Part shown: positions 1 through 64,000 of the stretch, piece by piece
How positions within the stretch are numbered: position 1 is the first letter of the stretch
Layout of the letters: each line of letters starts with the position of its first letter
Assembly: GCA_964354545.1 (NCBI GenBank)
Contig: CAYHAE010000005.1
Span: 12,414-76,413, forward strand
Origin: an uncultured Planctomycetia bacterium
GTDB taxonomy: Bacteria > Omnitrophota > Gorgyraeia > 2-01-FULL-45-10 > JAHFGN01
Reading direction: 5' to 3'
DNA: 64,000 bases
Notes under the pieces: generated by a model
What the model saw: only the letters and a program-made list of their open reading frames with translations
Told to the model about the DNA's origin: nothing
Databases searched by the model: none
Program-made: the position numbers and the translations under genes

Positions 1-1
1 T

Positions 2-301
2 CCATACGTCCTCGTCATACCATCGAAATACAATAACCTATTCGGCGCATATATGCTTTTCTACATGTACGCATTCATGGTCATCGGAGGCATCAGGCTG
101 TTCTTCGCGCGTTTGGCGAGGGGTTCCGCGTATCTCTTGATCTTCTTATTTGTCTATTACCTTGCATCGCACCCCTTATTCTTCAAGATCATCATAGCGC
201 GGCATAGGGCGCCGCTGCACCCGTTCTTCATCATCCTGTTCGCGTTGGGTTTCTTTTACATATGGGATTGGATCAAAAAGAATTCTTACCAGGCACTATG
301 A
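2..301 (+). CDS. Partial CDS (5' end outside window): C-terminal part of a hydrophobic integral membrane protein
   Basis: The reading frame is open from base 2 with no upstream stop and continues into the listed 53..301 ORF. The translation is very hydrophobic (FYMYAFMVIGGIRLFF, LLIFLFVYYLA, FFIILFALGFFYIW). Function is not assignable. Confidence 0.35.
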   Translation, partial: PYVLVIPSKYNNLFGAYMLFYMYAFMVIGGIRLFFARLARGSAYLLIFLFVYYLASHPLFFKIIIARHRAPLHPFFIILFALGFFYIWDWIKKNSYQAL

Positions 302-1761
302 ACGATAGTAGAAAAAAAGCAGTCCTCATATATCCTCCCACCGGCCTCTACGACAGAAGCGACCGTTGTCAGTCGTATCTCGAGAGCGAAACGGGTCAGC
401 TCATCTCTCCTCCCATGGATCTCGCGTACATGGCTGCCGTGCTCGAAAAGGCAGGATACCATTGTTTCGTGAGAGACTACCCGGTTGAAAAGAAAGGGTG
501 GCCGGACCTCGAACGCGACCTCGAGAGGGAGCGGCCCTCCCTGCTCGCGGTAAGCACGACCCTGTCGACCCTGAGCGATGACCTGAGGGCATGCGACATC
601 GCGAAGAGGATCGACAGCGGCTGTCTTACGGTAGGGAAGGGTGGATATGTGGGAGATGAGAGCGAATCGATACTGAGGATGAACCCCCGCCTCGACATCT
701 TCATAAATTACGAGCCGGAATTCGTCATGGATGATATCGCCCGCTCCCGTCCTCTCGATTCCATCAAGGGGATAAGCTTCAGGAGAGGCGAGGAGATCGT
801 CAACAATCCCCCGAGGCCGTTCGACGGCGACCTCGACACCCTTCCGATGCCTGCGCGGCACCTCATAAAAAACGAGTTCTACAAGATGCCGGATACGAGG
901 GAGACTTTTACCACGATCTTCACAGGCAGGGGATGCCCGTTCCGTTGTATCTTTTGTCTCGCGGGAAAAGTGGGCGGGAAGGCCTTGAGGCTTCGTTCGC
1001 CCTCACACGTGATAGCGGAACTCGAAGAGTGCATACGTTCGTTCCGCATAAGGAATTTCTGGATAAGGGCGGATACGTTCACATTCAACAAAAAGTGGGT
1101 CCTCGAGATATGCCGTCTCATGATAGAGAAGAAGTTTTCCATACGGTGGATGACGAATAGCCGCGTCGATATGGTCGACGACGAGATGCTGGGGCTCATG
1201 AAGCGCTCCGGCTGCACGGTGATCGGATTCGGAGTGGAGAGCGGCAGCCAGGACCTCCTTGACAAGATGAAAAAGGGCATTACGCTCTCGCAGACCAAGG
1301 ATGCGGTCGCGATGTGCCGGAGGCACGGAATCAAGACGTACCTGAACTTCGTCATCGGGCTGCCGTGGGAAAGCGAGGATACTTTTCACGAGACGATCCG
1401 GTTCGCAAAGTCCTTGCCTGCCGATATGTATAATTTCAGCCTCTCCTACCCATTCCCGGGGACGGAGCTCTATGAGTACGCGAAGCAGAACGGGCTTTTG
1501 AGGTCTGACGACGCCCTCGCGCGCGTGTACGGGTTTTTCGAGCCCGTCGCGGACACCCTCTATATGAAAAAGGACAGGCTCGCCCAATTGAAGGCGATCG
1601 CATTCAGAAGCGTCATGCTCGATCCGCGGTTCATACTGAGGACCATTTCCGCGACGCGGTCCCCGGCGCTTTTGGTGTCGTATCTGCAGGAGGCGATCAG
1701 GCTCTTCAGGGTGACGCACGGGGTGAGCAGGATGCAGGAGGCCTCACGGGGTCGACGATGA
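298..1761 (+). CDS. Cobalamin (B12)-binding radical SAM enzyme (class B radical SAM)
   Basis: The N-terminus has a B12-binding-like Rossmann segment (KAVLIYPPTGLYD...DLAYMAAVLEKAGYHC). The radical SAM cysteine motif is GRGCPFRCIFC (CxxxCxxC). The ATG at 298 overlaps the upstream stop as ATGA. It is paralogous to four other ORFs in the window. Confidence 0.85.
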   Translation: MNDSRKKAVLIYPPTGLYDRSDRCQSYLESETGQLISPPMDLAYMAAVLEKAGYHCFVRDYPVEKKGWPDLERDLERERPSLLAVSTTLSTLSDDLRACDIAKRIDSGCLTVGKGGYVGDESESILRMNPRLDIFINYEPEFVMDDIARSRPLDSIKGISFRRGEEIVNNPPRPFDGDLDTLPMPARHLIKNEFYKMPDTRETFTTIFTGRGCPFRCIFCLAGKVGGKALRLRSPSHVIAELEECIRSFRIRNFWIRADTFTFNKKWVLEICRLMIEKKFSIRWMTNSRVDMVDDEMLGLMKRSGCTVIGFGVESGSQDLLDKMKKGITLSQTKDAVAMCRRHGIKTYLNFVIGLPWESEDTFHETIRFAKSLPADMYNFSLSYPFPGTELYEYAKQNGLLRSDDALARVYGFFEPVADTLYMKKDRLAQLKAIAFRSVMLDPRFILRTISATRSPALLVSYLQEAIRLFRVTHGVSRMQEASRGRR

Positions 1762-2528
1762 GCGCGCATGCAGTATCAGAGGTATGGGTCGATAAATTGG
1801 AGAGCGAGCACGAGTACTTCCCGCCCTACGTGTGCAGGGAGTTCTTCACCCGGCTGGTCTCCACGCGATGGATATCATCTCTCATAAAGGACCCCTCCGC
1901 GGCAGCTTTTCTGGAGGCGGGATGCGGCATAGGACGGTTTGGCATCGCCATTGCGACCGCAGGGCGGAAGGTTACCCTCATGGACTGCTCCGAGAAGAGC
2001 CTCCAGGCAGCACGCCGCCTCAAGGAACTCGCTGAGGGCTATTTTGGCCCTCTTGATGTGGAGTGCCTCAAGGGCGAGCTTGAGCGCACGCGGTTCAAAG
2101 ACGGGATATTCGACGCGACTTTCAATGAAGGCGTGTTGGAGCACTGGAGCGATCGCTGCGAGCGGATAGGCATGCTGTCGGAGATGGCAAGGGTCACGAA
2201 GGCCGGCGGGCTCGTATCGGTGAGGGTCGTGAATACAAGAAATGCGTTGTATAATTTTCTTTTCCTGGCGTCGCTGAAGAAGACGATACCATTTTGCCAC
2301 AGGTACGACCTCAAGGGTCTCAGGCGCGAAATGGAAGACGCGGGCCTCGATGTCGTGTACTGTGACGGCGAAGTCATCAACGACCCCGGCGTGTGGACGA
2401 GGCGCGGGTGGCTCATCGGGCTATTGAAGGCGGCGGGCTTCGTGATAAACCGCCTGCCAAAGCGTTTCAGAGAGGTCTTGTGCCCGTCCATCTTCTGCAT
2501 CGGCGTAGTGAAGAGGTCGCAGCGATGA
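1758..2528 (+). CDS. Class I SAM-dependent methyltransferase
   Basis: Motif I LEAGCGIGRFG is followed by a typical acidic-residue strand (VTLMDCSE). There is a 4-bp ATGA overlap with the upstream gene. Confidence 0.75.
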   Translation: MSAHAVSEVWVDKLESEHEYFPPYVCREFFTRLVSTRWISSLIKDPSAAAFLEAGCGIGRFGIAIATAGRKVTLMDCSEKSLQAARRLKELAEGYFGPLDVECLKGELERTRFKDGIFDATFNEGVLEHWSDRCERIGMLSEMARVTKAGGLVSVRVVNTRNALYNFLFLASLKKTIPFCHRYDLKGLRREMEDAGLDVVYCDGEVINDPGVWTRRGWLIGLLKAAGFVINRLPKRFREVLCPSIFCIGVVKRSQR

Positions 2529-3940
2529 AGGTCCTACTGGTCAATCCGTCTCAGGAGAAGGTATACGGGGTAAAGATGTCTCCGATATATCCTCCGCTCG
2601 GCGTGCTCTATATAGGCGCGGCTCTCAAGAAACGCGGCCATGACGTGAGGCTGCTCGATGTCGACGTCGACGGGGTCACGCCGCAGACGTTCAGAGGGAC
2701 GCTTGAGTCGTTCAACCCAAGGGCCGTCGGCATCACGAGCGTCACGCCGACGGTCAAAGACGGGCTCAGGTGGGCATCCGAGACAAAAAAATTCGATCCG
2801 TCTATCCGCGTCATTTTCGGAGGGATACACGCGACCATAGCCCCTTTGGAACTGATCCGCGAGACGTGCGTGGATTTCGTGGCCTTTGGCGAAGGCGAGA
2901 AGACCGTCGTAGAGCTCGCGGAAAGGATCGAGGACGGCACGGGGTCCTATTCCGACATACGCGGCATCCTCTATAAAGTGGGAAGCGACGTTATCCGGAA
3001 CAGCCCCCGGGAGCTCATCGAGGACCTCGACGAAATAGAGTTCCCCGACACCGGCCTTCTCAGATCCCTCGCATGCTATGCCCCGCCCGATGCCGTCCGC
3101 ACCCCCGTCGCCACCATCATGACGTCCCGCGGATGCCCGGGGGATTGCACCTTCTGCTGCAGCAAATACATGTTCACGCGGCGCGTCAGGCTGCGGAGCG
3201 TTGACAATATTGTCCGTGAGATAGACCGCCTCGTCGATTCGTACCATGCGAAAGAGATCCACATCGCGGACGATACGTTCACGGTCAACAAGAAAAGGGT
3301 CGTCGATTTCTGCGAACGGGTCCGGGAAAGGGGATACGATCTGCAGTTTGAATTCATGAACGGCCTCAGGGCCGATTTTGTCGACGAAGATATCTTGAGG
3401 GCGCTCAGATCAATACGCGTGAGGAACCTCGGGTTCGGAGTAGAGTCGGGGAGCGATGAGGTGCTGAGGCTCGCGAAGAAGAACATCGATCTAAAGAAGG
3501 TGAAGAGCGCATTCTCCCTCGCCAAGAAGTTCGGCTTTGAGACCTGGGCGTTCTTCATCATAGGCCTCCCGGGAGAGACGGCCAGGTCCGTAGAGCAGTC
3601 GATACGGCTCGCCATCGAGCTTGATCCGGACTTCGCCAAATTCCTCATCCTGAAGCCTTATCCGGGAAGCGAGGTATTTGACTACCTCTCCGAGCGCAAC
3701 CTCATCGACAGCTACGATTACGACAACTACGGTGTCTACACACAACCGGTCCACCATCTGCCTGAGATGTCCAAGGAGGATATGGTGAGATGGCAGAAGA
3801 GGGCATTCGTACAATTCTATTTGCGCCCTCGAAAATTGTTAGGGCATGCGCTTCGGATAAGGTCATTTACCCAGCTGAAACTTGCTCTGAGAGGCCTGCA
3901 ATTTATAGCATTCAATATTTTTAGAGGGCGCGAGAGATGA
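2525..3940 (+). CDS. Cobalamin (B12)-binding radical SAM enzyme
   Basis: The ORF-track start at 2393 was trimmed to the ATG at 2525 (MKVLLVNPS), which overlaps the upstream stop. The B12-binding N-domain is VLYIGAALKKRGHDV. The radical SAM motif is SRGCPGDCTFCCS. Confidence 0.85.
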   Translation: MKVLLVNPSQEKVYGVKMSPIYPPLGVLYIGAALKKRGHDVRLLDVDVDGVTPQTFRGTLESFNPRAVGITSVTPTVKDGLRWASETKKFDPSIRVIFGGIHATIAPLELIRETCVDFVAFGEGEKTVVELAERIEDGTGSYSDIRGILYKVGSDVIRNSPRELIEDLDEIEFPDTGLLRSLACYAPPDAVRTPVATIMTSRGCPGDCTFCCSKYMFTRRVRLRSVDNIVREIDRLVDSYHAKEIHIADDTFTVNKKRVVDFCERVRERGYDLQFEFMNGLRADFVDEDILRALRSIRVRNLGFGVESGSDEVLRLAKKNIDLKKVKSAFSLAKKFGFETWAFFIIGLPGETARSVEQSIRLAIELDPDFAKFLILKPYPGSEVFDYLSERNLIDSYDYDNYGVYTQPVHHLPEMSKEDMVRWQKRAFVQFYLRPRKLLGHALRIRSFTQLKLALRGLQFIAFNIFRGRER

Positions 3941-4000
3941 CATTTTCATTTTTTCATCAGATAGCGTCAAAAACTGTGCTGACTTTAATCTCTATTTTAA

Positions 4001-4076
4001 CGCAGATATTCGCAAATCAAACGCGGATTTACGCAGATATCTGCGACGATCTGCGTTCGATCTGCGCAGATCTGCG
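4001..4076. promoter_or_regulatory. Array of overlapping palindromes built from a CGCAGAT half-site
   Basis: CGCAGATATCTGCG (4032-4045) and GATCTGCGCAGATCTGCG (4059-4076) are perfect palindromes. Extra half-sites lie at 4001-4013 and 4048-4055. The array sits 50-120 bp upstream of the -35 element of the regulator/transporter promoter. Confidence 0.4.
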
Positions 4077-4123
4077 TTAAGAATGTCAACAGGGTTTATT
4101 GCGGCATCTTTCATCATATATGC

Positions 4124-4152
4124 TTGACAACGCATTATGAATAATATATAAT
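4124..4152 (+). promoter_or_regulatory. Sigma70-like promoter (TTGACA, 17 bp spacer, TATAAT)
   Basis: TTGACA lies at 4124-4129. An exact 17-bp spacer follows, then TATAAT at 4147-4152. This is about 40 bp upstream of the ATG at 4193, in an AT-rich intergenic region. Confidence 0.55.
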
Positions 4153-4153
4153 C

Positions 4154-4171
4154 GTTTAGAATGTTCTAAAC
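4154..4171. promoter_or_regulatory. Perfect 18-bp palindrome (operator-like) immediately after the -10 element
   Basis: GTTTAGAATGTTCTAAAC reads as GTTTAGAA-TG-TTCTAAAC and overlaps the predicted transcription start. This position is typical of an autoregulatory repressor operator. The adjacent gene encodes a winged-helix repressor-like protein. Confidence 0.5.
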
Positions 4172-4192
4172 GTAATAAAAGAAGGGAAAGCC

Positions 4193-4687
4193 ATGAATAC
4201 CAAATTAGAGAACGCCCAGCACAGGTTTATGGAAGGAATAGGCACGCTGTGTGACAGCTTCGGCCTGAACAAATTCATCGCCCAACTCTACGCCCTCCTC
4301 TACTTAAGCGAGAGACCCCTCTCCCTCGATGACATGGCGAGCAAGCTCAAGGTGAGCAAGGGCAACATAAGCCTCAATATACGGGAGCTCGAGAAGTGGG
4401 GGGCCGTACGGAACATATGGGTGAAGGGCTCCAGAAAAGACTACTATGAAGCGAACCTGGATGTGAAGAAGGTGATGGCAGGCAAGCTGAAATCCGGCGT
4501 TCAGAGGAGGATGGCCGAAGTCTCTGACATGATCTCGGAGTTCAAGCGCATTATCCAGTCCGCATCGTCTGAACTCACGGACGAGGAGAAGGGTATCGTG
4601 AAGATATACGAGGAGAGGTTGAAGAAGATAGAAGAGCTCGAGGCGCTCGTATCGAATGCGATGAGCCTCGCGGATAAGCTATTATAA
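4193..4687 (+). CDS. GbsR/MarR-family winged-helix transcriptional regulator
   Basis: The segment FIAQLYALLYLSERPLSLDDMASKLKVSKGNISLNIRELEKWGAVR matches the GbsR/OpcR subfamily pattern (LS.EPLSLDE.A..L.VSK..VS.N.R.LE..G.V). The RBS is GAAGGGAAAG. A C-terminal coiled-coil-like tail is present. Confidence 0.6.
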   Translation: MNTKLENAQHRFMEGIGTLCDSFGLNKFIAQLYALLYLSERPLSLDDMASKLKVSKGNISLNIRELEKWGAVRNIWVKGSRKDYYEANLDVKKVMAGKLKSGVQRRMAEVSDMISEFKRIIQSASSELTDEEKGIVKIYEERLKKIEELEALVSNAMSLADKLL

Positions 4688-4696
4688 GGGGTCCTC

Positions 4697-5737
4697 ATGA
4701 AATATAGTCCGATCATGCTTCGGATCATTACAGGGGCGCACTTCTTATTCTTACCCTTGGTGCCGGGTCCCGCCCATGCGGAAGAGAAGGTGATCAGGGT
4801 CGGATATTTCCCGAACATAACCCATTCGCAGGCGGTCATCGGCATCGCGAACGGCGCATTTCAGAAAGAATTGGGTAACGACGTTAAGATAGACGTCAAG
4901 ATATTCAACGCAGGCCCCTCGGCGATAGAAGCGATGTTCGCGGGAGAGCTCGACCTTACGTATATAGGGCCAAATCCCGCCATCAACGGATACGTTAAGT
5001 CCAAAGGGAGCGCCCTGAAGATCGTCGCAGGAGCCACGAGCGGGGGAGCAGGCCTCGTGGTCCGTGAGGATTCCGGAATTCAGAAGATAGGGGATTTCCA
5101 CAACAGGAAGATCGCATCGCCCCAGCTGGGCAATACCCAGGATGTCGCTCTCAGAGGATGGCTTAAAACGAATGGATTCACCCTGCGAGAAAGGGGCGGG
5201 GATGTTCAGGTCATCCCTATCGCCAATCCGGATCAGCTTACTCTTTTTCTCAAAAAGGAGATAGACGGAGCCTGGACGGTGGAGCCGTGGGTGAGCCGCT
5301 TGATCAAGGAAGGTCACGGGAGACTGTACCTGAATGAGCGGTCGATCTGGCCGAACGGAGAATTCGTGACCGCTCATATAATCGTGAGCCAAAAATTCAT
5401 GCGCGAGCACCGGGATCTCGTCAAAAAGTGGGTCGCATGCCACGTCGATCTCACGGGATGGATCAATCAGAATTTGCCCGAGGCGAAAGGTATCTTGAAT
5501 GAAGAGCTGAAGAGGATCACGGGGAAGGCTTTGCCCGCGGATGTCCTCGACGAGGCGTTCGCCCGCCTGAAGGTGACGTATGACCCTATCCAGAATTCGC
5601 TCTTCACATCCGCCCGGTGGGCCTTCGAGCAGGGATTCCTCGGTAAAGAATTTCCGGATCTTTCCGGGATCTACGATCTCACTGTGTTGAACGAAGTTTT
5701 GCGCGAGAAGGGCTTGGAGAATATCGAGAATAAATAG
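4697..5737 (+). CDS. ABC transporter periplasmic substrate-binding protein, NMT1/SsuA/TauA-like (sulfonate/nitrate/bicarbonate class)
   Basis: There is an N-terminal signal peptide (MKYSPIMLRIITGAHFLFLPLVPGPAHA). The NMT1-like fold signature is VGYFPNITHSQAVIGIANG. The gene is followed by the cognate ATPase and permease. Confidence 0.7.
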   Translation: MKYSPIMLRIITGAHFLFLPLVPGPAHAEEKVIRVGYFPNITHSQAVIGIANGAFQKELGNDVKIDVKIFNAGPSAIEAMFAGELDLTYIGPNPAINGYVKSKGSALKIVAGATSGGAGLVVREDSGIQKIGDFHNRKIASPQLGNTQDVALRGWLKTNGFTLRERGGDVQVIPIANPDQLTLFLKKEIDGAWTVEPWVSRLIKEGHGRLYLNERSIWPNGEFVTAHIIVSQKFMREHRDLVKKWVACHVDLTGWINQNLPEAKGILNEELKRITGKALPADVLDEAFARLKVTYDPIQNSLFTSARWAFEQGFLGKEFPDLSGIYDLTVLNEVLREKGLENIENK

Positions 5738-5739
5738 GC

Positions 5740-6531
5740 ATGGCAAAGCTGAAACTACACGATGTCTCAAAACGTTTTAGGACCCGGCATGGATTCCTGA
5801 CGGTATTGAAGGATATCGATCTGGAGGTTGAGGACGGAGAATTTCTTTGCATTGTCGGGCCATCGGGGTGCGGGAAGACAACGCTTCTGAATATTATTGC
5901 CGGGTTAGAAAATCCGTCAAAAGGCCAGGCGCTGTACAAGGGCACACCGATCTCCGGGCCCAGCCCGAACAGGTTGATCATCTTCCAGGAATTGGGGTTG
6001 TTTCCATGGTTGACGGCGCAGAAGAATGTGGAGTTTGGGCTAAAGATGAAGAGGATCCCGCAGCGCAAAAGACAAGAAATAGCCCTCGAGTATCTCGATA
6101 TGATGAATCTCATCAAGTTTAAGGATTCGTATATCCATGAGTTGTCCGGAGGCATGAAGCAACGGGTTGCCCTCGCGAGGGCATGGGCCATGGATCCGGA
6201 GATCCTGCTCATGGACGAGCCCTTTGCTTCGCTGGATGCTCAGACGAGAGATATGCTTCATGATGAACTCCAGAGAATTTGGGAGAGGACGAAAAAGACC
6301 GTTATTTTCGTCACGCACAATGTAAGAGAGGCAGTATGTCTTGGGGACAGGGTGATCGTCCTTTCTGCGCTCCCCGCGGAGATCAAGGCGTGCTTCCAGA
6401 TCGATTTGAAGCGTCCACGGCACATCGAAGACCTCGGCCTGATGGAGATCGTGAGGTCGGTTTTGACGGAGTTGCGAAGCGAGATCGAGAAAACCTTCAG
6501 AGAGGAATTAAGTGCGGCAGAAAATACTTAA
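5740..6531 (+). CDS. ABC transporter ATP-binding protein (SsuB/TauB/NrtD-like)
   Basis: Walker A is GPSGCGKTT. The ABC signature is LSGGMKQRVALARA. Walker B is ILLMDEPFASLD. Confidence 0.85.
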   Translation: MAKLKLHDVSKRFRTRHGFLTVLKDIDLEVEDGEFLCIVGPSGCGKTTLLNIIAGLENPSKGQALYKGTPISGPSPNRLIIFQELGLFPWLTAQKNVEFGLKMKRIPQRKRQEIALEYLDMMNLIKFKDSYIHELSGGMKQRVALARAWAMDPEILLMDEPFASLDAQTRDMLHDELQRIWERTKKTVIFVTHNVREAVCLGDRVIVLSALPAEIKACFQIDLKRPRHIEDLGLMEIVRSVLTELRSEIEKTFREELSAAENT

Positions 6532-7267
6532 GCAGATATCGTTCTATGTGGCGCTTATTTTGTTATGGGAGTTTTTGGTGCGGTTGAAACTGTGGCCGGA
6601 TTATCTTTTCCCTTCGCCCTTGGCCGTCCTCGGCACCCTGATAGAGGGTTTTCGAAACTCGACATTTTTAATTGCCATTGGAATCAGCCTCCGGCGTATC
6701 GCGTTAGGATACGGCATCTCGATAGTGTTCGGGGGGTGTCTCGGGCTTCTGATAAGCAAATTTAGGATTTTGGACGAGACTATCGGGGAACTCATATTAG
6801 GTTTGCAAACTCTGCCGAGCATCTGCTGGTTGCCGCTTGCCCTTCTCTGGTTCGGACTGAATGAGCGGGCGATACTTTTTGTGGTCATCATGGGGGCCCT
6901 GTTTTCCATTACGATCGCAACCGAGTCCGGGATCAAGAATGTCCCGCCTCTTTATCTCCGCGCGGGGAGGAGCATGGGGGCCAGAAGCTGGCGGCTCTTC
7001 TGGGAGGTGATAGTGCCCGCTGCGACACCGTCTTTTATCTCCGGTTTAAAACAAGGATGGTCTTTTGCATGGAGGTCGCTCATGGCAGGGGAACTGCTCT
7101 TCGTGAGCTTGGGGCTGGGCCACCTCCTGATGATGGGAAGAGAGCTCAATGATATGAGCCAGGTGATCGCAGTGATGTTCGTGATCGCTTTCATCAGCAT
7201 ACTCGTCGGCAAATTTGTGTTCGGAAAGATCGAGTCGGATATGAGGAGGAAGTGGGGGGTCGGCTAG
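6512..7267 (+). CDS. ABC transporter permease (SsuC/TauC-like, BPD_transp_1)
   Basis: The protein is polytopic and hydrophobic. An EAA-like loop (MGARSWRLFWEVIVPAATPSFISGL) is present. The start is GTG at 6512, overlapping the ATPase gene; an alternative GTG is at 6548. Confidence 0.75.
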   Translation: MRQKILKQISFYVALILLWEFLVRLKLWPDYLFPSPLAVLGTLIEGFRNSTFLIAIGISLRRIALGYGISIVFGGCLGLLISKFRILDETIGELILGLQTLPSICWLPLALLWFGLNERAILFVVIMGALFSITIATESGIKNVPPLYLRAGRSMGARSWRLFWEVIVPAATPSFISGLKQGWSFAWRSLMAGELLFVSLGLGHLLMMGRELNDMSQVIAVMFVIAFISILVGKFVFGKIESDMRRKWGVG

Positions 7268-7291
7268 GGCGCCTGACTGAAGTGCGGGGCT

Positions 7292-7470
7292 AATCCCCTC
7301 CGCAAAATCCCCGGCTTTTGGTTCGACGAGCTCACCATCCCTCGAACCATCCCGAGCCGTTCGACAGGCTCACGATGCCTCGAATGGTGCCGAGCAGAGT
7401 CGAGGCACGAAGTCGAGGGGCAAGCCGGGGATGGGAAGTTGCGGAATAGGATTTTGCTTCGGGGAGGGAG
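7292..7470. repeat. MITE/REP-like intergenic element, copy A (long variant) with terminal inverted repeats
   Basis: The 5' end is AATCCCCTCCGCAAAATCCCCGG. The 3' end is GGATTTTGCTTCGGGGAGGGAG, an imperfect reverse complement of the 5' end. The interior holds nested inverted repeats (GGTTCGA...TCGAACC, CCTCGA...TCGAGG). The same termini occur at 27258-27346 and 61629-61706. Confidence 0.5.
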
Positions 7471-7533
7471 TCTCGGCCCTGCCAGCGGAGCTGGCGAGGC
7501 CGAGGGGCTCCACAAAAGAGAAGGAGACGATCG

Positions 7534-8148
7534 GTGCAAAAAAATGTGGTGTGGCATGCGCATAAGGTAACGAGACCGGAGAGGGGCGCCATCAAGGGCC
7601 ACCGCCCGTGTGTCCTCTGGTTCACGGGGTTGCCGTCATCGGGTAAATCCACGATCGCGAATGAGCTTGAGTCCGTCCTCAATCAACGAGGGGTGCATAC
7701 CTATGTCCTCGACGGGGATAACGTACGGCATGGGCTGAATAGGAACCTCGGCTTCACGAAAGAGGACCGCAAGGAGAACATACGCAGGATCGGTGAAGTC
7801 GCGAAACTCTTCGTCGACGCAGGTGTCGTGACGATCGCGGCGTTCATCTCTCCCTTCGCGGAGGACCGTCGATGCGCGCGGGATCTTATGAAAGAGGGGG
7901 AGTTCATAGAGATATATGCGAAATGCCCCCTCGAGACGTGCATGGAACGCGACCCGAAGGGGCTCTATAAGAAGGCGATCGCAGGCGAGATAAAGGATTT
8001 TACCGGTATAAACCAACCCTATGAGGAACCGCTTAAGCCTGAGATCGTGCTCGATACGGGCAAGCTGTCGGTAGAGGAGGGGGTCAACACGATCGTCGAA
8101 TATCTTGTCCGCAATGAGACCATCGGCGAGAAAGGAAAGGAGTTATGA
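7534..8148 (+). CDS. cysC: Adenylyl-sulfate (APS) kinase
   Basis: The P-loop [20 protein letters not shown] sits in the canonical APS kinase context. The size is about 200 aa. The start is GTG at 7534, 7 nt after the AAGGAG RBS. Confidence 0.9.
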
Positions 8149-9317
8149 ACTGCCCTTACGGAAGAAAGGAGCTCGTCAATGCCGTCGCCGCGGCCGGCGA
8201 AAGGGAGAGGCTCCTTAAGAAGGCAAAGACGCTTCATACGATAACGCTCGCGGACAGATTCCTTTCCGATTGCGAGATGCTCGCGATCGGCGCCTTCACG
8301 CCGCTCGATGGCTTTATGGGCCGCGACGAAGTCGATTCCGTCGTAAAACATTCCCGTCTTCCGAACGGGCTCATGTGGGGGATACCGATCGTCTTATTGG
8401 TCCGAGCGGACGAGGCCTCTTCCGTCAAAGTGAACGACGATGTGGCGCTCTGTGACCAGGGCGGGAGGACGATCGCCGTCATGCGTGTCGCCGAAAAGTT
8501 CACATATCCGAAAGAATCCTTCTGTAAAGAGGTCTTCAAGACCGTTGATCCGAACCACCCGGGCGTCAAGACGATACTCGAGAGCCCCGATGTCTTCCTC
8601 GGCGGGCCCGTGACGCTTATCGAACGCCCCTTGAGGAATGAAGTGGCGCCCTCATACTATCTCGATCCGGGCCAGACGCGCGCGGAGTTCAAAAAACGCG
8701 GATGGTCAACGATCGTCGCGTTCCAGACACGCAACCCTATCCATCGCGCTCACGAATATCTCATCAAGTGCGCCCTCGAATCGGTTGACGGCGCGCTCAT
8801 CCATCCTCTCGTAGGTGAGACGAAACCTGACGATATCCCCGCCGGGGTGCGGATGACGTGTTACAAGGCATTGATCGAGAACTACTTTAACCGCGAGAGG
8901 GTCGTCCTCTCGGTCCTGCCGACCTTCATGCGCTACGCCGGCCCCCGGGAAGCGCTCAACCACGCGATCATGCGGAAGAACTACGGATGCACCCACTTCA
9001 TCATCGGCCGCGACCACGCGGGCGTCGGGAATTACTACGGCCCGTTCGAGGCGCAGGAGCTTCTCCTTTCGTGCGCGGATAAGATCGGTATCACGCCGGT
9101 AAAATTCGATAATGCGTATTTTTGTAAAAAATGCGGGAACATGGCGTCGTCAAAGACATGCGGCCATGACCCGTCACATCATCTCCAGCTAAGCGGCACG
9201 AAGGTGCGCTCGATGCTTAAAGAAGGGGTGCGGCCGCCGGAGGAGTTCTCAAGGGCGGATGTGGTGGATATCCTTATCGCGTGGATGGCGGGGCAGGAGA
9301 AGGAACTGGTCAAATGA
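8145..9317 (+). CDS. sat: Sulfate adenylyltransferase (homo-oligomeric ATP sulfurylase)
   Basis: The diagnostic ATP sulfurylase motifs [13 protein letters not shown] and GRDHAGVG are present. A PUA-like N-domain is present. An AAGGAG RBS precedes the start. Confidence 0.9.
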
Positions 9318-10156
9318 GGGAACGTGACGGCGCGATGCTGTTTCGGATCGTGATGATCGCCGCAGAGGCCGGGGACGCTATAGCGGATGTGTACAATTCT
9401 GACTTTACGAGCGAGGAGAAGGCCGACGGATCGCCCATAACGCGTGCGGACAAGAGGGCATCCGAGATCATTTCGTCGGGATTGTCGGCCTGGTGTCCGG
9501 ATGTCCCGGTCCTATCCGAAGAAGGGGCAGATATTCCCTACGCCGTAAGGAAAACGTGGCGCCGTTTCTGGATGGTCGACCCTCTCGACGGGACCAAGGA
9601 GTTCGTGAAGCGCAACGGCCAGTTTACCGTGAACATAGCCCTCATCGACTGCGGAAAGCCCGTCCTCGGCGTTATCTACGCCCCCTCTCTCGATCTCTTC
9701 TACTTTGCGCAGGAAGGCGCAGGCTCATATAGGATGAAGGGACGGAAGGCCCTGGCGGGCTTGAAGAGCGTCGATGACCTGCGGTCGCGTGCGGAGAAGA
9801 TGCCCTTGCCGCGCGCCGACAGGCCTTTCACCGTAGTCGCGAGCCGTTCGCATCTTTCGAAAGAGACGCAGGATTGCATAGATGAGATCCGCCGCACGCA
9901 TGCCGACCTCGCCTTGGTGAACGTGGGGAGTTCGCTCAAATTCTGCATGGTCGCCGAAGGCGTCGCCGAGTTCTATCCGCGTTTCGGCCCTACAATGGAA
10001 TGGGATATCGCGGCGGGGCAGGTCATCGCCCAGGAAGCAGGAGCGACGGTGGCGGGGGGCGATGGCATGCCGTTACGGTACAACAAGGAAGACCTGCATA
10101 ATCCATGGTTCATCGTTAAAGCCGAATATGAGAGGGCGTATGAAGTTAAAAAATAA
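9314..10156 (+). CDS. cysQ: 3'(2'),5'-bisphosphate nucleotidase (PAP phosphatase, inositol monophosphatase family)
   Basis: The IMPase-family metal-binding motif WMVDPLDGTKEFV is present, with SEE upstream. The ATGA overlap with sat and the position beside cysC/sat support a CysQ role. Confidence 0.75.
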   Translation: MRERDGAMLFRIVMIAAEAGDAIADVYNSDFTSEEKADGSPITRADKRASEIISSGLSAWCPDVPVLSEEGADIPYAVRKTWRRFWMVDPLDGTKEFVKRNGQFTVNIALIDCGKPVLGVIYAPSLDLFYFAQEGAGSYRMKGRKALAGLKSVDDLRSRAEKMPLPRADRPFTVVASRSHLSKETQDCIDEIRRTHADLALVNVGSSLKFCMVAEGVAEFYPRFGPTMEWDIAAGQVIAQEAGATVAGGDGMPLRYNKEDLHNPWFIVKAEYERAYEVKK

Positions 10157-11138
10157 GAAGGTTCTCGTGACGGGCGCCTGCGGATTCATAGGGAGTCATC
10201 TCGTTGAGCGCCTGCTCGACGAAGGGTGTGCGGTGCGGGCGTTCGTATTCTATAATTCTTTCAATTCATGGGGTTGGCTTGATACGTTTCCGAAAGATAA
10301 ACTAAAAGAGATCGATGTCTTCCCGGGGGATGTAAGGGATCCCCATGGCGTCGCAGCGGCTGCGCGTGGAGCTGATATCGTCTTCCACCTTGCCGCATTG
10401 ATCGGCATACCATATTCATACCACTCCCCCGATTCCTGTATTGAAACGAATATCAAAGGAACGCTCAATATCCTCACTGCATGCAGGGATCTTGACGTAG
10501 AAAGGGTCGTCATCACTTCGACGTCCGAAGTTTATGGGACCGCTCGGTATACACCGATAGACGAGCGGCACCCTCTGCAGGGGCAATCTCCTTATTCAGC
10601 GACGAAGATAGGAGCCGATGCCATCGCAGAGTCATTCTATCGCAGTTTCGGCATGCCTGTCACGGTCGCACGGCCGTTCAACACATACGGTCCGAGGCAA
10701 TCCGCACGAGCGGTCATACCGACCGTCATTACTCAGCTTCTCTCGGGTGCCTCATCGATAAAACTCGGTTCTCTCCATCCCACGAGAGACTTTGTCTTCG
10801 TGGAAGATACCGTTGAGGGATTTGTGAAGATTGCGAAAGCGGACGCCGCCGTCGGTGAAGTGGTGAACATTGCCTCGCAGTCCGAAATATCGATAGGCGC
10901 GCTGGCGAAAAAGATCATATCAAAATTGAATCCGGACGCTAAAGTGATTGCTGACCCGGGAAGGGTGAGGCCCGAAAAGAGCGAGGTCGAGCGCCTGCTC
11001 GGGAGCAATAAGAAGATACGAAAGATCACAGGTTGGCGGCCCAGATATTCTATTGATGAAGGCCTTGACGAGACGATCGCGTGGTTTAAGGCCAGAGAAA
11101 ATTCAAAGTCATATAAGAGCGATATATACAATGTATAA
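10140..11138 (+). CDS. NAD-dependent sugar nucleotide 4,6-dehydratase/epimerase (SDR family; LegB/PseB-like candidate)
   Basis: The N-terminal Rossmann motif is VLVTGACGFIGSHLVERLL. The catalytic YxxxK is SPYSATKIGAD. The ORF-track start at 10062 was trimmed to the ATG at 10140. Confidence 0.8.
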   Translation: MKLKNKKVLVTGACGFIGSHLVERLLDEGCAVRAFVFYNSFNSWGWLDTFPKDKLKEIDVFPGDVRDPHGVAAAARGADIVFHLAALIGIPYSYHSPDSCIETNIKGTLNILTACRDLDVERVVITSTSEVYGTARYTPIDERHPLQGQSPYSATKIGADAIAESFYRSFGMPVTVARPFNTYGPRQSARAVIPTVITQLLSGASSIKLGSLHPTRDFVFVEDTVEGFVKIAKADAAVGEVVNIASQSEISIGALAKKIISKLNPDAKVIADPGRVRPEKSEVERLLGSNKKIRKITGWRPRYSIDEGLDETIAWFKARENSKSYKSDIYNV

Positions 11139-12237
11139 AGAGATATACCTAGACGCCCCGAGCGTCGGCGACCTGGAAAAACGGTACCTCAATAAGGCGA
11201 TAGACATGGGATACGTCTCGACCATAGGCCCGTTCGTCCGGGAATTTGAAGAGAAGTTTGCCAGATACCTGAACATAAACAGCGCCGTTTCGACGCAGAG
11301 CGGAACGGCGGCGCTCCATATGGCTTTATATGAGCTCGGTATAGGGCCGGGCGACGAAGTTATCGTGCCGGCGCTTACCTTCGTGGCGACGGTCAATCCC
11401 GTCATGTACGTCGGCGCGAAGCCGGTTTTCGCGGATGTCGATCTACGGACCTGGAACATCGCGCCGGAAGAGATAGAGAAGACCTTCACCAAAAGGACCA
11501 GAGCGATAATCCCGGTCCATTTTTACGGTAATCCGTGCGCCATGGATGTGATCAAAAAGATCGCGCGCAGGCACGGCCTCTATGTCATAGAAGACGCCAC
11601 CGAGAGCATCGGGGCGACGTACAAAGGCAGGCTCACAGGCACATTCGGGGATCTCGGGTGTTTCAGCTTTAACGGGAACAAGGTCATCACCGCGGGCGGC
11701 GGAGGCATGGTGGTCGGTAATGACAGGAAAAGGATTTGCCATATAAAATTCCTGGTCAATCAGGCCAGGGTCGAATCGAAGGGGTATTTCCACCCCGAGA
11801 TCGGCTTCAATTACAGGATGACGAACATAGAAGCGGCTCTCGCTCTCGCACAGATGAAACGACTGGAAGCGTTCTTATCGAGAAAGCGCAGGTTCAGGAA
11901 GATATATGAGGACGCGATCCGAGGTCTCGGATCCATCGAATTTCAGGAAGCGTATGAGGGTGGGGCAAGCTCTTTTTGGTTTACGTGCATTACGACCGGT
12001 GCGAAGTCCCATGTCGCCCTCCTTCAGAAGAGAATGAAGGAGAAGGGGATGCCGTCAAGAAGGGTCTTTATGCCCGTGACGGAATTTCCGCCGTACAGGA
12101 TATATAAAGATGATGACTACAAAAATTCGTATCATATTTACGAACACGGCCTCTGCCTGCCGGGTTCTACCCTGAACTCCGACGATGATATATACAGGGT
12201 ATGCGATGTGCTGAGGAAGGCGCTGAAGAAGATATGA
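11131..12237 (+). CDS. DegT/DnrJ/EryC1/StrS-family PLP-dependent sugar aminotransferase
   Basis: The protein has the family architecture (GPFVREFEEKFA...HMALYELGIGPGDEVIVPALTFVATVNPV). The PLP-lysine region is FSFNGNKVITAGGGG. The start was trimmed to the ATG at 11131. Confidence 0.85.
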   Translation: MYKEIYLDAPSVGDLEKRYLNKAIDMGYVSTIGPFVREFEEKFARYLNINSAVSTQSGTAALHMALYELGIGPGDEVIVPALTFVATVNPVMYVGAKPVFADVDLRTWNIAPEEIEKTFTKRTRAIIPVHFYGNPCAMDVIKKIARRHGLYVIEDATESIGATYKGRLTGTFGDLGCFSFNGNKVITAGGGGMVVGNDRKRICHIKFLVNQARVESKGYFHPEIGFNYRMTNIEAALALAQMKRLEAFLSRKRRFRKIYEDAIRGLGSIEFQEAYEGGASSFWFTCITTGAKSHVALLQKRMKEKGMPSRRVFMPVTEFPPYRIYKDDDYKNSYHIYEHGLCLPGSTLNSDDDIYRVCDVLRKALKKI

Positions 12238-12878
12238 AAAAAAAGATTATTCTGGCGGGTGGCGGCGGCCACGCAAAGGTCGTCATAGATGCCATCAATA
12301 AAATGGGAACGTATACGATATGTGGTATCGTCGATATCCGTATGAAAAAAGGGGAACGCGTTTCGGGTGTTCCGGTGGTTGGGGATGACGATGCCTTCAA
12401 GACAATTTTTAAAAAGAAGGTACGTCACGCCTTTATTGGTATCGGCTCGATCGGTAATTGCGACGCGAGGAAGAAGGTATACGGTAATTTGAGGAGTATA
12501 GGTTTTCAGTTGCCCATCATTGCCCATCCGAGCGCGGTGGTCGCTCATGATGTCGAGATAGGTGAAGGGACGTTCATCGCCGCGGGCGCAGTGATAAACC
12601 CGGGCGCAAAAATAGGAAAGAATGCGATAATCAATACCTCGGCATCGATAGATCACGACTGCGTGATCGGGAACTTCGTCCATGTGGCCCCGGGCGCGGT
12701 ATTGAGCGGGGGTGTCACGGTCGGTGATGAAACTCATATCGGAACCGGTGCGAGCGTGATCCAGGGGACCAGCATAGGGAAAAAGTGTTTTATCTCAGCC
12801 GGCATGACCGTATGCGAAGATATGTCGGACGGCGCCAAGCTGTCTCGTCGTTTTAGGCAACCAGATGACAAAGAATAA
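12234..12878 (+). CDS. NeuD/PglD-family sugar N-acetyltransferase (left-handed beta-helix)
   Basis: The N-terminal Rossmann-like segment MKKKIILAGGGGHAKVVID precedes hexapeptide repeats (IGKNAIINTSASIDHDCVIGNFVHVAPGAVLSGGVTVGD). There is an ATGA overlap with the upstream gene. Confidence 0.75.
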   Translation: MKKKIILAGGGGHAKVVIDAINKMGTYTICGIVDIRMKKGERVSGVPVVGDDDAFKTIFKKKVRHAFIGIGSIGNCDARKKVYGNLRSIGFQLPIIAHPSAVVAHDVEIGEGTFIAAGAVINPGAKIGKNAIINTSASIDHDCVIGNFVHVAPGAVLSGGVTVGDETHIGTGASVIQGTSIGKKCFISAGMTVCEDMSDGAKLSRRFRQPDDKE

Positions 12879-13887
12879 AAGAATATTTATCATAGCCGAG
12901 GCGGGTGTCAACCACAACGGAAGCGTCGGCGTCGCCAAAAAGATGATCGATGTCGCGGCGAAGGCAGGGGCCGACGCGGTGAAATTCCAGGCCTTTAAGG
13001 CGGAGAAGCTCGTGACGAGGGCAGCGCCGAAAGCGCGATATCAGATAGAGAATACGGGCAAGGGCGAGTCGCAGCTTGAGATGCTGAAGCGGCTTGAGCT
13101 GTCTGAGGCAGATCACAGAGAGTTGATGCGGCATTGCAGGAAGCGCGGCATCGCCTTCATGTCGACGCCGTTCGATGCGGAGAGCGTCGACTTCCTGGAC
13201 TCACTCGGCATGGGCATCTTCAAGATACCGTCCGGCGAGCTCACCAATAAAGGCCTCGTCGAGCGTGTCGCCTCAAAACGCACACCGATCATCCTCTCTA
13301 CGGGGATGTCGTACCTCGATGAGGTGGCGAAGGCGATCGACTGGATCTACGGGGTATGGGGCAGGGCGCGTACGAGGATCGGGCTTACGCTCCTCCACTG
13401 CGTTGCGAACTACCCCGCGCGCATAGAGGACACGAACTTGAAGGCAATGGCGACGCTCAAAGCCGCGTTCGGCCTTCCCGCGGGGCTCTCTGACCACACG
13501 GTGGGGATAGAGATACCGATCGCCGCAGCAGCGCTGGGGGCGACAGTGATCGAGAAACACTTCACGCTCGACAGGGCCATGGAAGGCCCGGACCATAAGG
13601 CCTCGCTCGAACCGCATGAGCTAACGGCGATGGTCCGAGCGGTCAGGAACATAGAAGCCGCCCTCGGGTCCGGGGTCAAGCGGCCATCGGCCTCCGAGCG
13701 CAAGAACATATGTGCGGTACGGAAGAGTATCGTCGCGGCGATGGCGATCAGGAGGGGACAGCGTTTCTCCGAAAGGAACATTACGACAAAGAGGCCGGGG
13801 AATGGCCTGAGCCCGATGCGATGGGATTCGGTCATCGGAGAGACGGCGAGGCGGGACTTTGCGAAGGATGAATTGATCGAGATATGA
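12865..13887 (+). CDS. neuB: NeuB-family nonulosonic acid synthase (N-acetylneuraminate/legionaminate/pseudaminate synthase-like)
   Basis: The NeuB TIM-barrel signature is IFIIAEAGVNHNGSVGVAKKMIDVAAKAGADAVKFQ. A C-terminal SAF/antifreeze-like domain is present. Sugar substrate specificity cannot be read from sequence. Confidence 0.9.
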   Translation: MTKNKRIFIIAEAGVNHNGSVGVAKKMIDVAAKAGADAVKFQAFKAEKLVTRAAPKARYQIENTGKGESQLEMLKRLELSEADHRELMRHCRKRGIAFMSTPFDAESVDFLDSLGMGIFKIPSGELTNKGLVERVASKRTPIILSTGMSYLDEVAKAIDWIYGVWGRARTRIGLTLLHCVANYPARIEDTNLKAMATLKAAFGLPAGLSDHTVGIEIPIAAAALGATVIEKHFTLDRAMEGPDHKASLEPHELTAMVRAVRNIEAALGSGVKRPSASERKNICAVRKSIVAAMAIRRGQRFSERNITTKRPGNGLSPMRWDSVIGETARRDFAKDELIEI

Positions 13888-15053
13888 AGAGAAAGATATG
13901 CGTCGTGACAGGCACGCGGGCCGAGTACGGGCTCCTCTACTGGATAATCAAGAGCATTCATGAGGACCCGAAGCTCGAACTGCAACTGGTCGTTACGGGA
14001 ATGCATCTCGTGCCCGAATTCGGTCTGACGGTCAGGGAGATCGAACGGGACGGTTTCCCGATCGCAGAACGCCTTGACCTTAGGCTCGTATCGGATACGC
14101 CTGCGGGGATCGCGACGTCGATGGGCGTCGGCGTGATGGGGTTCGCCAGAGCGTACAATCGCGTGAAGCCGGATATCCTGCTCGTGCTGGGGGATAGGTT
14201 CGAGATCCTGTCCGCCGCCGCAGCCGCCATACCGTTCAGGTTGCCGATCGCGCACATTCACGGCGGAGAAACGAGCGAAGGGGTAATTGACGAGGCGATC
14301 AGGCACGCGATTACTAAAATGAGCCACATCCATTTCACTTCTACCGAACTGTACAGGAAGCGGGTTGTGCAGATGGGCGAGGCGCCCGAGCGTGTTTTCT
14401 GCGTAGGCGCGCCCGGTCTTGATAATATTCATAAGTGCAGGATCCTGAGCAGAAAGAGATTATTTGAGGTGTTACATATTCCTCGATACACACGGATCGG
14501 CATCGCTACGTACCATCCGGTTACCCTTGATAGGAATAGTGCCGGGAGACATATTGGTATCGTGTTGGAGGCGATCAAGAGCACCTCGGGCCTATATTGG
14601 ATATTTTCCCTGCCGAACGCCGATACCGATAGAAAAGTTATCGCAGAAAAAATCAAAGATTTTTTTGCGCGATATCCGCAAAAAGGCAAGGTGGTCGCTT
14701 CGCTCGGACGAATTGCTTACCCGTCTATGCTGAGATATGCCGAGGTAATGATCGGCAATTCCTCTAGCGGCTTGATCGAGGCCCCGTCCTTCGGTCTTCC
14801 TGTCGTAAATATAGGAGATAGGCAAGCAGGCCGTCTACGCGCCGAAAACGTTATCGATGTCTCATCTTACAGTAGAGACCTGATCGCGCGTGCGTTACGA
14901 AAAGCGCTTTCCGGGAGATTCCGAAGTTCGTTACATGGAATGAAAAATCCATACGAAGGAAAGGATACGGATACGAGCAAAAGGATCGTCCACGTGTTGA
15001 AGACGATCCGCCTGGGGGAATCGTTAATCAAGAAAAGATTTTACGATCTTTAG
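13884..15053 (+). CDS. neuC: UDP-N-acetylglucosamine 2-epimerase, hydrolysing type (NeuC/LegG family)
   Basis: The N-terminus KICVVTGTRAEYGLLYWIIK and the motifs HIHGGETSEGVIDEAIRHAITKMSHIHF are typical of hydrolysing 2-epimerases. Confidence 0.85.
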   Translation: MKRKICVVTGTRAEYGLLYWIIKSIHEDPKLELQLVVTGMHLVPEFGLTVREIERDGFPIAERLDLRLVSDTPAGIATSMGVGVMGFARAYNRVKPDILLVLGDRFEILSAAAAAIPFRLPIAHIHGGETSEGVIDEAIRHAITKMSHIHFTSTELYRKRVVQMGEAPERVFCVGAPGLDNIHKCRILSRKRLFEVLHIPRYTRIGIATYHPVTLDRNSAGRHIGIVLEAIKSTSGLYWIFSLPNADTDRKVIAEKIKDFFARYPQKGKVVASLGRIAYPSMLRYAEVMIGNSSSGLIEAPSFGLPVVNIGDRQAGRLRAENVIDVSSYSRDLIARALRKALSGRFRSSLHGMKNPYEGKDTDTSKRIVHVLKTIRLGESLIKKRFYDL

Positions 15054-15060
15054 GCACAAT

Positions 15061-15150
15061 CGCTGTCTATAGGACAGAACAGCGTTTCGATAAAATCAGG
15101 CTCTTTTTCAAAGACGAAAACGAGCAGCTGCTTTTTCAAAGGCGAAAAAG
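15061..15150. promoter_or_regulatory. Intergenic hairpin plus duplicated internally palindromic motif TTTTTCAAAGRCGAAAA
   Basis: A hairpin CGCTGTC-TATAG-GACAG..ACAGCG lies at 15061-15084, right after the neuC stop. Two copies of CTTTTTCAAAG(A/G)CGAAAA lie at 15103-15120 and 15131-15150. This is the 200-bp gap before the amidotransferase gene. Confidence 0.3.
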
Positions 15151-15251
15151 CTGATCAATTCAAGGAAGAAGATCGTTGCCGGCAGCACGCTTCGACAGGA
15201 GAGGAAGATCTCGAATGACACGCAGGTGTACATCAACAAAGGAAGGCTAAG

Positions 15252-16388
15252 ATGAGATACTGCAAGAAATGTGTAATGCCCGATACACGGCCCGGCATCA
15301 AATTTGATGAGCAAGGGGTGTGTTATCCGTGTCGCGTAGCGGAACAAAAGAAGAAGGTCGATTGGGATAAGCGTTTTCACGAACTGGAAAAACTATGTGA
15401 TAAATACCGAGGGAAGAAAGGCGACTATTATGATTGCATAGTTACCGTGAGCGGCGGAAAGGATAGCCATTTCCAGGTACATGTGATGAAGGAGCTTATG
15501 AAAATGAACCCGCTCCTCATCAATGTTTCTAATTTCAGCTGGACCGACACGGGTCGCCATAATTTCAACAACTTAAGCGACGTATTTGGGTGCGACATAA
15601 TCTCGGTCAACCTGAACAGAAAGCTTGCAAGGAAGCTTCTGTGGAAGGCCCTCGTAAAGTTAGGATCTCCGACATGGTACTGGGACAAAGCAGTGTATGC
15701 CTTTCCGCTGAGGATGGGGATCGATCTCAAAATCCCGCTCATCGTCTACGGCGAGAATGTCTCATACGAGTACGGCGGTTACCAGATCGAAGAGACTTAC
15801 AGCGCGAAGGACCAGATACATAATGATGTGGTAAAGAAAGTCGACTGGGACTTCTGGCTCGATGAGGACATAACGATGAAGGGCCTCAATGCCGCGGTCT
15901 ATCCGGAAGCAGAAGAGATCGAGAGGGCAGGCCTCGATCCGATGTATCTGGGTTACTTTATGTCATGGGACGGCTACAAGAACATGCAGCTCGCCAAGAA
16001 ATACGGGTTCAAGTCCCTCAACGATACCGGTGAGTGGGATAGAGAAGGATATGTAGAGGACTATGACCAGATAGACTCGATGGGCTACCTTGTCCACCCA
16101 TGGCTGAAATATCCAAAATATGGCCATGCGCGCGCTACAGACGTTGCATGTTATTGGATCAGGACAGGCCGGCTTACGAGGGAAGAGGGTATCAGGCTCG
16201 TTAAAGCGCACGACCATAAGCTTGACAAAAAGGCACTGAAAGACTTCCTGGAGTTCGTTGGCCACAGCGAAAAAGAATTCTGGAAGGTCGTGGATAAGTG
16301 GTATAACAGGGATCTCTTTGAAAAGGTCGATGGTCAGTGGAAGCTGAAAGACCCTATCTATAAGGATCTCGAACAGATATGCGCGTAG
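15252..16388 (+). CDS. N-acetyl sugar amidotransferase (PtmG/WbpG/PseA-like; PP-loop ATPase with N-terminal zinc ribbon)
   Basis: A CxxC...CxxC zinc ribbon (CKKCVMPDTRPGIKFDEQGVCYPC) is present. The PP-loop is TVSGGKDS. The gene is adjacent to nonulosonic acid genes, as in acetamidino-sugar pathways. Confidence 0.8.
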   Translation: MRYCKKCVMPDTRPGIKFDEQGVCYPCRVAEQKKKVDWDKRFHELEKLCDKYRGKKGDYYDCIVTVSGGKDSHFQVHVMKELMKMNPLLINVSNFSWTDTGRHNFNNLSDVFGCDIISVNLNRKLARKLLWKALVKLGSPTWYWDKAVYAFPLRMGIDLKIPLIVYGENVSYEYGGYQIEETYSAKDQIHNDVVKKVDWDFWLDEDITMKGLNAAVYPEAEEIERAGLDPMYLGYFMSWDGYKNMQLAKKYGFKSLNDTGEWDREGYVEDYDQIDSMGYLVHPWLKYPKYGHARATDVACYWIRTGRLTREEGIRLVKAHDHKLDKKALKDFLEFVGHSEKEFWKVVDKWYNRDLFEKVDGQWKLKDPIYKDLEQICA

Positions 16389-16479
16389 AAGTTGTGTATC
16401 GCGGCAGTGCGCGGAGCCGCCAGGACCCGAGAACGAGTATGGTTTCGTATGTGTACTTTTCAGTTCCGGGCGACCCTGA

Positions 16480-17550
16480 ATGGAAAAGATGAAAAAATAT
16501 AGAGTCGGGATCATCGGATGCGGCAGGATGGGCTGGCTATTCAACGAAGATAATCTAGCCGCGCAGCCTATAAGTCATATAGCCGCGTACATGGCCAATG
16601 AGCGATTCGAGGTCGTATCGGTCTGCGATATCGATAGCGCGCGGCTGCGCAGGGTATCGATGAAATACGCCATAAGAAGGGCCTACGCCGATTATACGGA
16701 GATGCTCGCGCGCGAATCGCTTGATATCGTGAGCATTTGTACGCCCACGGCGACCCATTCAACGATCTGTGCGGATGCCGCACGCTCCGGGCTGCGGCTG
16801 ATATTCTGTGAAAAACCGATATCCTCCTCGTTAGAAGAAGCGGATAAGATGATCTCCGTGTGCAAAAGAAATAATGTGCGGCTTGTTATCAACCACACGA
16901 GAAGATGGGATACGAGTTTTTGCGCGGCCAAGAAGCTTCTTGAAAAGGGTGTGATCGGAGCGCCGTCTTTTGCCGCTTCATTTTCACAAGTGGGCCTGCT
17001 TAACGGGGGCACGCATCTTTTCGACTTGCTGAGGAGTTACTTCGGCGATGTCGAGTCGGTTTCCGGCACGATAATCCCTGACGAAAGCACCGATCCGGGC
17101 GGCAGGGGACTTCTTGATTTTGCAGAAGGCCCCGCCTGCTTTGTAGATGCATGTTGGCGCGAGTATGTACTTTTCGGAGTTGATATCTATGGCGACAAGG
17201 GGGTTATACGGGTGGGAGGTCGCGTGAGAAGCCGTGATGTGGTCGGATTGTTTATAGGTAAAAAGAGTAAAAACGAAAGCGGTATAAAAGAATTGGAAGC
17301 AGTGAGCTGTAAAATGCCAAAATGGAAAACGCCGATCCTGTGCGCCGTCGACAATATAGCGGGTAGCCTGCGCCGCAATGAAAAGATCGCGTGTACCGGC
17401 GAGGACGGCAGGGCTGCGCTGGAGATTGCGATGGCTTTTCATGAGTCCTCGCGGCGCAATGGGATCAAAGTTGCGCTACCGTTGAAGCGCAAAAACGTGA
17501 GTATTATACCACGCTACACTTCTTTTACTAGGGATGGCATGCTGAAATGA
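16480..17550 (+). CDS. Gfo/Idh/MocA-family NAD(P)-dependent oxidoreductase
   Basis: The Rossmann motif is YRVGIIGCGRMG. The family motif CEKPISSSLEEADKMISVCKRNNVRLVINHTRRW is present. The likely start is the ATG at 16480 or 16489. Confidence 0.75.
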   Translation: MEKMKKYRVGIIGCGRMGWLFNEDNLAAQPISHIAAYMANERFEVVSVCDIDSARLRRVSMKYAIRRAYADYTEMLARESLDIVSICTPTATHSTICADAARSGLRLIFCEKPISSSLEEADKMISVCKRNNVRLVINHTRRWDTSFCAAKKLLEKGVIGAPSFAASFSQVGLLNGGTHLFDLLRSYFGDVESVSGTIIPDESTDPGGRGLLDFAEGPACFVDACWREYVLFGVDIYGDKGVIRVGGRVRSRDVVGLFIGKKSKNESGIKELEAVSCKMPKWKTPILCAVDNIAGSLRRNEKIACTGEDGRAALEIAMAFHESSRRNGIKVALPLKRKNVSIIPRYTSFTRDGMLK

Positions 17551-18803
17551 GAGAAAAGCTCTTCATTCATGGCGGGCGGAAGGTCCGGTACGAAAATTTC
17601 GATTACCGTGCTCCGATCGGACAGGCCGAGATAAGTTCGGTTACAAGGCTCCTGAGGAAGAAAACGCTTTCGGGATTTTACAAGGATTTCTTAGGCGGTG
17701 AAAATGTGCAGAAGTTCGAGAGTCTTTTTGCAGAATATATCGGAGTAAAAAACGCGATCGCGGTCAATTCGGGGACCTCGGCGCTTCACGTTGCCCTTGC
17801 CGCGGCAGGAGTGGGCCCGGGCGACGAAGTAATAGTGCCGCCGTTTACATTTACTGCGACGGCGTCAGCTGTCTTGATGAATAACGCGATCCCTATTTTT
17901 GTCGACATCGATCCCGATACGTGGTGTATCGATCCCCGCAAGATTAAGCGTGCGCTCAGTAAGAGGACAAAGGCGATAATCCCCGTGCATATCTACGGGA
18001 AGGTCGCCGGGATCGAGGCGATAAAAAGTATCATTGCGGGGCGAGAGATCTCAGTAATAGAAGATGCATGTCAGGCGCCCGGGTGTACTTACCGCGGAAA
18101 GAAGGTCGGATCCATAGGTGACGTCGGGTGCTTCAGTTTTGTTGAAACAAAGAATATGGTGATCGGTGAAGGCGGAATGATCACCACCGATAATGATGAG
18201 ATCGCCTGCAGGTGCCGGCTGATCAGAAACCACGGCGAGGTTTGGACGAAGGACGCGCCGAGAGAATACCTCGCAAATATCCTGGGGTATAACTTCAGGA
18301 TGACTGAGATCGAGGCCGTGATCGGGATCGCGCAGTTGAAGAAACTCGATCGTTTGAATTCCATACGTAAAAGAAACGCCTCTTACCTCGAGGAGGGATT
18401 GAGCGCGTTCGAGGGGATCAGCGCCATGCATTTCGGGAAGAATGAGATCTGTCACCTGTTCCCGCTTTTGTACGACGAGGGGGCGGTCGGCATTTCGAAA
18501 GAAAGATTCATGGAGGTTATGCGGCTTGAGGGAGTTCCTCTTTCGGCAGGCTATCCGCACCCGCTGTACAAAAATCCGATATTTCAAGAGAAGATCGCAT
18601 ACGGTAAGCAAGGCTGCCCCTATACGTGCCATTTTTATGATACTGCTATTGATTATAAAAGAGTAAGGTGCGATGTCGCTGAGGAGGTGTGCCGAAAGCT
18701 CATATGTATAAGGCAGATCCATTATCCATACAGCGTGAAGGATATGGCCGATATCGTGGCGGGGTTCAAAAAAGTGTTCCATAATAGGGGGATGTTCCAA
18801 TGA
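17547..18803 (+). CDS. DegT/DnrJ/EryC1/StrS-family PLP-dependent sugar aminotransferase (second copy)
   Basis: The family signature NSGTSALHVALAAAGVGPGDEVIVPPFTFTATASAV is present. The lysine region is FSFVETKNMVIGEGG. There is an ATGA overlap with the upstream gene. Confidence 0.85.
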   Translation: MREKLFIHGGRKVRYENFDYRAPIGQAEISSVTRLLRKKTLSGFYKDFLGGENVQKFESLFAEYIGVKNAIAVNSGTSALHVALAAAGVGPGDEVIVPPFTFTATASAVLMNNAIPIFVDIDPDTWCIDPRKIKRALSKRTKAIIPVHIYGKVAGIEAIKSIIAGREISVIEDACQAPGCTYRGKKVGSIGDVGCFSFVETKNMVIGEGGMITTDNDEIACRCRLIRNHGEVWTKDAPREYLANILGYNFRMTEIEAVIGIAQLKKLDRLNSIRKRNASYLEEGLSAFEGISAMHFGKNEICHLFPLLYDEGAVGISKERFMEVMRLEGVPLSAGYPHPLYKNPIFQEKIAYGKQGCPYTCHFYDTAIDYKRVRCDVAEEVCRKLICIRQIHYPYSVKDMADIVAGFKKVFHNRGMFQ

Positions 18804-19567
18804 TCCGTTCATTGAATGTTGTTGCAGTGATCCCGGCACGCGGCGGGTCCAAAGGCCTGCCGGGAAAGAACGTGATCGATCTATGCGGTAAGCCCCTGAT
18901 CGCATATACGATAGAGGCGGCGCTCCAAAGCAAGTACATAGACAGGGTGGTCGTATCCACCGATGCGCCTCACATCGCGAAGATCGCCAGGAGATATGGC
19001 GCTGAGGTCCCGTTCTTGAGACCGCGCTCGCTCGCTCTCGATACCGCACATACGCCGCCTGTGATCATTCACGCGATCCGATTCCTTGAAAAACATTCTT
19101 ACGGCGTAGACATCGTCGTTACCTTACAGCCGACCTCTCCCTTAAGAGAATCGAGACAGATCGATCAGGCGATCGAAAGGTTAGTCACGTCAAGGTGCGG
19201 CTCTGTCGCAAGCGCAAAGCCTGCGGAATATCCTCCGTATTGGCTCGTGAAGATCAGGGGCCATAAGGCGATCCCGTTTGTAAACGACGGGGTTAATTAT
19301 TTCAATAAAGAACGTCAACAGTTGCCCAAGACCTATCAGCTTAATGGCGCAATCTATGTTACAAGAAAGAATCGCCTTCTCGAAAGCGGGAATATTATAA
19401 CCGAGCGTTGCGGGATCGTGCTCATGGATGACATAACATCATCGGATATCGACACCTATAGTGATCTTGAAAAGATAGCGGGTATCGTAAAGAAAAGGAG
19501 AAGCCGATATCGCGGGTGTCTGTCCAGAAGATCGGGAACCGGAGGGAAAAGCGCATGGGGAAAATAA
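18800..19567 (+). CDS. neuA: Acylneuraminate cytidylyltransferase-family CMP-nonulosonic acid synthetase (NeuA/LegF-like)
   Basis: The CTP_transf_3 signature VAVIPARGGSKGLPGKNV is present, along with QPTSPLR and YQLNGAIYV motifs. Confidence 0.8.
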   Translation: MIRSLNVVAVIPARGGSKGLPGKNVIDLCGKPLIAYTIEAALQSKYIDRVVVSTDAPHIAKIARRYGAEVPFLRPRSLALDTAHTPPVIIHAIRFLEKHSYGVDIVVTLQPTSPLRESRQIDQAIERLVTSRCGSVASAKPAEYPPYWLVKIRGHKAIPFVNDGVNYFNKERQQLPKTYQLNGAIYVTRKNRLLESGNIITERCGIVLMDDITSSDIDTYSDLEKIAGIVKKRRSRYRGCLSRRSGTGGKSAWGK

Positions 19568-20130
19568 GGAATCCAGGGTACTGCTATTTTTACACCGGAA
19601 AACGTGTCTGTCTGCGCGGCATTGAAAGAGAGGACTACACCGAACGTATGTACAGATGGGCGAACGATCCCGATTTTAATCGTTATCTGAGCTATGGCTC
19701 AAGGCCCCAGACCGCGAGAACGATGGAAAAGCTTTTTGACGACCTTGTGAACAAAGAAAATACGATCTTCGCGATCGACGATAAAAGAACAAGGAAGACA
19801 ATAGGGTTGGTGGGCCTTCATCAGATCAATTGGCCGGCCCGATCAGCAGAATATACGATCCATCTTGGAGAGAAGAGATTCTGGGGGAAAGGCGCGGCCG
19901 CAGAGGCAACCGACCGCATACTTTACTATGCCTTCCACACGCTTAATCTCCATAAGGTCTGGCTAGGTGTCAATGAGGCAAATCGAAGGGCGGTCGCGTT
20001 CTATAAGAAAAAAGGATTCGTGACCGAAGGAAAACTGCGGGATGAGATCTTTCGGGAAAATAGCTACTTTGACTCCATACGGATGAGCATGCTCAAAAAT
20101 GAATATGAGATGCGATACATGAGAAAGTAA
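19555..20130 (+). CDS. GNAT-family N-acetyltransferase (RimL/PseH-like)
   Basis: The GNAT core is LVGLHQINWPARSAEYTIHLGEKRFWGKGAAAEATDRILYYAFHTLNLHKVWLGVNEANRRAVAFYKKKGF. The start was trimmed to the ATG at 19555, after a GGAGGG RBS. Confidence 0.7.
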   Translation: MGKIRNPGYCYFYTGKRVCLRGIEREDYTERMYRWANDPDFNRYLSYGSRPQTARTMEKLFDDLVNKENTIFAIDDKRTRKTIGLVGLHQINWPARSAEYTIHLGEKRFWGKGAAAEATDRILYYAFHTLNLHKVWLGVNEANRRAVAFYKKKGFVTEGKLRDEIFRENSYFDSIRMSMLKNEYEMRYMRK

Positions 20131-20148
20131 CTGCCGGGGGTTTATCCG

Positions 20149-21252
20149 ATGCAAAAAGAGCTCTTGTCACAGATACAGATCCAGCCTACGTTCTCGATAA
20201 AAGAGGCGTTGAAAAGGATTGACGCAACGGGCTTGCGGATATTATTTGTATGCGATAAGGATGGATGCCTAATCGGTTCTCTGAGCGATGGAGATATACG
20301 CCGACGGGTCTTGAAAAAAGGCAGTATGCGTGAAAAAGTCATAAGCTGTTTCAACAGGGACCCTGTCTGCGTCGCGAAGGGCCCCCAGATCCGCGAGGCC
20401 GCTCGAAAAATAATGCTCGAAAAGACCATCGATGTGATCCCGGTCGTGGATACCGGTAAAAGGATCGCGGATGTCATATTATGGCAAGATGTGTTTCAGG
20501 AAGAATGCCGGCATACGAATGAACTCAATGTGCCCGTGGTCATTATGGCGGGCGGGAAGGGCGAGAGGCTCGATCCGTTCACAAGGATCCTGCCAAAACC
20601 CCTCATCCCGGTAGGCGAAAGGCCTATCATAGAAATAATAATCGATAAATTCAGGCAAAAAGGCGTAAACGTTTTCTATATCACGTTAAATTACAAAGGC
20701 AAGATGGTCAAGACGTATTTCGACAGTATAGGAAAGCCTTATATAGTGCGCTACCTCTGGGAAAAGGAGTTTTTGGGGACTGCGGGAAGCCTGAAGCTAT
20801 TGCCGTCGAGTATCGGAGACCCGTTCATCGTCTCCAACTGTGATATTATCGTGAGCGCGGATTATATGGATCTAGTGCGTTTTCATCAAAAACAGAATAA
20901 TATGCTGACCGTCGTAGGCTCTCTTCAGCACTACAAGATACCTTATGGCCTCGTTTATTTTGAAAGGAATGGAAGAATGAGAAGGATCAGAGAAAAACCG
21001 GAATTTGATTTTACGGTAAATACCGGCATGTACGTGGTTTCCAGCAAGGCCTTAGCGTATATCCCCAAGAACAGAAAGTTCGATATGACGGACTTTATAC
21101 AGGACCTCTTGCGCCATAAGCAGAACGTGGGGGTCTACCCCGTGAGCCAGAAATCGTACATCGATGTCGGGCAGTGGGAAGAGTACAGGAATAATACGGG
21201 AGATTGCTTAAAAAATTCCGGCAATGACAACTTCGTCTACAGAACGGGTTAA
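20149..21252 (+). CDS. CBS-domain pair fused to a sugar-phosphate nucleotidyltransferase (PtmE-like GlcN-1-P guanylyltransferase candidate)
   Basis: The N-terminal CBS pair is LFVCDKDGCLIGSLSDGDIRR...DVIPVVD. The NTP_transferase motif is VVIMAGGKGERLDPFTRILPKPLIPVGERPIIE. This architecture matches PtmE of the legionaminic acid pathway. Confidence 0.75.
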   Translation: MQKELLSQIQIQPTFSIKEALKRIDATGLRILFVCDKDGCLIGSLSDGDIRRRVLKKGSMREKVISCFNRDPVCVAKGPQIREAARKIMLEKTIDVIPVVDTGKRIADVILWQDVFQEECRHTNELNVPVVIMAGGKGERLDPFTRILPKPLIPVGERPIIEIIIDKFRQKGVNVFYITLNYKGKMVKTYFDSIGKPYIVRYLWEKEFLGTAGSLKLLPSSIGDPFIVSNCDIIVSADYMDLVRFHQKQNNMLTVVGSLQHYKIPYGLVYFERNGRMRRIREKPEFDFTVNTGMYVVSSKALAYIPKNRKFDMTDFIQDLLRHKQNVGVYPVSQKSYIDVGQWEEYRNNTGDCLKNSGNDNFVYRTG

Positions 21253-21262
21253 AGGGGAGGAT

Positions 21263-22219
21263 ATGGCTAAAACGTGGAATAAGCTGCACCAGATAGTCTG
21301 CTCACGCGATATCGCGGAGGATGCGCGCTATAAGGAATACAGGAAAGCGTGGAGCCACTACTCAGCTGCCCCGGAACTGAGCCCGCGTCCTCTCCACGTG
21401 GATATAGAAATTACCAATGCGTGCAATCTGCGCTGCATCATGTGCGAGAGAAACATCATGAAGCGCGAAGTGGGCTACATGGAGCGCGATCTGTTTTGTT
21501 CGATCATCGACCAATGTGCGCACTATGGTATCTATTCCGTTAAGCTTGGCCTCTGGGGAGAGTCGCTTCTCCACAAGGACTTTTTTGATATGATAAAGTA
21601 CGCAAAAAGCAGGAATATCCATACTCAATTCAATACAAACGCCACTCTCATTACACGTGAAGTCGTCGAGCGGCTCATTGAATCCGGTTTGGATAGAATA
21701 ACCGTTTCCATCGAAAGCGCCTTAAAGGATTCCTACGAAGGCATACGGTGCGGCGCTGAGTTTGATGCGGTCATGAACAATATCAGCGACTTCATTCGCA
21801 TGAAGCCCCTTGGCCGCAAGCCTCTTCTTACGGTCCAGTTCATCAAAATGAAGAAGAATATGGCGCGCATACCCGAATTCGTTGAGATGTTCAAAGACAA
21901 GGTGGATTTCGTATCGGTCACGAATGTAAGCTCTACGTGCGGCGATCCCAAAATATTGAAAGAGTCAACGATTGACTACTCGACTCTCGAAAAGATTCCG
22001 TGCAGCGAAATACGGCTTCGCCTATCCGTTCTGTGGAATGGCGATGTGACGGTCTGCTGCAATGATTTCGATGGTTTTTTGAAGATCGGGAACGTAAAGA
22101 CCGAATCGCTGATGGACTTATGGCATGGCGAAAAGGCGAATGCGATCAGAGAAAAACACACAAGGCGCGATTTCAGCGGGTTGATATGCGATGTCTGCTC
22201 AATAAACCGTAAATTTTAG
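21263..22219 (+). CDS. Radical SAM enzyme with C-terminal Cys-rich SPASM/twitch-like domain
   Basis: The CxxxCxxC motif is ITNACNLRCIMCERN. A C-terminal cysteine cluster (CSEIRL...VCCNDFDG...CDVCS) is present. The start was trimmed to the ATG at 21263, after a GGGGAGG RBS. Confidence 0.7.
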   Translation: MAKTWNKLHQIVCSRDIAEDARYKEYRKAWSHYSAAPELSPRPLHVDIEITNACNLRCIMCERNIMKREVGYMERDLFCSIIDQCAHYGIYSVKLGLWGESLLHKDFFDMIKYAKSRNIHTQFNTNATLITREVVERLIESGLDRITVSIESALKDSYEGIRCGAEFDAVMNNISDFIRMKPLGRKPLLTVQFIKMKKNMARIPEFVEMFKDKVDFVSVTNVSSTCGDPKILKESTIDYSTLEKIPCSEIRLRLSVLWNGDVTVCCNDFDGFLKIGNVKTESLMDLWHGEKANAIREKHTRRDFSGLICDVCSINRKF

Positions 22220-22239
22220 CAAAAGAAAGTCGAAAAAAG

Positions 22240-23298
22240 GTGCTACCTATCACTATGAGAGAATATAATTTCACGCGCGTCGATAATGCCTATAAAGAGT
22301 CGCGCAAGTACAACAAGCCCGGGGCCGTAGCGCCATTCCCGCCTTACTGTACCATACAATTACTGAATACGTGTAATTTCAACTGCGTTATGTGCCACGT
22401 TCCGTATTTCAGAAACGATAAGAAAGAACTGGATTTCGAGCTCTTCAAAAAATGCATCGATGAAATAGCGCGACATGGAAGCCTGGTGCGATTGATCGGA
22501 TACTGCGAACCCCTGCTTTACTCGAGAATAAAAGATGCGGTCCGATATATAAAAAGGAAAAACCTTTTATTGCAGGTCACTACTAACGGCGTTCTTTTAG
22601 ATAGTAAAATGGCGGAAGCGTTTGTCGAGGCGGAAGTCGACAGCGTCATTTTTTCGTTCCAGGGCTTATCGATGGAAGAATACTGTTTTATGAGAAAAGT
22701 TCCCGAGCGCGTCTATGCCAAAGTGCTCGGTAATATCCGGTCTTTGTATAAAAATCGGAAAAAACGCAAGCCTCATATTAAAATAACAACCACTATCACG
22801 AACAGGGACGAACCTTCAGATTCAAAAAAAGATGCGTTTTCAAAAGCGCATAAGGAACATGCGGATGAGATTCAGGTTACCGGCGTCACGAATTTTGCAT
22901 TTCTTGAACAATTGCCCGGCGGAAACAGGATAAGCCGCCGGCTGGGGATCTCGCAGCCAAGAAAGAGAGAAGGGGCGCGGTGCTTTCTTCCTAATTACGA
23001 AATGATCATTAGGCACGAGGGCGATGTATATAGTTGCTGCGGAGCCATTACACGCGACCTCTTATTAGGGAACGCGGCAGAAGAGACCCTGTTAAATCTA
23101 TGGAATAATGAAAAGGCGGCAAGGATAAGAAGAGCTGTTTCGGGCGGCGTACTCGACAACTTTGAAGACTGCAAGGTATGCGCCGTTCGGTATGAAGACG
23201 AGAACATCTCCAGCACGGCGGATATATCCAAATATGATAGGATCTTCTTAAGGGACAGGTCGCTATGCAGGGCATACTGCCAGACGACGAAGGTCTAA
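22240..23298 (+). CDS. Radical SAM enzyme with C-terminal Cys-rich SPASM/twitch-like domain (paralog of 21263..22219)
   Basis: The CxxxCxxC motif is LLNTCNFNCVMCHV. A C-terminal cysteine cluster (CFLPNYEM...YSCCGAITRD...CKVCA) is present. The start is GTG at 22240, or the ATG at 22255. Confidence 0.7.
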   Translation: MLPITMREYNFTRVDNAYKESRKYNKPGAVAPFPPYCTIQLLNTCNFNCVMCHVPYFRNDKKELDFELFKKCIDEIARHGSLVRLIGYCEPLLYSRIKDAVRYIKRKNLLLQVTTNGVLLDSKMAEAFVEAEVDSVIFSFQGLSMEEYCFMRKVPERVYAKVLGNIRSLYKNRKKRKPHIKITTTITNRDEPSDSKKDAFSKAHKEHADEIQVTGVTNFAFLEQLPGGNRISRRLGISQPRKREGARCFLPNYEMIIRHEGDVYSCCGAITRDLLLGNAAEETLLNLWNNEKAARIRRAVSGGVLDNFEDCKVCAVRYEDENISSTADISKYDRIFLRDRSLCRAYCQTTKV

Positions 23299-23308
23299 AG
23301 GGGGACCG

Positions 23309-23845
23309 ATGTTCATCAAGGTGATCCGACGGATTCGTTTCTGGGCCCTGGCCGACAGGATAGGACCCGATATCCCGTGGACCCACTGGAGGCTCCATTT
23401 TAAATCGACGATGCTCGATCTATGCGCATCGAAGTTCAAGCAATTCGATGCGACCGCTGAATTCAGACCGGGCGCCTACGCGATCTTCTGTTCTAAGATC
23501 AGTATCGGGAAGCGTGTGGTCATACGGCCGGGTACTATGCTTTTCGCGGATGATCACGGGGACATTACCGTAGAAGATGACGTCATGATCGGGAGCGCGG
23601 TGCATATGTACACGACGAATCACCGCTTTGACAACGTCAGCATCCCGATCATAGACCAGGGCCATTATGAAGCCGAACCGATAGTTCTCAAGAAAGGGTG
23701 CTGGGTGGGGGCGTGCTGTGTTATTCTGCCGGGCGTAACGGTGGGGGAGAATGCGGTGGTCGGTGCCGGAAGCGTTGTCACGAAAGATGTGCCGCCACGG
23801 GTCCTTGCGGCGGGAAACCCTGCGCGGGTGATACGGAATTTGTGA
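23309..23845 (+). CDS. Hexapeptide-repeat (LbH) acetyltransferase, WbbJ/MAT-like
   Basis: Hexapeptide repeats (ILPGVTVGENAVVGAGSVVTKDVPPRVLAAGNPARVI) and a catalytic His region (HMYTTNHRFD) are present. Confidence 0.75.
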   Translation: MFIKVIRRIRFWALADRIGPDIPWTHWRLHFKSTMLDLCASKFKQFDATAEFRPGAYAIFCSKISIGKRVVIRPGTMLFADDHGDITVEDDVMIGSAVHMYTTNHRFDNVSIPIIDQGHYEAEPIVLKKGCWVGACCVILPGVTVGENAVVGAGSVVTKDVPPRVLAAGNPARVIRNL

Positions 23846-23859
23846 TCTTTAGGAGGGAC

Positions 23860-25716
23860 ATGCTCAGTTTCGATCTGTCGGAAATGAGGCGAGCGGACGG
23901 CTCGGTCTTGTATTGGGAAGCCGAGGCCGAAGCATCCCGGCACGCCCTGAAGGTGGCGGATCGGGTTGCCGTGACGGCGCCGTTCAGGGAGCTGTTGAGG
24001 AGGCTCCCGAGCAAGCGCCTGCTCCTCTATTGTCAGTATGCGGTCAAAGAGGAGATCTACCCATTCGTGCGCCAGGCATGCGTCATCCGCTGGTACCGCG
24101 ATAACGGCAGGGCGATCCCTTCAGGCGATGATGTGGTCCCTGTCCCGCGAAAGGGCTTGTGCGCCGCTCTTGAGGACTGCTGGGAGTTCGATGGCATCCC
24201 GCTCAGGAAGATGAGCCCCTTCGAGTTCGTCTTTAGGCGGGAGGCGCGTTCGCCCGGGCAGGCGATACGTCAGGCCTTGAAACCTCCCGTCAAGGCGTTC
24301 CTGCGGTTTATCCAAGAACTGCGCAGAGACCAGGTTCCGGGGGAGGCGCAGGGGCACAGCGGAACGATCGCATGTCATTACGTCGAAGGTGTCGACCCCT
24401 CCCGTCGGAACGATCTCAGTTGGTTTGCGGGTAGCGGTCTCGAGCCCGAGCAGGTTCTCATCTATTTCGACAGCCGTGACAACAAGACCGGCCGCCCCAT
24501 ACCACGAAAAATCATTCGTGATATAGAGGAACGCGGGTTTCGCTGGGTCGCGCTGCTTCCAGGGGTTGTCGAGGAGCAAGGCATGCGATATTGGAACGCT
24601 CCCCGGGTGCCCGCACACGAGTTCCTCTCGAAACGACTCGCCGGGAGCGATGTGGAGCGGTGGGCCGTTGAGATGGGAAACCATGCGATCGAACAGGTAT
24701 TCTATTGGCGATCATTCCACAGGGCGTTTGGCGTGAAGGTGCACTATATCCCCGAAGAAGGGTTTGCGAAGAACATTGCCCAGGCCATCGCGTTCGATGC
24801 GGAGGGCACCCGCGCGGGGGTCCTTGTCGGAAGACAGAGGTCGGAGATCTCGGCTCCTCTTGGATGCTGCATCGGCTTCCAACCGAAGCATGTCTACTTC
24901 GTCTGGAGCAGGAGGTATGATCTCAAACTCCTACACGACGACCACGACCGGATCGAGGCGCTCGTCGTCTCAGGGTATCCGTATTGCACCTCGCTTTCAT
25001 ACGAGGACAGGGTCGGCGCATTGCGTCGCAAAGGGGTTACATTTGTGGTCGCGCTCTTCGATGAGGGGCATGGTCCGCACACCTTTTCATCCTCGAAGAA
25101 TATCGAGCGGCTCTACCGGGCGTTCCTTCAGTGGGTCGTTGATGATCCGGAGGTCGGGCTCATTATCAAATCTAAGAAACCTTCGGTGATCAAGGGGCTA
25201 CCCGCGCTACATCCGCTTCTCGATCGCGCGGTCGCGACCGGCCGCTGCGTGAGGCCTGCCAGAGAATGGGGGATGTTTCCCGCCGAGGCATCGAAAGGTG
25301 CCGACATGGCGGTCGGCGTCGATATTGCGACCGCAGTGGTAGAAGCGGTCCTCAATGGCTGCCGGGGGGTCTGCTTCGATGCGGCAGCCGCGCCCGATCA
25401 TCAGTTTTATCAGTGGGGCCGGGTCATATATGCCTCGCTTGAGGAGATGGTCGCGGCGATGAAACGTTTCAAGGCGGACACCTCGAGCGAGCCCTCGCTC
25501 GGTGATTGGTCGGCGCATCTCAATGAGCTCGACCCGTTCCGCGATGGACAGGGAGGGGCGCGGATGGGAAGCTACATGCGATGGCTGCTCGAGTCGTTCA
25601 ATGACGGGAAATCACGCGAAGAAGCTATCCGTTTCGCGAACGGATCGTACGCCGCGCAGTGGGGCGCGGATAAGGTGATCATGATGGATGATGAATGCGT
25701 GCGCAATGCGCTTTAG
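23860..25716 (+). CDS. Large hypothetical protein (618 aa), no confident family assignment
   Basis: The long ORF was trimmed from 23698 to the ATG at 23860, which is preceded by AGGAGG and separated from the upstream stop by 14 bp. There are no motifs I can assign. It may be distantly related to the other two large unknowns (35946, 46166). Confidence 0.5.
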   Translation: MLSFDLSEMRRADGSVLYWEAEAEASRHALKVADRVAVTAPFRELLRRLPSKRLLLYCQYAVKEEIYPFVRQACVIRWYRDNGRAIPSGDDVVPVPRKGLCAALEDCWEFDGIPLRKMSPFEFVFRREARSPGQAIRQALKPPVKAFLRFIQELRRDQVPGEAQGHSGTIACHYVEGVDPSRRNDLSWFAGSGLEPEQVLIYFDSRDNKTGRPIPRKIIRDIEERGFRWVALLPGVVEEQGMRYWNAPRVPAHEFLSKRLAGSDVERWAVEMGNHAIEQVFYWRSFHRAFGVKVHYIPEEGFAKNIAQAIAFDAEGTRAGVLVGRQRSEISAPLGCCIGFQPKHVYFVWSRRYDLKLLHDDHDRIEALVVSGYPYCTSLSYEDRVGALRRKGVTFVVALFDEGHGPHTFSSSKNIERLYRAFLQWVVDDPEVGLIIKSKKPSVIKGLPALHPLLDRAVATGRCVRPAREWGMFPAEASKGADMAVGVDIATAVVEAVLNGCRGVCFDAAAAPDHQFYQWGRVIYASLEEMVAAMKRFKADTSSEPSLGDWSAHLNELDPFRDGQGGARMGSYMRWLLESFNDGKSREEAIRFANGSYAAQWGADKVIMMDDECVRNAL

Positions 25717-25795
25717 AAGCGCACTTGTGCAGTGAGCATAGCGTTTAGGGGATGCCAGGCACCGGCGGACCCCGCGATATGAGGGATAGGACGAA

Positions 25796-27220
25796 ATGAA
25801 ACAGTATGACAGCAAGAAGTTTACGGTCTTTTGTCTGATGATATTCGGCCGGTCAGGCTCGAAGTTCTTTCAGGGGATCCTGGATTGGCATCCTCAGATA
25901 ATATCGTTTCCCAGGAACCTCCACTTCAATAGTTTCTGGCAGAAGGTGGAGAGGCGCAAAGACGATGTCGCCTACGTGGTCGACACCTTTATCGAAGATC
26001 ATCCGCGCGCATTTTCAGGCGCGCTCTGGTATCTCTTCAATAAATATGACAGGGCAGATGAGCTTGGCACCAAGAGAGACGAGACCTTTTCGGTCGACAT
26101 GAACGCGTTCCGGCGGAATGCGCTCGAACTCCTGCAGGGTAAAGAGATGAACAGGAGAGAGGCGTTCGTCGGGCTTCACCTTGCGTACCATGCGGCGAGC
26201 GGAAGGGAACTCGCCGATAACTCGATCATCTTCTGCCACATCCACGCGATCCGGCATATAGACGAATTGAGAGCGGTCGCAGAGGATTTTCCCGACACGA
26301 GGGTCTTGATACGGACGCGGCATCCGATCGAACGCCTAAAATCCTGCGCGGCGTGGATGAAGATGCAGAACGTCTATTCCTGCGGCCAGCCGTACGAAGA
26401 GGAGATCGAAGACCTCGAGGGGACCGAGCCGATCAGGGTCCTCTTTCCCGCGCTTGATATGCGCGTCCTCACCTTTGAGCAGCTCCACTGGCATCATCGG
26501 GAGGCGATGGAGGCGTTCGTGCGCTGGGTGGGTATAGAGTGGAACGAGAGCTTGATGGTGAGCACGATCCACGGAAAGCTCTGGTGGGGGGATAGCAAAG
26601 TGTTGCGCCACGGGTCCAATCCAAAGTGGAGGCTCTATAAGCCGAAAGGATTTCTGGAGAAGAAGGATTGGCGCGTCCTCCTTGCCCTTAACGGCGAGCG
26701 GCTGAAGCAGTATGGTTATGCGAGCGCGGAAGAGGTGCGCATGGCGAGGCTGGGGCGGCTCACGCTCCTCGGGGCCCTGCTTCTTCCCACGAAATATGAA
26801 TGGACGACGCTGAAGACGATGTTCAGTCTGAGCCATTGGTGGACGGCAGTCCGCACCATCATCGACGATACCACCTCCGAGAGGAGAAGAGGTTTTGACT
26901 TTTATACCAAGAAACGGGTGAAACATCGCGATGAGGTGCTTTTGGGTATACCGGTATCGGGGATCGCGGCCGGCTATCGCGTAGCGCGGCAATTAGTGCG
27001 GCACATCTGGCTGCTCAATCCTCTCAAATGGGTCTGGTTCTGTATGAAGCGCGTCGTCATGTATTGGCAGTACGCCGAAGGGCATAGGAAGAGAAGAGAG
27101 ATCTTGCTGCCTCTGCTTCTGGAGAAGACCGCTCCTCCGGCGGCGGGCAGCGCTCCCTGCGAGAACCGGACGGGAGATCTCACAAGAGATGTTCAGCGTC
27201 TCTTAAGCGGTCGAACGTGA
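25796..27220 (+). CDS. Candidate PAPS-dependent sulfotransferase (Sulfotransfer_3-like N-domain) with C-terminal extension
   Basis: A 5'-PSB-like P-loop (FTVFCLMIFGRSGSKFFQGILDWHPQIISFP) is present. A 3'-PB-like R-x(n)-S motif (LIRTRHPIERLKS) is present. The gene sits about 16 kb downstream of cysC-sat-cysQ in the same cluster. Confidence 0.6.
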   Translation: MKQYDSKKFTVFCLMIFGRSGSKFFQGILDWHPQIISFPRNLHFNSFWQKVERRKDDVAYVVDTFIEDHPRAFSGALWYLFNKYDRADELGTKRDETFSVDMNAFRRNALELLQGKEMNRREAFVGLHLAYHAASGRELADNSIIFCHIHAIRHIDELRAVAEDFPDTRVLIRTRHPIERLKSCAAWMKMQNVYSCGQPYEEEIEDLEGTEPIRVLFPALDMRVLTFEQLHWHHREAMEAFVRWVGIEWNESLMVSTIHGKLWWGDSKVLRHGSNPKWRLYKPKGFLEKKDWRVLLALNGERLKQYGYASAEEVRMARLGRLTLLGALLLPTKYEWTTLKTMFSLSHWWTAVRTIIDDTTSERRRGFDFYTKKRVKHRDEVLLGIPVSGIAAGYRVARQLVRHIWLLNPLKWVWFCMKRVVMYWQYAEGHRKRREILLPLLLEKTAPPAAGSAPCENRTGDLTRDVQRLLSGRT

Positions 27221-27257
27221 TACGTAAAATCAAGAAGGATATCGCCGGCCACGAGCT

Positions 27258-27346
27258 TAGTCCCCTCCGCAGAAACCATCGGGCTTTAGCCCGAGGATTG
27301 GATTCCGTTATAACGGAATCCATGCGTTTCTGCTTCGGGGAGGGAG
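27258..27346. repeat. MITE/REP-like intergenic element, copy B
   Basis: TAGTCCCCTCCGCAGAAA is followed by the hairpin ATCGGGCTTTAGCCCGAGGAT and an internal palindrome GGATTCCGTTATAACGGAATCC. The element ends in the inverted terminus TTTCTGCTTCGGGGAGGGAG. The termini are shared with copies at 7292 and 61629. Confidence 0.5.
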
Positions 27347-27524
27347 CCTTAATGAAAAGCTCGCATGCTGATGGGGATATTTCCCCAAAGAAAAAAGGTG
27401 CCCCGGCCTTTAGGCCGGGGGGCTCCACAGATAGTGATTATTATTCAAATGCTCCTTTTCTATCGGTATTCGAGTGAGGAGCATCGCGGGGTTAAGACCG
27501 TACGGTTATGAACGAGGTATACCA

Positions 27525-28739
27525 ATGGCACACAGGACCACACGACGTCGGAAGCAGGCGCCCTTAAACATCCTCGTCATCGGCATGGGGATGTACGTAT
27601 GCGGCAGAGGAACGGAAACCCATGGAACGATCATGCCGGCCATTTACGAGTGGAGGAAGAAGAATGAGTTGGGAGAAGTATATGTTGCCGGGACGGGCCC
27701 TGAGGGAATAAGTATTGCGAAAGCAAAAATAGACGAGATTGAGCGCAATACGGGAGTTCATGTTCCGCTCACGTTTTATCCCGAAGGGGAGCTCTACGAT
27801 CTTCAGTGTTATAGAAGGGCTATCCGCACGATACCGAAACCGGCGTGCGCGATCGTCGTGGTGCCCGATAATTACCACAGAGAGGTAGCAGGTGAAGCGA
27901 TTGAGGGCGGGCTCCACACGCTTGTGGTGAAGCCTCTTGCGCCGACCCTCAAAGAGGTGTACGAATTGATCGAGTTGCAGCGAAAGAAGCGCGTATACTG
28001 CGCGGTTGAATTTCACAAACGTTTCGACCACGCGAATCTGAAGCTCAAGGATTCTCTGCGTGAGGGGGTTATCGGAGATCCCCTCTACTTTCTCGTGGAG
28101 TTCAGTCAGCGGAAGAGTGTCCCCGCTGAACGTTTCAGAAAATGGGTCGAGGCAACAAATATCTTTCAGTATCTCGGAATTCACTATGTCGATATTATCT
28201 ATTTTGCAACAGGTGCGAGGCCGGTCCGCGCAATGGCATTGGGGCAACGGGGGTGGCTCTATTCAAGGGGCATCGATACCTATGATTCGATAGAGGCCAT
28301 CATTGAATGGGAGATGCCCGGCGGTCAAAGATTCACTTCTTCGATCCTTACTAACTGGATCGATCCGGAGTCAACTTCTGCGATGTCCGATCAGAAGATA
28401 AAGGTAATAGGGACGAAAGGGAGGTTTGAGTCCGACCAGAAGCGGCGCGGGGTCATGATCGTGAGCGACGAGAGGGGGATAAAAGAGCCAAATCCGTATT
28501 TTTCGGCTTCATACGGCACTCCCCCTATGGTTTCATATCATGGGTATGGGATCGAAAGCATACACCAGTTCCTGAAAGACGTTATCGATATCGAGTCGGG
28601 GATTGTGACGATAGATGCGCTCGAAGATAAAAGGCCTACGTTTGCGCAGTCGATCGTGCCCACCGCAGTTATCGAGAGCGTCAATAAGAGTCTCAAGGAC
28701 GGAGGGCAATGGATAGCCATTCAAGAAGTGGAAAAGTGA
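27525..28739 (+). CDS. Gfo/Idh/MocA-like oxidoreductase (predicted dehydrogenase)
   Basis: The N-terminal dinucleotide-binding-like segment is NILVIGMGMYVCGRG. The family motif EGGLHTLVVKPLAPTLKEVYELIELQRKKRVYCAVEFHKRFD is present. The start was trimmed to the ATG at 27525, after a GAGG RBS. Confidence 0.55.
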   Translation: MAHRTTRRRKQAPLNILVIGMGMYVCGRGTETHGTIMPAIYEWRKKNELGEVYVAGTGPEGISIAKAKIDEIERNTGVHVPLTFYPEGELYDLQCYRRAIRTIPKPACAIVVVPDNYHREVAGEAIEGGLHTLVVKPLAPTLKEVYELIELQRKKRVYCAVEFHKRFDHANLKLKDSLREGVIGDPLYFLVEFSQRKSVPAERFRKWVEATNIFQYLGIHYVDIIYFATGARPVRAMALGQRGWLYSRGIDTYDSIEAIIEWEMPGGQRFTSSILTNWIDPESTSAMSDQKIKVIGTKGRFESDQKRRGVMIVSDERGIKEPNPYFSASYGTPPMVSYHGYGIESIHQFLKDVIDIESGIVTIDALEDKRPTFAQSIVPTAVIESVNKSLKDGGQWIAIQEVEK

Positions 28740-29935
28740 CGGCGAAGGAGCTTCGCGTAGAGGCCGGGGTCCTCGAGCGCTTCATAACGCGCGTGCTGCG
28801 AAAAGAGGGCGTTCGTGCTGACGTCGCGAGATATGTCGAAGAAGGGCTCGTGCAGACTTCGTTGAGAGGCGTCGATTCGCACGGCGTGCGTCTTTTTCCC
28901 CATTATATTGCCGAACTCAAGGGCGGACGGGTCAACCCTGATCCGGAATATAGGTTCCGTAAAACATCATATTCAACCGGAATACTTGATGCTGATCATA
29001 CCTTTGGGCATGCGGCAGGCATGGAGGCCGCGAAGCGCGCGATCGGCCTCGCACGTAAGGCAGGGACAGGTCACGTTGCGGTATGCAACTCAAATCACTT
29101 TGGCGCAGCTGCCTGCTATGCGCTGGAGATCGCGCGGCATGACATGATCGGCATGAGTTTCACGAACACCGATGCCCTGGTAAAGACCTACGCGGGGAAA
29201 AGGCCGTTTATGGGGAATAACCCGATATGTTTCGCCGCACCCTGCAAAGGCGAGGAACCTTTTTGTCTCGATATGGCAACGAGCGTCACCACCTTCAACA
29301 GGATCAGGCAGCTGAGGGATGAGAGACGGCCTGCGCCGGAAGGGGTCGGGGCAAATCGGGAAGGCATTGAAACAACCAACCCGGATGATATCACCATGCT
29401 TTTGCCGATCGGAGGCTATAAGGGGTACGGCCTCAGCATGGCCGTTGAGGTCCTGTGCAGTCTTCTCACCGGGATGCCCTATGGACCGCATATCCCCAAG
29501 ATGTTCGAGGCGCCCATGAGCGCACATAGATTTCTCGGGCATTTCGTCATTGCGATGAGGATCGACCGGTTCCACGATAAAGAGGCGTTCAAGGAGCGGC
29601 TTTCGCAGATGGTGCATGAATTGAGGAGTGAGCCGCGCCTGGATAAGAGGACACCCGTACAGGTAGCGGGTGATCCTGAAAAGAGGAGCGCTGTCGAGAG
29701 GAAGAAAAAAGGGATCCCTTTTACCCTGCGGGAGTTCAAGGCATTCAAGGAGTTGAGCCGTGAATACGGAGTCGGATTTGACCTGCGCCCCGGACCCGCG
29801 TTGCGTTCCGCTTCACGGGATGGCGTGGGTTCCCTGCCTGGACGCCGGGGGAGGCGCTCTATGGAGCCCGAAGAGGGAAATCGCGGCCGTAAGATCACGG
29901 AGCTTCATCTTATGCGCGCGAGAGGTAATCGATGA
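28709..29935 (+). CDS. Ldh_2-family (malate/L-lactate/sulfolactate dehydrogenase family 2) NAD(P)H-dependent oxidoreductase
   Basis: The Ldh_2 signature is RGVDSHGVRLFPHYIAELKGGRVNP...HFGAAACYA. A GGAGGG RBS precedes the ATG at 28709; an alternative GTG is at 28736. The C-terminal 50 aa are an Arg/Gly-rich low-complexity tail. Confidence 0.65.
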   Translation: MDSHSRSGKVTAKELRVEAGVLERFITRVLRKEGVRADVARYVEEGLVQTSLRGVDSHGVRLFPHYIAELKGGRVNPDPEYRFRKTSYSTGILDADHTFGHAAGMEAAKRAIGLARKAGTGHVAVCNSNHFGAAACYALEIARHDMIGMSFTNTDALVKTYAGKRPFMGNNPICFAAPCKGEEPFCLDMATSVTTFNRIRQLRDERRPAPEGVGANREGIETTNPDDITMLLPIGGYKGYGLSMAVEVLCSLLTGMPYGPHIPKMFEAPMSAHRFLGHFVIAMRIDRFHDKEAFKERLSQMVHELRSEPRLDKRTPVQVAGDPEKRSAVERKKKGIPFTLREFKAFKELSREYGVGFDLRPGPALRSASRDGVGSLPGRRGRRSMEPEEGNRGRKITELHLMRARGNR

Positions 29936-31635
29936 AGGATGATGGGCGCACCGACATACTGATAATCATTCCGCCGGCAGGGACGACAAATACCGTCTTT
30001 CCTCCCTATGGCGCGATGTATGTAGCGAGCGCCCTGCGGGAAAAGGGTTATTGCCCGAAAATATTGAATGTCGATACCGGGCGGATCGCTGATCACGAGG
30101 TGATCGAGCGGATCAGGAGGGAAAATCCCCGCTACATCGGTTTCAGCGGTATAGTCGCCCCCTCCTATAGGTACATCAAAGAGCTGAGCCTGGAGCTGAA
30201 GGATGCCTTTCCCGATCGGATCCAGATCCTTGGCGGCGGTCTCTCAAGTGCTGCGGAAACGGTGCTTGCGAATACGGCTGTCGATATTGTCGTATACGGC
30301 GAAGGCGACCTGACCGCCGGAGAGCTCATGGATTGCCTGGAACGCAAGGGGGACTTGAGCAGCGTCCCCGGAATATATTACAGGTCCGGCACCGATATCT
30401 GTTACACCGGCGAGAGGGAATTAGTGCGGGACCTCGATGCCCTGCCGTATCCGGCGTTCGACCTTGTCGATATGGACCGGTATCTCCCCAACGGCGTGGA
30501 GTTGATCCACCGCCACACCAGGAACGTCAACGACAGGCGGATATACGATAGAAGACGGAAGCGAAAGATGATGACGCTCCTCGCGGGCAGGGGGTGTTTC
30601 GGAAGATGCAGTTTTTGCTTCAGGGCATATCCCGGGATACGCTTTCACTCGATGCGGTATGTCTTCGACCTCATCGAATACTGCGCGGATAGATTCGACG
30701 CCGGATTCTTCTCGTTCGGAGATGAGTGTTTCACGGCGAATAAGGCGCGCCATTGGGAGTTCATCAATGAGTACAGGCGCCGGAAGATGGACTTTGTCTT
30801 TCGGATCCAGGGCGCACGGGTCGACACGTTCGACAGGGATATTCTGCGCGCGTACAAGGAGATCGGGTGCTGGATGATAGAGTACGGGTTCGAATCGGGA
30901 AGCCAAAAGATGCTTAACATCATTGATAAGCGCGTTACGGTCGAACAAAATCGGCGCGTTGCCCTCTGGACACGCGAGGCGGGCATTCATACGTCGCCGA
31001 CGCTGGTGCTCGCGATGCCCGGCGAGGACGATAAGACGATACAGGAGTCGATAGAGTTCCTGAAGTCCCTCGATTTCTGTTTCAAGCAGTACCAGTGGAC
31101 GTTTGCGCTCCCCATAGCAGGATCGCCGCTCTACGAATACGCGCGCCTGGTCGGGGCGATCATCGATGAGGATGAATACCTTTCGTCGATCGCGGGCGAG
31201 GTCGGTGCCGCCGGCGTATTTCACGTGAACCTGACCTCGTGCTCGGATGAGGCGGTGGTTTCGTGGCCCGAGAGGATAACGCGCGAAGTCGACGCGCATT
31301 ATTTTCGCACACACTATCGTCACGCGTGGCATGCGCGATGCGCGAAGATCGCAGCGCTTATCGACATTCATATAAAGCGACGGGATCTCCTCACGGTCCT
31401 CGCGAAGAAGGCGGGTTCGCTCCTCGCTCGCGCAGGCGCATCGTCTCCAAAGACGCGTGTCGTCCGGTATAGGGCGCGGGACGAATATAGGACCGGGGAA
31501 CTCTTCAAGCCTCACTGCTCGGCATCGGTTGACCCTGCGGGGGCGCTTGCCCTCGTCAATAAGCGCCTCCGGGAAGGATCGCTCGTTCGCGTTTCCGGTC
31601 ATCCGTACGGCGGGCCCGCCGGAAAGGATATATGA
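29932..31635 (+). CDS. Cobalamin (B12)-binding radical SAM enzyme
   Basis: The B12-binding N-domain is ILIIIPPAGTTNTVFPPYGAMYVASALREKGY. The radical SAM motif is LLAGRGCFGRCSFCFR. There is an ATGA overlap with the upstream gene. Confidence 0.85.
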   Translation: MKDDGRTDILIIIPPAGTTNTVFPPYGAMYVASALREKGYCPKILNVDTGRIADHEVIERIRRENPRYIGFSGIVAPSYRYIKELSLELKDAFPDRIQILGGGLSSAAETVLANTAVDIVVYGEGDLTAGELMDCLERKGDLSSVPGIYYRSGTDICYTGERELVRDLDALPYPAFDLVDMDRYLPNGVELIHRHTRNVNDRRIYDRRRKRKMMTLLAGRGCFGRCSFCFRAYPGIRFHSMRYVFDLIEYCADRFDAGFFSFGDECFTANKARHWEFINEYRRRKMDFVFRIQGARVDTFDRDILRAYKEIGCWMIEYGFESGSQKMLNIIDKRVTVEQNRRVALWTREAGIHTSPTLVLAMPGEDDKTIQESIEFLKSLDFCFKQYQWTFALPIAGSPLYEYARLVGAIIDEDEYLSSIAGEVGAAGVFHVNLTSCSDEAVVSWPERITREVDAHYFRTHYRHAWHARCAKIAALIDIHIKRRDLLTVLAKKAGSLLARAGASSPKTRVVRYRARDEYRTGELFKPHCSASVDPAGALALVNKRLREGSLVRVSGHPYGGPAGKDI

Positions 31636-32771
31636 TAGCATGGATCGTGCTCATACTCATCGTGCTCTGCGCGGTCATTGAATCGCTCTCATATGCGATC
31701 TACCGTACGAACAGGAATGTGCGGGAGATCGCGAGGGATATGCTTGGCAAAAAGAGGCCCCCCAGCAGCGACATCGAGACCTTCATGCTCAGATACGCGG
31801 AACATCCTTTTCTCGGCTATGCGCTTAACCCCGAATTCAGGAATTCGTTCGGAGAGGCGATCCACAACACATGCGGGTTCCGGTTCGAAGGGGATCTCTA
31901 CAACCTTGACGGAACGGTGGTCTATTGCGCCGGAGACAGTTCGACCTATTGCAACGGGATCGAGAGAAATAAGGATACGTGGCCGGCACTTCTCCAGAAC
32001 GCCCTGCGTACCCACCCTTCTTACAAAGAAGCGGTGGTGGTAAACGGCGGATGCGGGGCATGGACGAGTTTTCAGAGCCTCATTCGTTTCTTGACATGGG
32101 TCGATGTCATCAGGCCCCAGCTCGTCATCGTGTATCATGGAAAGACCGATTTCATACCATTCATGGCGGGCGATGCATCTGTCCGGAAGATATTCCCCGA
32201 CTACAGCAATATCATGTGTTCGCTGAGGATGGGTGCCCTCGCGCGCGCGTGGGGGGCGCTGGCGAGGTTCTCATATGCCGGGAAGATCGCCTACGGTGCC
32301 TACGTGAACACTGCGTACGAGAACATCCATTGGAAAGTGCTTCGGCAGAAGAAGGCAAAGCTTCCCAATGAGATCCGCAAGGGGTTGCGGCGCGTGACGC
32401 CGGAAGCGTTTGATTTTATCTTCTCGAGGTACCGTTCGTTCGTGGATGCATGCGTTGCGCGGAAGATACCCATCCTGCTGGTCACTCAAAGAGTGGCGAG
32501 CGTCCTCTATCGGCCCTATATGAGCGAGCTCAATGACCGGATCAGGTCGCTTGCCTGTGCACCGGAAGGGGTCTACGTGTACGATTTCGACCGCGAGGCC
32601 TCGGGCGCAGATAGGTTCCTTTTCGACAGTGTCCACTTCACGCACGAAGGTGTGCGTTTCTTCAGCGAACGGCTGAGGGATTTCATATGTTCTCAGATCA
32701 TCCCTCCCTTACGCGGAAAGGCGCGAGAGACATCCGAGGTGCTCGCGCAGGGGAGAGGAGGGACGGTGTGA
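31632..32771 (+). CDS. Membrane-anchored SGNH/GDSL-family hydrolase (candidate glycan O-acyl esterase/transferase)
   Basis: An N-terminal transmembrane helix (MIAWIVLILIVLCAVIESL) is present. SGNH block I is VVYCAGDSSTY. Block V is the DxxH in FDSVHFTHEG. Confidence 0.5.
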   Translation: MIAWIVLILIVLCAVIESLSYAIYRTNRNVREIARDMLGKKRPPSSDIETFMLRYAEHPFLGYALNPEFRNSFGEAIHNTCGFRFEGDLYNLDGTVVYCAGDSSTYCNGIERNKDTWPALLQNALRTHPSYKEAVVVNGGCGAWTSFQSLIRFLTWVDVIRPQLVIVYHGKTDFIPFMAGDASVRKIFPDYSNIMCSLRMGALARAWGALARFSYAGKIAYGAYVNTAYENIHWKVLRQKKAKLPNEIRKGLRRVTPEAFDFIFSRYRSFVDACVARKIPILLVTQRVASVLYRPYMSELNDRIRSLACAPEGVYVYDFDREASGADRFLFDSVHFTHEGVRFFSERLRDFICSQIIPPLRGKARETSEVLAQGRGGTV

Positions 32772-33577
32772 TGAGCAGGCTGCGGCGCGCATGGCGCATG
32801 ATCGCAATGGTACCCGCGCGTATGGGGTCGACAAGGCTTACGATAAAGAACCTCGCCCTCCTCAACGGGAAGCCGCTCATCTATTACGCGATAAAGGCAT
32901 CGAAGGATTCGGGCGTATTCGAACGCATCGTGATCAATTCGGAGCATCCGCTCTTCGCAAAGATCGCGAGGCGTTACGGGGTCGAGTTCTACAGGAGGCC
33001 GGACGAGTGGGCGACGTCGGACGCGAAGTCGGATTCCGTCGTATACGATTTTCTCACGAAGAACCCTTGCGATATCGTCGCGTGGGTGAACCCGACCTCG
33101 CCCCTCCAGACAGGCGAAGAGGTGAGGCGCGTCGTGGAGTACTTCCGGGAGGAAAAACTCGATTCTCTCATCACGGTGAAGGACGAACAGGTCCACTGCA
33201 TGTATAGGGGGAGGCCCGTGAACTTCCGCATGGATGAGGAGTTCGCGAAGACCCAGGACCTGAGCCCCGTCCACCCGTTCGTCTACTCGGTGATGATGTG
33301 GCGGTCCCGGCCCTTCATGCGGGAATTCGAGAAGAAGGGCCGCGCGCTCTTCTGCGGGAAGTTCGGCGTATACTCTGTGAGCAGGCTCACGGGCATCATC
33401 ATCAAGCGCGAAGAGGACCTTATGCTGGCGGATTATATCATGCGGGCCGCGGCGCGGGGAAAGAGATATAAGGTGCGCTATGACAGGCTCGTGAAAGACT
33501 ATAGACCACAGACTATAGACCATAGACCGAAGACCATAGACCAGAGACAAACGGCTGGCGCGAAGGGACAGCGATGA
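32771..33577 (+). CDS. Acylneuraminate cytidylyltransferase-family protein (second CMP-sugar synthetase-like gene)
   Basis: The CTP_transf_3 signature MIAMVPARMGSTRLTIKNLALLNGKPLIYYAI is present. The ATG at 32771 overlaps the upstream TGA, after a GGAGG RBS. The C-terminus is encoded by a short tandem DNA repeat. Confidence 0.7.
   Translation: MSRLRRAWRMIAMVPARMGSTRLTIKNLALLNGKPLIYYAIKASKDSGVFERIVINSEHPLFAKIARRYGVEFYRRPDEWATSDAKSDSVVYDFLTKNPCDIVAWVNPTSPLQTGEEVRRVVEYFREEKLDSLITVKDEQVHCMYRGRPVNFRMDEEFAKTQDLSPVHPFVYSVMMWRSRPFMREFEKKGRALFCGKFGVYSVSRLTGIIIKREEDLMLADYIMRAAARGKRYKVRYDRLVKDYRPQTIDHRPKTIDQRQTAGAKGQR
33495..33550. repeat. Short tandem repeat (ATAGACC[A] x4-5) inside the 3' end of a CDS and upstream of the next start
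   Basis: The sequence GACTATAGACCACAGACTATAGACCATAGACCGAAGACCATAGACCAGAGAC encodes a DYRPQTIDHRPKTIDQRQT tail. It lies 25-80 bp upstream of the ATG at 33574. Confidence 0.5.
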
Positions 33578-34941
33578 AAGATCTTGTATCGATTATCATC
33601 CGCACCAAGAACGAAGAGCGATGGATCGCCCAGTGCCTCCAGAGCGTCCTCGGCCAGGAGTATAAGAAGTTCGAGGTGATCATCGTCGATAATCAATCGA
33701 CGGACAAGACCGTTGAGAAGGCGAAGACGTTCCCTATCTCGAAGGTCGTGACGTGCGGCGAGTACTTGCCCGGGAAGGCGCTCAATATGGGGATAAGGGA
33801 GTCGAGAGGGGACTACATCGCGATACTCTCGGGCCACTGTATCCCTGTCAATAAGCTGTGGCTCACCAATCTGCTCAGGAACTTCAATGGGGGCAGCGTT
33901 GCAGGGGTCTATGGCCGACAGGAGCCGATGGAATTCACCTCAGACGCAGACAAGCGGGACCTCGCGCTCGTCTTCAGCCTTGACAGGAAGGTCCAGCTGA
34001 AGGACAGTTTTTTTCACAATGCCAACAGCATGATCCGCAGGGACATTTGGCAGGAGACACCGTTCAATGAGACTGTCACGAACATCGAGGACAGGGTGTG
34101 GGCCAAAGAGGTGCTCGAGAAAGGGGCCCAGATCGTCTATGAACCCGAGGCGAGCGTTTACCACTACCACGGCATACACCAGAACGGCGATGAGGAGAGG
34201 TGCAGGAACGTGGTGAGGATCCTCGAGAGCCTCCACGCCGACTATCAATATAAGACCATCGACGCCGAAAAATTGAATACGGTCGCCTTCATTCCTGTAA
34301 AGGGGCCTATCAGGTACCTGAACGAGAAGCCGCTCGTCGCGTACACGATCGAGACCGCCCGCGAGTCGAAGTACATCAAGAAGATAATCGTCTCGACCGA
34401 CAACGCGGAACTCGCCGCGCTCGCGAGAGAGCTCGGGGCAGAGGCCCCGTTCATCCGGGAGCCCGCTCTTTCCAGTGAGAAGGTAAATCTCGCTCAGGTG
34501 CTCCAGTACTCGCTTCATAGGATCGAGGAGCTCAAGGTGTTCCCGGACCTCGTCGTATCGCTTGAGGTCACGTTCCCGTTCAGGCCGAAGGGGCTTTTGG
34601 ACAGGATGATCGCGCACCTCGCGGAAGGAGGCTTCGACAGCGTCGTCGCGGCGCGGTTGGAGAACAGGGCCATATGGAAAGAGAGGGAAGGGGCTATCGT
34701 CCAGATCGACGAAGGCCTCACGCCTCGCCAGTTCAAAGAGCCGACCTACATCGAGCTGAAAGGGGTCGGTTGCGTGACACATCCCGAATTCCTCCGGCAG
34801 GGGACGCTCCTCGGGGAGAAGATAGGGCTCTACGAGGTGGACGATCCCTATTCGCACCTCGAGGTGAGGAGCAAAGAGGATTTTTCGATGGCGTCGTTTT
34901 TGATGAAGGAGTGGGCACAAGAGCGATGGATGTCTTTATAG
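33574..34941 (+). CDS. Bifunctional fusion: GT2 glycosyltransferase N-domain plus acylneuraminate cytidylyltransferase-like C-domain
   Basis: The N-terminal GT2 signature is VSIIIRTKNEERWIAQCLQSVLGQEYKKFEVIIVDNQSTDKT. A DxD-like region is present. The C-terminal CTP_transf_3 region is VAFIPVKGPIRYLNEKPLVAYTIETARESKYIKKIIVSTDNAE. Confidence 0.7.
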   Translation: MKDLVSIIIRTKNEERWIAQCLQSVLGQEYKKFEVIIVDNQSTDKTVEKAKTFPISKVVTCGEYLPGKALNMGIRESRGDYIAILSGHCIPVNKLWLTNLLRNFNGGSVAGVYGRQEPMEFTSDADKRDLALVFSLDRKVQLKDSFFHNANSMIRRDIWQETPFNETVTNIEDRVWAKEVLEKGAQIVYEPEASVYHYHGIHQNGDEERCRNVVRILESLHADYQYKTIDAEKLNTVAFIPVKGPIRYLNEKPLVAYTIETARESKYIKKIIVSTDNAELAALARELGAEAPFIREPALSSEKVNLAQVLQYSLHRIEELKVFPDLVVSLEVTFPFRPKGLLDRMIAHLAEGGFDSVVAARLENRAIWKEREGAIVQIDEGLTPRQFKEPTYIELKGVGCVTHPEFLRQGTLLGEKIGLYEVDDPYSHLEVRSKEDFSMASFLMKEWAQERWMSL

Positions 34942-35927
34942 GCCGAGAGTTTTCACGCTATTACGAGAAAGCGCCTCTTACGCTCGTCGACATAGGGGCG
35001 CGAGGCGGCATAGAGAAGAATTGGAGGAGGGCGCGGCAGAACCTCTGCGTGATAGGTTTTGAGCCCGACACGCAGGAGTGTGAGAAGCTTGCTCTCGCAG
35101 CCGGCAGAGGCGCGAGGCGCTATCTGAACTCAGCGCTCTATAAAAGTAAGGGGACCGTCGAATTTCACCATACGAGAGCCGGCGGCGCCTCATCGATATT
35201 CAGGCCGAACAGGGATTTTGTCGATCGATTTCCCGAGTCGAGCCGCCTCGATATTGTCGGGACGGTCGCCGTCGAGGCCGATACGTTGGACAACCAGCTT
35301 CGCTCTCACGGCATCAGGGACGTCGATTTCGTCAAAGTAGATACCCAGGGCAGCGAGCTGTACGTACTGCAGGGCGGGCGCGATATCATATGCGGCTCCG
35401 TATTCGGAATGGAGATCGAGGTCGAATTTGCCCCTGTCTACGAAGGGCAGCCTTTATTCTCTGACGTCGATGCCCTCGTGAGGGGGTGCGGGTTTTCGCT
35501 CTTTGACCTCAAACCATATTATTGGAAGAGAGGCGCGGGGCAGTCGTACGGCAGGCCTAAAGGGCAGATCATCTTCGCGGACGCCCTCTATCTGAGGGAT
35601 ACGGACAGCCTGCACCGCATGCTCGGCCCTCTCCAGGGAGACAGTTCGAAAAAAGCGAAGATCGCAAGGGCGATCTCGATATGCGCTATCTATGGGTATC
35701 TGGATTATGCGCTCGAGATCTTTACGTCGGAGAAAGACCTTTTTACCCGCGAAGAGCAGAGTTCGTTCATGAAGGCGCTCGAGAAGGACGTTTCGCTCTC
35801 GCGGAAGATCCCGGATTTTCGCGGAAGAGGGCATATCGCGAACTGCATCCATTCATTGTACAGGCTCATACATCCCTCCGGGAGGAGCTGGCATTCGAGC
35901 GGAAGGGCTCTCGGTAATGTGGAATAG
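34926..35927 (+). CDS. FkbM-family SAM-dependent methyltransferase
   Basis: The FkbM motif LVDIGARGGIEKNW is present. The ORF-track start at 34674, in a frame overlapping the upstream gene, was trimmed to the ATG at 34926. Confidence 0.7.
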   Translation: MDVFIGREFSRYYEKAPLTLVDIGARGGIEKNWRRARQNLCVIGFEPDTQECEKLALAAGRGARRYLNSALYKSKGTVEFHHTRAGGASSIFRPNRDFVDRFPESSRLDIVGTVAVEADTLDNQLRSHGIRDVDFVKVDTQGSELYVLQGGRDIICGSVFGMEIEVEFAPVYEGQPLFSDVDALVRGCGFSLFDLKPYYWKRGAGQSYGRPKGQIIFADALYLRDTDSLHRMLGPLQGDSSKKAKIARAISICAIYGYLDYALEIFTSEKDLFTREEQSSFMKALEKDVSLSRKIPDFRGRGHIANCIHSLYRLIHPSGRSWHSSGRALGNVE

Positions 35928-35945
35928 GGCCCAAGGGATACCGGT

Positions 35946-37850
35946 ATGAAGGTAAATAAGATAGTCTTTTTCAACACGATACAGGATGCGGACGCATACC
36001 TCATGAAGGTAGGCTCTCGTGTTCCTGAGGACTGCCTCCTCGTTGCGTTGACGCCATCTGTACGGGCGCACCTGAAGAAGAAGGGAATCGCTGCGCAGGA
36101 CACCGCGTCTTATTTCACGAATGACTCGCACAAGGAGCTTTTGGAAAAGACGAAGAACGCGGTGGACTGGATGAGGACCAAGGCCGCGTTCGCCGACCTT
36201 GGCCTCGGTGTCCGGCGCGCGTATGGCGATGCGTTCGTCTATTGCACGCGGCGCGTCATTACCTATTGCCTGTGGGTGACGGAGGTCGTTTCACACGCGG
36301 TCGCGGCGCACCGCGCCGACGTGCTCGTCGCGGCCCGTTCCGGCGCGAGGCCCGTCGCGAGCCTCTACGTGGAGCCTGACGAGCGCTATGTGGGCGAGAT
36401 CGTGTACGAGATCGCGCTCGCAAAGGGTCTCGGATTTGAGGAGATCTCCGAAGGAGGCGGCCGACGCGCAATGCGGCCGTGGACAAGGGCTCTCGGCCGG
36501 CTCCGGTTCCGTTCGTGCGCGTCATTCATTGTACGGTATGTGAGATTCCGGCTGTGGGCGCTTGGGATACAGGCGCAGAGCGCATTCACGCGAAAGAGGC
36601 CCGCGTTCTATACCACACGTCTCTACCAGATGGACAGGCTCGCAGGAAGGATCCAGGGTGAATATGAGGGGGGACGGCTGCGCCTTTTGAGAAGTTCCGC
36701 CATACCCTCTTTTCCGATCCCCCACGGCCTGTTGCGGGCCCTGTTTCCAAAGTTTGCGGAGGCGATCATCTCGCAGAAAAAAGTCCTCGAACTCATCGAA
36801 CGTGAGATGTGCGGGAATGCGGAGCTCTTCTCCCACAAGGGCATTTCTTACGGGCGCCTCGTCTCACAGAAGATACGCAATAACCTTGCGGACCACGTGA
36901 TCGGGATGAATGTGTGGACGATCGCACTCGGCCGTTTCATCGATGCGATACGTCCGCGCTCTATCCTCTCGAACGGGACGAGGGACGACGACGTCATCAT
37001 CGCCGAGCTCTGCCGCGAGAAGAAGATCCCCGCCGTCCTCATCAGCCACGGGTCTCATATCCGGCCGAAGAACGAATATGAGACGATAGAGTGGGGTGAG
37101 CACGGGAGGCTGCTCCTGAGAGGCCCCTTTTCGCACTTTGTATTGCAGACCCCCGTTTCAGAAGGGTATCTCGAGACATTTCCCACGTCCGGTTCAATTG
37201 TAAAGACCGGCCCTCTCATTTGGGGTAAACCCATCAACCGGGAAAGGAGCAAGGCGCTCTTTACGACGATGTTCGGCACTTACAAAGAAGTGAAGATCAT
37301 CGTTCACGCAGGCACGCCGAAACCGAATAACGCTCTCCGTTTCTATGTCTACGAGACGTCGGACGAGTATATCCGCGCGGTGTGTGACCTCGCCGATGTC
37401 GCTGCGAAGGTCCCTAACACCATTCTTATAGTCAAATTCAGGCCAACGGCCGACATCTCCGTAGAGGGAATGCAGGCGCTCGTTCCTTTTCGAGACAACG
37501 TGAGGCTGAGCGTGGGAGAGCCGTTCCTCGACGTCCTTGGGATGGCAGACCTGCTCGTGAGCTTCTCATCAACGACGATCGAGGAGGCGCTCCAAAACCG
37601 GATCCCCGTATTGCTCTATGGCGGAGACGGGAGGTATCAACACATATCTGCTCAGGTGATCGAACCTGGAAGCGATGTGCGGCCGTCTGCGGTGTACCAG
37701 AGCAGAAAGAAAGAAGATCTCGAGTATGCGCTGCGCAGTATCGTGCAGTTGAATATCGACGGCAGGAACAGGGATAGACACCTCTTCGAGCCGTATATCT
37801 ACCCCGAGAGCGCGCGCAGGCCGTTGGCAGACGCTTTGACCCGCGCGTGA
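35946..37850 (+). CDS. Large hypothetical protein (634 aa); C-terminal motif reminiscent of TagB/TagF-type (CDP-alcohol) glycero/glycosylphosphotransferases
   Basis: The C-terminal segment is VLGMADLLVSFSSTTIEEALQNRIPVLLYG (compare LITDYSS in TagF-like enzymes). No other family is assignable. The start has an AAGGGA RBS. Confidence 0.45.
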   Translation: MKVNKIVFFNTIQDADAYLMKVGSRVPEDCLLVALTPSVRAHLKKKGIAAQDTASYFTNDSHKELLEKTKNAVDWMRTKAAFADLGLGVRRAYGDAFVYCTRRVITYCLWVTEVVSHAVAAHRADVLVAARSGARPVASLYVEPDERYVGEIVYEIALAKGLGFEEISEGGGRRAMRPWTRALGRLRFRSCASFIVRYVRFRLWALGIQAQSAFTRKRPAFYTTRLYQMDRLAGRIQGEYEGGRLRLLRSSAIPSFPIPHGLLRALFPKFAEAIISQKKVLELIEREMCGNAELFSHKGISYGRLVSQKIRNNLADHVIGMNVWTIALGRFIDAIRPRSILSNGTRDDDVIIAELCREKKIPAVLISHGSHIRPKNEYETIEWGEHGRLLLRGPFSHFVLQTPVSEGYLETFPTSGSIVKTGPLIWGKPINRERSKALFTTMFGTYKEVKIIVHAGTPKPNNALRFYVYETSDEYIRAVCDLADVAAKVPNTILIVKFRPTADISVEGMQALVPFRDNVRLSVGEPFLDVLGMADLLVSFSSTTIEEALQNRIPVLLYGGDGRYQHISAQVIEPGSDVRPSAVYQSRKKEDLEYALRSIVQLNIDGRNRDRHLFEPYIYPESARRPLADALTRA

Positions 37851-37869
37851 ACAGGAAAGAGCGGATACT

Positions 37870-39687
37870 ATGAAAAAAAATACGACATTTCCCACAGTGT
37901 GGTTCTTCCTGAAACAGTACCGGGCCATGTACGCCATCATCCTCTTCGTACTGCTCGCAGACGCGCTCTTTGAGAACATGACCATCGCGGTGCTCCTGCC
38001 GCTCCTGCAGTCGTTCCTCGGCCAGACGAGCGGTCTCACGCGGGGAGGCCTCTTCGCGTTTATCGCGAACCTCATCGGGCGCCTCCCCTTCGGCGACCCC
38101 GTCATCAGCACATGTATCCTCGCCCTCGTGCTCGTGGCCGCGAAGGAGGCGCTCGCGTTCATCCGCGAGGTCCTCGTGTCCGGGTACAGCGTGGCGAAGG
38201 TGATGAGCGATGCGAAATTGAAGGTCTTCGAGAAGTATGCCCGTTCCGATTACCAGTTCTTCCTCGACAGTAAACAGGGCGCGCTTGTCTACAATGCGCT
38301 CGTCGCGACCGCGCGGCTCGGGAACTGCCTGCTCTACATACCGCAGCTGGCGACCGCGCTATTGCTGATACTGTCGATCGGCATCGTGCTCATGGCCATA
38401 TCGGTGCGTCTCACGCTCATGCTGCTTGTCGTGGGACTTGTCTATAGCGTGGCCACCCACGTGCTTGCGAAGAAGGTGTCATACGGCATGGGCAAAGAGA
38501 AGACAGAGGCGAGCACTGACTCGCAGGTGATCACCAACGAGTTTATCGACGGGATCAAGCAGATCAGGACCTCCGGGACATCGAATTTCTGGCTTGCCCG
38601 TTTCAGAGGGCCTGTCAAGAGGTTAGAGAGGGTCTTTATCAGGAATGCGGCCTTGGTGGCCGCTCCCGGAAGGGTGATGGAGCTCATGCCGGTCGTATTC
38701 CTGGTGGGCATCACGCTCGTCCTGAGATACTGGAGCAAGGTATCCTCCGAAGGGATCCTGTCCAATCTCGCGGTCATCGGCGTGTACGCATTCGCCCTCT
38801 ACAGGCTCGTGCCGCACCTTACCTCCCTCGGACGGTTGAGGATGCAGATTATGGAGACCTTGCCTGACGTCGAGCTCCTCCATGTCCTTCTTCAGAAGAA
38901 GACCGCCAGTATCGCATACGGCGAAAGAGAGCTGCGTAACCTTGAAAGGGAGATACGATTCGAAGGCGTGACCTTCGGTTATAAGGGGAAGAAGGATGTC
39001 TTAAAAGACGTGAGTTTCGCGATCGAAAAAGGTGCCACCGCAGCGCTCGTGGGAGAGTCCGGGGTCGGGAAATCCACGATCGTGAACCTCCTTATGAGAT
39101 TGTTTGACCCTGACAGCGGGAGGATCACCATCGACGGCACAGACTTAAAGGACCTCACGTACGACACGCTCACGAGGATGATCGCGGTCGTGAGCCAGGA
39201 GACGTTCATATTCAACGGTACCGTCAGGGAGAACATCGCCTTCGGGGCGCACGACGTGCCGCCAGGCGACGTCGTTGCCGCGGCCACGCTCGCGTACGCG
39301 GATGAGTTCATAAGGCTCCTTCCTCAAGGGTACGAAACGATCGTTGGCGACAAGGGGTTGAAGCTTTCCGGAGGCCAGAGGCAGCGCATCGCGATCGCCC
39401 GTGCAATACTTCGCGATCCGCAGGTGCTCATCCTCGACGAGGCGACGAGCTCCCTGGACCACAACTCGGAACTCATCGTCCAGAGCGCGATCAACAATAT
39501 ATCGAGAGACAGGACGACGCTCGTGATCGCCCACAGGCTTTCGACAGTGATGAGCGCCGACAAGATCGTCGTGCTCCACGGCGGCCGGATCGTCGAAGAA
39601 GGGACGCACGGTGAACTGATGGGAAAGAGCAGTGTCTATAAGGGCCTCTACGAAGATCAGACGGTCGGGGCGGGGAGAGAGGGTTAA
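37870..39687 (+). CDS. ABC exporter, fused transmembrane and ATP-binding domains (MsbA-like lipid/glycan exporter type)
   Basis: A six-helix N-terminal transmembrane domain is present. Walker A is GESGVGKST. The signature is LSGGQRQRIAIARAIL. Walker B is ILILDEATSSLD. Confidence 0.85.
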   Translation: MKKNTTFPTVWFFLKQYRAMYAIILFVLLADALFENMTIAVLLPLLQSFLGQTSGLTRGGLFAFIANLIGRLPFGDPVISTCILALVLVAAKEALAFIREVLVSGYSVAKVMSDAKLKVFEKYARSDYQFFLDSKQGALVYNALVATARLGNCLLYIPQLATALLLILSIGIVLMAISVRLTLMLLVVGLVYSVATHVLAKKVSYGMGKEKTEASTDSQVITNEFIDGIKQIRTSGTSNFWLARFRGPVKRLERVFIRNAALVAAPGRVMELMPVVFLVGITLVLRYWSKVSSEGILSNLAVIGVYAFALYRLVPHLTSLGRLRMQIMETLPDVELLHVLLQKKTASIAYGERELRNLEREIRFEGVTFGYKGKKDVLKDVSFAIEKGATAALVGESGVGKSTIVNLLMRLFDPDSGRITIDGTDLKDLTYDTLTRMIAVVSQETFIFNGTVRENIAFGAHDVPPGDVVAAATLAYADEFIRLLPQGYETIVGDKGLKLSGGQRQRIAIARAILRDPQVLILDEATSSLDHNSELIVQSAINNISRDRTTLVIAHRLSTVMSADKIVVLHGGRIVEEGTHGELMGKSSVYKGLYEDQTVGAGREG

Positions 39688-39786
39688 GGTAGGGTTATGG
39701 AAGGTTATGGGAGGTTACGAGTCCGGCATGCGCACTGCAACCTTACGTAACCTTAAGTAACATTCCGTAACCTTATGTAACCTCAG
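39682..39786. repeat. Palindromic array of tandem 10-bp repeats (4x RRGGTTAYGR, spacer, 5x GTAACCTTAN)
   Basis: The left arm at 39682-39720 is GGGTTAAGGT AGGGTTATGG AAGGTTATGG GAGGTTACGA. The right arm at 39738-39786 is CAACCTTAC GTAACCTTAA GTAACATTCC GTAACCTTAT GTAACCTCAG. The arms are reverse complements, have a 10-bp period, and lie immediately upstream of the RBS of the 39806 gene. Confidence 0.55.
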
Positions 39787-39805
39787 ATAGAGGAGACTGG
39801 ACAAG

Positions 39806-40573
39806 ATGGATCTAAAGACAAGGCTCAAGGCAGGCGGGGTGACGATAGGTTCCTGGGTCACGCTTTACCATACATCCATCGCGGAGATAATGGCAAAGGC
39901 AGGATTTGATTGGCTCACGGTGGATATGGAGCACTCCTCGATAACGCTCGATCAGGCCCAGCATCTCATACAGGTGATAGAGCTTTCAGGCATCGCGCCC
40001 CTGGTGCGCGTTGGCGAGAATGACGCCGCGCTCATAAAGAGGGTGATGGACTCGGGCGCACACGGCGTCATCGTCCCTATGGTGAATACGAAGGACGATG
40101 CCCTGAGGGCCGTCTCTTCGGTGAGGTACCCTCCGCGGGGCACGCGGGGGGTAGGGCTTGCGAGGGCCCAGGGCTATGGGTTCGAGTTCCAGAAGTACAA
40201 GACATGGGCGAATAAGGGAACCATCCTCATCGTCCAAATAGAACACATCAACGCGGTGGAGAACCTCGATGAAATACTGGCGGTTGACGGCGTCGATGGC
40301 TTTATCGTGGGACCCTACGACCTCTCGGGTTCCATGGGAGTCCCGGGAGAGCTGGGGCACCCAAAAGTAAGGAGCGCTCTCAAAAGGATAATGACGGTCG
40401 CGAGACGCCATAAGGCGGTGCCGGGATTTCACATCGTCCCTCCCGATCCCGCACTCGCGGCGGAGAAGATAAGGGAAGGTTACCGTTTCCTCGGGCTTAG
40501 CTTCGACGCGTACTTTTTGGGAACGATGTGCAGGGAAGGGCTCTCCATGATAAGGAAGAAGGTGAGGAGATGA
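39806..40573 (+). CDS. HpcH/HpaI-family class II pyruvate aldolase
   Basis: The family N-terminus LKAGGVTIGSWVTLYHTSIAEIMAKAGFDWLTVDMEHS is present, with the catalytic Arg context RYPPRGTRGVG. An AGGAGA RBS precedes the start. Confidence 0.8.
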   Translation: MDLKTRLKAGGVTIGSWVTLYHTSIAEIMAKAGFDWLTVDMEHSSITLDQAQHLIQVIELSGIAPLVRVGENDAALIKRVMDSGAHGVIVPMVNTKDDALRAVSSVRYPPRGTRGVGLARAQGYGFEFQKYKTWANKGTILIVQIEHINAVENLDEILAVDGVDGFIVGPYDLSGSMGVPGELGHPKVRSALKRIMTVARRHKAVPGFHIVPPDPALAAEKIREGYRFLGLSFDAYFLGTMCREGLSMIRKKVRR

Positions 40574-41355
40574 GGACCGTAGGGATCATACCGGCGCGCA
40601 TGGCATCGACTCGCTTTCCCGGAAAGCCGCTCGCGAGGATATGCGGCATCCCCATGATAGGCCATGTCTACGCGAGGAGCGCGATGTCACGGAACCTCGA
40701 CGCGGCCTACATTGCGACGTGCGACAAGGAGATCGCGGACTACGCCTCTTCAATAGGCTGCACGCCGATCATGACAGCCGTGACGCACGAACGGGCATCC
40801 GACAGGGCAGCGGAGGCCATGCTCGCCATAGAGCGCATGACGGGGACGAGGGTGGACATCGCGGTGATGGTCCAGGGCGATGAACCCCTGCTCTATCCCG
40901 AGATGATCGACGAAGCGATAAGGCCGATGCGGGAGGATCGTTCGGTCCGGGTGGTGAACCTGATGTCTGCGCTGCGGTCGAAAGAGGAGCAAGGCGACCC
41001 CAACATCGTGAAGGTAGTCGCCGACCTCAAGGGCGATGCGCTCTATTTTTCGAGAGAGCCCATCCCTTCTGGAAAGAAGGTGAAGGGCGAGGCCGGGTGC
41101 GCATATAAACAAGTGGCCATCATACCGTTCAGGCGCGATTCTCTTTTAAGTTTCTATGAGCTGGAGCCCACGCCGCTCGAGGCCGTCGAATCCGTCGATA
41201 TGCTGCGGTTCTTAGAGCACGGACATAGGGTAAGGATGGTGGTGACGAAATTCGAGACCTGCGGCGTCGATACGCCGGAGGACCTGAAGAAGGTAGAGAA
41301 GTTGATGGAGCGCGATCCGCTCTTTTTGAAGTACAGGGAGACCGTGTTGAAATGA
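40570..41355 (+). CDS. KdsB-family cytidylyltransferase (CMP-3-deoxy-ulosonate synthetase-like)
   Basis: The CTP_transf_3/KdsB signature is [33 protein letters not shown], with ...VQGDEPL. The start was trimmed to the ATG at 40570, which overlaps the upstream TGA. Confidence 0.8.
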
Positions 41356-41963
41356 GAAGCCGAATCCGCACGATCATAAAGATCCTCATAGGGGAGATCG
41401 AAGAATGGTGGGTGCACCTCTTTATTCAGAATATACCGGGGAGAGCGGGCCTTGTGATAAGGAGGTTCTGGTGGCGCGGCAGACTACGCGAATCTTCCGT
41501 ATTCTCCCTGTATCCGGAGTGCGTGATCACGGGCGCCGAGAGGATCTCCATGGGGAAGGACGTGATCGTATCCCGCCGCACGTGTCTCTATGCGCACGAT
41601 GACGGCGTGATCGCGATCGGGAACAGGGCCAGTTTCAATAGCGGCGTTATCGTGAGCGCGGCAGACGGCGGCCGGGTCACCATCGGCAGCAACGTCCTTG
41701 TCGGGCCCAATGTCGTGATGCGTTCGCGCAATCACGTCCACTCGAGAAAGGACATCCCCATTCGCGACCAGGGGCACATGGGAGGCCCGATCGTAATAGG
41801 CGACGATGTGTGGATCGGCGCGAACGCCGTCATACTGCCTGACGTGACTATAGGCAGCGGCGCCGTGATAGGAGCAGGGGCGGTGGTGACGAAAGACGTG
41901 CCGGGGTATGCGCTCGCGGGCGGAGTGCCCGCGAAGGTCATACGTGAGGATTGTAGAAAGTAA
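41352..41963 (+). CDS. Hexapeptide-repeat (LbH) acetyltransferase
   Basis: Hexapeptide repeats ([43 protein letters not shown]) are present. There is an ATGA overlap with the upstream gene. Confidence 0.75.
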
Positions 41964-41979
41964 ACGATCGAGGTCATGT

Positions 41980-43047
41980 ATGAAGAAAGAGATCTATAAT
42001 GTGGGGATTGCCGGGTACGGTGTTGTGGGGAAGAGGCGGAGGGAGTTCATAGACAGGCATCCGAACCTGAAGACGACAGCCGTCTGTGACCAGTATTTCA
42101 AGACGTCCGGTGTCCTGCCCGACGGCGTGCGCTTTCATCCGCACTATAGCTCGCTCCTCAAAGAAGACATCGACGTATTGTTCGTGAGCCTCCCGAACTA
42201 TCTTGCCAGCGAGGTGACGATCGCCGGCCTCGAACGAGGAATACACGTATTCTGTGAAAAGCCGCCGGGACGAGATCTCCGGGATATCGAGCAGGTCATC
42301 GAGGCGGAGAAGCGCCATCCGGGTATCCTTCTCAAGTATGGATTCAATCACCGATATCACGATTCCGTGCGCGAGGCGCTTCGTATCGTGAGGTCCGGCG
42401 AACTCGGCGAGATCGTGAATTTGCGTGGCGTGTACGGCAAGAGCAAGATCATCCCGTTCTCGGGAGGCTGGCGCGCGGAGAGGAAGTACTCAGGAGGCGG
42501 GATCCTCCTCGACCAGGGTATCCACATGGTGGACCTCATGCGCCTCTTCTGCGGGGATTTTGTGGAGGTGAAGAGCTATGTCTCCAACAACTATTGGAAG
42601 CACGATGTCGAAGACAACGCCTATGCGCTCATGAAAGACGCGAAGGGCAGGATCGCATTCCTCCATTCAAGCGCCACGCAGTGGCAGCACCGTTTTGCCC
42701 TGGAGATCGCGTTCACCGAAGGTTATGTGGAATTACAGGGCATCCTGTCGGGCTCCAAGAGTTATGGCGAGGAGAAGCTGGTCAAGGGGAGACGGGATGA
42801 GTCAGAAACGGGCACTGCCAAGGAAGAGGCGATTACGTACCTCGAGGACAACTCATGGCGCGACGAGATAAACGAATTTGCCGACGCGATCGTGAGCGGC
42901 ACCCCGATCGAGTTCGGCACGAGCCGGGAGGCGCTCGACACGATGAGGCTCGTCTACACGATCTACTGGTCAGATCCTGAATGGCGCAAGAAGTTCGCCA
43001 TCGAAAACCCCGGCCGCGCCATGGTCGGGGACACAGCGAGGGTATAG
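41980..43047 (+). CDS. Gfo/Idh/MocA-family oxidoreductase
   Basis: The Rossmann motif is YNVGIAGYGVVGKRRREF. The family motif CEKPPGRDLRDIEQVIEAEKRHPGILLKYGFNHRYH is present. The start was trimmed to the ATG at 41980, after a GAGG RBS. Confidence 0.75.
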   Translation: MKKEIYNVGIAGYGVVGKRRREFIDRHPNLKTTAVCDQYFKTSGVLPDGVRFHPHYSSLLKEDIDVLFVSLPNYLASEVTIAGLERGIHVFCEKPPGRDLRDIEQVIEAEKRHPGILLKYGFNHRYHDSVREALRIVRSGELGEIVNLRGVYGKSKIIPFSGGWRAERKYSGGGILLDQGIHMVDLMRLFCGDFVEVKSYVSNNYWKHDVEDNAYALMKDAKGRIAFLHSSATQWQHRFALEIAFTEGYVELQGILSGSKSYGEEKLVKGRRDESETGTAKEEAITYLEDNSWRDEINEFADAIVSGTPIEFGTSREALDTMRLVYTIYWSDPEWRKKFAIENPGRAMVGDTARV

Positions 43048-43048
43048 A

Positions 43049-43717
43049 ATGGAGAAGAGACTGCTTTCGAATAAACTCACGGCCCTTTTTAACGAGAACA
43101 AGGACCGGAACGGGTACCTCAAGGGCTACTGCCGCTATCTTTCGGATTTGCTGGAAAAGATCGATTACGCATCGATCGAAGCGGTGATGGACTGCCTTGA
43201 AGATGCGCGCACGCGCTCCTCGATCATATTCTTCGCGGGCAACGGCGGCAGCGCTGCGACCGCGTCGCACTTTGCGCAGGACCTGGCGGAAGTAGGGAGG
43301 AAGACCGGGAAGGCCTGTTTCAAGACGATGAGCCTGGCCGACGGCGTCCCTGCCATGACCGCGATTGCGAACGATTACGGATACGACGCCGTCTTCACGG
43401 GGCAGATGTCGGGGCTCTTCAAGGAGCGCGATGTCCTCGTTGCGATCTCGGCGAGCGGGAACAGTCCCAACGTGGTCAAGGCGGTAGAGTATGCGAAGAC
43501 CCTGGGAGGGATCACGATAGGTATGGTGGGGTTCGACGGCGGAAAGCTCGCGCGGATGTGCGACCACGTGATCCACGTCAAGACCCAGTGGGGCGAATAC
43601 GGTCCCGTCGAGGACATCCACCTCGTCTTGGATCATATGATCACGTCCTATTTCGTATTGCAGGGATCCCGCCGGGGCAAGGAGAAGAAGCCGGCCGGCA
43701 CTACGGGGGTCAGATGA
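43049..43717 (+). CDS. SIS-domain sugar-phosphate isomerase, GmhA-like (sedoheptulose-7-phosphate isomerase family)
   Basis: The GmhA-type motif FFAGNGGSAATASHFAQDL is present. It is a single SIS domain of about 220 aa, with SASGNSPNV. Confidence 0.75.
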   Translation: MEKRLLSNKLTALFNENKDRNGYLKGYCRYLSDLLEKIDYASIEAVMDCLEDARTRSSIIFFAGNGGSAATASHFAQDLAEVGRKTGKACFKTMSLADGVPAMTAIANDYGYDAVFTGQMSGLFKERDVLVAISASGNSPNVVKAVEYAKTLGGITIGMVGFDGGKLARMCDHVIHVKTQWGEYGPVEDIHLVLDHMITSYFVLQGSRRGKEKKPAGTTGVR

Positions 43718-44478
43718 ACCAAAATGAGCGGCGCTACTTCAGCGAGAAAGAACTCGAGCTCTATGATGCCACGTCGCTGCCGCTTTCGTATCTTGTGAAG
43801 TCACTGTGGGTCAAGATGCGCAGGCAGACATGGGGCCGGTTCACCGATCGGGGCGCGAGGTTCGTGTGGACTGCAAGCGCGGTGAGCGATGCGACAGGGC
43901 CGGCCGATAATGTCAGGAATTACGTCGAGCGGGAGAATGTCCGCTCGATGCTAAAAAAGGTTGTCCGGAACTATCCCGTTAATTCCGCATGCGAAGTGGG
44001 ATGCGGATACGGCCGGCTCACCATGGTCTTGAAAGAGTTTACGCAAAAGGTTGCAGGTTTTGAGCGAGAAAAGATCTTGGTTGATATTGCCAAACCCCTC
44101 TTGCCCGCGATAGAGTTTTACCACGTCGAGTCTCTCGACAAGATCTCCGAGCTTGGTATGCAGCCCTTTGATTTTGTGATGATGTGCACGGTCCTGCAGC
44201 ACCTTACTGACGATTTTTGTCAGAAGGTCATCGAGGATATTAAACGGCTTGCCCCCATGGGGCACGTCTTATTAATTGAAAAGACCGAGCCGATCGCAAT
44301 TACAGCAAATACAAAGGACGACACGTCGTTCATCAGCCGGGACCGTTCCGTCGAGACATATACCATGTTGATGAACCCGTTTAAATTAGCCGCGACGGCA
44401 AAACGCATGGCGGAACCAACGTATTTCAATCCCCATCCCGGAACATGTATGTTGTTTAAGAGCCCTTTATTAAAATGA
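43714..44478 (+). CDS. Class I SAM-dependent methyltransferase
   Basis: Motif I is EVGCGYGRLTMVLKEF. The start was trimmed to the ATG at 43714 (ATGA overlap). Confidence 0.65.
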   Translation: MNQNERRYFSEKELELYDATSLPLSYLVKSLWVKMRRQTWGRFTDRGARFVWTASAVSDATGPADNVRNYVERENVRSMLKKVVRNYPVNSACEVGCGYGRLTMVLKEFTQKVAGFEREKILVDIAKPLLPAIEFYHVESLDKISELGMQPFDFVMMCTVLQHLTDDFCQKVIEDIKRLAPMGHVLLIEKTEPIAITANTKDDTSFISRDRSVETYTMLMNPFKLAATAKRMAEPTYFNPHPGTCMLFKSPLLK

Positions 44479-45398
44479 AGATCATGGACGGGAAAAAGAT
44501 AGTGATAGGGCCGTCTACCTTCGGCGAGACGGACCGTAGGCCTCTCGAGAGATTATGCGATGCGGGTTATGATGTCGTCGAAAATCCGTTTAAACGGAAG
44601 TTGACAAAAGAAGAATTGATCGGCCTGCTCAGCGATAAAGTGGTCGGGCTGATAGCCGGGCTGGAGACCGTTGACCGGGAGGTGATGGAAAAATCAAAAT
44701 TGAAGGTTGTCTCCCGCTGCGGTTCAGGCATGTCCAATGTTGATGCACAGGCGGCGAGGGAGCTGGGCATCAGAGTTTATTCCACGCCCGATTCCCCCAC
44801 CGCGGCCGTCGCAGAGCTCACGATGTGCGCGCTCCTCTCGCTCGTGCGTTCATTCCCTCACATGAACTACTCAATGCATCAACGTAAGTGGGGGAAACGT
44901 ATAGGTGTTCAGCTAAGCGGCAAAAACATCGCGATCATAGGATTCGGCAGAATAGGCCGAAAGGTGGCCCAGCTCGTGAGGGCATTCGGTGCGCATGTAG
45001 TCGCTGTTGACCCCGCGCTTTCAGGCACAATAGACGGTGTAACGGTTGTCGATTGTGACACTGCCCTGAAGAAAGCCGATATCGTTGCCCTCCACGCAAG
45101 CGGAGACCGGCCCCTGCTCGGTGAACGCGAATTTAAACTATTGAAAAAGGGAGCGTATGTGCTCAATGCGGCACGAGGCGGGTTGATCGACGAGAAGGAG
45201 CTCGCGAAGGCTATTGACAGGGGACAGGTGGCCGGTGCATGGCTGGATACGTTTGCCGAAGAACCCTATACGGGGCCTCTGTGCGACTACGAGAACGTTA
45301 TTCTGACCCCACATGTCGGTTCTTATACTCTGGAGTGCAGGCGGCAGATGGAATTGGAATCGGTGAAAAATCTCCTCGCGGGGCTTCACAATGAATAA
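44475..45398 (+). CDS. D-isomer-specific 2-hydroxyacid dehydrogenase (PGDH-like)
   Basis: The NAD-binding motif is IAIIGFGRIGRKVAQLVRAFGAHVVAVDP. The catalytic RGGLIDE...H region is present. Confidence 0.8.
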   Translation: MKIMDGKKIVIGPSTFGETDRRPLERLCDAGYDVVENPFKRKLTKEELIGLLSDKVVGLIAGLETVDREVMEKSKLKVVSRCGSGMSNVDAQAARELGIRVYSTPDSPTAAVAELTMCALLSLVRSFPHMNYSMHQRKWGKRIGVQLSGKNIAIIGFGRIGRKVAQLVRAFGAHVVAVDPALSGTIDGVTVVDCDTALKKADIVALHASGDRPLLGEREFKLLKKGAYVLNAARGGLIDEKELAKAIDRGQVAGAWLDTFAEEPYTGPLCDYENVILTPHVGSYTLECRRQMELESVKNLLAGLHNE

Positions 45399-46176
45399 AA
45401 GACAGATATCTCCACGAGGGCTTGAGGATCTTCTGGGCCTGGCACAAAAGACGGCAAAGGAGGCGTTTAGAGCGATCGCGGGCGATCTCGCTATGACGAG
45501 GGCGATCGAGAGCGAAGCGAGGCGCGATATTAAAGTCGTGGCGGATAAGAAGCTCGAGGGGCTTATTATTCAAAGACTGAGAAAGGCGTCCGGCTTTTCT
45601 ATTTTTTCAGAGGAAAGCGGTGCGTTTTCCGGCGCGTCAGGCTGCGGGGATTTCAGGTGGATCATCGACCCTCTGGACGGGAGTTTCAATTTTTCCCGAG
45701 GCATCCCCATGTGCTGTATTTCCATCGCCCTCTGGCGCGGCATGCACCCATTTCTCGGCGTGGTCTATGATTTCAATCGAGATGAAACCTTCGCCGGTAT
45801 AGACGGTAAAGGCGCGTGGCTCAACGGCAGGCCGATCAGGGTAAGCGACGTCGCCAAGACATCGAAGGCTGTCGTATGCACAGGCTTTCCGATAAGTACG
45901 GATTTCTCCAAAGAAGGCCTCGAGCATTTTGTCCGGACTGTAAAAAGATTCAAGAAAATCCGTATGCTCGGCTCCGCGGCCCTTTCACTGGCATACGTCT
46001 CCTGCGGCAAGGCGGATTGTTACCAGGAAGATGATATAAGGATATGGGACGTTGCCGCCGGCATAGTTTTGGTAAAGGCGGCAGGCGGTACGATTAAGAT
46101 GAGGCCTTCCGGCAAGGAAAACGCATTTCATGTAAGGGCGGCGGGCAACCGCTCCCTCTTTACTGATGGTGAATAA
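45391..46176 (+). CDS. Inositol monophosphatase-family phosphatase (second IMPase/CysQ-like gene)
   Basis: The metal-binding motif IIDPLDGSFNFSRGIPMCCISIAL is present, with SEE upstream. Confidence 0.75.
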   Translation: MNKRQISPRGLEDLLGLAQKTAKEAFRAIAGDLAMTRAIESEARRDIKVVADKKLEGLIIQRLRKASGFSIFSEESGAFSGASGCGDFRWIIDPLDGSFNFSRGIPMCCISIALWRGMHPFLGVVYDFNRDETFAGIDGKGAWLNGRPIRVSDVAKTSKAVVCTGFPISTDFSKEGLEHFVRTVKRFKKIRMLGSAALSLAYVSCGKADCYQEDDIRIWDVAAGIVLVKAAGGTIKMRPSGKENAFHVRAAGNRSLFTDGE

Positions 46177-48163
46177 TATGAAATCGAACTCACATACAGA
46201 AAGGCCTCGCGCAGATAACGCCCTATGGGTGTGCTGGGAAGAACCGACACCGTTGCCGGATGAGAACGCGACCATAGTAAGCTTTTTGCGGCCGGGCAGG
46301 GAAGACGCGTTGAGGAAGAATTTCAAGGGAACTTTGATCTCGGCACGCGAGAATGCGCCTCGCGTGAAAGAAAAGGCTCGCGCGATCTACATAAACCTCA
46401 TCGCCAGGATCGGCGCGACTGCCCTTGGAGACGGGGGTACATTACGAAAGGTGCTTGAAAACGATGACGGTGTCAGCCTCTGGTGGTTTCACAAGGTCTC
46501 CGAGAGGGATTGCGAGAGCGACGCGACCTTCAGGCTGATCACGGAGATATTGATCATACGCTCTGTGGCTGATTCGATGAAGTGCAAAGACATGTTTTTG
46601 TGCGGCGGCTGCAAAGAGGTAGCGCAGGTCCTAGGCGATCTCTATCTCATAAAGGAGATCCACTGTAAGCGGATGTATCCATCCGGCTGCTATATCGCGA
46701 AAGGAGCGCTGTCGAGAATAAAGTATTTTTGGCAGTTCCTATCAAAGTGGATGGCCGTGAAGCGCGCGGTCAAAAGCCTGCCCAGGAACCATTTCGACGC
46801 GGTATTTTCCGGATTCTGGGATTGGAGCGTGAGGGAGGAAAAAGAGACGGGCAGGCTGAATGACCGCTTTTTTAAATCGTTGCCGCAGAAACTGGCCGAA
46901 AAGGGTCTTGTGACAGGGTGGTTTCTATGGTTTGACCCTCACCGCGAGCCCGGCTCCGCGACCCGGAGCATGCGCGATGTTTTGATGCCGGTCGGCCGCC
47001 ACGACACTATGGTCATACTGCAGCGATTTATCACGTTCACCGATGTGGTGCAGGCGCTCATTAACCTTAAGGGCCTGTGCGTATTTTTACGTTTTTTGAG
47101 AGATAAGAATTTCCGCGGCGCTTTTCGTGAGGAGGGAATAAATTTTTTGCCCATCTTAAAAGTTCCTCTCGTGCACGGCTTTCTCAATTCAAGCATACCG
47201 CACCAGGAGCTGGTTTACCGCGCGTCTAAAAGGGCTTTTATGGCGTACAGGCCGGAGGTATCGATAAGCTTTTTGGAGCTGTTTTTACATTCGAGGGCGT
47301 TCTATTGCGGAGGGAGGAAGGGGTCTGCCGGCACGGTGCATTGCGCCGTTCAACATGCGAGCTACAGCCGCGAGAAGACATTTGCGGTGCTTCATCCCGA
47401 TAGCGAATACAGGGGGGAGCCGGATAGCTGCCCGGTGCCCGCCCCGGATTATGTATTTGCGATGGGGGACCTGGGCAGGGAGATCTTTATCGAAAGCGGT
47501 TTTCCGAAAGAGAAGGTTTTTCTCACGGGCTCACCGCGGTACGAGCACATTACGCAGGCCGGGAGATACCACCGCGACAAATGGGGAGATGTAAAAAACA
47601 TCCTCATGGTGACCACCCTCAATGTCGATCTAGAGATGGAGATGGTCGATGCCGTGTACGCTGCGACGGAGGGACTTTCCGGTGTAAAGCTATTTCTCAG
47701 GAGCCACCCCTTTGCGAGGATGGATGAGCATCCGGGCTTCCGCATCTATAAGGACAGGGTCCGCCACACTCAGGGGACGCTCGATGAAAACCTGAAAGAC
47801 GCCGACCTCATCATATTTTCTTACTCAACGGTTGCCGAGGAGGCCATAATAGCGGGCCTCCCTGCGTGGCAATGGTGTTCGACCTCCTACAACGGTTCCG
47901 TCTTCCGCGATATCAAGGTCGTCCCCTCGTTCTGCTCGGTTCGCGATCTGAGGGAATCGCTGAAGAAGTTCATCGAAGAACCGCGTTCGTTTATGCCCGA
48001 TATGGAAACAGGACAGGGTGTGGCGCGAAAATGTTTTTACGCAGCCGACGGAAAGGCGAGCGATAGGATCGCGGATATTGTGCACGGTTCAATGGGGCTA
48101 TTTTTCAATTCTCACACGGCCTCCGTCCGGGCTGGCAGCAAAGAAGAGGTGTATAGCCCGTGA
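46166..48163 (+). CDS. Large hypothetical protein (665 aa) with TagB/TagF-like C-terminal motif
   Basis: The C-terminal segment is LKDADLIIFSYSTVAEEAIIAGLPAWQW, similar to the 35946 protein. The start is the ATG at 46166, or at 46178. Confidence 0.45.
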   Translation: MVNNMKSNSHTERPRADNALWVCWEEPTPLPDENATIVSFLRPGREDALRKNFKGTLISARENAPRVKEKARAIYINLIARIGATALGDGGTLRKVLENDDGVSLWWFHKVSERDCESDATFRLITEILIIRSVADSMKCKDMFLCGGCKEVAQVLGDLYLIKEIHCKRMYPSGCYIAKGALSRIKYFWQFLSKWMAVKRAVKSLPRNHFDAVFSGFWDWSVREEKETGRLNDRFFKSLPQKLAEKGLVTGWFLWFDPHREPGSATRSMRDVLMPVGRHDTMVILQRFITFTDVVQALINLKGLCVFLRFLRDKNFRGAFREEGINFLPILKVPLVHGFLNSSIPHQELVYRASKRAFMAYRPEVSISFLELFLHSRAFYCGGRKGSAGTVHCAVQHASYSREKTFAVLHPDSEYRGEPDSCPVPAPDYVFAMGDLGREIFIESGFPKEKVFLTGSPRYEHITQAGRYHRDKWGDVKNILMVTTLNVDLEMEMVDAVYAATEGLSGVKLFLRSHPFARMDEHPGFRIYKDRVRHTQGTLDENLKDADLIIFSYSTVAEEAIIAGLPAWQWCSTSYNGSVFRDIKVVPSFCSVRDLRESLKKFIEEPRSFMPDMETGQGVARKCFYAADGKASDRIADIVHGSMGLFFNSHTASVRAGSKEEVYSP

Positions 48164-48197
48164 ACTTTTCCGATCGAACGGCCTTAAGGACACACGA

Positions 48198-49706
48198 ATG
48201 AGAGTGCTTTTCATAAATTTCAACCTTGGCTCTACCGCGGGGATAAACAATGGTATCGCGATCCTATCCGCGGTGTTAAAAGCAAAAGGACATCGGGTAG
48301 GGCTTCTTTTTCTGTGCGAAGAGCTCGGGTACAACTTTGATCTCTCCCGTATGCAGGGGGACGTAGAGGATTTCAAGCCGGATATCATAGGGATTTCTCT
48401 CATGGAGCCTCAGAGCAAATATATGGAGGAGTTCTGCAAGGATGCACGGCGTTATTATAAGGGATTCATAGTATGCGGCGGCCCGTATCCCACAATGGCG
48501 CCGGACGATGTCCTTTCTGTCAAAGACGTTGACGCCGTATGTGTCGGTGAAGGGGAGGGGGCTCTCGTCGATCTCGCCGAGGCGCTGGAGAGAGGCGAGG
48601 ACTATCGCCATATCAGGAATATATGGTCGAGGTCTGCCGAGGGCACGATCGTCAAGAACAGGCTCCGTCCCTTTGTCGATCTCGCGACATTGCCGCCTGA
48701 GGATAAAGAGCTCTTCGATATCGAAACGATCGTACGTGTGAAGAATTACCAGCTTGAGATGATGCTCGGCAGGGGTTGTATTTATCAATGCGCATACTGC
48801 ATCAACAAATCATATATCACGCGGTATCAAGACCTATGCGAAAGGCCCGTGGGACTCCGCGATTACGTGCGGGTAAAGGACGTTGATACGGTGATACAGG
48901 AGATCAAGGGAACAACGCGGCGCCATCCGACGATCAGGAAACTCGCTTTTATCGACGATAACTTCCTGATGTACGAGGGATTTCTCGAGGATTTCTGTCT
49001 TCACTACAAGGAAGAGGTGCGAGTGCCTTTCATGTGCAATGTGAATCCCATGTCGTTCACACAAAAGAAGGGTGCGCTTCTCAAGGAGGCGGGATGCGAT
49101 GACATACGTTTTGGGGTCGAAAGCGGGAGCGCGAGGATCAAGCGGGATATCATGAAACGGCACATTACAAACAGGAGCGTGGTGGAGGCGTTCAAGGCAG
49201 CCCGGGACCTCGGCCTCATGACGAGCTCTTTTAACATGATCGGCCTCCCCGGGGAGACGAAGGACGAGGTCTTCGAAACCATCCGGCTGAATGCAGCGAT
49301 CTTGCCTGACACGGTGAAGGTGATGACCTTCTATCCGTTCAAGAACACCCCCCTCTACGACAGGTGCGAGGAGCTCGGGCTGATAGATTACGAAAAGAAA
49401 CACGGGCTCGATAACTATGACACGGTAACGTGTTTGAAATTTCCTCCCGCACACCGGCTTTTTTTGAAGAAGATCCAGATCGTATTTAACGTATACCTTA
49501 ATCTGTTTCTCGGCGGCGAAACGGCGTCAGAATACGCGCCGCATGCACGAGAGATCGAGGAGATGGACGAGGAAAGGTGGGGTTCGTACGATTTCGATTC
49601 AGTCGACCGGGCACTCTCCGAAAAACTACGCAGGCGCGGGGTGGTGCATTATTCAAAATTCATGAACAGGAGCCTCGCGGTAAAATTTCCAAGCAAGCAC
49701 GTGTAG
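48198..49706 (+). CDS. Cobalamin (B12)-binding radical SAM enzyme
   Basis: The start was trimmed to the ATG at 48198 (MRVLFINFNLGSTAGINNGIAILSAVLKAKGH). The radical SAM motif is MLGRGCIYQCAYCIN. Confidence 0.85.
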   Translation: MRVLFINFNLGSTAGINNGIAILSAVLKAKGHRVGLLFLCEELGYNFDLSRMQGDVEDFKPDIIGISLMEPQSKYMEEFCKDARRYYKGFIVCGGPYPTMAPDDVLSVKDVDAVCVGEGEGALVDLAEALERGEDYRHIRNIWSRSAEGTIVKNRLRPFVDLATLPPEDKELFDIETIVRVKNYQLEMMLGRGCIYQCAYCINKSYITRYQDLCERPVGLRDYVRVKDVDTVIQEIKGTTRRHPTIRKLAFIDDNFLMYEGFLEDFCLHYKEEVRVPFMCNVNPMSFTQKKGALLKEAGCDDIRFGVESGSARIKRDIMKRHITNRSVVEAFKAARDLGLMTSSFNMIGLPGETKDEVFETIRLNAAILPDTVKVMTFYPFKNTPLYDRCEELGLIDYEKKHGLDNYDTVTCLKFPPAHRLFLKKIQIVFNVYLNLFLGGETASEYAPHAREIEEMDEERWGSYDFDSVDRALSEKLRRRGVVHYSKFMNRSLAVKFPSKHV

Positions 49707-49722
49707 GCGCCCGAGGTGAAAT

Positions 49723-50673
49723 ATGCCGAATAAGGGTCCGAATATTTCTGTGGTCTTTCCCGTGTACAATGAAGAAGGAAACCTGCACGTTCTCTACCAG
49801 AGGGTAAAGGAGGCGTGCGCCAAGTCAGGCGTGGATTATGAGATGGTATTTGTTGATAATGGAAGTACCGATCGTTCTTTGGACGTGATCAAGGGATTAA
49901 GGAATCACGATAGCAAGGTGCGGTTCATGTCCCTCTCCCGCAATTTCGGCCACCAGAATGCCCTTTTTGCGGGCATGTCGCACGCTACCGGCGACGCGGT
50001 CATCACCATGGACGCCGACCTGCAGCATCCGCCGTCCCTGATACCTGCGATGGTCGATGCGTGGAAGAAGGGCGCCGAGGTCGTATATACGATAAAAGAG
50101 GATTACCGCCTCGCGCTCAAGAAGCACTTCCTGATCAAGTCTTTCTACTGGCTCATGTCGAGGATATCGGGCGTACAGTTGTCGTTCGGTCAGTCCGACT
50201 TCAGGCTTCTCGATAGACGAGCGCTTGAGGCCGTTATCAGGATACCGGAATATCATAAGTTCCTGCGGGGGCAGGTGAGCTGGATCGGTTTTCGGCAGCA
50301 GGGTATATCGTATAACGTAGAGAAGCGCTTGAGCGGAGAATCGAAATTTTCGTACAGGAACCTCTTTTCATTTGCCCTGGACGGGATATTCGCATTCTCC
50401 AGATATCCGCTTCACCTGATAATGCTCGCGGGGCTCGTCATATCCTCGGTTTCCGCTCTTTATATAATGTGTGTACTGCTTGTATGGGCCCTCAAGGCCC
50501 TCGGTATCGAAATGAGCGTGCCGCTGCCGCCGGGGTGGGTCGCGCTCGTGGTCTCGATTTATTTCCTCGGAAGCATTCAGCTTATCGCGATCGGCATTTT
50601 AGGCGAATATATCGGGCGCATCTACGACCAGACCAAGGGGCGCCCGGTCTTCATCGTGAGGGAGATGTCGTAG
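49723..50673 (+). CDS. GT2 polyprenol-phosphate glycosyltransferase (ArnC/GtrB/DPM1-like)
   Basis: The GT2 signature is ISVVFPVYNEEGNL...VDNGSTDRS...TMDADLQHPP. Two C-terminal transmembrane helices are present, typical of undecaprenyl-phosphate sugar synthases. Confidence 0.8.
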   Translation: MPNKGPNISVVFPVYNEEGNLHVLYQRVKEACAKSGVDYEMVFVDNGSTDRSLDVIKGLRNHDSKVRFMSLSRNFGHQNALFAGMSHATGDAVITMDADLQHPPSLIPAMVDAWKKGAEVVYTIKEDYRLALKKHFLIKSFYWLMSRISGVQLSFGQSDFRLLDRRALEAVIRIPEYHKFLRGQVSWIGFRQQGISYNVEKRLSGESKFSYRNLFSFALDGIFAFSRYPLHLIMLAGLVISSVSALYIMCVLLVWALKALGIEMSVPLPPGWVALVVSIYFLGSIQLIAIGILGEYIGRIYDQTKGRPVFIVREMS

Positions 50674-50687
50674 AAAGAGGAGTGCGC

Positions 50688-51395
50688 ATGGTAAAAGTCG
50701 TTATCCTGTGCGGAGGCCGCGGCCATCGGCTCAAGCCGCTGACGTCAAAGGTGCCGAAACCGCTCGTGACATTGAACGGCAAACCTGTCATCCGGCATAT
50801 CATAGAGTTTTATATACGCAAGGGCTTTCGCCATTTCGTCCTCTGCGTGGGATACCGCGCCGATGCCATCAGGCGGTTCGTCGCCGCCCATTCGTTCGAT
50901 GCCGAGATCGAGATCTCCGACGCAGGTCCGGATGCGGGCATACTCAAGCGCCTGTACCTCGCGCGCCATCTTATCGCCGGGAAGGCCATCGTAACATACG
51001 GAGATACCTTCATCGATATCGCCCCGCATCGCATGCTACGAGAGCATGAGAAGGCAGGGTCCCTCGCGACCATCACCATTGCGGACATACGAAGCCCGTT
51101 CGGGCTCGTGCAGTGCAGAGGCAAGAGCGGCGTGACCTCATTTGAAGAGAAACCCCTGCTCCAATACTATATAGGCCATATGATACTGGAGGCCGCGGCG
51201 CTCGATAGCCTCGACCGTGACCTCATATCGATGCCGGACGGCGAAGGGCTCGTGCAGCTCTTCAAGCGATTGATCAAGAAGAAGAGGCTGAATGCGTATA
51301 AGCACTCGGGGCTCAGGATCACGTTCAACACGCCGCTTGAACATCAGAAGGCGGAGGAAGAGTTCGTACAATTCTTTACAGAACAGGAAGGGTGA
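50688..51395 (+). CDS. Sugar-1-phosphate nucleotidyltransferase (RfbF/RmlA-like)
   Basis: The NTP_transferase motif is KVVILCGGRGHRLKPLTSKVPKPLVTLNGKPVI. The start was trimmed to the ATG at 50688, after an AAGAGGAG RBS. Confidence 0.7.
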   Translation: MVKVVILCGGRGHRLKPLTSKVPKPLVTLNGKPVIRHIIEFYIRKGFRHFVLCVGYRADAIRRFVAAHSFDAEIEISDAGPDAGILKRLYLARHLIAGKAIVTYGDTFIDIAPHRMLREHEKAGSLATITIADIRSPFGLVQCRGKSGVTSFEEKPLLQYYIGHMILEAAALDSLDRDLISMPDGEGLVQLFKRLIKKKRLNAYKHSGLRITFNTPLEHQKAEEEFVQFFTEQEG

Positions 51396-51397
51396 CG

Positions 51398-52384
51398 ATG
51401 GAGAATCTTAAAGGAAAGAAGGTCCTTGTGACAGGCGGGAGCGGTTTCATCGCCTCACACCTCTCGAGACGGCTGGTGCAGGAGGGCGCGCACGTGTTTG
51501 TCCTCACCCGCTATAACAGTATCATAGACAATGTGCGCCTCACCGACATATGGGATGAGATAGTCCCGGTCGAGGCAGACCTGCGCAACCTCGACGCACT
51601 CGAGAAGATACGGTCCTTCGCGCCGGAGATCGTCTACCATTTTGCGGCCTATAACCATGTAGGAGACAGCTTTTCGAATGTCTCTGAGGCGATCGACGTA
51701 AATTGCAAAGGCACCGTGAATCTCCTGGATGCCTATGAAGATTATAAAAAGTTCGTATACATCTCTTCTTCGGAGATCTACGGATTCCAGAATGCTGTCC
51801 CGTTTGCCGAGGATGCAGCCCCATTTCCGATCTCGCCTTATGCGGTCGGGAAGTATGCCGGCGAGCTCTATGCGCGGATGAAGTGGAAGGTCTTCAACAA
51901 ACCCATCGCGGTCCTGAGGCCGTTCAACGCCTTCGGGCCTTTCCAGAGCCCCCGCGCCGTTATCGCGGAGCTCATCATCAAATGTCTCAACGGTGAGGAC
52001 GTGGTCACGACCAAGGGCGTACAGACGAGGGATTTTAATTATATCGAAAACCTGGTCGACGGTTTTATCCGGGCCGGCACGAATGACGATGCCGTAGGCG
52101 AGATCATCAATATAGGGTCAGGCGTGGAGATATCCATCGCAGATCTTGTAAAGAAGATCCATCTGCTCACGGATTCGAAGTCGAGGTTGCGGATAGGAGA
52201 ATTGCAGTATCGGCCTACTGAGATCTGGCGCATGGCAGCCGACAACAGGAAGGCGTCGAAGATCTTCGGGTGGTCGCCGCGAATCGACCTGGAGAAGGGA
52301 TTGATAAAGACGATCGAGTGGTACCGGAAATTTAACGCTCTCTTCGCCGATGCCGCCTCGACGCTCTACGAGTTGTGCGAATGA
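51398..52384 (+). CDS. NAD-dependent sugar nucleotide epimerase/dehydratase (SDR)
   Basis: The Rossmann motif is KVLVTGGSGFIASHLSRRL. The YxxxK is SPYAVGKYAGE. The start is the ATG at 51398. Confidence 0.8.
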   Translation: MENLKGKKVLVTGGSGFIASHLSRRLVQEGAHVFVLTRYNSIIDNVRLTDIWDEIVPVEADLRNLDALEKIRSFAPEIVYHFAAYNHVGDSFSNVSEAIDVNCKGTVNLLDAYEDYKKFVYISSSEIYGFQNAVPFAEDAAPFPISPYAVGKYAGELYARMKWKVFNKPIAVLRPFNAFGPFQSPRAVIAELIIKCLNGEDVVTTKGVQTRDFNYIENLVDGFIRAGTNDDAVGEIINIGSGVEISIADLVKKIHLLTDSKSRLRIGELQYRPTEIWRMAADNRKASKIFGWSPRIDLEKGLIKTIEWYRKFNALFADAASTLYELCE

Positions 52385-53253
52385 GGAAGGCAGCGGCGCT
52401 TTGCAATAAAACCGTCTTGGTAACCGGAGGTAAGGGCTTTCTCGGCACACATCTGGCGAGCGCTCTCGTGCCGCTCTGCAGGAAGCTCGATTGTTACGGC
52501 GGCGACGTGAGGGATATCTGGCGTTTCGCCAGGCCCTACGATATCGTGTGCCACCTCGCCGCGCTCAATAAGGCGGGCCCCGGTGGCAGTACCGATGCGC
52601 TCTTCGACGTGAATGTGAACGGCACCCTGGCTGTGATGCGCTATTGCGCCACGTCAGGCGCCCGGTGTGTATTCGCGTCTTCATCCGCAGTATACGCCCC
52701 GAGCCCCGTTCGCAGGCCCCTTGGCGAGGGCGCGCGCATTGCGCCCGCATCACCTTACGGGATGAGCAAGATGCTCGCGGAAGATGTGTGCCGGCATTAT
52801 GCTCACGATCATGGCGTTCGGGTAGCGGTGCTCCGTATTTTCAATATCTACGGTAACGGCCAAGAGGAGCCGTTCCTTGTTCCGTATGCGATGCGGCAGT
52901 TATCGCAGGGCAAACCGGTCGTCCTGAAGACACCGGAGGCAGTGAGGGACTTTATACACGTCAGGGACGTGGCGAGGGCATACATTGCCGCATGCCGGCA
53001 TGAGCATAAAGGGTTCAGGGTGTTCAATGTGGGGACCGGCCGCGGCATGCGTGTGGCGGATATGGTCGAACAGATCGCCCTCGCGCTGAGCGCGAACCCC
53101 CGGAAGGCAATAAGGCGCGAGCGGCACGATAAAAAGGAGGATTTTGTGATCGCAGAGCCGCGTCTCATCCGGAAGGTCCTGCGCTGGCACCCCACGCTGT
53201 CAATAGACGATGGCGTTGCGCTTGTGTGCGGCGGAGGGGAAGGGCTCGGATGA
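52381..53253 (+). CDS. NAD-dependent epimerase/reductase (SDR; GDP-fucose synthase/4-reductase-like)
   Basis: The Rossmann motif is KTVLVTGGKGFLGTHLASAL. The YxxxK is SPYGMSKMLAE. There is an ATGA overlap with the upstream gene. Confidence 0.7.
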   Translation: MRKAAALCNKTVLVTGGKGFLGTHLASALVPLCRKLDCYGGDVRDIWRFARPYDIVCHLAALNKAGPGGSTDALFDVNVNGTLAVMRYCATSGARCVFASSSAVYAPSPVRRPLGEGARIAPASPYGMSKMLAEDVCRHYAHDHGVRVAVLRIFNIYGNGQEEPFLVPYAMRQLSQGKPVVLKTPEAVRDFIHVRDVARAYIAACRHEHKGFRVFNVGTGRGMRVADMVEQIALALSANPRKAIRRERHDKKEDFVIAEPRLIRKVLRWHPTLSIDDGVALVCGGGEGLG

Positions 53254-53283
53254 GGATGAGCGCTCACGCATCTTAAGAGCGAA

Positions 53284-53550
53284 TTGAAGAAACAGATAGA
53301 AGATGCCGTTGGACGGTATAATTCGCTCACCCGCAGCCCCTCGTTCCAATACTGCCTCAGGCGCCGAAAGGACTGCCTCGAGGGGTTATCTCGGGGTATC
53401 GGCGAGGAGAAGACCATGCTGGATCTCGCTGCAGGCACGGGTAGCTATTCCGCAATCCTCGCGAAGCATGGCGACGTGGTAAACATGGATCCATCGTTCA
53501 ATGCCGTAAACCTATGCATGCCGATCCGAATTCTTCAAAAATCACAGTAA
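53284..53550 (+). pseudogene. Truncated methyltransferase fragment at a GC-content junction
   Basis: The 88-aa ORF carries only a motif-I-like segment (MLDLAAGTGSYSAILAKHG). It ends where composition drops to low GC, and it overlaps the next gene start. Confidence 0.3.
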
Positions 53551-54584
53551 TTGTTCCTGTCCATAACGCCGCGGGCACATTGCGACAATGTGTGCACGCA
53601 TTGAAGGAGCAAACGGATTCAAACTATGAAGTGATAGTTGTGGATGATCATAGTAATGATGATTCTCCCCACATCTGTAAGGAATCGGGTTTTAAAGTAT
53701 TAAGGCTTGCCGTGAATAAGGGACAGGCGGTGGCCAGGAACGCAGGAGTCAAGGAGGCAACCGGACAGATCATTGCATTTGTTGATTCCGATGTAGTGGT
53801 CCCTCCCGATTGGCTTGCACGGTACAGGCAGCTGCTTAATAAATATCAAGATGCGGATATGATCTGCAGCGGTTATAGCGAAAATGTCGGTAATGATAAA
53901 CCGGCGATGTTCGCGTTTTATGAATCCGTATACCGACGGATGAAAATTCCTATGTATATATCTTCAAGCACCTCTTCAAATTGTATCATCTATAAGGAGG
54001 CATTTGACGAGGTTGGCGGTTATCCGGAATATTATATCAAGCCTAAGAAAAATGTGGCTGAACAAAAAGCGGTAGCTACCACAGAAGATTCAGAATTAGG
54101 ATTTTTACTTAGCGTCAAAGGAAAGAAAATAGTATGGAGTCACGACAATCCTGTGCGGCATTATTTTCGAAAAACATGGGGAGGATATATAAAGCAACAA
54201 GCAGGGTTTTCGAGATATGCAGTATTAAGTCTTTTTAAATTTCCCAAGAAAATTTACAGCATACCCATTTATGGCGGGGAAAAGATAACTCCTAATTTGG
54301 CCATTGCATCTGTGATGGTATCGGCATTATTTATCCCATTTTTTGGCGTATCAGCTATATCGGTAGCGTGTTCTGTTATTATAGAGATAGTGTGCATTCT
54401 CTCGGTCTATATTCTGAATAGGGGATTTATCGGTTATCTCAAGGTGAATATGAAAGATTGCTCGTATCCCCAACTGCTTTTTTGGATAGCAGTTTCTCGT
54501 ATAGCCTGGCTCTACGGCGTGATATTAGGCGTAAAGGACGGTTGTGTGATGTGGTGGTATAACCGCACCAAGGGAATAGCGTGA
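53514..54584 (+). CDS. GT2 glycosyltransferase with C-terminal transmembrane region
   Basis: The GT2 signature is ITVIVPVHNAAGTLRQCVHALKEQTDSNYEVIVVDDHSNDDS...DSDVVV. A hydrophobic C-terminus is present. GC content is markedly lower than in flanking genes. Confidence 0.7.
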   Translation: MHADPNSSKITVIVPVHNAAGTLRQCVHALKEQTDSNYEVIVVDDHSNDDSPHICKESGFKVLRLAVNKGQAVARNAGVKEATGQIIAFVDSDVVVPPDWLARYRQLLNKYQDADMICSGYSENVGNDKPAMFAFYESVYRRMKIPMYISSSTSSNCIIYKEAFDEVGGYPEYYIKPKKNVAEQKAVATTEDSELGFLLSVKGKKIVWSHDNPVRHYFRKTWGGYIKQQAGFSRYAVLSLFKFPKKIYSIPIYGGEKITPNLAIASVMVSALFIPFFGVSAISVACSVIIEIVCILSVYILNRGFIGYLKVNMKDCSYPQLLFWIAVSRIAWLYGVILGVKDGCVMWWYNRTKGIA

Positions 54585-54592
54585 GATAAAAG

Positions 54593-56011
54593 ATGAAGAT
54601 TTTATTGACAACCCCGCCCCAACCGGCATATTCTATTTTACCACATAGATATATGGAGCTGCACAAGTTTCTAAAATGGCTGGGCGGGAATAGGCCAATT
54701 TTAGGCATTCAACCGCCCTATGGCCTTATGTATCTATCGGCATATTTAAAGCGGAGTGGTCACCAGGTATTTGTTGTAGACGGCTTATTGTCTTCGCAGC
54801 AATATATTCTGGAGATGATCAAGAAGGAAAAGATCGATATGGTAGGCATTTCCAGCGTCTCATGGAATTGGAGCGAATCAAAAAAACTGGCGCATGTGCT
54901 GCGCAAGGAATACCCCTATCTGAAATTGGCAGTCGGCGGCGCGCACGTTAACAGCGAGCAAGGAAAGGTCTTGGAAGAATGCCGTTATTTCGACTACGCA
55001 TTTTATGGAGACGGGGAAGAGGTCTTAAGCAGGGTTGTATCGGCGCTATCATCGGGCAAGAAACCAGAGCTTAGCGATGGATTTGCGTTGAGAGAGGGAG
55101 ACAGGGTCATAGTTTCGGAGAAGAAAGCCTTTATCGAAGACATAAGCGGGATGTTACTGCCGGATAGAGAATCGCTGGGTTTTGATAATTATCGGCCTTC
55201 GCCTCTTTCTTATAGGCGAATTCCAGCGACAGCGATGTTTGGTTCGCGAGGCTGCCCCTATACATGCACTTTTTGTCATACCGAAAAGCGTGTGCGTATG
55301 AGAAAGGCCGAGAACCTTATCGAAGAGATCGAGCTGCTTCAAAAGAAATATGGGATTAAAGAGATACTATTTTTTGATGACACATTTACCCTTGACAAGA
55401 AACGCATTTTCGAATTCTGCGAGCTGATAGTCAAGAAGGGGATCGATCTGAGCTGGTGTGCCAGTGTTCGTTCCGATACCGTTGACCCAGAGATGCTCAA
55501 GGCGATGAAAAGGGCGGGGTGCTGGCGACTGCTTATGGGTATTGAAAGTGGCTCGCAGCGCATATTGGATCTGATGAAAAAAAGGACAACGTTGCAGCAG
55601 ATAGAGTGCGCCGTTGATATGATCAATGCCGCAGGAATTCAAGTTTATGGTATGTTTATATTCGGCTTTCCTACGGAAACCTTCGAAGAAGGGCTGGAGA
55701 CCATCAGGTTTATGAAGAAGCTTAAACTTGACTACGCCAGCGTATGCGGGTTGACGCCTTTTCCCGGGACGGAAATATACACGCAAGTAGCTCACGAGCC
55801 CGGCTTCAAGGGTTTTGATTATATGAACATGTTTGATATATCTTATGTGCCTACGACAATGAGAGAGGAGCAGGTGAGGGATCTATTAAAGCGAAGTCTT
55901 CGCGAGTTCTATCTTCGTCCTTCTTATATAGCGCGGCAGATACGCACTATACGTTCCATGGAGGACCTCATGAGGTATGTAAGGGGTTTTATATTGATTT
56001 TTCTTAGGTAA
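54593..56011 (+). CDS. Cobalamin (B12)-binding radical SAM enzyme (low-GC copy)
   Basis: The B12-domain is LGIQPPYGLMYLSAYLKRSGHQV. The radical SAM motif is MFGSRGCPYTCTFCHT. Confidence 0.85.
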   Translation: MKILLTTPPQPAYSILPHRYMELHKFLKWLGGNRPILGIQPPYGLMYLSAYLKRSGHQVFVVDGLLSSQQYILEMIKKEKIDMVGISSVSWNWSESKKLAHVLRKEYPYLKLAVGGAHVNSEQGKVLEECRYFDYAFYGDGEEVLSRVVSALSSGKKPELSDGFALREGDRVIVSEKKAFIEDISGMLLPDRESLGFDNYRPSPLSYRRIPATAMFGSRGCPYTCTFCHTEKRVRMRKAENLIEEIELLQKKYGIKEILFFDDTFTLDKKRIFEFCELIVKKGIDLSWCASVRSDTVDPEMLKAMKRAGCWRLLMGIESGSQRILDLMKKRTTLQQIECAVDMINAAGIQVYGMFIFGFPTETFEEGLETIRFMKKLKLDYASVCGLTPFPGTEIYTQVAHEPGFKGFDYMNMFDISYVPTTMREEQVRDLLKRSLREFYLRPSYIARQIRTIRSMEDLMRYVRGFILIFLR

Positions 56012-56066
56012 ATCTTTGCGAGGTATGTGCTCGTGCTCGAGAAATAGCGCAACCGCAGGCATTGTT

Positions 56067-57938
56067 ATGGAACAGAGTATTCACGTCAAACCGATATCGC
56101 TCCTCGTGCTCCTCGGCATGTGTATCGTAAGCGTCTCGTGGCTGCTGCCGACGATAGGCAACAACACGGACGATCCGAACATGATCATCTATTTTAACGG
56201 GGATGAGGGCGGACAGATGGACCTCCTCTGGCATTATTTCAGCGGCGAGAAGAGGGCCAGCTTCCAATGGGATTTCGATTACGGGCTCGAATTGCGCTAT
56301 GCGGCGGATATCATCCGGATCGTGTGCGCGCCCTTTTTCCATTTCACTCCGGGAACGCTCGTCCTCGTGATGAGGTGGTTCCACCTGATCGCCTGGGTCG
56401 GCGCTTTGATCGCGGTGTGGTGTTTTATGGCGTATCACTTCAGGGATCTCTGGCTTGCCGCACTCGCGGTCCTCCTGGTGGGCACGAGGCCCGCATTTTC
56501 CTATTTTGCGGTCAATCTGAAGCCGGAGCCGCTTGTGTTATTGTGTATGATCGCGGGGTTGCATTGTACGTTGCTGATCCTGGAGAAGCCTTCTGTCTTA
56601 AGGGTAGCCGGCGCAGTTGCCATGGCGAGCCTCGCGTTTATCGTGAAATTTGCCGGCGTATTCCTCCTGCCGGCCATTGTCGCCGCCATGTACTTTGCTC
56701 TGCATCCTGTCGCGCATCGCGGAGGCAGGAGCGCTCAGGAAAACTTCCCGCGCGTTAAGAGCGCGTGGGCCCTCCCGTCCGCATGCGGCTCACTACTTAT
56801 CGGGCTTCTCTGCGTGGTCATCATCTTCTATGTGCGCAAATCGACCGGCCATACATGGTATGAGCAGTATGGGTTCTGGGGAAGCCTTGCCAAAAGCGCG
56901 TCTATGCGCTCCTTGTTCCTGGCCGGCCTCGCGCTCGTATGCCTGTCAGGCGCGCTATGGGCCCTGAATAGGCGGGCGAGGGGATCTTTAAGGACGATCG
57001 CGGATTTTGTGGACGCCGTTAATTCATATGCATGCATCGTGTGCGCATTATTTGCGCTCTCGACATTGGCCTTCGGCTTTAGGTGGCTGATCTCTCCGAA
57101 GGATTTCATACTCACGTATTCCCAGATCGCGCCCAATGCTTCAGGGACGCAGGCGTTACAATTGGCGAAGGCCGGCAGCGTCGCGAGCGCGGTCTTACAT
57201 TATATCGTCTCACGCGTTATGGCATGTGACCCGCTCATCCTCGGCCTCTTTTTCTTTTATGCGGTTGTTGAACTGCGCGCATTTGATAAGAATAGGGACA
57301 AGGATCCGGTGCCTCTATTCAAAAGGCTGACGCTCCTCGTTTTTCTTCTACCGTACGCGCTGTTTATGTTTTCCGGATTGCGGCTGGAGCAGCACCATAT
57401 GCTTCCGTTCTTCGTTGCGATGTCCGCGCTCGGCCTGGGAGGCATCAGGATGTGGTTGGACGAATTTCGCGGCCAGGCGGGAATGAGGCGTATCACGGTC
57501 GCATGTGCGGCGCTGGTCCTCAGCCTTGATATAGTCGGCAATGGGACTAGATTGGTACAGGCGAGGGCGCATCAGTTCGAACAGCGGGAGGATGTTGCAT
57601 TTGAGTTTTCGAGATGGTGGCACAAAAATATCCCGCGCGATGCCGTAGTCGTCGCCGATCATTATACCAGGGTCTACATCCCGCCGGAATACAGGAACGT
57701 GACGGCATTTAAGGGGTATCAGGCTGACAGGGCAGAACAGCTGCGCGCGCTTGTCCGCACGCTCAAACCCCGGTTTATCTATTATAACGCGGGCCCTGCG
57801 GGTTCGGAGCCCATGCCTCACGTCGACTGGATGTTGCCGGGGGTGCGGCTGGAACTGGTCAAGGTTTTCCCGAGCGAAGGCCGCCGTTACCAGAGGATAA
57901 CAGGTGACAGGCTTGTCATCTATAAGGTGCTGTATTAA
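56067..57938 (+). CDS. Polytopic integral membrane protein, GT-C/ArnT/PMT-like glycosyltransferase candidate
   Basis: At least ten predicted transmembrane helices occupy the N-terminal two-thirds. A soluble C-terminal domain follows. The gene is near a polyprenol-phosphate GT2. The start was trimmed to the ATG at 56067. Confidence 0.5.
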   Translation: MEQSIHVKPISLLVLLGMCIVSVSWLLPTIGNNTDDPNMIIYFNGDEGGQMDLLWHYFSGEKRASFQWDFDYGLELRYAADIIRIVCAPFFHFTPGTLVLVMRWFHLIAWVGALIAVWCFMAYHFRDLWLAALAVLLVGTRPAFSYFAVNLKPEPLVLLCMIAGLHCTLLILEKPSVLRVAGAVAMASLAFIVKFAGVFLLPAIVAAMYFALHPVAHRGGRSAQENFPRVKSAWALPSACGSLLIGLLCVVIIFYVRKSTGHTWYEQYGFWGSLAKSASMRSLFLAGLALVCLSGALWALNRRARGSLRTIADFVDAVNSYACIVCALFALSTLAFGFRWLISPKDFILTYSQIAPNASGTQALQLAKAGSVASAVLHYIVSRVMACDPLILGLFFFYAVVELRAFDKNRDKDPVPLFKRLTLLVFLLPYALFMFSGLRLEQHHMLPFFVAMSALGLGGIRMWLDEFRGQAGMRRITVACAALVLSLDIVGNGTRLVQARAHQFEQREDVAFEFSRWWHKNIPRDAVVVADHYTRVYIPPEYRNVTAFKGYQADRAEQLRALVRTLKPRFIYYNAGPAGSEPMPHVDWMLPGVRLELVKVFPSEGRRYQRITGDRLVIYKVLY

Positions 57939-57956
57939 AAAAGAGGGTATCCGACA

Positions 57957-58772
57957 ATGAAACATGCACATGAAAAGAAAGTCAGTATAATGGATGTGGT
58001 GATCCTGTGCGGGGGGATGGGGACACGCCTCAGGGAAGAGACTGAGATAAAACCGAAACCGATGGTCGAGATCGGGGGGAAGCCCATCCTGTGGCACATC
58101 ATGAAATTCTACTCGCACTACGGCTTTAACAAGTTTATCCTTGCCCTCGGATACAAGGGCGAATATATAAAGAAGTATTTTTACGATTACGGGTACCTCT
58201 CGAGCGACCTCACGATCATCCTAGATCCGAAGATACCCCCGAAGGTCCACTCGCTCTCTCGCGAGAACCATTGGGAGATCACCTGTGTTGACACGGGGCT
58301 CGCCACGTTAAAGGGAGGGAGGATCAAGCGGCTCGAGGGATACATAAAGAGCGACACTTTCCACCTCACGTACGGCGATGGCTTGAGCGACGTGGACCTG
58401 ACGAGGCTCATCGCCTTCCACCGGAAGTCGAAGGGGATAGGAACGGTGACCGCGGTCCGGCCGCCTTCACGTTTCGGGGAGATCCTCATCAAGGGCGATC
58501 TCGTGAAGGAGTTCGAGGAGAAACCCCAGCTCACGACCGGGTACATCAACGGAGGTTTCTTTGTGTTCACGAGGAAGCTCCTCGATTACCTTACGCCCGA
58601 CGAGAATTGCGACCTTGAATTCGGCGCACTCCAGCGGCTGTCTCGCGAAGGGCAGCTCTCGGCGTACAGGCATGAGGGCTACTGGCAGTGCATGGATACG
58701 GTGAGGGACACGCAGTACCTCAACAAGCTCTGGGAATCGGGAAATCCGCCCTGGAAGGTGTGGGAGAAATGA
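57957..58772 (+). CDS. rfbF: Glucose-1-phosphate cytidylyltransferase
   Basis: The canonical RfbF N-terminus MDVVILCGGMGTRLREETEIKPKPMVEIGGKPILWHIMKFYSHYGFNKFILALGYKG is present. An AAGAGGG RBS precedes the start. Confidence 0.8.
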   Translation: MKHAHEKKVSIMDVVILCGGMGTRLREETEIKPKPMVEIGGKPILWHIMKFYSHYGFNKFILALGYKGEYIKKYFYDYGYLSSDLTIILDPKIPPKVHSLSRENHWEITCVDTGLATLKGGRIKRLEGYIKSDTFHLTYGDGLSDVDLTRLIAFHRKSKGIGTVTAVRPPSRFGEILIKGDLVKEFEEKPQLTTGYINGGFFVFTRKLLDYLTPDENCDLEFGALQRLSREGQLSAYRHEGYWQCMDTVRDTQYLNKLWESGNPPWKVWEK

Positions 58773-59899
58773 AAGGACACAGGACAAAGGACACAAAGTC
58801 ACTAGGTCACCAAGTCACCACGTCACCAGGAGACAGGACACGACGAACATCCACCGTCCTCCTCACCGGCAACACGGGCTATATAGGGACCGTGATGACG
58901 GGGTGCTTACGGGAAGCGGGGTATAAGGTCGTGGGCCTCGACAGCGACTGGTTCAAAAGGAATACCCTTTTTCCGGTCCCTGAGGACTCGCGGCCAGATA
59001 CACAGATCGTATGCGATATCCGCGACGTGCGTGCCGAAGACCTCGATGGGATCGATTCCGTGATCCATCTCGCAGGGCTCTCCAATGACCCCCTCGGCGA
59101 GATCAACCCGCGGCTCACCGATGATATCAACCACAAGGCGACCATGAGGCTCGCGGAACTGTGCAGGGCACAAGGCATCGGGCGATTTTTGTTTGCGTCG
59201 TCATGCAGCATCTACGGAATAGCGCCTAAGGACGCACCGATAGACGAGAGCGGTGCGGTTAACCCTCTCACGGCATATGCGAAGGCGAAGGTCGACGCGG
59301 AGCGTGGTCTCGCACAGATGGCAGATGACGGTTTTCATCCCGTATTCATGCGTAACGCCACCGTCTATGGGCTCTCTCCGAGGCTCAGGCTCGACCTCGT
59401 CGTCAACAACCTCCTCGCGTGGGCGTACCTCATGGGCGAGATCGCGATCATGAGCGACGGCACGCCCTGGCGTCCGATCATCCACATTCAGGACTTCTGC
59501 GCGGCATTTATCGCGGCACTCGGGGCGCCGGTGGAGAAGGTCCAGGGCCAGGCATTCAACGTAGGCGTTGACGGCGAGAACTATCGGGTGAGGGAGATTG
59601 CCGAAGAGGTGAACAGGGCCCTGCCTCAGTCGACGATAAAGATATTGAATAAGACAGGGCCGGACGAAAGGACGTACAGGGTCGATTTCTCAAAGATCAA
59701 GACCGCGTTGCCCGGGTTCACACCACAGTGGGATCTCAAGAAGGGTATTGCTGAGCTCCTCGAGGCGTATCGACGGTATGGACTCACGCGCGAAGACTTC
59801 GAATCGGACAAGTACTTCCGCATCAAGGCGGTGAAGGCGCTGCGTGCGTCAGGAGAGCTGGATGAGGAGCTGGCGTGGACACACAAGGACACAAGGTAG
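58769..59899 (+). CDS. NAD-dependent sugar nucleotide epimerase/dehydratase with repeat-encoded low-complexity N-terminus
   Basis: The Rossmann motif is VLLTGNTGYIGTVMTGCL. The YxxxK is TAYAKAKVDAE. The first 30 codons are built from GGACACA/GTCACCA heptad-like DNA repeats. There is an ATGA overlap with rfbF. Confidence 0.75.
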   Translation: MKGHRTKDTKSLGHQVTTSPGDRTRRTSTVLLTGNTGYIGTVMTGCLREAGYKVVGLDSDWFKRNTLFPVPEDSRPDTQIVCDIRDVRAEDLDGIDSVIHLAGLSNDPLGEINPRLTDDINHKATMRLAELCRAQGIGRFLFASSCSIYGIAPKDAPIDESGAVNPLTAYAKAKVDAERGLAQMADDGFHPVFMRNATVYGLSPRLRLDLVVNNLLAWAYLMGEIAIMSDGTPWRPIIHIQDFCAAFIAALGAPVEKVQGQAFNVGVDGENYRVREIAEEVNRALPQSTIKILNKTGPDERTYRVDFSKIKTALPGFTPQWDLKKGIAELLEAYRRYGLTREDFESDKYFRIKAVKALRASGELDEELAWTHKDTR

Positions 59900-59989
59900 A
59901 TCCTTCGCCCGCTAAAATGCTTCCATAAGGTCGCATTTTTTAACGCGGGCGCAGGATCACATTTGCTTCGCAAATGTGAGGAGGTTCAC

Positions 59990-60439
59990 ATGATAGACGG
60001 CGTAAAGGTGATACCGCTCAAAAAGATCTGCGACGAACGGGGGATGATCATGCATATGCTCAAGAGCTCCGACCCCCACTTCGAACAGTTCGGGGAGGTC
60101 TATTTTGCTACCGCCTATCCAGGCGTCGTGAAGGCGTGGCATGAGCACACGAAACAGGTCCAATTCTACGCGTGCATCGACGGCATGATCAAACTGGTCC
60201 TTTACGATGCCCGTGGCCACTCGCCGACAAAGGGTGAGCTTATGGAGCTCTTCATCGGCGATGACAATTACCAACTCGTCCGGATACCCACGGGGGTCAT
60301 CAATGGGTGGAAGAATATAGGGACGGAGACCGCGATCCTCGCGAACTGTACGACGCAACCTCATGATCCCGACGAGATGCAAAGATGTGACCCTCACAGC
60401 GATAAGGTGCCCTACGACTGGGCGAGGGTGGATAGATAA
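59990..60439 (+). CDS. RmlC-like cupin sugar-nucleotide 3,5-epimerase/ketoisomerase
   Basis: The cupin signature is FGEVYFATAYPGVVKAWHEHTKQVQFYACIDGMIKLVLYDAR...LVRIPTGVINGW. The start was trimmed to the ATG at 59990, 6 nt after a GAGGAGG RBS. Confidence 0.6.
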   Translation: MIDGVKVIPLKKICDERGMIMHMLKSSDPHFEQFGEVYFATAYPGVVKAWHEHTKQVQFYACIDGMIKLVLYDARGHSPTKGELMELFIGDDNYQLVRIPTGVINGWKNIGTETAILANCTTQPHDPDEMQRCDPHSDKVPYDWARVDR

Positions 60440-60469
60440 TAAAATTCGTCCGCGAAGCGGATCCGCCTT

Positions 60470-60600
60470 CGACGGAAAATCCGAATATCGAAATCCGAAT
60501 ATTGAAACCTCAGAAATCGTTGCTACAAAAGCGCGGTTTCGAATTTAGGATTTCGAATTTAGGATTTGTTTAGGATTTCGGATTTCGAGTTTAGAATTTA
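60470..60600. repeat. Palindromic tandem-repeat array (AATCCGAATATYGAAA x2 ... TTCGAATTTAGGATT x2, GGATTTCGGATTTCGAG)
   Basis: The forward half-array lies at 60477-60507 and the reverse-complement-type half-array at 60536-60598. The array ends 10 bp before the RBS of the 60618 gene. Confidence 0.5.
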
Positions 60601-60617
60601 TATTTAAAGGAGGCTCT

Positions 60618-61529
60618 GTGGCTCAAAATTCTACGAACGATGTGCTGGTGATTGGCGCGCAGGGCCTTATAGGCCGGCAGGTCGCGAATATCCTCACCGA
60701 ACACGGCGTGAGCTGGAAGGGCACGTTCTTCACGAGGCCCGCGGAAGGGCTCCTGAAATTGGATATCACCGATCCTGCCTCCGTGACGAAGGTCTTTACG
60801 GAAGTCCGGCCGAGGGCGGTGTTCCACTGCGCAAACCTTGCAGGTGGCGTCGATTTCTGCGAGACGAACCCGAAGAGGGCCACCGCATTCCACCTGAGCG
60901 CGACGAAGGAGATAGGGGCATGGTGCGTAAAGATTGGAGCGCCGCTCGTGTTCCTGTCGACCGATTACATATTTGACGGCATGCGGGGTCCCTATAAGGA
61001 AGACGACGCGACGAATCCCCTCAATTCGTACGGGGTCCTGAAATTCGAGGCCGAGAGGTTGATCCAGGCCAGCCTTACGTCGTTCATCATTGTGCGGACC
61101 ACGAACGTGTACGGATGGGACCCCGATACGAAGACGCCGAACTACATCATGGCGCTCTACAGGGCCCTCAAAGAAGGTAAACCCTTCAACGCCCCCTCGT
61201 ACCTGTGGGGGAATCCTACATACGTCGACGACCTCGCTCGCGCCGTTGTCGAGCTGTGGGAAGGCGGAGCGAACGGGATCTTTCATGTCGTGGGAGGCAG
61301 CTTCGTGAACAGGCACGAATGGGTGCTCGAGGCGTGCAGGGTTCTGGGGTTAGACGCCTCCCTCGCGAAAGAGATAAAATTCCCCTCGCCTAATATGGTC
61401 CAGCGGCCGATGAGGTCCTGGCTCAACCCCGAAAAATTCACATCGTCGTACAGGACCGTGCTGCATTCCATGGCCGAGGGCCTGGAACTCATGAAGGCGG
61501 ACATGCAAAACTCACAATATCCGGTTTGA
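60618..61529 (+). CDS. rfbD: dTDP-4-dehydrorhamnose reductase-like (RmlD family)
   Basis: The N-terminal motif is VLVIGAQGLIGRQVANIL. The RmlD motifs LSTDYIFDG and NSYGVLKFEAE are present. The start is GTG at 60618, after an AAAGGAGG RBS. Confidence 0.7.
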   Translation: MAQNSTNDVLVIGAQGLIGRQVANILTEHGVSWKGTFFTRPAEGLLKLDITDPASVTKVFTEVRPRAVFHCANLAGGVDFCETNPKRATAFHLSATKEIGAWCVKIGAPLVFLSTDYIFDGMRGPYKEDDATNPLNSYGVLKFEAERLIQASLTSFIIVRTTNVYGWDPDTKTPNYIMALYRALKEGKPFNAPSYLWGNPTYVDDLARAVVELWEGGANGIFHVVGGSFVNRHEWVLEACRVLGLDASLAKEIKFPSPNMVQRPMRSWLNPEKFTSSYRTVLHSMAEGLELMKADMQNSQYPV

Positions 61530-61536
61530 TTATATG

Positions 61537-61625
61537 TTAAATCCGAAATCCGAATATCGAATTTGTATCGAGTTTCGGATTTAGAATTTCGGATTTGTTT
61601 CGTATTTCGGATTTCGTGTTTCGAA
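61537..61625. repeat. Second copy of the AATCCGAA/TTCGGATT palindromic tandem-repeat array
   Basis: TAAATCCGAAATCCGAATATCGAA is followed by TCGAGTTTCGGATTTAGAATTTCGGATTTGTTTCGTATTTCGGATTTCGTGTTTCGAATTT. The array has the same unit family and architecture as 60470-60600. It abuts MITE-like copy C. Confidence 0.5.
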
Positions 61626-61628
61626 TTT

Positions 61629-61706
61629 AATCCCCTCCGCAGAAATCCCCGGGCTTTAAACCGGGGATGAATGCGAGCGATAATATTTCTTCTTCGGGGA
61701 GGGAGC
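61629..61706. repeat. MITE/REP-like intergenic element, copy C
   Basis: AATCCCCTCCGCAGAAA is followed by the perfect hairpin ATCCCCGGGCTTTAAACCGGGGAT. The element ends in the inverted terminus TTTCTTCTTCGGGGAGGGAG. The termini are shared with copies A and B. Confidence 0.5.
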
Positions 61707-61738
61707 TCTCGGGCCTAAAGGTCGGAGGGGCTCCACAT

Positions 61739-62641
61739 ATGAATATGCCGCTATTTACCGTTATAATCTCGACCTATAACCGCCGGGACCTCCTCCCCCG
61801 CGCGATACGGAGCGTGCTCGGCCAGACGCTCGGGGACTTTGAGCTCCTCGTGATCGACAATGGGTCGACGGACGATACGCGCTCGGTCGTAGAGGATATC
61901 AAAGACCCGCGGATAAAGTACGTCCTCAGCCCGCACCCCACAGAATCGTGCGATGGGCCCAGGAACCTCGGCATCCAGACGGCGAGAGGGGCCTTCGTCG
62001 CGTTTCTCGATGACGATGATATCTGGTATCCGGAGAGGCTCGCGAAGGTCAAGAAGGCGTTCGACGAACATCCTGATGCGTCGTGCGTGTGCCACAACGA
62101 GATGAAGAACGTGAACGGCCGCATAGACGGCGTATTCCGGTACGGCCCCTGGACGGACGATCTCTACGACCGGCTGCTCTACGAGGGGAACTGCCTCTCT
62201 TCGTGCGGAACGACTATCAAGACCGACGTAGTGAGGCGGTTTGGCGGATTCGATACGAGGCGCGACTATACTGAGGTGGCAGATTTTGACCTCTGGATAC
62301 GTATGGCGGAGAAGGGCGTGAAGACCTTTTTTCTCGATGAGCCGCTTGGTGAATTTTTCCTCACAGAGAGGAATTGGAGCGTCGTGAGCCCCCGTTTCTG
62401 GGCAAAGCAGGCTCTCATGGTCCGGACGCACATCCTTCGCAGCGAGAAGAAGCCTTTTTTCATGGTCTCGAAGAAGGGCATGAGGAAGCTGTTCCAGCTC
62501 TATTTTATCACCGCGAGAGCATACATGCGCTCGAAACAGTATCTGGATGCCTTCCTGTGGTTTCTCAAGGCATCTCTCTTTCTCGTGAGGCGGCCGAGCC
62601 TCATCTTTAGTCCGCGTCCGAGGCCACGATATCATGCATAA
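61739..62641 (+). CDS. GT2 glycosyltransferase
   Basis: The GT2 signature is FTVIISTYNRRDLLPRAIRSVLGQTLGDFELLVIDNGSTDDT...LDDDD. The start was trimmed to the ATG at 61739, 8 nt after a GGAGGGG RBS. Confidence 0.8.
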   Translation: MNMPLFTVIISTYNRRDLLPRAIRSVLGQTLGDFELLVIDNGSTDDTRSVVEDIKDPRIKYVLSPHPTESCDGPRNLGIQTARGAFVAFLDDDDIWYPERLAKVKKAFDEHPDASCVCHNEMKNVNGRIDGVFRYGPWTDDLYDRLLYEGNCLSSCGTTIKTDVVRRFGGFDTRRDYTEVADFDLWIRMAEKGVKTFFLDEPLGEFFLTERNWSVVSPRFWAKQALMVRTHILRSEKKPFFMVSKKGMRKLFQLYFITARAYMRSKQYLDAFLWFLKASLFLVRRPSLIFSPRPRPRYHA

Positions 62642-63797
62642 GAACTACCTCCCTATATACGATGACGGGCGATGTGTCCTCTTTGCCCTCGGCAGGAACG
62701 CGATGTATGCCGCCTGCCTCATGATGAAGCTCGGACAGGGCGACGAGGTCCTCACGCCCGCCTTCGATTGCGACGGCGCGTTACAGCCTTTCAGGGTCCT
62801 CGGCTGCGAGCTCCGCTTTTACCGCTCAGATCCGCATACCTTTTCTGTCGATATCGGGGATATCAAGAGGCGGATCACGCCGAGGACGAAACTGCTCCAC
62901 ATCGTCAACCACTTCGGGATGCCCCAGCCGTGGAATGACCTCGCGTGCCTGCGGAGGGAGACCGGCATCCCGATCCTGGAGGACAACGCATACTCTCTCT
63001 TTTCAAGGTTCCAAGACAAGGCGTTCGGGACGTTCGGGGACATGTCGATATTCTCGATTCGGAAGAATCTCCCCGTCATAGACGGCGGGCTCTTGCGCAT
63101 CAATAATCCCCGCTACGCGAACGAGGTACCGCGGAAGGACCCGAAGTGGATCTATCCGACGGAATGGGGTGCCGCCTTGAGAAGCGTGAAGTCGGTGTTC
63201 GGGGAGGGCTCCTTCGCGGCGCTGCTCAAGCGCGCAGCGCGGAGGTGTGACCCCGCGAGCGCGCCCCCGCCGCCGCTCTATTCTGACTCAAAGGACGGAT
63301 ATCCTGTCTGGCCTGCGCGCGACCGTGTCGGCAGGGACTTCTCGTGCGATTACGTGAGGCCCATGTCGAGATGGGCGAGGATGCAGCTGGAAAAGTTCTC
63401 GGAGAGCGATTACAGCGAAATAGCGGAGAAGAAGAGATGCTACTACGCGTTCTTCTCGAACCGGCTTAAAGATATAAAAGGGATACGTATCCTGTGGCCT
63501 GAACTCCCGGACGGCATCGTACCTTTTTGCCTGTCATGCATGGTCTCCCGCAAGAGGGACGTCCTGCTCGAGCAGCTCCGCCTGAGGTATGATGTCATGG
63601 CCTGGCCCACGCTCTCGAAACTTGTGCTCGACAGGCGTGAGGAGTTCCCCGAGGTAGGGCTTCTGGGGCGCACGCTCCTGCAGATCAATCTGCCCGTTGA
63701 CAGGGTCCGGTCGCCTGAGTTTGCGCGCCATGCGGGGCGCCTCGTCAGCGATATATATGCGTTCTCGGAGAAGCACCTTTCCCACTCATCCTCATGA
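62634..63797 (+). CDS. DegT/DnrJ/EryC1-like PLP-dependent enzyme (aminotransferase/dehydratase family, divergent)
   Basis: The family-like core is LFALGRNAMYAACLMMKLGQGDEVLTPAFDC...ILEDNAYSL...SIFSIRKNLPVIDGGLL, with a Lys in the expected region. The ATG at 62634 overlaps the upstream stop. Confidence 0.6.
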   Translation: MHKNYLPIYDDGRCVLFALGRNAMYAACLMMKLGQGDEVLTPAFDCDGALQPFRVLGCELRFYRSDPHTFSVDIGDIKRRITPRTKLLHIVNHFGMPQPWNDLACLRRETGIPILEDNAYSLFSRFQDKAFGTFGDMSIFSIRKNLPVIDGGLLRINNPRYANEVPRKDPKWIYPTEWGAALRSVKSVFGEGSFAALLKRAARRCDPASAPPPPLYSDSKDGYPVWPARDRVGRDFSCDYVRPMSRWARMQLEKFSESDYSEIAEKKRCYYAFFSNRLKDIKGIRILWPELPDGIVPFCLSCMVSRKRDVLLEQLRLRYDVMAWPTLSKLVLDRREEFPEVGLLGRTLLQINLPVDRVRSPEFARHAGRLVSDIYAFSEKHLSHSSS

Positions 63798-63810
63798 GGG
63801 GCATACGCTC

Positions 63811-63999
63811 ATGGAATCACGTTGGATAGAAGAGATCCGGTCCTTTAAGGATATCGCGCGCGAATGGGACGAGGCGGTCTTCCGCGCATGGGACGAAAAC
63901 CCTTTTTTGCTCTCGGATTTTATCATTACGTGGTGGGGCCGTTTTTACGAGAAGGCCGAACTGCGGATACTGGTCGTCTATGATGAAGGGAAGATCGCG
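63811..63999 (+). CDS. Partial CDS (3' end outside window): FemAB/CelD-like GNAT acetyltransferase N-terminus
   Basis: The N-terminal pattern MESRWIEEIRSFKDIAREWDEAVFRAWDENPFLLSDFIITWWGRF resembles the Acetyltransf_6 (BioF2/CelD-like) N-terminus (WDALV...SPF.S..W...WW.HF). Confidence 0.4.
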   Translation, partial: MESRWIEEIRSFKDIAREWDEAVFRAWDENPFLLSDFIITWWGRFYEKAELRILVVYDEGKIA

Positions 64000-64000
64000 G

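Follow-up and report, generated by a model that had tools for sequence, protein, structure and literature searches.

The three hairpin-rich intergenic sequences of the 64-kb stretch of DNA analysed here (henceforth called the window) are copies of one short, gene-less repeat. Its family is dispersed in the Omnitrophota, is itself undescribed, and belongs to a kind of element that is known. Exactly three copies (A, B, and C) are present in the window, all on the + strand. In the family, insertion takes place directly 3' of the pentanucleotide TTTAA without duplication of the target, and the ends of the element, its conserved fold, and its facultative presence were observed directly. We regard the family as a dispersed repeat of mobile origin with high confidence, and its placement among the non-autonomous PATE-like elements of the IS200/IS605 type is the reading that we favour as probable. 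The enzyme class, a single-strand mechanism, and the transcription of the element are what we infer from these features.

A first-pass annotation of this DNA had drawn attention to three look-alike sequences between genes. These proved to be real, with the described strings present at all three sites, and each lies in an intergenic region on the same strand as its flanking genes, as had been stated. The positions of the copies and their parts are listed in Table 1. The left block TCCCCTCCGCARAAA starts at 7294, 27261, and 61631 (with one, zero, and zero mismatches, respectively), and CTTCGGGGAGGGAG occurs exactly at 7457, 27333, and 61692, with no further site in the window at up to two mismatches (0.87 expected by chance). 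Copy B begins with TAGTCCCC instead of TAATCCCC, and the reported 3' ends were too short: each copy runs for another 30–85 nt, which form a GC hairpin, and reaches a third conserved block, GGGGCTCCAC, present in all three. Common to all copies is the exact 11-mer GGGGCTCCACA (7504, 27419, and 61727), for which five matches at up to one mismatch were counted in the window versus 0.85 expected; five matches were reached in 0 of 100 shuffles.

Table 1. Extents and parts of the three element copies in the window, with the basis of each entry or a remark.
Feature	Position	Strand	Basis or remark
Copy A	7294-7513	+	expanded variant, 220 nt
Copy A, left-abutting pentanucleotide GCTAA (degenerate TTTAA)	7289-7293	+	sequence
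Copy A, left block TCCCCTCCGCAAAAT	7294-7308	+	sequence
Copy A, unique insertion of ~115 nt in P2 loop	7316-7430	+	sequence
Copy A, middle block TTTTGCTTCGGGGAGGGAG	7451-7470	+	sequence
Copy A, P3 hairpin including extra internal hairpin	~7467-7511	+	sequence
Copy A, right end GGGGCTCCAC	7504-7513	+	sequence
Copy A, covariance-model match	7289-7515	+	E = 2e-17
Copy B	27261-27428	+	168 nt, subtype II (GCAGAAA/UUUCUGC)
Copy B, left-abutting pentanucleotide CTTAG (degenerate TTTAA)	27256-27260	+	sequence
Copy B, left block	27261-27275	+	sequence
Copy B, P2 hairpin	~27278-27296	+	sequence
Copy B, extra hairpin in place of junction	27299-27322	+	sequence
Copy B, middle block	27327-27346	+	sequence
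Copy B, P3 split by ~55 nt of unique sequence	within 27261-27428	+	sequence
Copy B, right end GGGGCTCCAC	27419-27428	+	sequence
Copy B, covariance-model match	27256-27430	+	E = 1.5e-10
Copy C	61631-61736	+	canonical length, 106 nt, subtype II
Copy C, left-abutting intact TTTAA	61626-61630	+	sequence
Copy C, left block	61631-61645	+	sequence
Copy C, P2	61646-61668	+	sequence
Copy C, middle block	61686-61705	+	sequence
Copy C, P3	61702-61734	+	sequence
Copy C, right end GGGGCTCCAC	61727-61736	+	sequence
Copy C, covariance-model match	61626-61738	+	E = 7e-18

Copy A is located between the genes for an ABC-transporter permease and an APS kinase (cysC), copy B between those for a sulfotransferase and a GFO/IDH/MocA oxidoreductase, and copy C between those for RmlD and a family-2 glycosyltransferase (GT2). 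One of the window copies is of subtype I and two are of subtype II (see below). The earlier description of copy A as an expanded variant holds, its unique insertion of ~115 nt being situated in the loop of the P2 hairpin; a second copy of this insertion was not found in the sequences collected (~360 kb of loci), and its similarity to a hairpin in the spacer of another locus (L050) was not significant. In the window, no credible fourth copy was detected by the covariance model, even with filters off, and no minimal form by regular expression. A marginal model match at 16758 (E = 0.05) contained none of the blocks and was attributed to chance. The closest named relatives of the window proteins are from Omnitrophota.

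Further copies were collected by pattern scans and by the covariance model. A scan of a genome collection with blocks 1 and 2 yielded 20 loci, 18 of them true copies. The hosts of these are five species-representative MAGs, of which one is labelled Planctomycetales and the other four Candidatus Omnitrophota; the remaining two loci were chance matches in other phyla. Fourteen of the 18 copies were in the MAG SO_2017_LW3_37, on different contigs and with unrelated flanks. A scan of metagenomes with blocks 2 and 3 yielded 22 loci, most of which also have block 1, although the pattern did not demand it. The covariance model, built from 26 canonical-length copies (those of other genomes plus copy C), recovered extra copies in the fetched loci beyond the pattern-selected ones, and one copy found by the model alone has GGGGGGGAG in place of block 2. 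Both database scans admitted only exact matches to block 2, so that the seeming invariance of this block is in part a matter of ascertainment. Scanning of viral contigs and plasmids gave no copy. Searches against Rfam 15 gave no match in the window at the gathering score, only chance miRNA-hairpin matches for copy A at E-values of up to 10, and, at E-values of up to 1, none for the element in four further loci, the copies of which are canonical or minimal. A description of the family was not found in the literature searched.

The ~40 further copies from Omnitrophota genomes and metagenomes, together with a precise empty site (see below), bear out the earlier suggestion of a small, non-coding, hairpin-rich mobile family. 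One MAG carries at least 15 near-identical copies. Copies within one genome are near-identical with their loops included, as would be expected from recent copying and not from site-by-site selection. In the SO_2017 MAG, subtype I is represented by many copies and subtype II by one, and both subtypes coexist in the same genomes.

A canonical copy is ~105 nt long. It opens with UCCCC, UCC, and GCARAA, followed by the P2 hairpin (apex GGYCUUYAGRCC), a junction of ~20 nt containing UGCGGA, and then UUYUGC, UUC, GGGGA, and a single G. The 3' part is the P3 hairpin, i.e., GGAGCC, a P2-like apex sharing GGYCUUYAGRCC, a GG bulge, and GGCUCC, after which the copy closes with AC. The left module is thus made up of the stems P1 (UCCCC:GGGGA) and P1b (GCARAA:UUYUGC) and the side hairpin P2, with an interior that is absent or expanded in some copies, and the right module is the P3 hairpin of ~12 bp, ending with CTCCAC. 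What had been taken for terminal inverted repeats (TIRs) of ~20 bp are in fact the two strands of the internal stem formed by UCCCC:GGGGA and GCARAA:UUYUGC around a 3x3 loop, past which another 43–82 nt belong to the element.

The fold was examined on an alignment of 26 sequences, in which 94% of the cells in P1, P1b, P2, and P3 are paired, versus 38–66% with the partners slid. Compensatory changes were present in P1b (A-U to G-C in seven sequences, giving subtype I with GCAAAA and subtype II with GCAGAAA), in P2, and in the P3 apex, and RNAalifold independently returned the same four helices. The window copies, too, fold stably, a property for which the first-pass annotation had proposed a check; copy C has a minimum free energy of −51.5 kcal/mol, with z about −5. 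P1b cannot form together with an alternative helix, UCCGCA:UGCGGA, three pairs of which show compensatory changes and which is favoured in single-sequence folds. G-U pairs exceed A-C mismatches (46 vs 19), which assigns the fold to the strand as given.

Several departures from the canonical form were recorded. Minimal forms of 38–56 nt, with P1 closing directly on UUC, occur in L022, L024, L025a, L038, and L032:754-793, and forms without P2 in L025b, L029, and L035. Besides copies A and B, L027 and L042 are expanded. Copies truncated at the 5' or the 3' end were found in L005, L026, L028, and L010:6769; a gene for an IS transposase adjoins the broken copy in L026, and the orphan left half L010:6769 belongs to a truncated copy, not to an IS. 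Nested or duplicated copies are present in L025a, L032 (with a duplicated block 2), and L027, and L036 has an inversion of the stretch that separates the UCCGCA arm from the UGCGGA arm. Damage of this sort is typically seen in mobile DNA.

The exact ends of the element were determined from one insertion (L043), the only one with nucleotide-exact empty sites. The copy lies antisense and in frame within an ORF of 433 aa for a PlsC-family acyltransferase, the closest homologues of which have 396–409 aa, and exactly the 35 aa of the insert are absent from 16 of 16 aligned homologues (the eight closest being 80–89% identical). The occupied site reads ...GGCAAAAATT / GTGGAGCCCC...(105 nt)...GAAGGGGG / TTAAAGCAC, with slashes marking the boundaries, and the empty sites of two homologues read ...GGCAAAAATT / TTAAAGCGC and ...AAAATT / GTAAAGCGC. 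In the orientation of the gene, AAAATT / 105 nt / TTAAAG is hence compared with AAAATT / TTAAAG or AAAATT / GTAAAG, and in the orientation of the element CTTTAA / CCCCC...CTCCAC / AATTTT with CTTTAA / AATTTT. The boundaries are unambiguous since a shift by one base breaks the match. From this comparison, it follows that the element spans the first base after TTTAA to CTCCAC, and that TTTAA is a pre-existing target which is not duplicated.

The other copies gave the same picture. In 26 of 38 copies, TTTAA directly precedes the element, with 79–97% conservation at each of the five positions, and this motif was part of neither scan pattern. Flanking direct repeats were absent from the 38 copies over 168 boundary offsets (k = 3–6), the best case (3/38 at k = 3) being at chance level. 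Of the further copies and the target-site duplications for which the first-pass annotation had proposed a genome-wide search, the former were found in Omnitrophota genomes and metagenomes and the latter were absent.

These results bear on the proposed MITE identity, i.e., on a deletion derivative of an IS with a DDE transposase, bounded by TIRs and target-site duplications. A MITE would likewise be small, non-coding, strongly folded, and present in multiple copies, and the two end regions of the element show a subterminal complementarity of 6 nt (CCCCTC/GAGGGG). MITEs are, however, defined by TIRs, target-site duplications, and AT-richness (PMC3049150). The absence of a duplication at the empty sites and in the 38 copies argues against a classical MITE, the true ends (TTTAA / YCCCC... 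and ...CTCCAC /) are not inverted repeats whereas the reported ones are internal, and the GC content of 0.5–0.6 is not that of an AT-rich sequence. Hence, a classical MITE is very improbable.

Facultative presence was also seen upstream of cysC, where the spacer, the site of copy A in the window, holds no copy in six contigs from relatives (L044–L048 and L050, with four distinct CysC homologues). The C-terminus of the homologous permease is retained in one of these contigs, and an unrelated gene is inserted in another. The cysC gene of L049 directly follows the preceding gene. The covariance model detected no copy anywhere in these seven cysC loci (L044–L050). The copy between atpA and atpG was present in all four of the contigs or samples compared; a second exact empty site was not obtained there because the identity to the next-closest AtpG is no more than 59%.

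The absence of TIRs and of a duplication, the insertion 3' of a fixed pentanucleotide, the right-end motif, and the hairpins on one strand make a PATE-like element the most likely identity. IS200/IS605 elements and PATEs are known for a TAM, top-strand subterminal palindromes, no target-site duplication, and gene-less derivatives (bioRxiv 10.1101/2023.03.14.532601; PMC3201880). Four of six listed PATE-defining features were found in the element, among them the lack of a target-site duplication (in the empty-site alignment and in 38 copies), a fixed host TAM 5' of the insertion (TTTAA), and subterminal palindromes on one strand in place of TIRs (YCCCC... and ...CTCCAC are not complementary); the other two features are a cognate transposase and an orientation relative to the replication strand.

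As a PATE-like element, the repeat would move, or would once have moved, as single-stranded DNA by "peel-and-paste". The enzyme would be a HUH/Y1 transposase that acts in trans, recognises the top-strand hairpins near the two ends, and makes its cuts behind the TTTAA next to the element and behind the CTCCAC of the element itself. The excised strand would then be pasted 3' of another TTTAA, a process by which no target is duplicated and for which no TIRs are needed. The similar apices of P2 and P3 would suit one protein binding both ends. Any effect on the folding, stability, or translation of mRNA would be a by-product and not the cause of the presence of the element.

Described PATEs, e.g., the ISGst-related ones of Geobacillus stearothermophilus (bioRxiv 10.1101/2023.03.14.532601), are likewise small and gene-less, with hairpins near both ends on one strand and no TIRs. 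They insert 3' of a short TAM without duplication, have a fixed right-end motif (TEM), and reach many copies per genome by mobilisation in trans, which is presumed here. In contrast to them, the Omnitrophota element has a lesser length (105 nt; 38–56 nt in the minimal forms), its left hairpin abuts the cleavage point, and it has no sequence similarity to a described IS end or omega/reRNA (no Rfam match). Also, no cognate TnpA and no autonomous IS with the same ends were identified for it in ~360 kb of loci, where a tblastn search for Y1/HUH transposases with an approximate IS200 TnpA query, a weak test, gave no match.

Some observations fit a PATE-like element less well. P2, a candidate recognition hairpin of the left end, is missing from minimal copies; the left hairpin P1 starts right at the cleavage point; and the target motifs of copies A and B are degenerate (GCTAA and CTTAG). 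In IS608, a linker at the left end carries a DNA guide, unlike P1, which abuts the cleavage point. Furthermore, the window copies are diverged except for the core blocks, which could also reflect selection for an RNA or a host function.

The pentanucleotide TTTAA is also the target of IS605 of Helicobacter pylori. In Sulfolobus islandicus, IS605 has TTTAA as its insertion site and UUCAC at its right end (PMC11043419), and thus shares with the element the same TTTAA at the left and a pyrimidine-rich right end in CAC (UUCAC vs CUCCAC here). The TTTAA-targeting IS605 elements are 1.5–2 kb in length and carry TnpA and/or TnpB plus a guide-RNA scaffold, whereas the element described here is gene-less and has no detectable homology to them; the common target may be convergent.

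The orientation of the copies relative to genes is biased, with 37 co-oriented with their neighbours and six antisense (86% sense). Among the antisense copies are one inside the nusA-infB operon (L021) and the one in the coding sequence of L043. The majority of the copies occupy short intervals between co-directional genes and leave 10–60 nt free on either side. IS200/IS605 elements insert into the lagging-strand template (PMC5027513), and by our own reasoning this template is the sense strand of genes that are co-directional with replication, so that a bias of 37:6 is expected without an RNA function. The bias is compatible with a replication-linked orientation without demonstrating such a link, and GC skew, considered as a proxy for replication direction in these MAG contigs, followed nothing but the direction of the genes. 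The 86% sense orientation would also ensure read-through transcription of the right module, on which a further reading depends: P3 with CUCCAC would be the 3' scaffold of a guide RNA (the guide being the adjacent flank) for a TnpB-like nuclease that acts in trans and re-cuts the TTTAA-flanked empty donor joint, by which the element is retained; or the module would have been domesticated in the Omnitrophota as a signal for operon punctuation or processing. We consider this reading, in either form, quite improbable.

In or beside the three window copies, no terminator-like site was found on the + strand, and no good sigma-70 match at them; since neither a + strand terminator nor a strong promoter is present around copies A and B, both are probably co-transcribed, and the window copies in general are probably co-transcribed with the operon. 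A terminator role, which the first-pass annotation had raised, receives no backing from any window copy: none has a + strand hairpin followed by a T-run, and therefore none looks like an intrinsic terminator. A terminator or attenuator was also rejected for the family, in which a U-run follows the UCCGCA:UGCGGA hairpin only in subtype I, after a spacer of 5 nt. Other identities were tried and rejected, namely a leader peptide (a 12-codon ORF is not conserved in subtype II), a tRNA-like minihelix (nothing was found by ARAGORN), and a sigma-54 promoter, a G-quadruplex, an attC site, and an HDV-like or other ribozyme (no supporting feature).

Transcription of the copies is central to the possibility that the element is a host-selected, cis-acting RNA, of which the AU-rich 5' tail and the two GC hairpins would either punctuate the transcript for processing or stability or form a leader that modulates translation, with mobility being secondary or ancient. 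This possibility, which is compatible with a PATE-like origin, is unlikely in our view but carries some weight. It is favoured by the sense orientation of 37 of 43 copies, by a core sequence and a fold that are conserved in several genomes (compensatory changes occur, and G-U pairs are in excess), by the location of most copies in short spacers between co-directional genes, by the probable co-transcription of copies A and B, and by the atpA-atpG copy being fixed in four samples; moreover, ERIC, Correia, and BIME repeats are reported to act on mRNA in this manner (PMC10969869, PMC3049150). It is opposed by the six antisense copies (nusA-infB and an intragenic one included), by orthologous spacers of relatives that lack the element, and by the near-identity of copies in one genome down to their loops.

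A specific regulatory role, i.e., that of a riboswitch or regulon leader for the sulfation and polysaccharide genes downstream of the window copies, is given almost no credence. The window copies do lie just upstream of biosynthetic genes (cysC, the oxidoreductase, and GT2), and compensatory changes occur both in P1b and in UCCGCA:UGCGGA, two helices that exclude each other and could therefore be taken for a switch. Elsewhere, however, nine genes downstream of co-oriented copies are functionally unrelated, which argues against a riboswitch: they are those for an ECF-type sigma factor, TruA, the ribosomal proteins S2 and S6, methionine aminopeptidase (Map), a GuaA amidotransferase domain, the ATP synthase gamma subunit (AtpG), GpsA, and an aminotransferase. 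In addition, minimal copies lack the entire "switch" region, antisense and intragenic copies exist, cysC of the relatives examined has no such leader, and no Rfam family matches. The window copies are passengers in a long sulfated-polysaccharide operon, not its regulators.

RAYTs are Y1/HUH enzymes too, and as an alternative to a PATE of a conventional IS200/IS605 element we weighed a repeat of the REP/REPIN kind that is maintained by a domesticated RAYT present in a single copy. REP/BIME and REPIN sequences (PMC3733652, PMC3116915) resemble the element as GC-rich extragenic hairpins that occur in tens of copies between co-directional genes, are probably transcribed, and are thought to be handled by a Y1/HUH enzyme. 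The position between unidirectional genes is that of REPs (PMC3733652); the subtypes GCAAAA and GCAGAAA occur side by side within genomes and recur from one genome to another, which suggests long vertical persistence, as for REPINs (bioRxiv 10.1101/2021.07.10.451892); and no IS partner was seen by the approximate-query tblastn search of ~360 kb. The first-pass annotation had also called the sequences REP-like, but the GTAG/CGTC tag that defines REP superfamilies (PMC3733652) is missing, and neither tetranucleotide nor its complement is part of the 26-copy consensus. The unit of ~105 nt with a TTTAA target is longer than a REP, asymmetric, and built of two modules, unlike a palindrome of 20–40 bp or an inverted REP doublet, and ~360 kb of loci contained no RAYT gene (approximate query, again a weak test). 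A RAYT-maintained repeat is therefore regarded as clearly unlikely.

Similarities to other repeats concern organisation. BOX elements of streptococci and ERIC of enterobacteria also combine conserved modules at their ends with an interior that can be missing or expanded (PMC3049150, PMC10969869), the smallest BOX form, A1C1, corresponding to the minimal copies of the element; they too are intergenic in operons, have a stable RNA fold, and occur in both orientations. In contrast to the element, both are described as TIR-bearing and are assigned to MITEs; their hosts are of other phyla, and they bear no sequence relationship to it. Rickettsia palindromic elements (RPEs; PMC10969869) are comparable with L043 as in-frame inserts that are tolerated as an extra peptide, here of 35 aa. 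Genic insertion is frequent in RPEs, whereas it was seen in 1 of ~43 copies here, and RPEs end with CGTC (PMC3733652).

PATEs, REPs, and related repeats are well known, and the current understanding of them is not overturned. The family is undescribed and its kind is known, so that its value lies chiefly in annotation and in studies of mobile DNA. The covariance model can be used for masking and annotating the repeat in Omnitrophota MAGs. Several naive ORFs ran through copies, and gene callers give spurious small ORFs or over-extended starts across the element, which probably breaks assemblies too. The data point to single-strand transposition of the HUH type in the uncultivated Omnitrophota, which are often ultra-small-celled. 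L043, judged by its sequence, appears to be a clean natural case of an in-frame insertion of 35 aa that is tolerated by an enzyme.

Owing to their mutual divergence outside the core, the partly degenerate target motifs, and the unique internal insertions in two of them, the copies in the window look like old insertions. Copy C additionally provides the predicted ribosome-binding region of the downstream GT2 gene. The start codon of this gene (ATG, 61739), from which the frame encodes the GT2 domain, lies 2 nt past the end of the copy, and its only Shine-Dalgarno-like sequence, GGAGGGG at 61724–61730, which is paired within P3, is therefore DNA of the element.

The ribosome-binding sequence of the GT2 gene, GGAGGGG, lies within the 3′ strand of P3, the right-end hairpin of copy C. 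Because the GT2 start codon lies only 2 nt past the end of this copy, the ribosome-binding sequence is supplied by the element. At a locus outside the window (L043), an element copy lies inside an acyltransferase gene, and the encoded protein gains 35 amino acids (VEPLGLKSEAPSPKQKYPSQSFIPEQNPQGFLRRG) that are missing in 16 of 16 aligned homologues. In copy B, the apical hairpin of P3 and the string that follows it on the minus strand form a terminator-like site for antisense transcription.

Coordinates of features in the window and at loci fetched from other genomes and metagenomes (L-numbers)
Feature	Source	Position	Remarks
Copy C end/GT2 start region	Window	61724-61741	GT2 ATG at 61739
Element copy in PlsC-family acyltransferase ORF	L043	816-927	Antisense, in frame; ORF 158-1459
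Copy B apical P3 hairpin CCCCGGCCTAAAGGCCGGGG, then CACCTTTTTT	Window	27401-27430	Minus strand
Copy with inverted P2-plus-junction segment	L036	2166-2274	
5′-truncated element copy	L026	42-161	
480-aa ORF	L026	232-1674	
Copy with module CTAGCCGCCGTAGGCGGCATG	L027	8472-8611	
CCTGCC..GGCGAGG module in copy A	Window	7479-7497	P3 loop
Copy with ~46-nt module CCCTTCCTTAA...TTAG	L032	~5700-5790	Reverse strand
Copy with ~46-nt module CCCTTCCTTAA...TTAG	L042	962-1114	
Tandem repeat, unit ~140 nt	L015	~5000-5400	Dehalococcoidia MAG JAGWBJ01
NusG paralogue (PF02357)	L049	2273-2782	Early in relative's polysaccharide cluster
23S_rRNA_IVP four-helix-bundle gene	L050	1474-1821	Permease-cysC spacer
7-nt-unit array 1	Window	60477-60600	Flanks rmlD
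7-nt-unit array 2	Window	61539-61628	Flanks rmlD; abuts copy C

Rearranged and broken copies were found as well. In L036, the left-module hairpin P2 and the junction are enclosed by the inverted arms TCCGCA and TGCGGA and are inverted relative to all other copies, and the covariance model built from element copies matches the opposite strand there too. The truncated copy in L026 is broken inside the P2 loop and is adjoined by the 480-aa ORF, the N-terminus of which we take to resemble an IS1182/IS5-type transposase.

Other mini-hairpins seem to land preferentially in the element loops, in which TTTAG/TTTAA-like strings are present. A single copy in L027 carries the small hairpin module CTAGCCGCCGTAGGCGGCATG in identical form in its P2 and P3 loops, and the akin CCTGCC..GGCGAGG module is situated in the P3 loops of copy A and of the L024 copy. 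A second small module of ~46 nt (CCCTTCCTTAA.AGG...CTATCC.TGT.GGG.TTAG) is inserted in the P2 loops of the L032 and L042 copies, which are unrelated to each other, and may represent another mini-element family.

Copies at L002, L010 (3773), L018, L019, and L034, which derive from the element-rich MAG SO_2017_LW3_37 and one metagenome contig, are enclosed by a larger repeat with GCCGGTGG upstream and CCACCGTCGGCGTCAGCCGTTAGAGAACCGGGGTTCTCTAACGGGGTTTAC downstream of the copy, the latter overlapping coding sequence for prepilin-like N-termini (SLTGFTLIE). Since these copies are embedded in a larger repeat, part of the copy number in SO_2017_LW3_37 may be due to duplication of the larger unit.

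The tandem repeat in L015, which includes the strings CCCCTCCGCA and CTTCGGGGAGGGAG, is devoid of block 3 (the conserved right string) and gave no match to the covariance model. It appears to be unrelated to the element and built around the hairpin CCCTCCCC-CTTC-GGGGAGGG.

The window (1-64000) is a single long locus on the + strand throughout, encoding an NMT1/SsuA-type ABC transporter, APS kinase, ATP sulfurylase, a CysQ-like phosphatase, and sulfotransferases along with B12/radical-SAM enzymes, sugar-nucleotide enzymes, and glycosyltransferases; it probably specifies a sulfated polysaccharide pathway. Among the relatives' polysaccharide loci, which carry cysC but no element copy, L049 encodes a NusG paralogue, and in L050 the permease-cysC spacer, where copy A is located in the window, is taken up by the 23S_rRNA_IVP gene, which is bordered by AACCAA-rich repeats. 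Both arrays around rmlD are alike in build, i.e., AAATCCG two to three times, followed in the opposite orientation by TTTCGGA/TTTAGGA/TTTCGAA eight to nine times. Allowing at most 1 mismatch, TTTCGGATTT occurred 24 times in the window (7 expected). The arrays may be rows of regulator sites or, alternatively, curved promoter DNA.

Follow-up and report, generated by a model that had tools for sequence, protein, structure and literature searches.

Why would three genes of sulfate activation, cysC, sat, and cysQ, stand at the head of an island for nonulosonic-acid sugars, and would the PAPS that they make serve sulfur assimilation or the sulfation of a glycan? The question is raised by a 64-kb stretch of DNA that was analysed as a whole and is referred to herein as the window. 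The first-pass annotation had favoured a PAPS supply for glycan sulfation over an assimilatory cys operon, and this reading has withstood closer analysis, given that the window holds no reductase genes and does hold a PF13469 sulfotransferase, homologs of which elsewhere adjoin APS-kinase and ATP-sulfurylase genes in nonulosonic-acid clusters. A dedicated supply of PAPS for glycan sulfation is thus the probable role of the triad, which consists of the following genes:

7534 to 8148, plus strand: cysC, adenylyl-sulfate (APS) kinase (Pfam, NCBIfam, comparison with E. coli CysC, motifs)
8145 to 9317, plus strand: sat, ATP sulfurylase of predicted homo-oligomeric type, with PUA_2 and ATP-sulfurylase domains (Pfam, NCBIfam, motifs)
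9314 to 10156, plus strand: cysQ, 3'(2'),5'-bisphosphate nucleotidase, i.e., PAP phosphatase (TIGR01331, motifs)

The identities and coordinates first assigned to these genes were found to be correct, as all three products score above curated equivalog or subfamily cut-offs with their catalytic motifs intact. CysC matches Pfam APS_kinase at 4e-70, exceeds the cut-offs of NF003013 (300.9 bits against 163) and TIGR00455 (268.7 against 138.7), shares 54% identity with E. coli CysC, and carries the P-loop, DGDN, and FISPF motifs, the last read in the translation. Sat combines both expected domains (2e-96, Pfam), scores 523.7 against a cut-off of 387 on NF003166, and retains the QxRNPxHxxH and GRD (GRDHAG) motifs; no GTPase subunit is encoded in the window, and the sequence points to the homo-oligomeric type rather than CysDN. 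Its closest relative in a search of GTDB representative genomes (68% identity) lies on L002 in a cysC-cysC-sat-cysQ string. CysQ reaches 288.5 bits on TIGR01331 (cut-off 228.8), shows the metal-binding motifs of the inositol-monophosphatase fold, DPLDGT and WDIAAG, in translation, and, when read from the ATG at 9314, comprises 280 aa identical to the recorded product of the source contig. A second IMPase-family gene at 45391-46176 was considered as another CysQ and rejected, scoring 74.3 bits against 228.8 on the same model. Both ATGA overlaps reported within the triad are present in the sequence (cysC/sat at 8145-8148 and sat/cysQ at 9314-9317); 4-nt start/stop overlaps occur at 14 of the 58 gene junctions of the window and hence are not peculiar to the triad.

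Sugar-nucleotide genes do directly follow the triad, as first noted: the legB ATG at 10140 lies upstream of the cysQ stop, with an overlap of 17 nt, and genes for LegC, a PglD-like protein, NeuB, and NeuC come next. They belong to the following pathway:

10140 to 21252, plus strand: legionaminic-acid-type nonulosonic-acid pathway (Pfam, NCBIfam)

Encoded here are LegB, LegC (DegT), a PglD-like acetyltransferase, NeuB, NeuC, and a WbuX amidotransferase, and further GFO, DegT, CMP-transferase, GNAT, and CBS-nucleotidyltransferase (PtmE-like) proteins. LegB scores 495.1 against 475 on TIGR04180 and the hydrolysing 2-epimerase (NeuC) 451.6 against 235.9 on TIGR03568; the LegB equivalog, NeuB, DegT, PglD_N, and CTP_transf_3 are all present. 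Judged by its genes, the legionaminic-acid pathway appears complete, the stereochemistry of the sugar being putative. Such an enzyme set, including the WbuX amidotransferase, is that of pathways to Leg5Am7Ac-type sugars.

The triad could, in principle, be an ordinary cys operon that lies beside sugar genes by chance, with the PF13469 protein unrelated to it. Strings of sat and cysC are common in assimilatory operons (among 80 Sat loci of other genomes, a CysH-like gene lies within 10 kb in 39 and cysC nearby in 33), and an importer such as the one upstream of the triad is typical of cys operons, e.g., that of L047. The assimilatory sat-cysC operons of Planococcus, Staphylococcus, and Oceanobacillus (L006, L024, and L037) likewise share the Sat and CysC families of the window at ~50-60% identity; these operons, however, include cysH plus cysJI or sir within a few kb, whereas the window has none in 64 kb and its triad, unlike theirs, is fused to sugar genes. 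The absence of any APS/PAPS reductase or sulfite reductase gene from the window, already remarked in the first-pass annotation, was verified in two ways: Pfam detected no CysH, CysI, CysJ, CysD, or CysN among the 59 main ORFs (no PAPS_reduct or NIR_SIR included), and six-frame tblastn of the 64 kb with the same five E. coli proteins yielded no E-value below 0.23. With no reductase in any frame, cysQ translationally coupled to legB, sulfotransferase homologs recurrently neighbouring APS-kinase or sat genes in nonulosonic-acid clusters, and a cassette inserted into an otherwise conserved island framework (the last two points are documented below), a purely assimilatory role is highly improbable. 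One argument for sulfation must nevertheless be dropped, namely that CysQ points to consumption of PAPS by sulfotransferases: the enzyme is not diagnostic of sulfation because PAPS reductase releases PAP too, and in the Planococcus locus L037 adjacent cysC and cysQ occur together with cysH and cysJI.

A dedicated supply for sulfation implies a consumer, and the candidate lies 15.6 kb downstream of cysQ, between a putative glycosyltransferase and a conserved set of genes:

23860 to 25716, plus strand: GT-B-fold protein of 618 aa, putative glycosyltransferase (AlphaFold2, Foldseek, synteny)
25796 to 27220, plus strand: sulfotransferase PF13469, presumed PAPS consumer (Pfam, motifs, fold)
27474 to 37850, plus strand: module co-conserved with the sulfotransferase (Pfam, synteny)

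The locus had been proposed for a check with the PF13469 and PF00685 families, and the PF13469 match at 25796-27220, the very region singled out there, leaves the sulfation reading in place. Its Pfam score is modest (33.7 bits against a cut-off of 27, E = 5.9e-8, residues 18-251), and further profile matches are to TPST1 (2e-6) and the CurM ST. The protein carries the motifs R19-x-G21-S22-K23, H148-I-H150, and [R/K]175-x-P177...S183, which provide a 5'-PSB-like RxGSK, a 3'-PB-like [R/K]x7S, and conserved histidines; R19, G21, S22, K23, P177, and S183 are invariant in nine homologs, position 175 is R or K, and the motifs align with the TPST1 segments VPRSGTT and VRDGRASVHS. An AlphaFold2 model (pLDDT 77.6) predicts a sulfotransferase fold. 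In Foldseek, the best matches have a probability of 1.0 and low TM-scores (0.37-0.55 relative to the target), in part because of an extra C-terminal helical region, and the best 50 PDB matches listed are all PAP(S)-binding proteins of sulfotransferase fold, nearly all of them characterised PAPS-dependent sulfotransferases. No second sulfotransferase was found in six-frame ORFs of the window with the family profile or the PF00685-type enzyme of L082.

This enzyme belongs to a small subfamily: of 1.84 billion cluster representatives, ~22 match at E < 1e-70. Eighteen independent contexts of homologs were compared, and in six of them the short DNA retrieved includes an APS-kinase-like or sat gene, often immediately adjacent to the sulfotransferase homolog (L086, L087/88, L099, L100, and L101). 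L082 reads APS kinase, ATP sulfurylase, second sulfotransferase, and then leg genes; the homologs beside APS-kinase/ATP-sulfurylase genes on these other metagenomic contigs lie inside nonulosonic-acid clusters. The flanking genes recur as well. The 618-aa GT-B protein (AlphaFold2 pLDDT 87.8; Foldseek matches to UDP-GlcNAc 2-epimerases, OGT/SPY, MurG, and polysialyltransferase) is matched by members of its family just upstream of the sulfotransferase homologs of L086 (29% identity by tblastn) and L091 (35%), and a 623-aa PF27878 protein occupies that slot in L087/L088. The downstream module encodes a GFO oxidoreductase, an Ldh_2 dehydrogenase, a B12-radical-SAM enzyme, a GDSL hydrolase, a CTP_transf_3 protein, a GT2-CTP_transf_3 fusion, an FkbM methyltransferase, and a 634-aa unknown protein, and its gene order recurs in L086, L088, and L089 at 46-73% identity. 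As a separate matter, the ~620-670-aa unknown proteins g25, g35, and g45 were considered as paralogs; BLASTP finds no significant similarity among them, which gives no ground for grouping them as one family.

These neighbourhoods also bear on whether the island needs PAPS, or some other 3'-phosphonucleotide, for something besides O- or N-sulfation, be it as a regulatory metabolite that ties sulfur status to glycan output or through a CysC-like kinase that acts on a non-APS nucleotide. APS-kinase homologs with other substrates exist (C. jejuni Cj1415; Campylobacter phosphoramidate synthesis), and unusual pyruvate-kinase-barrel/APS-kinase fusions do stand beside some sulfotransferase homologs. 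In Vibrio vulnificus, moreover, PAPS signals the expression of the brp exopolysaccharide (PMC6113621). The CysC of the window, however, is canonical (54% to E. coli CysC, 300 bits on an equivalog-level model), is coupled to a canonical Sat and CysQ, and shares its island with a sulfotransferase whose PAPS-binding motifs are intact, all of which renders a non-sulfation purpose barely credible.

Further evidence for the assignment of the triad to glycan sulfation comes from the region upstream, where control elements and an importer precede cysC:

3997 to 4080, plus strand: short repeats, direct and inverted (ACGCAGAT / ATCTGCG[T]), arrayed ahead of the promoter (repeat search)
4124 to 4152, plus strand: sigma-70-type promoter (12/12 consensus match: TTGACA, 17 nt, TATAAT)
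4153 to 4172, plus strand: palindromic operator candidate CGTTTAGAA-TG-TTCTAAACG (palindrome GTTTAGAATGTTCTAAAC), directly after the -10 hexamer
4193 to 4687, plus strand: winged-helix regulator, 164 aa, distantly of GbsR/MarR type (homologs, neighbourhoods)
4697 to 7267, plus strand: ABC importer, with binding protein 4697-5737, ATPase 5740-6531, and permease 6512-7267 (Pfam, TIGR01728, homologs)
7268 to 7533, plus strand: spacer or leader before cysC, 266 nt, GC-rich, strongly structured (folding, repeat search)

Where a GbsR-type repressor had been proposed, a winged-helix regulator is indeed encoded, but it is tied neither to the importer nor to sulfur, as its orthologs head nonulosonic-acid islands without importer or cys genes. 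Homologs carry the JGI name GbsR; matches to CudC/GbsR models are nonetheless weak (CudC 69.8 bits against a cut-off of 218), and a role as GbsR osmoprotectant regulator was discarded on both score and neighbourhood, since the orthologs lie in nonulosonic-acid islands and not by choline/glycine-betaine genes. With GbsR the protein has only the winged-helix family in common. It has 403 homologs, with 60-79% identity for the best, and such source names as are given (a minority) all read Candidatus Omnitrophota/Omnitrophica; in Omnitrophota, nonulosonic-acid islands have this regulator as their conserved head gene. In L082-L085, a 51%-identical homolog stands directly upstream of the sulfotransferase homolog. 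The same layout of -35 hexamer, 17-nt spacer, and -10 hexamer precedes the regulator orthologs in L105, L107, and L082, and the operator core GTTTrrAAyGTTyTAAAC takes the same position in all three. Exact matches to TTTAGAANNTTCTAAA, for which ~0.16 would be expected by chance in the window, occur in 4 of 108 retrieved loci (L082-L085), each with a regulator homolog. Promoter and operator are conserved in four loci, and the L082 copy heads an operon with sulfotransferase and PAPS genes. The repeats at 3997-4080 are possible binding sites of a second regulator.

The orthologous Omnitrophota islands L105 and L107 run from rSAM-MT-rSAM genes through the regulator to the nonulosonic-acid genes, with neither importer nor cysC-sat-cysQ in between. 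Since importer and cys genes are absent there, the six genes at 4697-10156 are an add-on to the island, an accessory cassette of sulfate activation inserted at its head. The binding protein of the importer belongs to the SsuA/NMT1_2 family, has a signal-peptide-like N-terminus, and passes TIGR01728 (214.3 against 163.5). This importer family is known for sulfonates, taurine, and nitrate, not sulfate; no SsuD/SsuE-like desulfonating monooxygenase was detected by Pfam among the 59 main ORFs of the window, and in L036, L047 (a sulfate-assimilation operon), and L048 the genes directly after sat are homologs of the ATPase and permease genes, so that the cross-genome link is with sat and not ssuD. 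The earlier suggestion that the importer could bring in the sulfur source is strengthened by this placement. Between importer and cysC, the 266-nt spacer has two direct repeats of 37 nt, at 7321-7357 and 7359-7395, as well as long-range inverted repeats, and it folds with an MFE of -125 kcal/mol (z = -3.4; 0 of 200 shuffles equally stable). No U-tract terminator and no promoter-like or terminator-like site was seen in it, and Rfam, applied to the entire window and to the leader at 7200-7600, returned no riboswitch or known RNA, the only match being to a sub-threshold microRNA model and taken as chance. The spacer could insulate cysC-sat-cysQ from the upstream promoter; this weighs against the sulfation reading, as do the distance of the sulfotransferase from cysQ, its modest Pfam and TM-scores, and the substrates known for the importer family.

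The same upstream region informs the question of dual use, wherein the cassette is the only sulfate-activation pathway of the organism and its PAPS goes both to the sulfotransferase and to a PAPS reductase elsewhere for cysteine synthesis. Assimilation may indeed draw on the cassette too, which may be the sole Sat/CysC set of the organism: duplicate pathways may be lacking in small Omnitrophota genomes, the Omnitrophica locus L036 has an importer of this kind alongside sat, cysC, and a CysH-like gene, cysQ can be part of assimilatory operons (L037), and all cassette proteins are singletons at 90% identity, hence offering no paralog information. Housekeeping sulfur assimilation, however, is not normally wired to a surface-glycan promoter, and the cassette sits within a glycan operon behind the island regulator, is absent from orthologous islands, and has no reductase gene for company in 64 kb; dual use is therefore unlikely, and supply for sulfation remains the preferred reading.

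A mechanism can be proposed on this basis. Transcription would start at the consensus promoter (4124-4152), probably controlled by the island's winged-helix regulator via the palindrome at 4153-4172, and the transcript would cross the regulator gene, the importer, the 266-nt spacer, and cysC-sat-cysQ and continue into legB. The importer would take up a source of sulfur, in the simplest case sulfate or a related oxyanion or ester; Sat would convert it to APS and CysC to PAPS; the PF13469 sulfotransferase would move the sulfo group onto a component of the island glycan; and CysQ would hydrolyse the by-product PAP, otherwise an inhibitor of the transferase. We infer the co-transcription, the importer substrate, the sulfation itself, and its acceptor, as well as the co-expression of the sulfotransferase with the triad, the last from same-strand packing. 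Given that PAPS genes and an importer head a sugar-coat island with a sulfotransferase, sulfate on a sialic-acid-like surface glycan is very likely; the sulfate could go to the nonulosonic-acid residue or to the N-acyl side chain of that residue, or to a different sugar of the glycan.

The design of such a PAPS supply is known elsewhere, though not in this setting. The closest likeness is the capsule cluster of Cobetia marina KMM 1449, with cysN/C, cysD, cysQ, and a sulfate permease, and with a sulfotransferase elsewhere in the cluster (PMC11766843). There, too, a surface-polysaccharide cluster (~70 genes) with a sulfotransferase incorporates genes for PAPS synthesis, a PAP phosphatase, and a transporter for the sulfur source, and both systems would follow the same logic of import, activation, transfer, and recycling of PAP. 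Cobetia nevertheless uses heterodimeric GTPase-coupled CysDN, a fused CysC, and a permease, as opposed to the homo-oligomeric Sat, separate CysC, and NitT/TauT-type ABC importer of the window; its glycan is a Rha/Man polymer with Kps export, whereas the neighbours in the window are legionaminic-acid genes and the host is probably an uncultured member of the Omnitrophota; and its product is chemically proven, whereas that of the window is predicted from genes. Rhizobial NodPQ, with NodH or LpsS, likewise serves sulfation of a secreted or surface product. Comparable are RaxPQ with RaxST in Xanthomonas and the Synechocystis xss (synechan) cluster, which encodes sulfotransferases (PMC4216712, PMC8205485). 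In all of these, sulfotransferases modify a secreted or surface product, sometimes with a dedicated or duplicated PAPS supply, and RaxST and the tyrosylprotein sulfotransferases fall in the same broad group as the best sequence and fold matches of the window's enzyme. The differences are that NodPQ and RaxPQ are of CysDN type, that the acceptors are Nod factor, lipopolysaccharide, peptide tyrosine, or exopolysaccharide, and that none is known to be tied to nonulosonic-acid biosynthesis. Conversely, the legionaminic-acid pathways of Campylobacter jejuni and Legionella pneumophila (LegB, C, H, I, G, F, PtmE, and acetamidino formation) have LegB, LegC-type, PglD-type, NeuB, hydrolysing NeuC, CMP-transferase, CBS-nucleotidyltransferase, and WbuX proteins in common with the window, but we know of no PAPS genes in those loci.

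Known bacterial Leg/Pse derivatives bear acetyl, acetamidino, methyl, glyceroyl, hydroxybutyryl, or glutamyl groups, and no sulfated Leg/Pse forms or Omnitrophota glycan sulfation were found in the open-access literature. Environmental studies of biofilm matrices have detected nonulosonic acids and sulfate esters, with sulfotransferases missed by the usual reference sequences (PMC10483923). The locus and its relatives provide a genetic signature that joins both chemistries in Omnitrophota and other uncultured anaerobes: PAPS genes occur together with a nonulosonic-acid pathway and a sulfotransferase of the PF13469 subfamily. The cell surfaces of Omnitrophota are thought to be important for a host-attached lifestyle.

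Beyond the triad, the locus yields a candidate ABC importer for a sulfur source that belongs to neither of the classical CysPTWA and SulP families, and a conserved promoter-operator pair for the regulator of nonulosonic-acid islands. A bolder proposal, possible if rather doubtful, is that nonulosonic-acid glycans have a small, uncharacterised sulfotransferase subfamily of their own, founded by the enzyme at 25796-27220, that this enzyme sulfates a legionaminic-/pseudaminic-acid-type sugar or the N-acyl side chain thereof, with the CMP-sugar as substrate or else following transfer by the neighbouring GT-B protein, and that its expression is under a phylum-wide island regulator with a conserved operator; if true, this would be the first sulfated bacterial "sialic-acid-like" sugar. 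Sulfated surface glycans of bacteria are rare and poorly understood, and in this locus a sulfated sialic-acid-like sugar from a non-animal source has a candidate that can be tested.

Family scores and intact catalytic motifs in all three translations confirm the gene calls of the first-pass annotation at 7534-10156, which together with an ABC importer (4697-7267) make up a six-gene cassette (4697-10156):

7534-8148, + strand: cysC, APS kinase (Pfam APS_kinase, 4e-70; NF003013, 300.9 bits against a cut-off of 163)
8145-9317, + strand: sat, ATP sulfurylase of the homo-oligomeric type (PUA_2 plus ATP-sulfurylase, 2e-96; NF003166, 523.7 against 387)
9314-10156, + strand: cysQ (TIGR01331, 288.5 against 228.8)
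start at 10140, 17 nt ahead of the cysQ stop, + strand: legB, the gene behind the cassette (TIGR04180, 495 against 475)

CysC is 54% identical to its E. coli counterpart, and CysQ translated from the ATG at 9314 is identical to the database product for the 94-kb NCBI source contig. The three genes are translationally coupled through the 4-nt ATGA start/stop overlaps already recognized in the annotation (8145-8148, cysC/sat; 9314-9317, sat/cysQ), though such overlaps occur at 14 of the 58 gene junctions across the window and are not peculiar to this trio. PAPS genes touching sugar genes are also seen in other genomes, namely L002 (565-3694; the closest Sat relative, 68%, within a cysC-cysC-sat-cysQ string), the Paenibacillaceae MAG locus L010 (9081-14468; cysQ-sat, then RmlD-like and epimerase genes), and the Guptibacillus locus L080 (10001-17935; sat, with cysC and then a cytidylyltransferase gene further downstream and cysQ ~3 kb beyond).

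The proposal that these genes furnish PAPS for sulfation rather than assimilation is supported. The reported absence of APS, PAPS and sulfite reductases holds: no such reductase domain occurs in any main ORF of the window, and six-frame tblastn of the window with E. coli CysH, CysI, CysJ, CysD, and CysN returned nothing below E = 0.23; as a yardstick, among 80 Sat loci retrieved from other genomes, 39 have a CysH-like gene within 10 kb. The argument from the missing reductase and the fusion to sugar genes is sound. Less probably, the cassette might have a dual use and also feed sulfur assimilation. In a Planococcus locus (L037), sat is followed by cysC-cysQ and then by cysH and cysJI. Because L037 pairs cysC-cysQ with these reductase genes, the further argument that CysQ itself marks sulfation is weak.

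The sugar genes noted right behind cysC-sat-cysQ begin with legB, which overlaps cysQ, and continue, in order, with a LegC-type aminotransferase, a PglD-type acetyltransferase, NeuB, a hydrolysing NeuC, a WbuX amidotransferase, GFO, DegT, a CMP-transferase, GNAT, and a CBS-nucleotidyltransferase. The set makes up a complete pathway of legionaminic-acid type, and its product probably bears an acetamidino group. Beyond these genes, a single very large glycan island fills the window, with several methyltransferases, five GT2 enzymes, a GT-C (PMT_2) protein, an ABC exporter, rhamnose-type genes, and radical-SAM enzymes, seven of B12 type (B12-binding domain detected in six) and two SPASM. All of the ~59 credible genes in the window lie on the + strand and only ten intergenic gaps exceed 60 nt, a packing that resembles a single long operon. 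The density of radical-SAM enzymes (262-3940, 29932-31635, 48018-49706, 54593-56011, and 21224-23298) is unusual for a glycan island and suggests that the sugars are extensively C-methylated or otherwise modified by radical chemistry, and that the host is anaerobic. Likewise, a second sugar-acid module (39806-46176; HpcH/HpaI aldolase, cytidylyltransferase, hexapeptide acyltransferase, GFO, SIS isomerase, methyltransferase, 2-hydroxyacid dehydrogenase, and IMPase-family phosphatase) suggests a further ulosonic-acid-type sugar; its phosphatase is not a CysQ, scoring 74 bits where the cut-off is 229.

A sulfotransferase is encoded within the island, as a Pfam check proposed in the annotation revealed:

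25796-27220, + strand: sulfotransferase, PF13469 (Sulfotransfer_3), above the gathering score

Alignment with eight homologs shows an invariant R19-x-G21-S22-K23 and conserved H148-I-H150 and [R/K]175-x-P177 motifs, the latter followed by S183; the R19-K23 and [R/K]175-S183 segments align with the parts of human TPST1 that bind the 5'-phosphosulfate and the 3'-phosphate, respectively. A family profile search of PDB sequences retrieved TPST1 (2e-6) and the CurM sulfotransferase domain, and the best 50 listed PDB fold matches of the AlphaFold2 model (mean pLDDT 77.6) are all PAP(S)-binding proteins of sulfotransferase fold, nearly all of them characterised PAPS-dependent sulfotransferases. No second sulfotransferase was detectable in six frames of the window. 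An exhaustive profile search of 1.84 billion cluster representatives placed 2310 in the family at E < 1e-3 and 245 at E < 1e-30, with ~22 very close relatives. The protein carries a low-confidence C-terminal extension of ~40 aa, the next ORF (27217-27477, 86 aa) has no homolog or family, and the GFO ORF at 27474-28739 is ~25-30 aa longer than its homologs; gene boundaries around 27217-28739 may be mis-set and the 86-aa ORF spurious. The protein upstream (23860-25716) is confidently predicted to adopt a GT-B fold (pLDDT 87.8), with matches that include a bacterial polysialyltransferase.

The strongest support for sulfation is the context of sulfotransferase homologs in other genomes, where recurrent linkage to PAPS genes is found, some of it through fusion proteins:

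L086 8488-9999, L087 8485-9996, L088 2524-4035: pyruvate-kinase barrel-APS kinase fusion (503 aa)
L082 14192-16372: pyruvate-kinase barrel-ATP sulfurylase fusion (726 aa)

The 503-aa fusion lies directly upstream of sulfotransferases 46-49% identical to that of the window (L086 and L087/L088), while the L082 operon comprises a regulator homolog, sulfotransferase, MFS transporter, APS kinase, the 726-aa fusion, a second (PF00685) sulfotransferase, and then leg genes. In L099, L100, and L101, cysC-like or sat genes adjoin the sulfotransferase. Overall, a PAPS gene falls within the retrieved DNA in 6 of 18 independent contexts, six of the contigs being shorter than 5 kb, and most of the longer contigs carry nonulosonic-acid genes along with the sulfotransferase. 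Downstream of it in L086 and L087/L088 lie GFO, Ldh_2, B12-radical-SAM, methyltransferase, CTP_transf_3, a GT2-CTP_transf_3 fusion, and a ~650-aa protein, and the gene order of window 27474-37850 matches L086, L088, and L089 (46-73% identity). This module (in the window GFO, Ldh_2, B12-radical-SAM, CTP_transf_3, GT2-CTP_transf_3, and a ~640-aa protein) may build a modified CMP-activated acid sugar or side chain. It is better conserved than the accompanying sulfotransferase, and for its Ldh_2 the models of sulfolactate and ureidoglycolate dehydrogenase give similar scores, both below cut-off.

The cassette is an accessory add-on to the island. For the regulator at 4193-4687, 403 homologs were found (the best 60-79% identical); source names, given for a minority, are all Candidatus Omnitrophota/Omnitrophica, so the window probably comes from this phylum. 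Two MAG contigs, L105 and L107, carry radical-SAM-methyltransferase-radical-SAM genes, the regulator, and nonulosonic-acid genes, the first three genes of L105 sharing 53-69% identity with genes 1-3 of the window. In neither contig does an importer or cys gene intervene between regulator and nonulosonic-acid genes, exactly where the cassette sits in the window. The idea that the importer could take up the sulfur source gains support because homologs of its ATPase and permease (36-55% identity) immediately follow sat in three loci: L036, an Omnitrophica MAG that also carries a CysH-like gene and cysC; L047, where the assimilation operon is complete (Sir, AprA-like protein, CysM-ThiS, NMT1_2 binding protein); and L048. 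Sulfonates, taurine, and nitrate are the substrates for which this importer family is better known, and the window encodes no desulfonating enzyme.

Candidate regulatory elements precede the regulator gene, and a long spacer precedes cysC:

3997-4080: repeat array, ACGCAGAT / ATCTGCG(T), at least six copies in both orientations, dense, just upstream of the -35
4124-4152: perfect consensus promoter, TTGACA-17-TATAAT, preceding the regulator gene
4153-4172: palindrome, CGTTTAGAA-TG-TTCTAAACG, directly after the promoter
7268-7533: GC-rich spacer, 266 nt, ahead of cysC
promoter-operator copies: window 4124-4172; L105 9934-9981; L107 ~9943-9990; L082 8250-8298

The copies share a -35 (TTGACA), a 17-nt spacer, a -10 hexamer, 2-3 nt, and a GTTTrrAAyGTTyTAAAC palindrome, ahead of regulator orthologs in L105 and L107 and of a methyltransferase-regulator-sulfotransferase operon in L082. 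This layout is read as a candidate autoregulated operator, and the array may hold candidate sites for a second regulator. In Omnitrophota-like contigs, the conserved promoter-operator fronts a family of winged-helix regulators whose genes stand at the head of nonulosonic-acid islands. The 266-nt gap showed no site resembling a promoter or terminator and is predicted to form an unusually structured, multi-branched fold (MFE -125 kcal/mol, z = -3.4) with two 37-nt direct repeats, one hairpin each, and a terminal hairpin lacking a U-tract. It matched no Rfam family and has no second copy in the window; a leader RNA, a processing site, and an insertion scar are candidates.

Taken together, a single transcript would start from 4124, the importer would admit sulfate or a related compound, and the PAPS formed would be consumed in sulfation by the 25796-27220 protein. 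A tentative acceptor is the nonulosonic acid itself or its side chain; otherwise another sugar of the island's glycan would be modified. In Cobetia marina, a dedicated PAPS supply, cysQ, and a transporter likewise lie within a polysaccharide cluster encoding a sulfotransferase (PMC11766843). NodPQ/NodH and RaxPQ/RaxST embody the same concept, and in cyanobacteria the xss exopolysaccharide cluster also encodes sulfotransferases. Searches of the open-access literature turned up neither sulfated bacterial nonulosonic acids nor this linkage of their genes to PAPS genes. New relative to these precedents are the Sat-type enzyme set, the NitT/TauT-type importer, and the direct fusion to a legionaminic-acid operon, as well as the probable Omnitrophota host and an uncharacterised sulfotransferase subfamily tied to nonulosonic-acid clusters.

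What the first reader, a model, noticed from the sequence alone, without database searches (positions are those of the whole stretch)
21263..23298. Tandem SPASM/twitch-type radical SAM paralogs embedded between nonulosonic-acid genes
Two adjacent rSAM genes of about 320-350 aa have N-terminal CxxxCxxC motifs (NACNLRCIMC, NTCNFNCVMC) and C-terminal Cys clusters. They sit between the PtmE-like gene and an acetyltransferase. SPASM/twitch rSAMs acting on sugars are rare. BtrN and DesII are precedents for sugar dehydrogenation or deamination. anSME-type SPASM enzymes mature sulfatases, which is notable given the sulfation genes here. Either role would add new chemistry to this pathway.
Basis: partly seen in the sequence, partly recalled or inferred. 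Interest (0 to 1): 0.6.

Follow-up and report, generated by a model that had tools for sequence, protein, structure and literature searches.

The report
Two BtrN-like radical enzymes, legionaminic cluster
Two neighbouring genes encode iron-sulfur "radical SAM" enzymes whose closest solved relative is the sugar-oxidising enzyme BtrN, and they and their relatives in many uncultured microbes sit inside clusters that make legionaminic-acid-type surface sugars, which points to an undescribed radical tailoring step.

Summary
Genes at 21263-22219 (318 aa) and 22255-23298 (347 aa) both carry a Radical_SAM core with CX3CX2C and a C-terminal Fe-S domain. They are only 26% identical, so they are two separate orthologous families and not a recent duplication. 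Each family conserves four C-terminal Cys, which align with the four auxiliary-cluster ligands of BtrN. None of about 280 relatives has the CX2CX5CX3C motif of a full SPASM domain. They are therefore twitch enzymes with one auxiliary cluster. BtrN is the best solved match by profile (E 8e-28 and 4e-25) and by fold; anSME, PqqE and DesII are far weaker. The 64 kb window has no sulfatase and there is no room for a precursor peptide, so the sulfatase-maturase and RiPP readings fail. Orthologues of each family, in Omnitrophota, Planctomycetia, Proteobacteria, Thermodesulfobacteriota and Hadesarchaea MAGs, lie next to NeuB, PtmE and CMP-transferase genes. Relatives are fused to NeuB, CTP_transf_3, hexapeptide acetyltransferase or FkbM methyltransferase. 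My best reading is two independent tailoring enzymes that abstract H from a carbon of the nonulosonate and then epimerise or oxidise it. The exact reaction is not determined. I found no paper linking radical SAM enzymes to nonulosonic acids.

The parts
21263..22219 (+). rSAM1: BtrN-like twitch radical SAM enzyme, 318 aa. SAM cluster C54/C58/C61; auxiliary cluster C247/C265/C309/C312; extra conserved C266 and D268 (CCxD motif).
22255..23298 (+). rSAM2: second BtrN-like twitch radical SAM enzyme, 347 aa, 26% identical to rSAM1. SAM cluster C40/C44/C47; auxiliary cluster C243/C261/C306/C309; extra conserved C262. The C-terminal tail (about 330-347) is not conserved.
20149..21252 (+). PtmE-like CBS + sugar-1-phosphate nucleotidyltransferase. 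It lies immediately upstream of rSAM1 here and in most orthologous loci.
23309..23845 (+). Hexapeptide (Maa/LacA/WcaF-type) O-acetyltransferase immediately downstream of rSAM2. The same domain type is fused to a family member (P0244).
10062..15053 (+). Core legionaminic-acid genes: LegB-like 4,6-dehydratase (10062-11138), LegC-like aminotransferase (11053-12237), PglD/LegH-like N-acetyltransferase (12201-12878), NeuB/LegI synthase (12865-13887), LegG-like hydrolysing 2-epimerase (13884-15053).
15252..20130 (+). WbuX-type amidotransferase (15252-16388), PtmF-like GFO/IDH/MocA oxidoreductase (16480-17550), second DegT aminotransferase (17547-18803), LegF/PseF-like CMP-transferase (18800-19567), PseH-like GNAT (19516-20130). 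This block is syntenic with rSAM1 in other phyla.
23857..35927 (+). Downstream tailoring and second CMP-sugar genes, co-conserved in L039, L040 and L004: unknown protein of about 620 aa, sulfotransferase (25796), GFO-like (27474), Ldh_2 (28709), B12-binding rSAM (29932), GDSL (31632), CTP_transf_3 (32687), GT2::CTP_transf_3 (33574), FkbM methyltransferase (34674).

Best explanation
rSAM1 and rSAM2 are two different BtrN-like twitch radical SAM enzymes. Each has the SAM-cleaving [4Fe-4S] cluster on CX3CX2C and one auxiliary [4Fe-4S] cluster on four C-terminal Cys. They act as independent tailoring enzymes on the legionaminic-acid-type nonulosonic acid made by the surrounding genes.

Inferred mechanism. 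Reductive cleavage of SAM gives a 5'-deoxyadenosyl radical. The radical abstracts H from a sugar carbon, most likely a carbinol carbon such as C4 or C8 of the nonulosonate. This happens at the stage between NeuB condensation and CMP activation, or just after activation. The substrate radical then takes one of two routes. Route (a): it is quenched on the opposite face by the conserved Cys next to the second cluster ligand (rSAM1 C266, rSAM2 C262), giving an epimer, as in HygY and NeoN. Route (b): it is deprotonated and passes an electron to the auxiliary cluster, giving a ketone, as in BtrN.

The two enzymes would act at different positions or on different substrates, because each occurs without the other in other clusters.

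Shown here: domain architecture, ligand conservation, nearest solved homologue, cluster association, and gene fusions. Inferred: the substrate, the stage and the reaction outcome.
For: Architecture: Pfam Radical_SAM + SPASM in both proteins. Three plus four Cys are invariant across 150 relatives and across 131 further 50%-cluster representatives, and none has the full SPASM motif.

Nearest solved homologue: BtrN is the best PDB match for both family profiles (E 8e-28 and 3.6e-25). The match covers both the core and the twitch domain, and the four conserved Cys align with BtrN C169, C187, C232 and C235 in chain numbering. AF2 models are confident (pLDDT 94 and 89), and the top Foldseek PDB hit is 4m7t BtrN for both. 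The next sequence hits include the sugar enzyme BlsE.

Context of rSAM1: all 7 distinct rSAM1-type loci with usable flanks lie within NeuB / LegB / LegC / LegG / PtmE / CTP_transf_3 clusters. These come from two Omnitrophota MAGs, one each of Planctomycetia, Proteobacteria, Thermodesulfobacteriota and Hadesarchaea, and one unassigned metagenome contig.

Context of rSAM2: 11 of 12 rSAM2-type loci have at least one such gene adjacent. The exception is a 1.6 kb contig.

Independence: each family occurs without the other (L001 and L005 versus L040 and L049).

Fusions: NeuB-SAF::rSAM (P0153, found on more than 24 contigs, in a Maf/CTP_transf_3 cluster); CTP_transf_3::rSAM (P0231), Hexapep::rSAM (P0244) and FkbM::rSAM (P0250).

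Extra Cys: it is present in all relatives down to about 37% identity and in 115 of 132 representatives, but is replaced by Ser, Ala or others in more distant members. It is therefore not a ligand. BtrN has Phe at this position.

Roles of neighbours: the canonical Leg roles (LegB/C/H/G/I/F, PtmE, PtmF) are all filled by other genes, which leaves the rSAMs as extras.
Against: There is no biochemical or glycan-structure data. Every homologue found comes from an uncultured MAG or a metagenome.

The wider family is not confined to nonulosonate clusters. A 35%-identical Nitrospinae member sits among heptosyltransferases, LpxK and Wzy. Many relatives at 21-30% identity show no Leg genes nearby. One Hadarchaeota locus (L010) shows none in 8.8 kb upstream.

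The close linkage to PtmE could equally mean a nucleotide-hexose substrate.

The choice between epimerase and dehydrogenase rests on one conserved Cys and on analogy recalled from the HygY, NeoN and anSME literature, which I could not read here.

The predicted core has six beta strands, whereas BtrN has an abridged fold, and identity to BtrN is only 16-18%.
Confidence: 0.6

Rival explanations
1. They act earlier, on a nucleotide-linked hexose (a GDP-GlcN/GlcNAc-derived intermediate). The reaction could be DesII- or AprD4-like deamination or dehydration, or a BtrN-like oxidation feeding the second DegT aminotransferase and the GNAT. The hexose would then already be altered when it enters NeuB.
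For: rSAM1 lies directly after PtmE and the PtmF-like / DegT / GNAT block in four phyla. BtrN itself works together with a DegT-family aminotransferase (my knowledge of the butirosin pathway). DesII and BlsE are detectable relatives.
Against: The fusions are to NeuB and to the CMP-transferase, not to PtmE, LegB or LegC. The Hadesarchaea locus has the rSAM between CTP_transf_3 and NeuB with no LegB or LegC in the 12 kb seen. The DegT already has a canonical NAD-dependent partner, the GFO/PtmF-like gene. DesII similarity is about 15-20 orders of magnitude weaker than BtrN similarity.
Confidence: 0.17
2. They modify something other than the sugar skeleton. Candidates are an N-acyl or O-linked substituent of the nonulosonate, or a cofactor or residue of a neighbouring enzyme (a maturase role).
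For: The best NCBIfam hits are to maturase-type families: TIGR04317 tungsten-cofactor maturase at 133 and 109 bits, and spiro-SPASM. The cluster contains several unknown proteins of 620-670 aa and many acyl-modifying genes.
Against: All NCBIfam hits are far below their cut-offs (380 for TIGR04317). There is no conserved partner apart from NeuB, PtmE and CTP_transf_3. The unknown protein of about 620 aa is absent from several loci that carry rSAM1 (L001, L005).
Confidence: 0.1
3. anSME-type maturases that convert Cys or Ser to formylglycine in a sulfatase.
For: There is shared superfamily-level fold similarity to anSME (Foldseek E about 1e-11). Sulfur-metabolism genes are present in the window.
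Against: The anSME profile match is only E 3e-4 and 1e-5, against 8e-28 and 4e-25 for BtrN, and it does not cover the C-terminal domain. Four ligand Cys allow one auxiliary cluster, whereas anSME has two. No sulfatase domain is found in any window ORF or in the annotated related loci. The sulfur genes present are for PAPS synthesis and sulfotransfer.
Confidence: 0.02
4. Ordinary peptide-modifying (RiPP) radical SAM maturases that happen to lie in a glycan cluster.
For: SuiB, SkfB, CteB and PqqE appear among the weaker structural and sequence matches.
Against: The intergenic gaps are about 10, 35 and 10 nt, which leaves no room for a precursor gene. No RRE-sized N-terminal domain is present: rSAM1 has about 44 residues and rSAM2 about 30 before the core. 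The context is conserved sugar clusters across phyla and domains. The fusion partners are sugar enzymes.
Confidence: 0.03

Closest known systems
BtrN (2-deoxy-scyllo-inosamine dehydrogenase, butirosin pathway; PDB 4M7T/4M7S)
   Same: It is the best solved match for both families by profile HMM and by Foldseek. It has the same two-cluster layout: CX3CX2C plus a C-terminal twitch domain whose four Cys ligands align one-to-one. It acts on a small carbohydrate-like substrate and not on a peptide.
   Different: Identity is only 16-18%. The window proteins are 70-100 aa longer, with an N-terminal extension and six predicted core strands. A conserved Cys replaces BtrN Phe188 after the second ligand. 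The genomic context is a cell-surface nonulosonate cluster and not a 2-deoxystreptamine aminoglycoside cluster.
HygY and NeoN (twitch radical SAM sugar epimerases of hygromycin B and neomycin)
   Same: These are twitch-type sugar enzymes in which a non-ligand Cys returns an H atom to give an epimer, and loss of that Cys gives a dehydrogenase (my knowledge; cited in PMC10991966). The window families carry a conserved non-ligand Cys that is lost in distant members.
   Different: I had no sequences to make a direct comparison. Whether their catalytic Cys occupies the same position is untested. Their substrates are aminoglycoside pseudo-oligosaccharides.
anSME (anaerobic sulfatase-maturating enzyme; PDB 4K36-4K39)
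   Same: It is a radical SAM core followed by a Cys-rich Fe-S domain, and it carries out oxidation after H abstraction. By my recollection, the residue after its second Aux-I ligand (Asp277) is catalytic, and that is the position of the extra Cys here.
   Different: anSME has a full SPASM domain with two auxiliary clusters and a protein substrate. The profile match is very weak (E 3e-4 and 1e-5) and covers the core only. No sulfatase gene is nearby.
BlsE (cytosylglucuronate decarboxylase) and DesII (TDP-4-amino-4,6-dideoxyglucose deaminase)
   Same: Both are radical SAM enzymes that act on nucleotide or nucleoside sugars. Both are detectable by the family profiles (BlsE about 1e-14 to 1e-15; DesII 5e-9 and 5e-12).
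   Different: The matches cover only the N-terminal core. No alignment of the twitch Cys pattern was obtained for either.
Canonical CMP-legionaminic acid pathway (LegB/C/H/G/I/F with PtmE/PtmF; Campylobacter, Plesiomonas, Vibrio)
   Same: The surrounding genes reproduce this pathway gene for gene.
   Different: No radical SAM enzyme is part of the described pathway. The literature search found no paper containing both 'radical SAM' and 'nonulosonic acid', and only incidental co-mentions with legionaminic or pseudaminic acid.

Membership tests
Radical SAM superfamily | CX3CX2C motif in a partial TIM-barrel core that matches PF04055 | tested here: met
   PF04055 at E 1.9e-17 and 2.7e-18, above the cut-off. 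C54/C58/C61 and C40/C44/C47 are invariant in relatives.
Twitch subclass (one auxiliary [4Fe-4S] cluster) | A C-terminal beta-hairpin domain with a C-x(n)-C ... C-x2-C ligand set and no second cluster motif | tested here: met
   The four conserved Cys align with BtrN C169, C187, C232 and C235. They are invariant in about 280 relatives.
Twitch subclass (one auxiliary [4Fe-4S] cluster) | Physical presence of two Fe-S clusters in the protein | not testable with these tools
   This needs Fe/S quantitation and EPR or Moessbauer spectroscopy on reconstituted protein.
Full SPASM subclass (two auxiliary clusters) | Seven-Cys motif including CX2CX5CX3C | tested here: not met
   0 of 152 and 0 of 131 relatives have the motif. 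The window proteins end shortly after CxxC, and the extra Cys in the rSAM2 tail are not conserved.
BtrN family (DOIA dehydrogenase) | Closest sequence and structure relationship to BtrN | tested here: met
   Profile E 8e-28 and 3.6e-25; top Foldseek hit is 4m7t with TM (target-normalised) 0.73 and 0.75.
BtrN family (DOIA dehydrogenase) | Abridged beta5/alpha4 core and a size of about 250 aa | tested here: not met
   The proteins are 318 and 347 aa. The AF2 models show six core strands plus N-terminal extensions. TM normalised to the query is only 0.54-0.57.
BtrN family (DOIA dehydrogenase) | Context of 2-deoxystreptamine aminoglycoside biosynthesis, and DOIA oxidation activity | tested here: not met
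   The context is a legionaminic-acid / surface glycan cluster. The activity itself is not testable here.
anSME (sulfatase maturase) | Two auxiliary clusters, a co-encoded sulfatase target, and an equivalog-level HMM match | tested here: not met
   There is one auxiliary ligand set. No sulfatase domain is in the window. anSME is not among the top 25 NCBIfam hits. PDB profile E is 3e-4 and 1e-5.
RiPP radical SAM maturases (AlbA / SkfB / PqqE / SuiB type) | A peptide-recognition (RRE) domain and an adjacent precursor peptide gene | tested here: not met
   There are short N-terminal leaders only. The intergenic gaps are 10-35 nt. All NCBIfam RiPP-maturase hits are far below their cut-offs.
TIGR04317 tungsten-cofactor oxidoreductase rSAM maturase (best NCBIfam hit) | Score at or above the curated cut-off of 380 bits | tested here: not met
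   Scores are 132.8 and 109.3 bits, and only the N-terminal half aligns.
HygY/NeoN-type twitch sugar epimerases | A non-ligand catalytic Cys that donates H to the substrate radical | tested here: inconclusive
   A conserved non-ligand Cys exists (C266 / C262). Its equivalence to HygY C183 or NeoN C249 could not be tested: I had no sequences and the papers are not held.

The most novel reading that the evidence does not exclude
rSAM1 and rSAM2 are founding members of a large, uncharacterised family of radical SAM enzymes that edit nonulosonic acids after the NeuB condensation. For example, they could be C4- and C8-specific radical epimerases or dehydrogenases that turn legionaminic acid into stereoisomers or keto/amino derivatives by a route unrelated to the known NAD-dependent, nucleotide-hexose-level routes. 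If so, uncultured phyla (Omnitrophota, Planctomycetota, Hadesarchaea and others) would display nonulosonate structures not yet catalogued.
Probability: 0.35. Interest if true: 0.75.

Novelty: new variant of a known kind. Interest (0 to 1): 0.55.

Why it matters
Nonulosonic acids (sialic, legionaminic and pseudaminic acids) are key surface determinants for immune evasion, phage recognition and flagellar assembly. All described routes to their diversity use NAD-, PLP- and acyl-CoA-dependent chemistry on nucleotide-hexose precursors.

A radical SAM step tied to NeuB and the CMP-transferase would add chemistry at unactivated carbons after the nine-carbon skeleton is built. That would predict new sugar stereoisomers or derivatives.

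It would also give an assignable context, and candidate substrates, to a twitch radical SAM family. That family has more than 5,000 clusters (at 50% identity) matching the profile at E<=1e-30 and currently has no functional annotation. Few twitch enzymes acting on carbohydrates have been characterised, and all of those are in antibiotic pathways.

Tried and rejected
- Exact-sequence look-ups of the two window proteins, using four start variants and P0121, found no contig. The source organism therefore stays unidentified. The closest syntenic locus is L039, a Logan metagenome contig.
- The 40-sequence alignment A1 was too diverse for the locus scan. I used the 14-sequence A2 instead.
- I first started rSAM2 one codon late (22258). 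I corrected this to 22255, so residue numbers from A3 and A4 need +1.
- A regex count of the residue after the second ligand was confounded by greedy matching. I redid it by alignment.
- The HygY and BtrN papers (PMC8611816, PMC3791736) are not held, and PDB 8WM2 has no retrievable paper. Positional equivalence of the catalytic Cys to HygY, NeoN and anSME therefore rests on my memory.
- Rejected hypotheses: sulfatase maturase, RiPP maturase and tungsten-cofactor maturase (reasons are under the rival explanations and the membership tests).
- I considered that the DegT + GNAT next door form a BtrN/BtrS-like oxidise-then-aminate module with rSAM1. I did not adopt this, because the DegT already has a GFO (PtmF-like) partner and rSAM1 occurs without them nearby (L004, L057).
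Full report
OBSERVATION.
The flagged interval holds two + strand genes. rSAM1 runs 21263-22219 (318 aa). Its ATG follows a GGGGAGGA Shine-Dalgarno sequence, and the protein is identical to database protein P0001. rSAM2 runs 22255-23298 (347 aa) and is identical to P0121. I initially started rSAM2 one codon late, so residue numbers from alignments A3 and A4 need +1.

Both proteins match Pfam Radical_SAM (E 1.9e-17 and 2.7e-18) and SPASM (E 1.5e-12 and 2.5e-11) above the curated cut-offs.

Upstream is a CBS+NTP_transferase (PtmE-like) gene at 20149-21252. Downstream is a hexapeptide O-acetyltransferase at 23309-23845.

The two proteins are only 26% identical. Database searches return separate orthologue sets: 133 hits for rSAM1 and 32 for rSAM2. 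They are ancient paralogues, not a recent tandem duplication.

AUXILIARY CLUSTER: TWITCH, NOT SPASM.
In a 40-sequence alignment of rSAM1 relatives, the invariant Cys are C54, C58 and C61 (SAM cluster) and C247, C265, C309 and C312. C266 is nearly invariant. The rSAM2 family gives the same picture, in 347-aa numbering: C40/C44/C47, then C243, C261, C262, C306 and C309.

Across 150 relatives, the three plus four Cys are conserved in 98-100% of sequences. The adjacent fifth Cys is conserved in 93 of 120 and 28 of 30. Across 131 further 50%-identity cluster representatives, the same holds, with the fifth Cys in 115 of 132. No sequence has the CX2CX5CX3C motif of a full SPASM domain.

The extra C338 and C342 in the rSAM2 tail are unique to the window protein and fall in a segment with pLDDT below 50. 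The ligand count fits one auxiliary cluster, not two.

NEAREST KNOWN RELATIVES.
No NCBIfam model reaches its cut-off. The best hit is TIGR04317, at 133 and 109 bits against a cut-off of 380.

Against PDB sequences, both single proteins hit BtrN first and BlsE second. The family profiles give the following E-values:
- BtrN: 8e-28 (A1) and 3.6e-25 (A3).
- BlsE: about 1e-14 and 6e-15.
- CteB (5wgg): 3e-15 with A3.
- MoaA: 2e-12 and 9e-7.
- SkfB: about 3e-12 and 3.5e-11.
- PqqE: 1.6e-9 and 1.4e-7.
- DesII: 5e-9 and 5e-12.
- anSME: 3e-4 and 1e-5.

Only BtrN aligns over the C-terminal domain. There, the four conserved Cys align with BtrN C169, C187, C232 and C235 (chain numbering), which are its auxiliary-cluster ligands as I recall from Goldman et al. 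2013. The isolated 78-residue C-terminal domain of rSAM1 finds only BtrN in the PDB.

The AF2 models are confident: pLDDT 94.3 with pTM 0.92, and pLDDT 89.2 with pTM 0.88. Foldseek ranks 4m7t (BtrN with SAM and substrate) first for both, at E 2e-15 and 2e-14 and target-normalised TM 0.73 and 0.75.

There are differences from BtrN. The window proteins are 70-100 residues longer, have six predicted core strands and an N-terminal extension, and share only 16-18% identity with it.

GENOMIC SETTING IN THE WINDOW.
The whole window is a + strand glycan supercluster.
- PAPS synthesis genes lie at 7534-10156.
- A complete legionaminic-acid core follows at 10062-15053: LegB, LegC and LegH-like genes, NeuB, and a LegG-like gene.
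- The next genes are a WbuX amidotransferase, a PtmF-like GFO oxidoreductase, a second DegT aminotransferase, a LegF/PseF-like CMP-transferase, a PseH-like GNAT, PtmE, then rSAM1 and rSAM2.
- Downstream are the O-acetyltransferase, an unknown protein of about 620 aa, a sulfotransferase, GFO-like and Ldh_2 genes, a B12-binding rSAM, GDSL, two more CTP_transf_3 genes and an FkbM methyltransferase.

PtmF (oxidoreductase), PtmE and LegF are canonical neighbours in characterised Leg clusters (PMC4481668). Every canonical role is therefore filled without the twitch enzymes. No sulfatase domain occurs anywhere in the window. The gaps around the two genes are about 10, 35 and 10 nt, which leaves no room for a precursor-peptide gene.

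CONSERVATION OF CONTEXT.
I fetched loci from species-representative genomes, metagenomes and exact-protein look-ups, and compared them to the window proteins by tblastn.

rSAM1-type genes (at least 42% identical) have the following neighbours:
- An Omnitrophota MAG (L001/L002/L006): LegB-LegC-LegH-NeuB-LegG-GFO-DegT-CTP-GNAT-PtmE-rSAM1, collinear with the window at 45-65% identity.
- A second Omnitrophota MAG (L004).
- A Planctomycetia MAG (L005).
- A Proteobacteria MAG (L007).
- A Thermodesulfobacteriota MAG (L009).
- A metagenome contig (L039), collinear with the window through both rSAMs and the downstream module.
- A Hadesarchaea contig (L057), where the gene lies between CTP_transf_3 and NeuB.

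That makes 7 of 7 loci with usable flanks. Two further loci are uninformative: one is a 3.7 kb contig, and the other has the gene at a contig end with nothing recognisable in 8.8 kb upstream (L010).

rSAM2-type genes lie next to PtmE, CTP_transf_3, LegG, NeuB or WbuX in 11 of 12 loci. The exception is a 1.6 kb contig.

Each family occurs without the other: L001 and L005 have only rSAM1, and L040 and L049 have only rSAM2. More distant members (about 30% identity) in Verrucomicrobiota again form rSAM pairs next to NeuB (L012, L013, L020).

The association fades with distance. A 35%-identical Nitrospinae member sits among heptosyltransferases, LpxK and Wzy. Relatives at 21-30% identity show no Leg genes nearby.

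GENE FUSIONS.
A 706-aa protein (P0153, found on more than 24 contigs) is NeuB-SAF fused to the rSAM-twitch unit. It sits in a cluster with CTP_transf_3 and a Maf-type (MptE-like) gene.

Among the top profile hits, three more fusions appear: P0231 is CTP_transf_3::rSAM, P0244 is Hexapep::rSAM, and P0250 is FkbM::rSAM. The partners are the synthase, the activating enzyme and two typical sugar-hydroxyl tailoring enzymes. All four partner types are also encoded in the window cluster.

FAMILY SIZE.
A profile built from rSAM1 orthologues finds 5,358 cluster representatives (50% identity clusters) at E<=1e-30. More than 150 of these are full-length matches at E<=1e-64. How many of them are nonulosonate-linked is unknown.

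INTERPRETATION.
Shown: two BtrN-like twitch radical SAM enzymes, from two families, each specifically associated with nonulosonate biosynthesis genes across bacterial phyla and archaea, and not with sulfatases or peptides.

Inferred: they tailor the sugar. The NeuB and CMP-transferase fusions bracket the free nonulosonate, so the most economical placement is after condensation and around CMP activation.

The chemistry shared by BtrN, HygY, NeoN and anSME is H abstraction from a carbon bearing a heteroatom. The outcome is then either oxidation, with the electron passing to the auxiliary cluster, or epimerisation, with H returned from a Cys.

The families carry a conserved non-ligand Cys directly after the second ligand, in a CCxD motif. 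BtrN, a dehydrogenase, has Phe at that position. Distant members, including the NeuB fusion, have Ser, Ala or other residues there. By analogy with HygY C183 and NeoN C249 (the latter is cited in PMC10991966), and with my recollection that anSME Asp277 occupies the homologous position, this Cys is a candidate H donor or catalytic residue. That slightly favours epimerisation for the window enzymes. C4 and C8 are the only carbinol carbons of legionaminic acid and are the positions of its known natural epimers. Assigning the two enzymes to those two carbons is speculation.

LITERATURE.
No held paper contains both 'radical SAM' and 'nonulosonic acid'. Co-mentions with legionaminic or pseudaminic acid are incidental. 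One paper lists phase-variable MoaA/NifB/PqqE/SkfB-family rSAM genes, listed among methyltransferase, SDR and formyltransferase genes, in Campylobacter fetus subsp. testudinum, without a function (PMC6321876).

VERDICT.
The BtrN analogy is supported. The anSME and RiPP readings are rejected.

This is a new functional variant of the known twitch radical SAM kind, in a pathway where no such enzyme has been described. The specific reaction remains to be determined.

Confidence is about 0.85 for 'twitch rSAM, BtrN-like'. It is about 0.6 for 'tailors the nonulosonate or its immediate precursors by H abstraction at a sugar carbon'. It is about 0.3-0.35 for 'epimerase using the extra Cys'.

Noticed in passing
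window 262-1761, 2393-3940, 29932-31635, 48018-49706, 54593-56011: There are five B12-binding radical SAM genes, 22-31% identical to each other, in the same + strand glycan supercluster. With the two twitch enzymes, that makes seven radical SAM genes in 64 kb. This could indicate extensive C-methylation or other radical tailoring of the glycans.
   Followed up: partly
window 27474-34941; L004, L039, L040: A conserved module runs GFO-like, Ldh_2, B12-rSAM, (GDSL), CTP_transf_3, GT2::CTP_transf_3. It recurs at 55-75% identity in other loci. It looks like a second, undescribed CMP-activated sugar pathway linked to the Leg cluster.
   Followed up: partly
window 23857-25716, 35946-37850, 46166-48163: Three proteins of about 620-670 aa have no Pfam or NCBIfam hit and no detectable similarity to each other. 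Weak tblastn matches (24-43% identity) to the first one lie next to rSAM2 in L039 and in L040 and L004. They are candidates for glycosyltransferases or polymerases.
   Followed up: no
window 7534-10156, 25796-27220, 45391-46176: The window has a PAPS supply (APS kinase, ATP sulfurylase, two CysQ/inositol-monophosphatase-like genes) and a Sulfotransfer_3 protein. Related loci (L040, L001, L005, L050) also carry ATP sulfurylase, APS kinase or sulfotransferase genes near the rSAMs. This suggests a sulfated nonulosonate-containing glycan. No sulfatase is present.
   Followed up: partly
window 15252-23845: This block is lower in G+C (0.49; rSAM1 0.48, rSAM2 0.46) than the window as a whole (0.54). 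It may be a horizontally acquired tailoring cassette.
   Followed up: no
window 39806-45398: A further sugar-acid-like module is present: HpcH/HpaI aldolase, CTP_transf_3, hexapeptide transferase, GFO oxidoreductase, SIS isomerase, methyltransferase and a D-2-hydroxyacid dehydrogenase. It may encode a third CMP-activated ulosonic acid made by an aldolase and not by NeuB.
   Followed up: no
L042-L044 (metagenome contigs carrying P0153): The NeuB-SAF::rSAM fusion sits beside a 550-aa CTP_transf_3 protein, an AMP-binding enzyme with a 77-aa ORF next to it (possibly a carrier protein), an Antibiotic_NAT acetyltransferase and an MptE/Maf-like gene. This looks like a flagellin-glycosylation-type island with an acylated nonulosonate.
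   Followed up: no
L058 (Nitrospinae contig, P0067): A 35%-identical family member lies next to two GT9 heptosyltransferases, LpxK and Wzy_C. This suggests that some family members tailor LPS-core sugars (Kdo or heptose) instead of nonulosonates.
   Followed up: no
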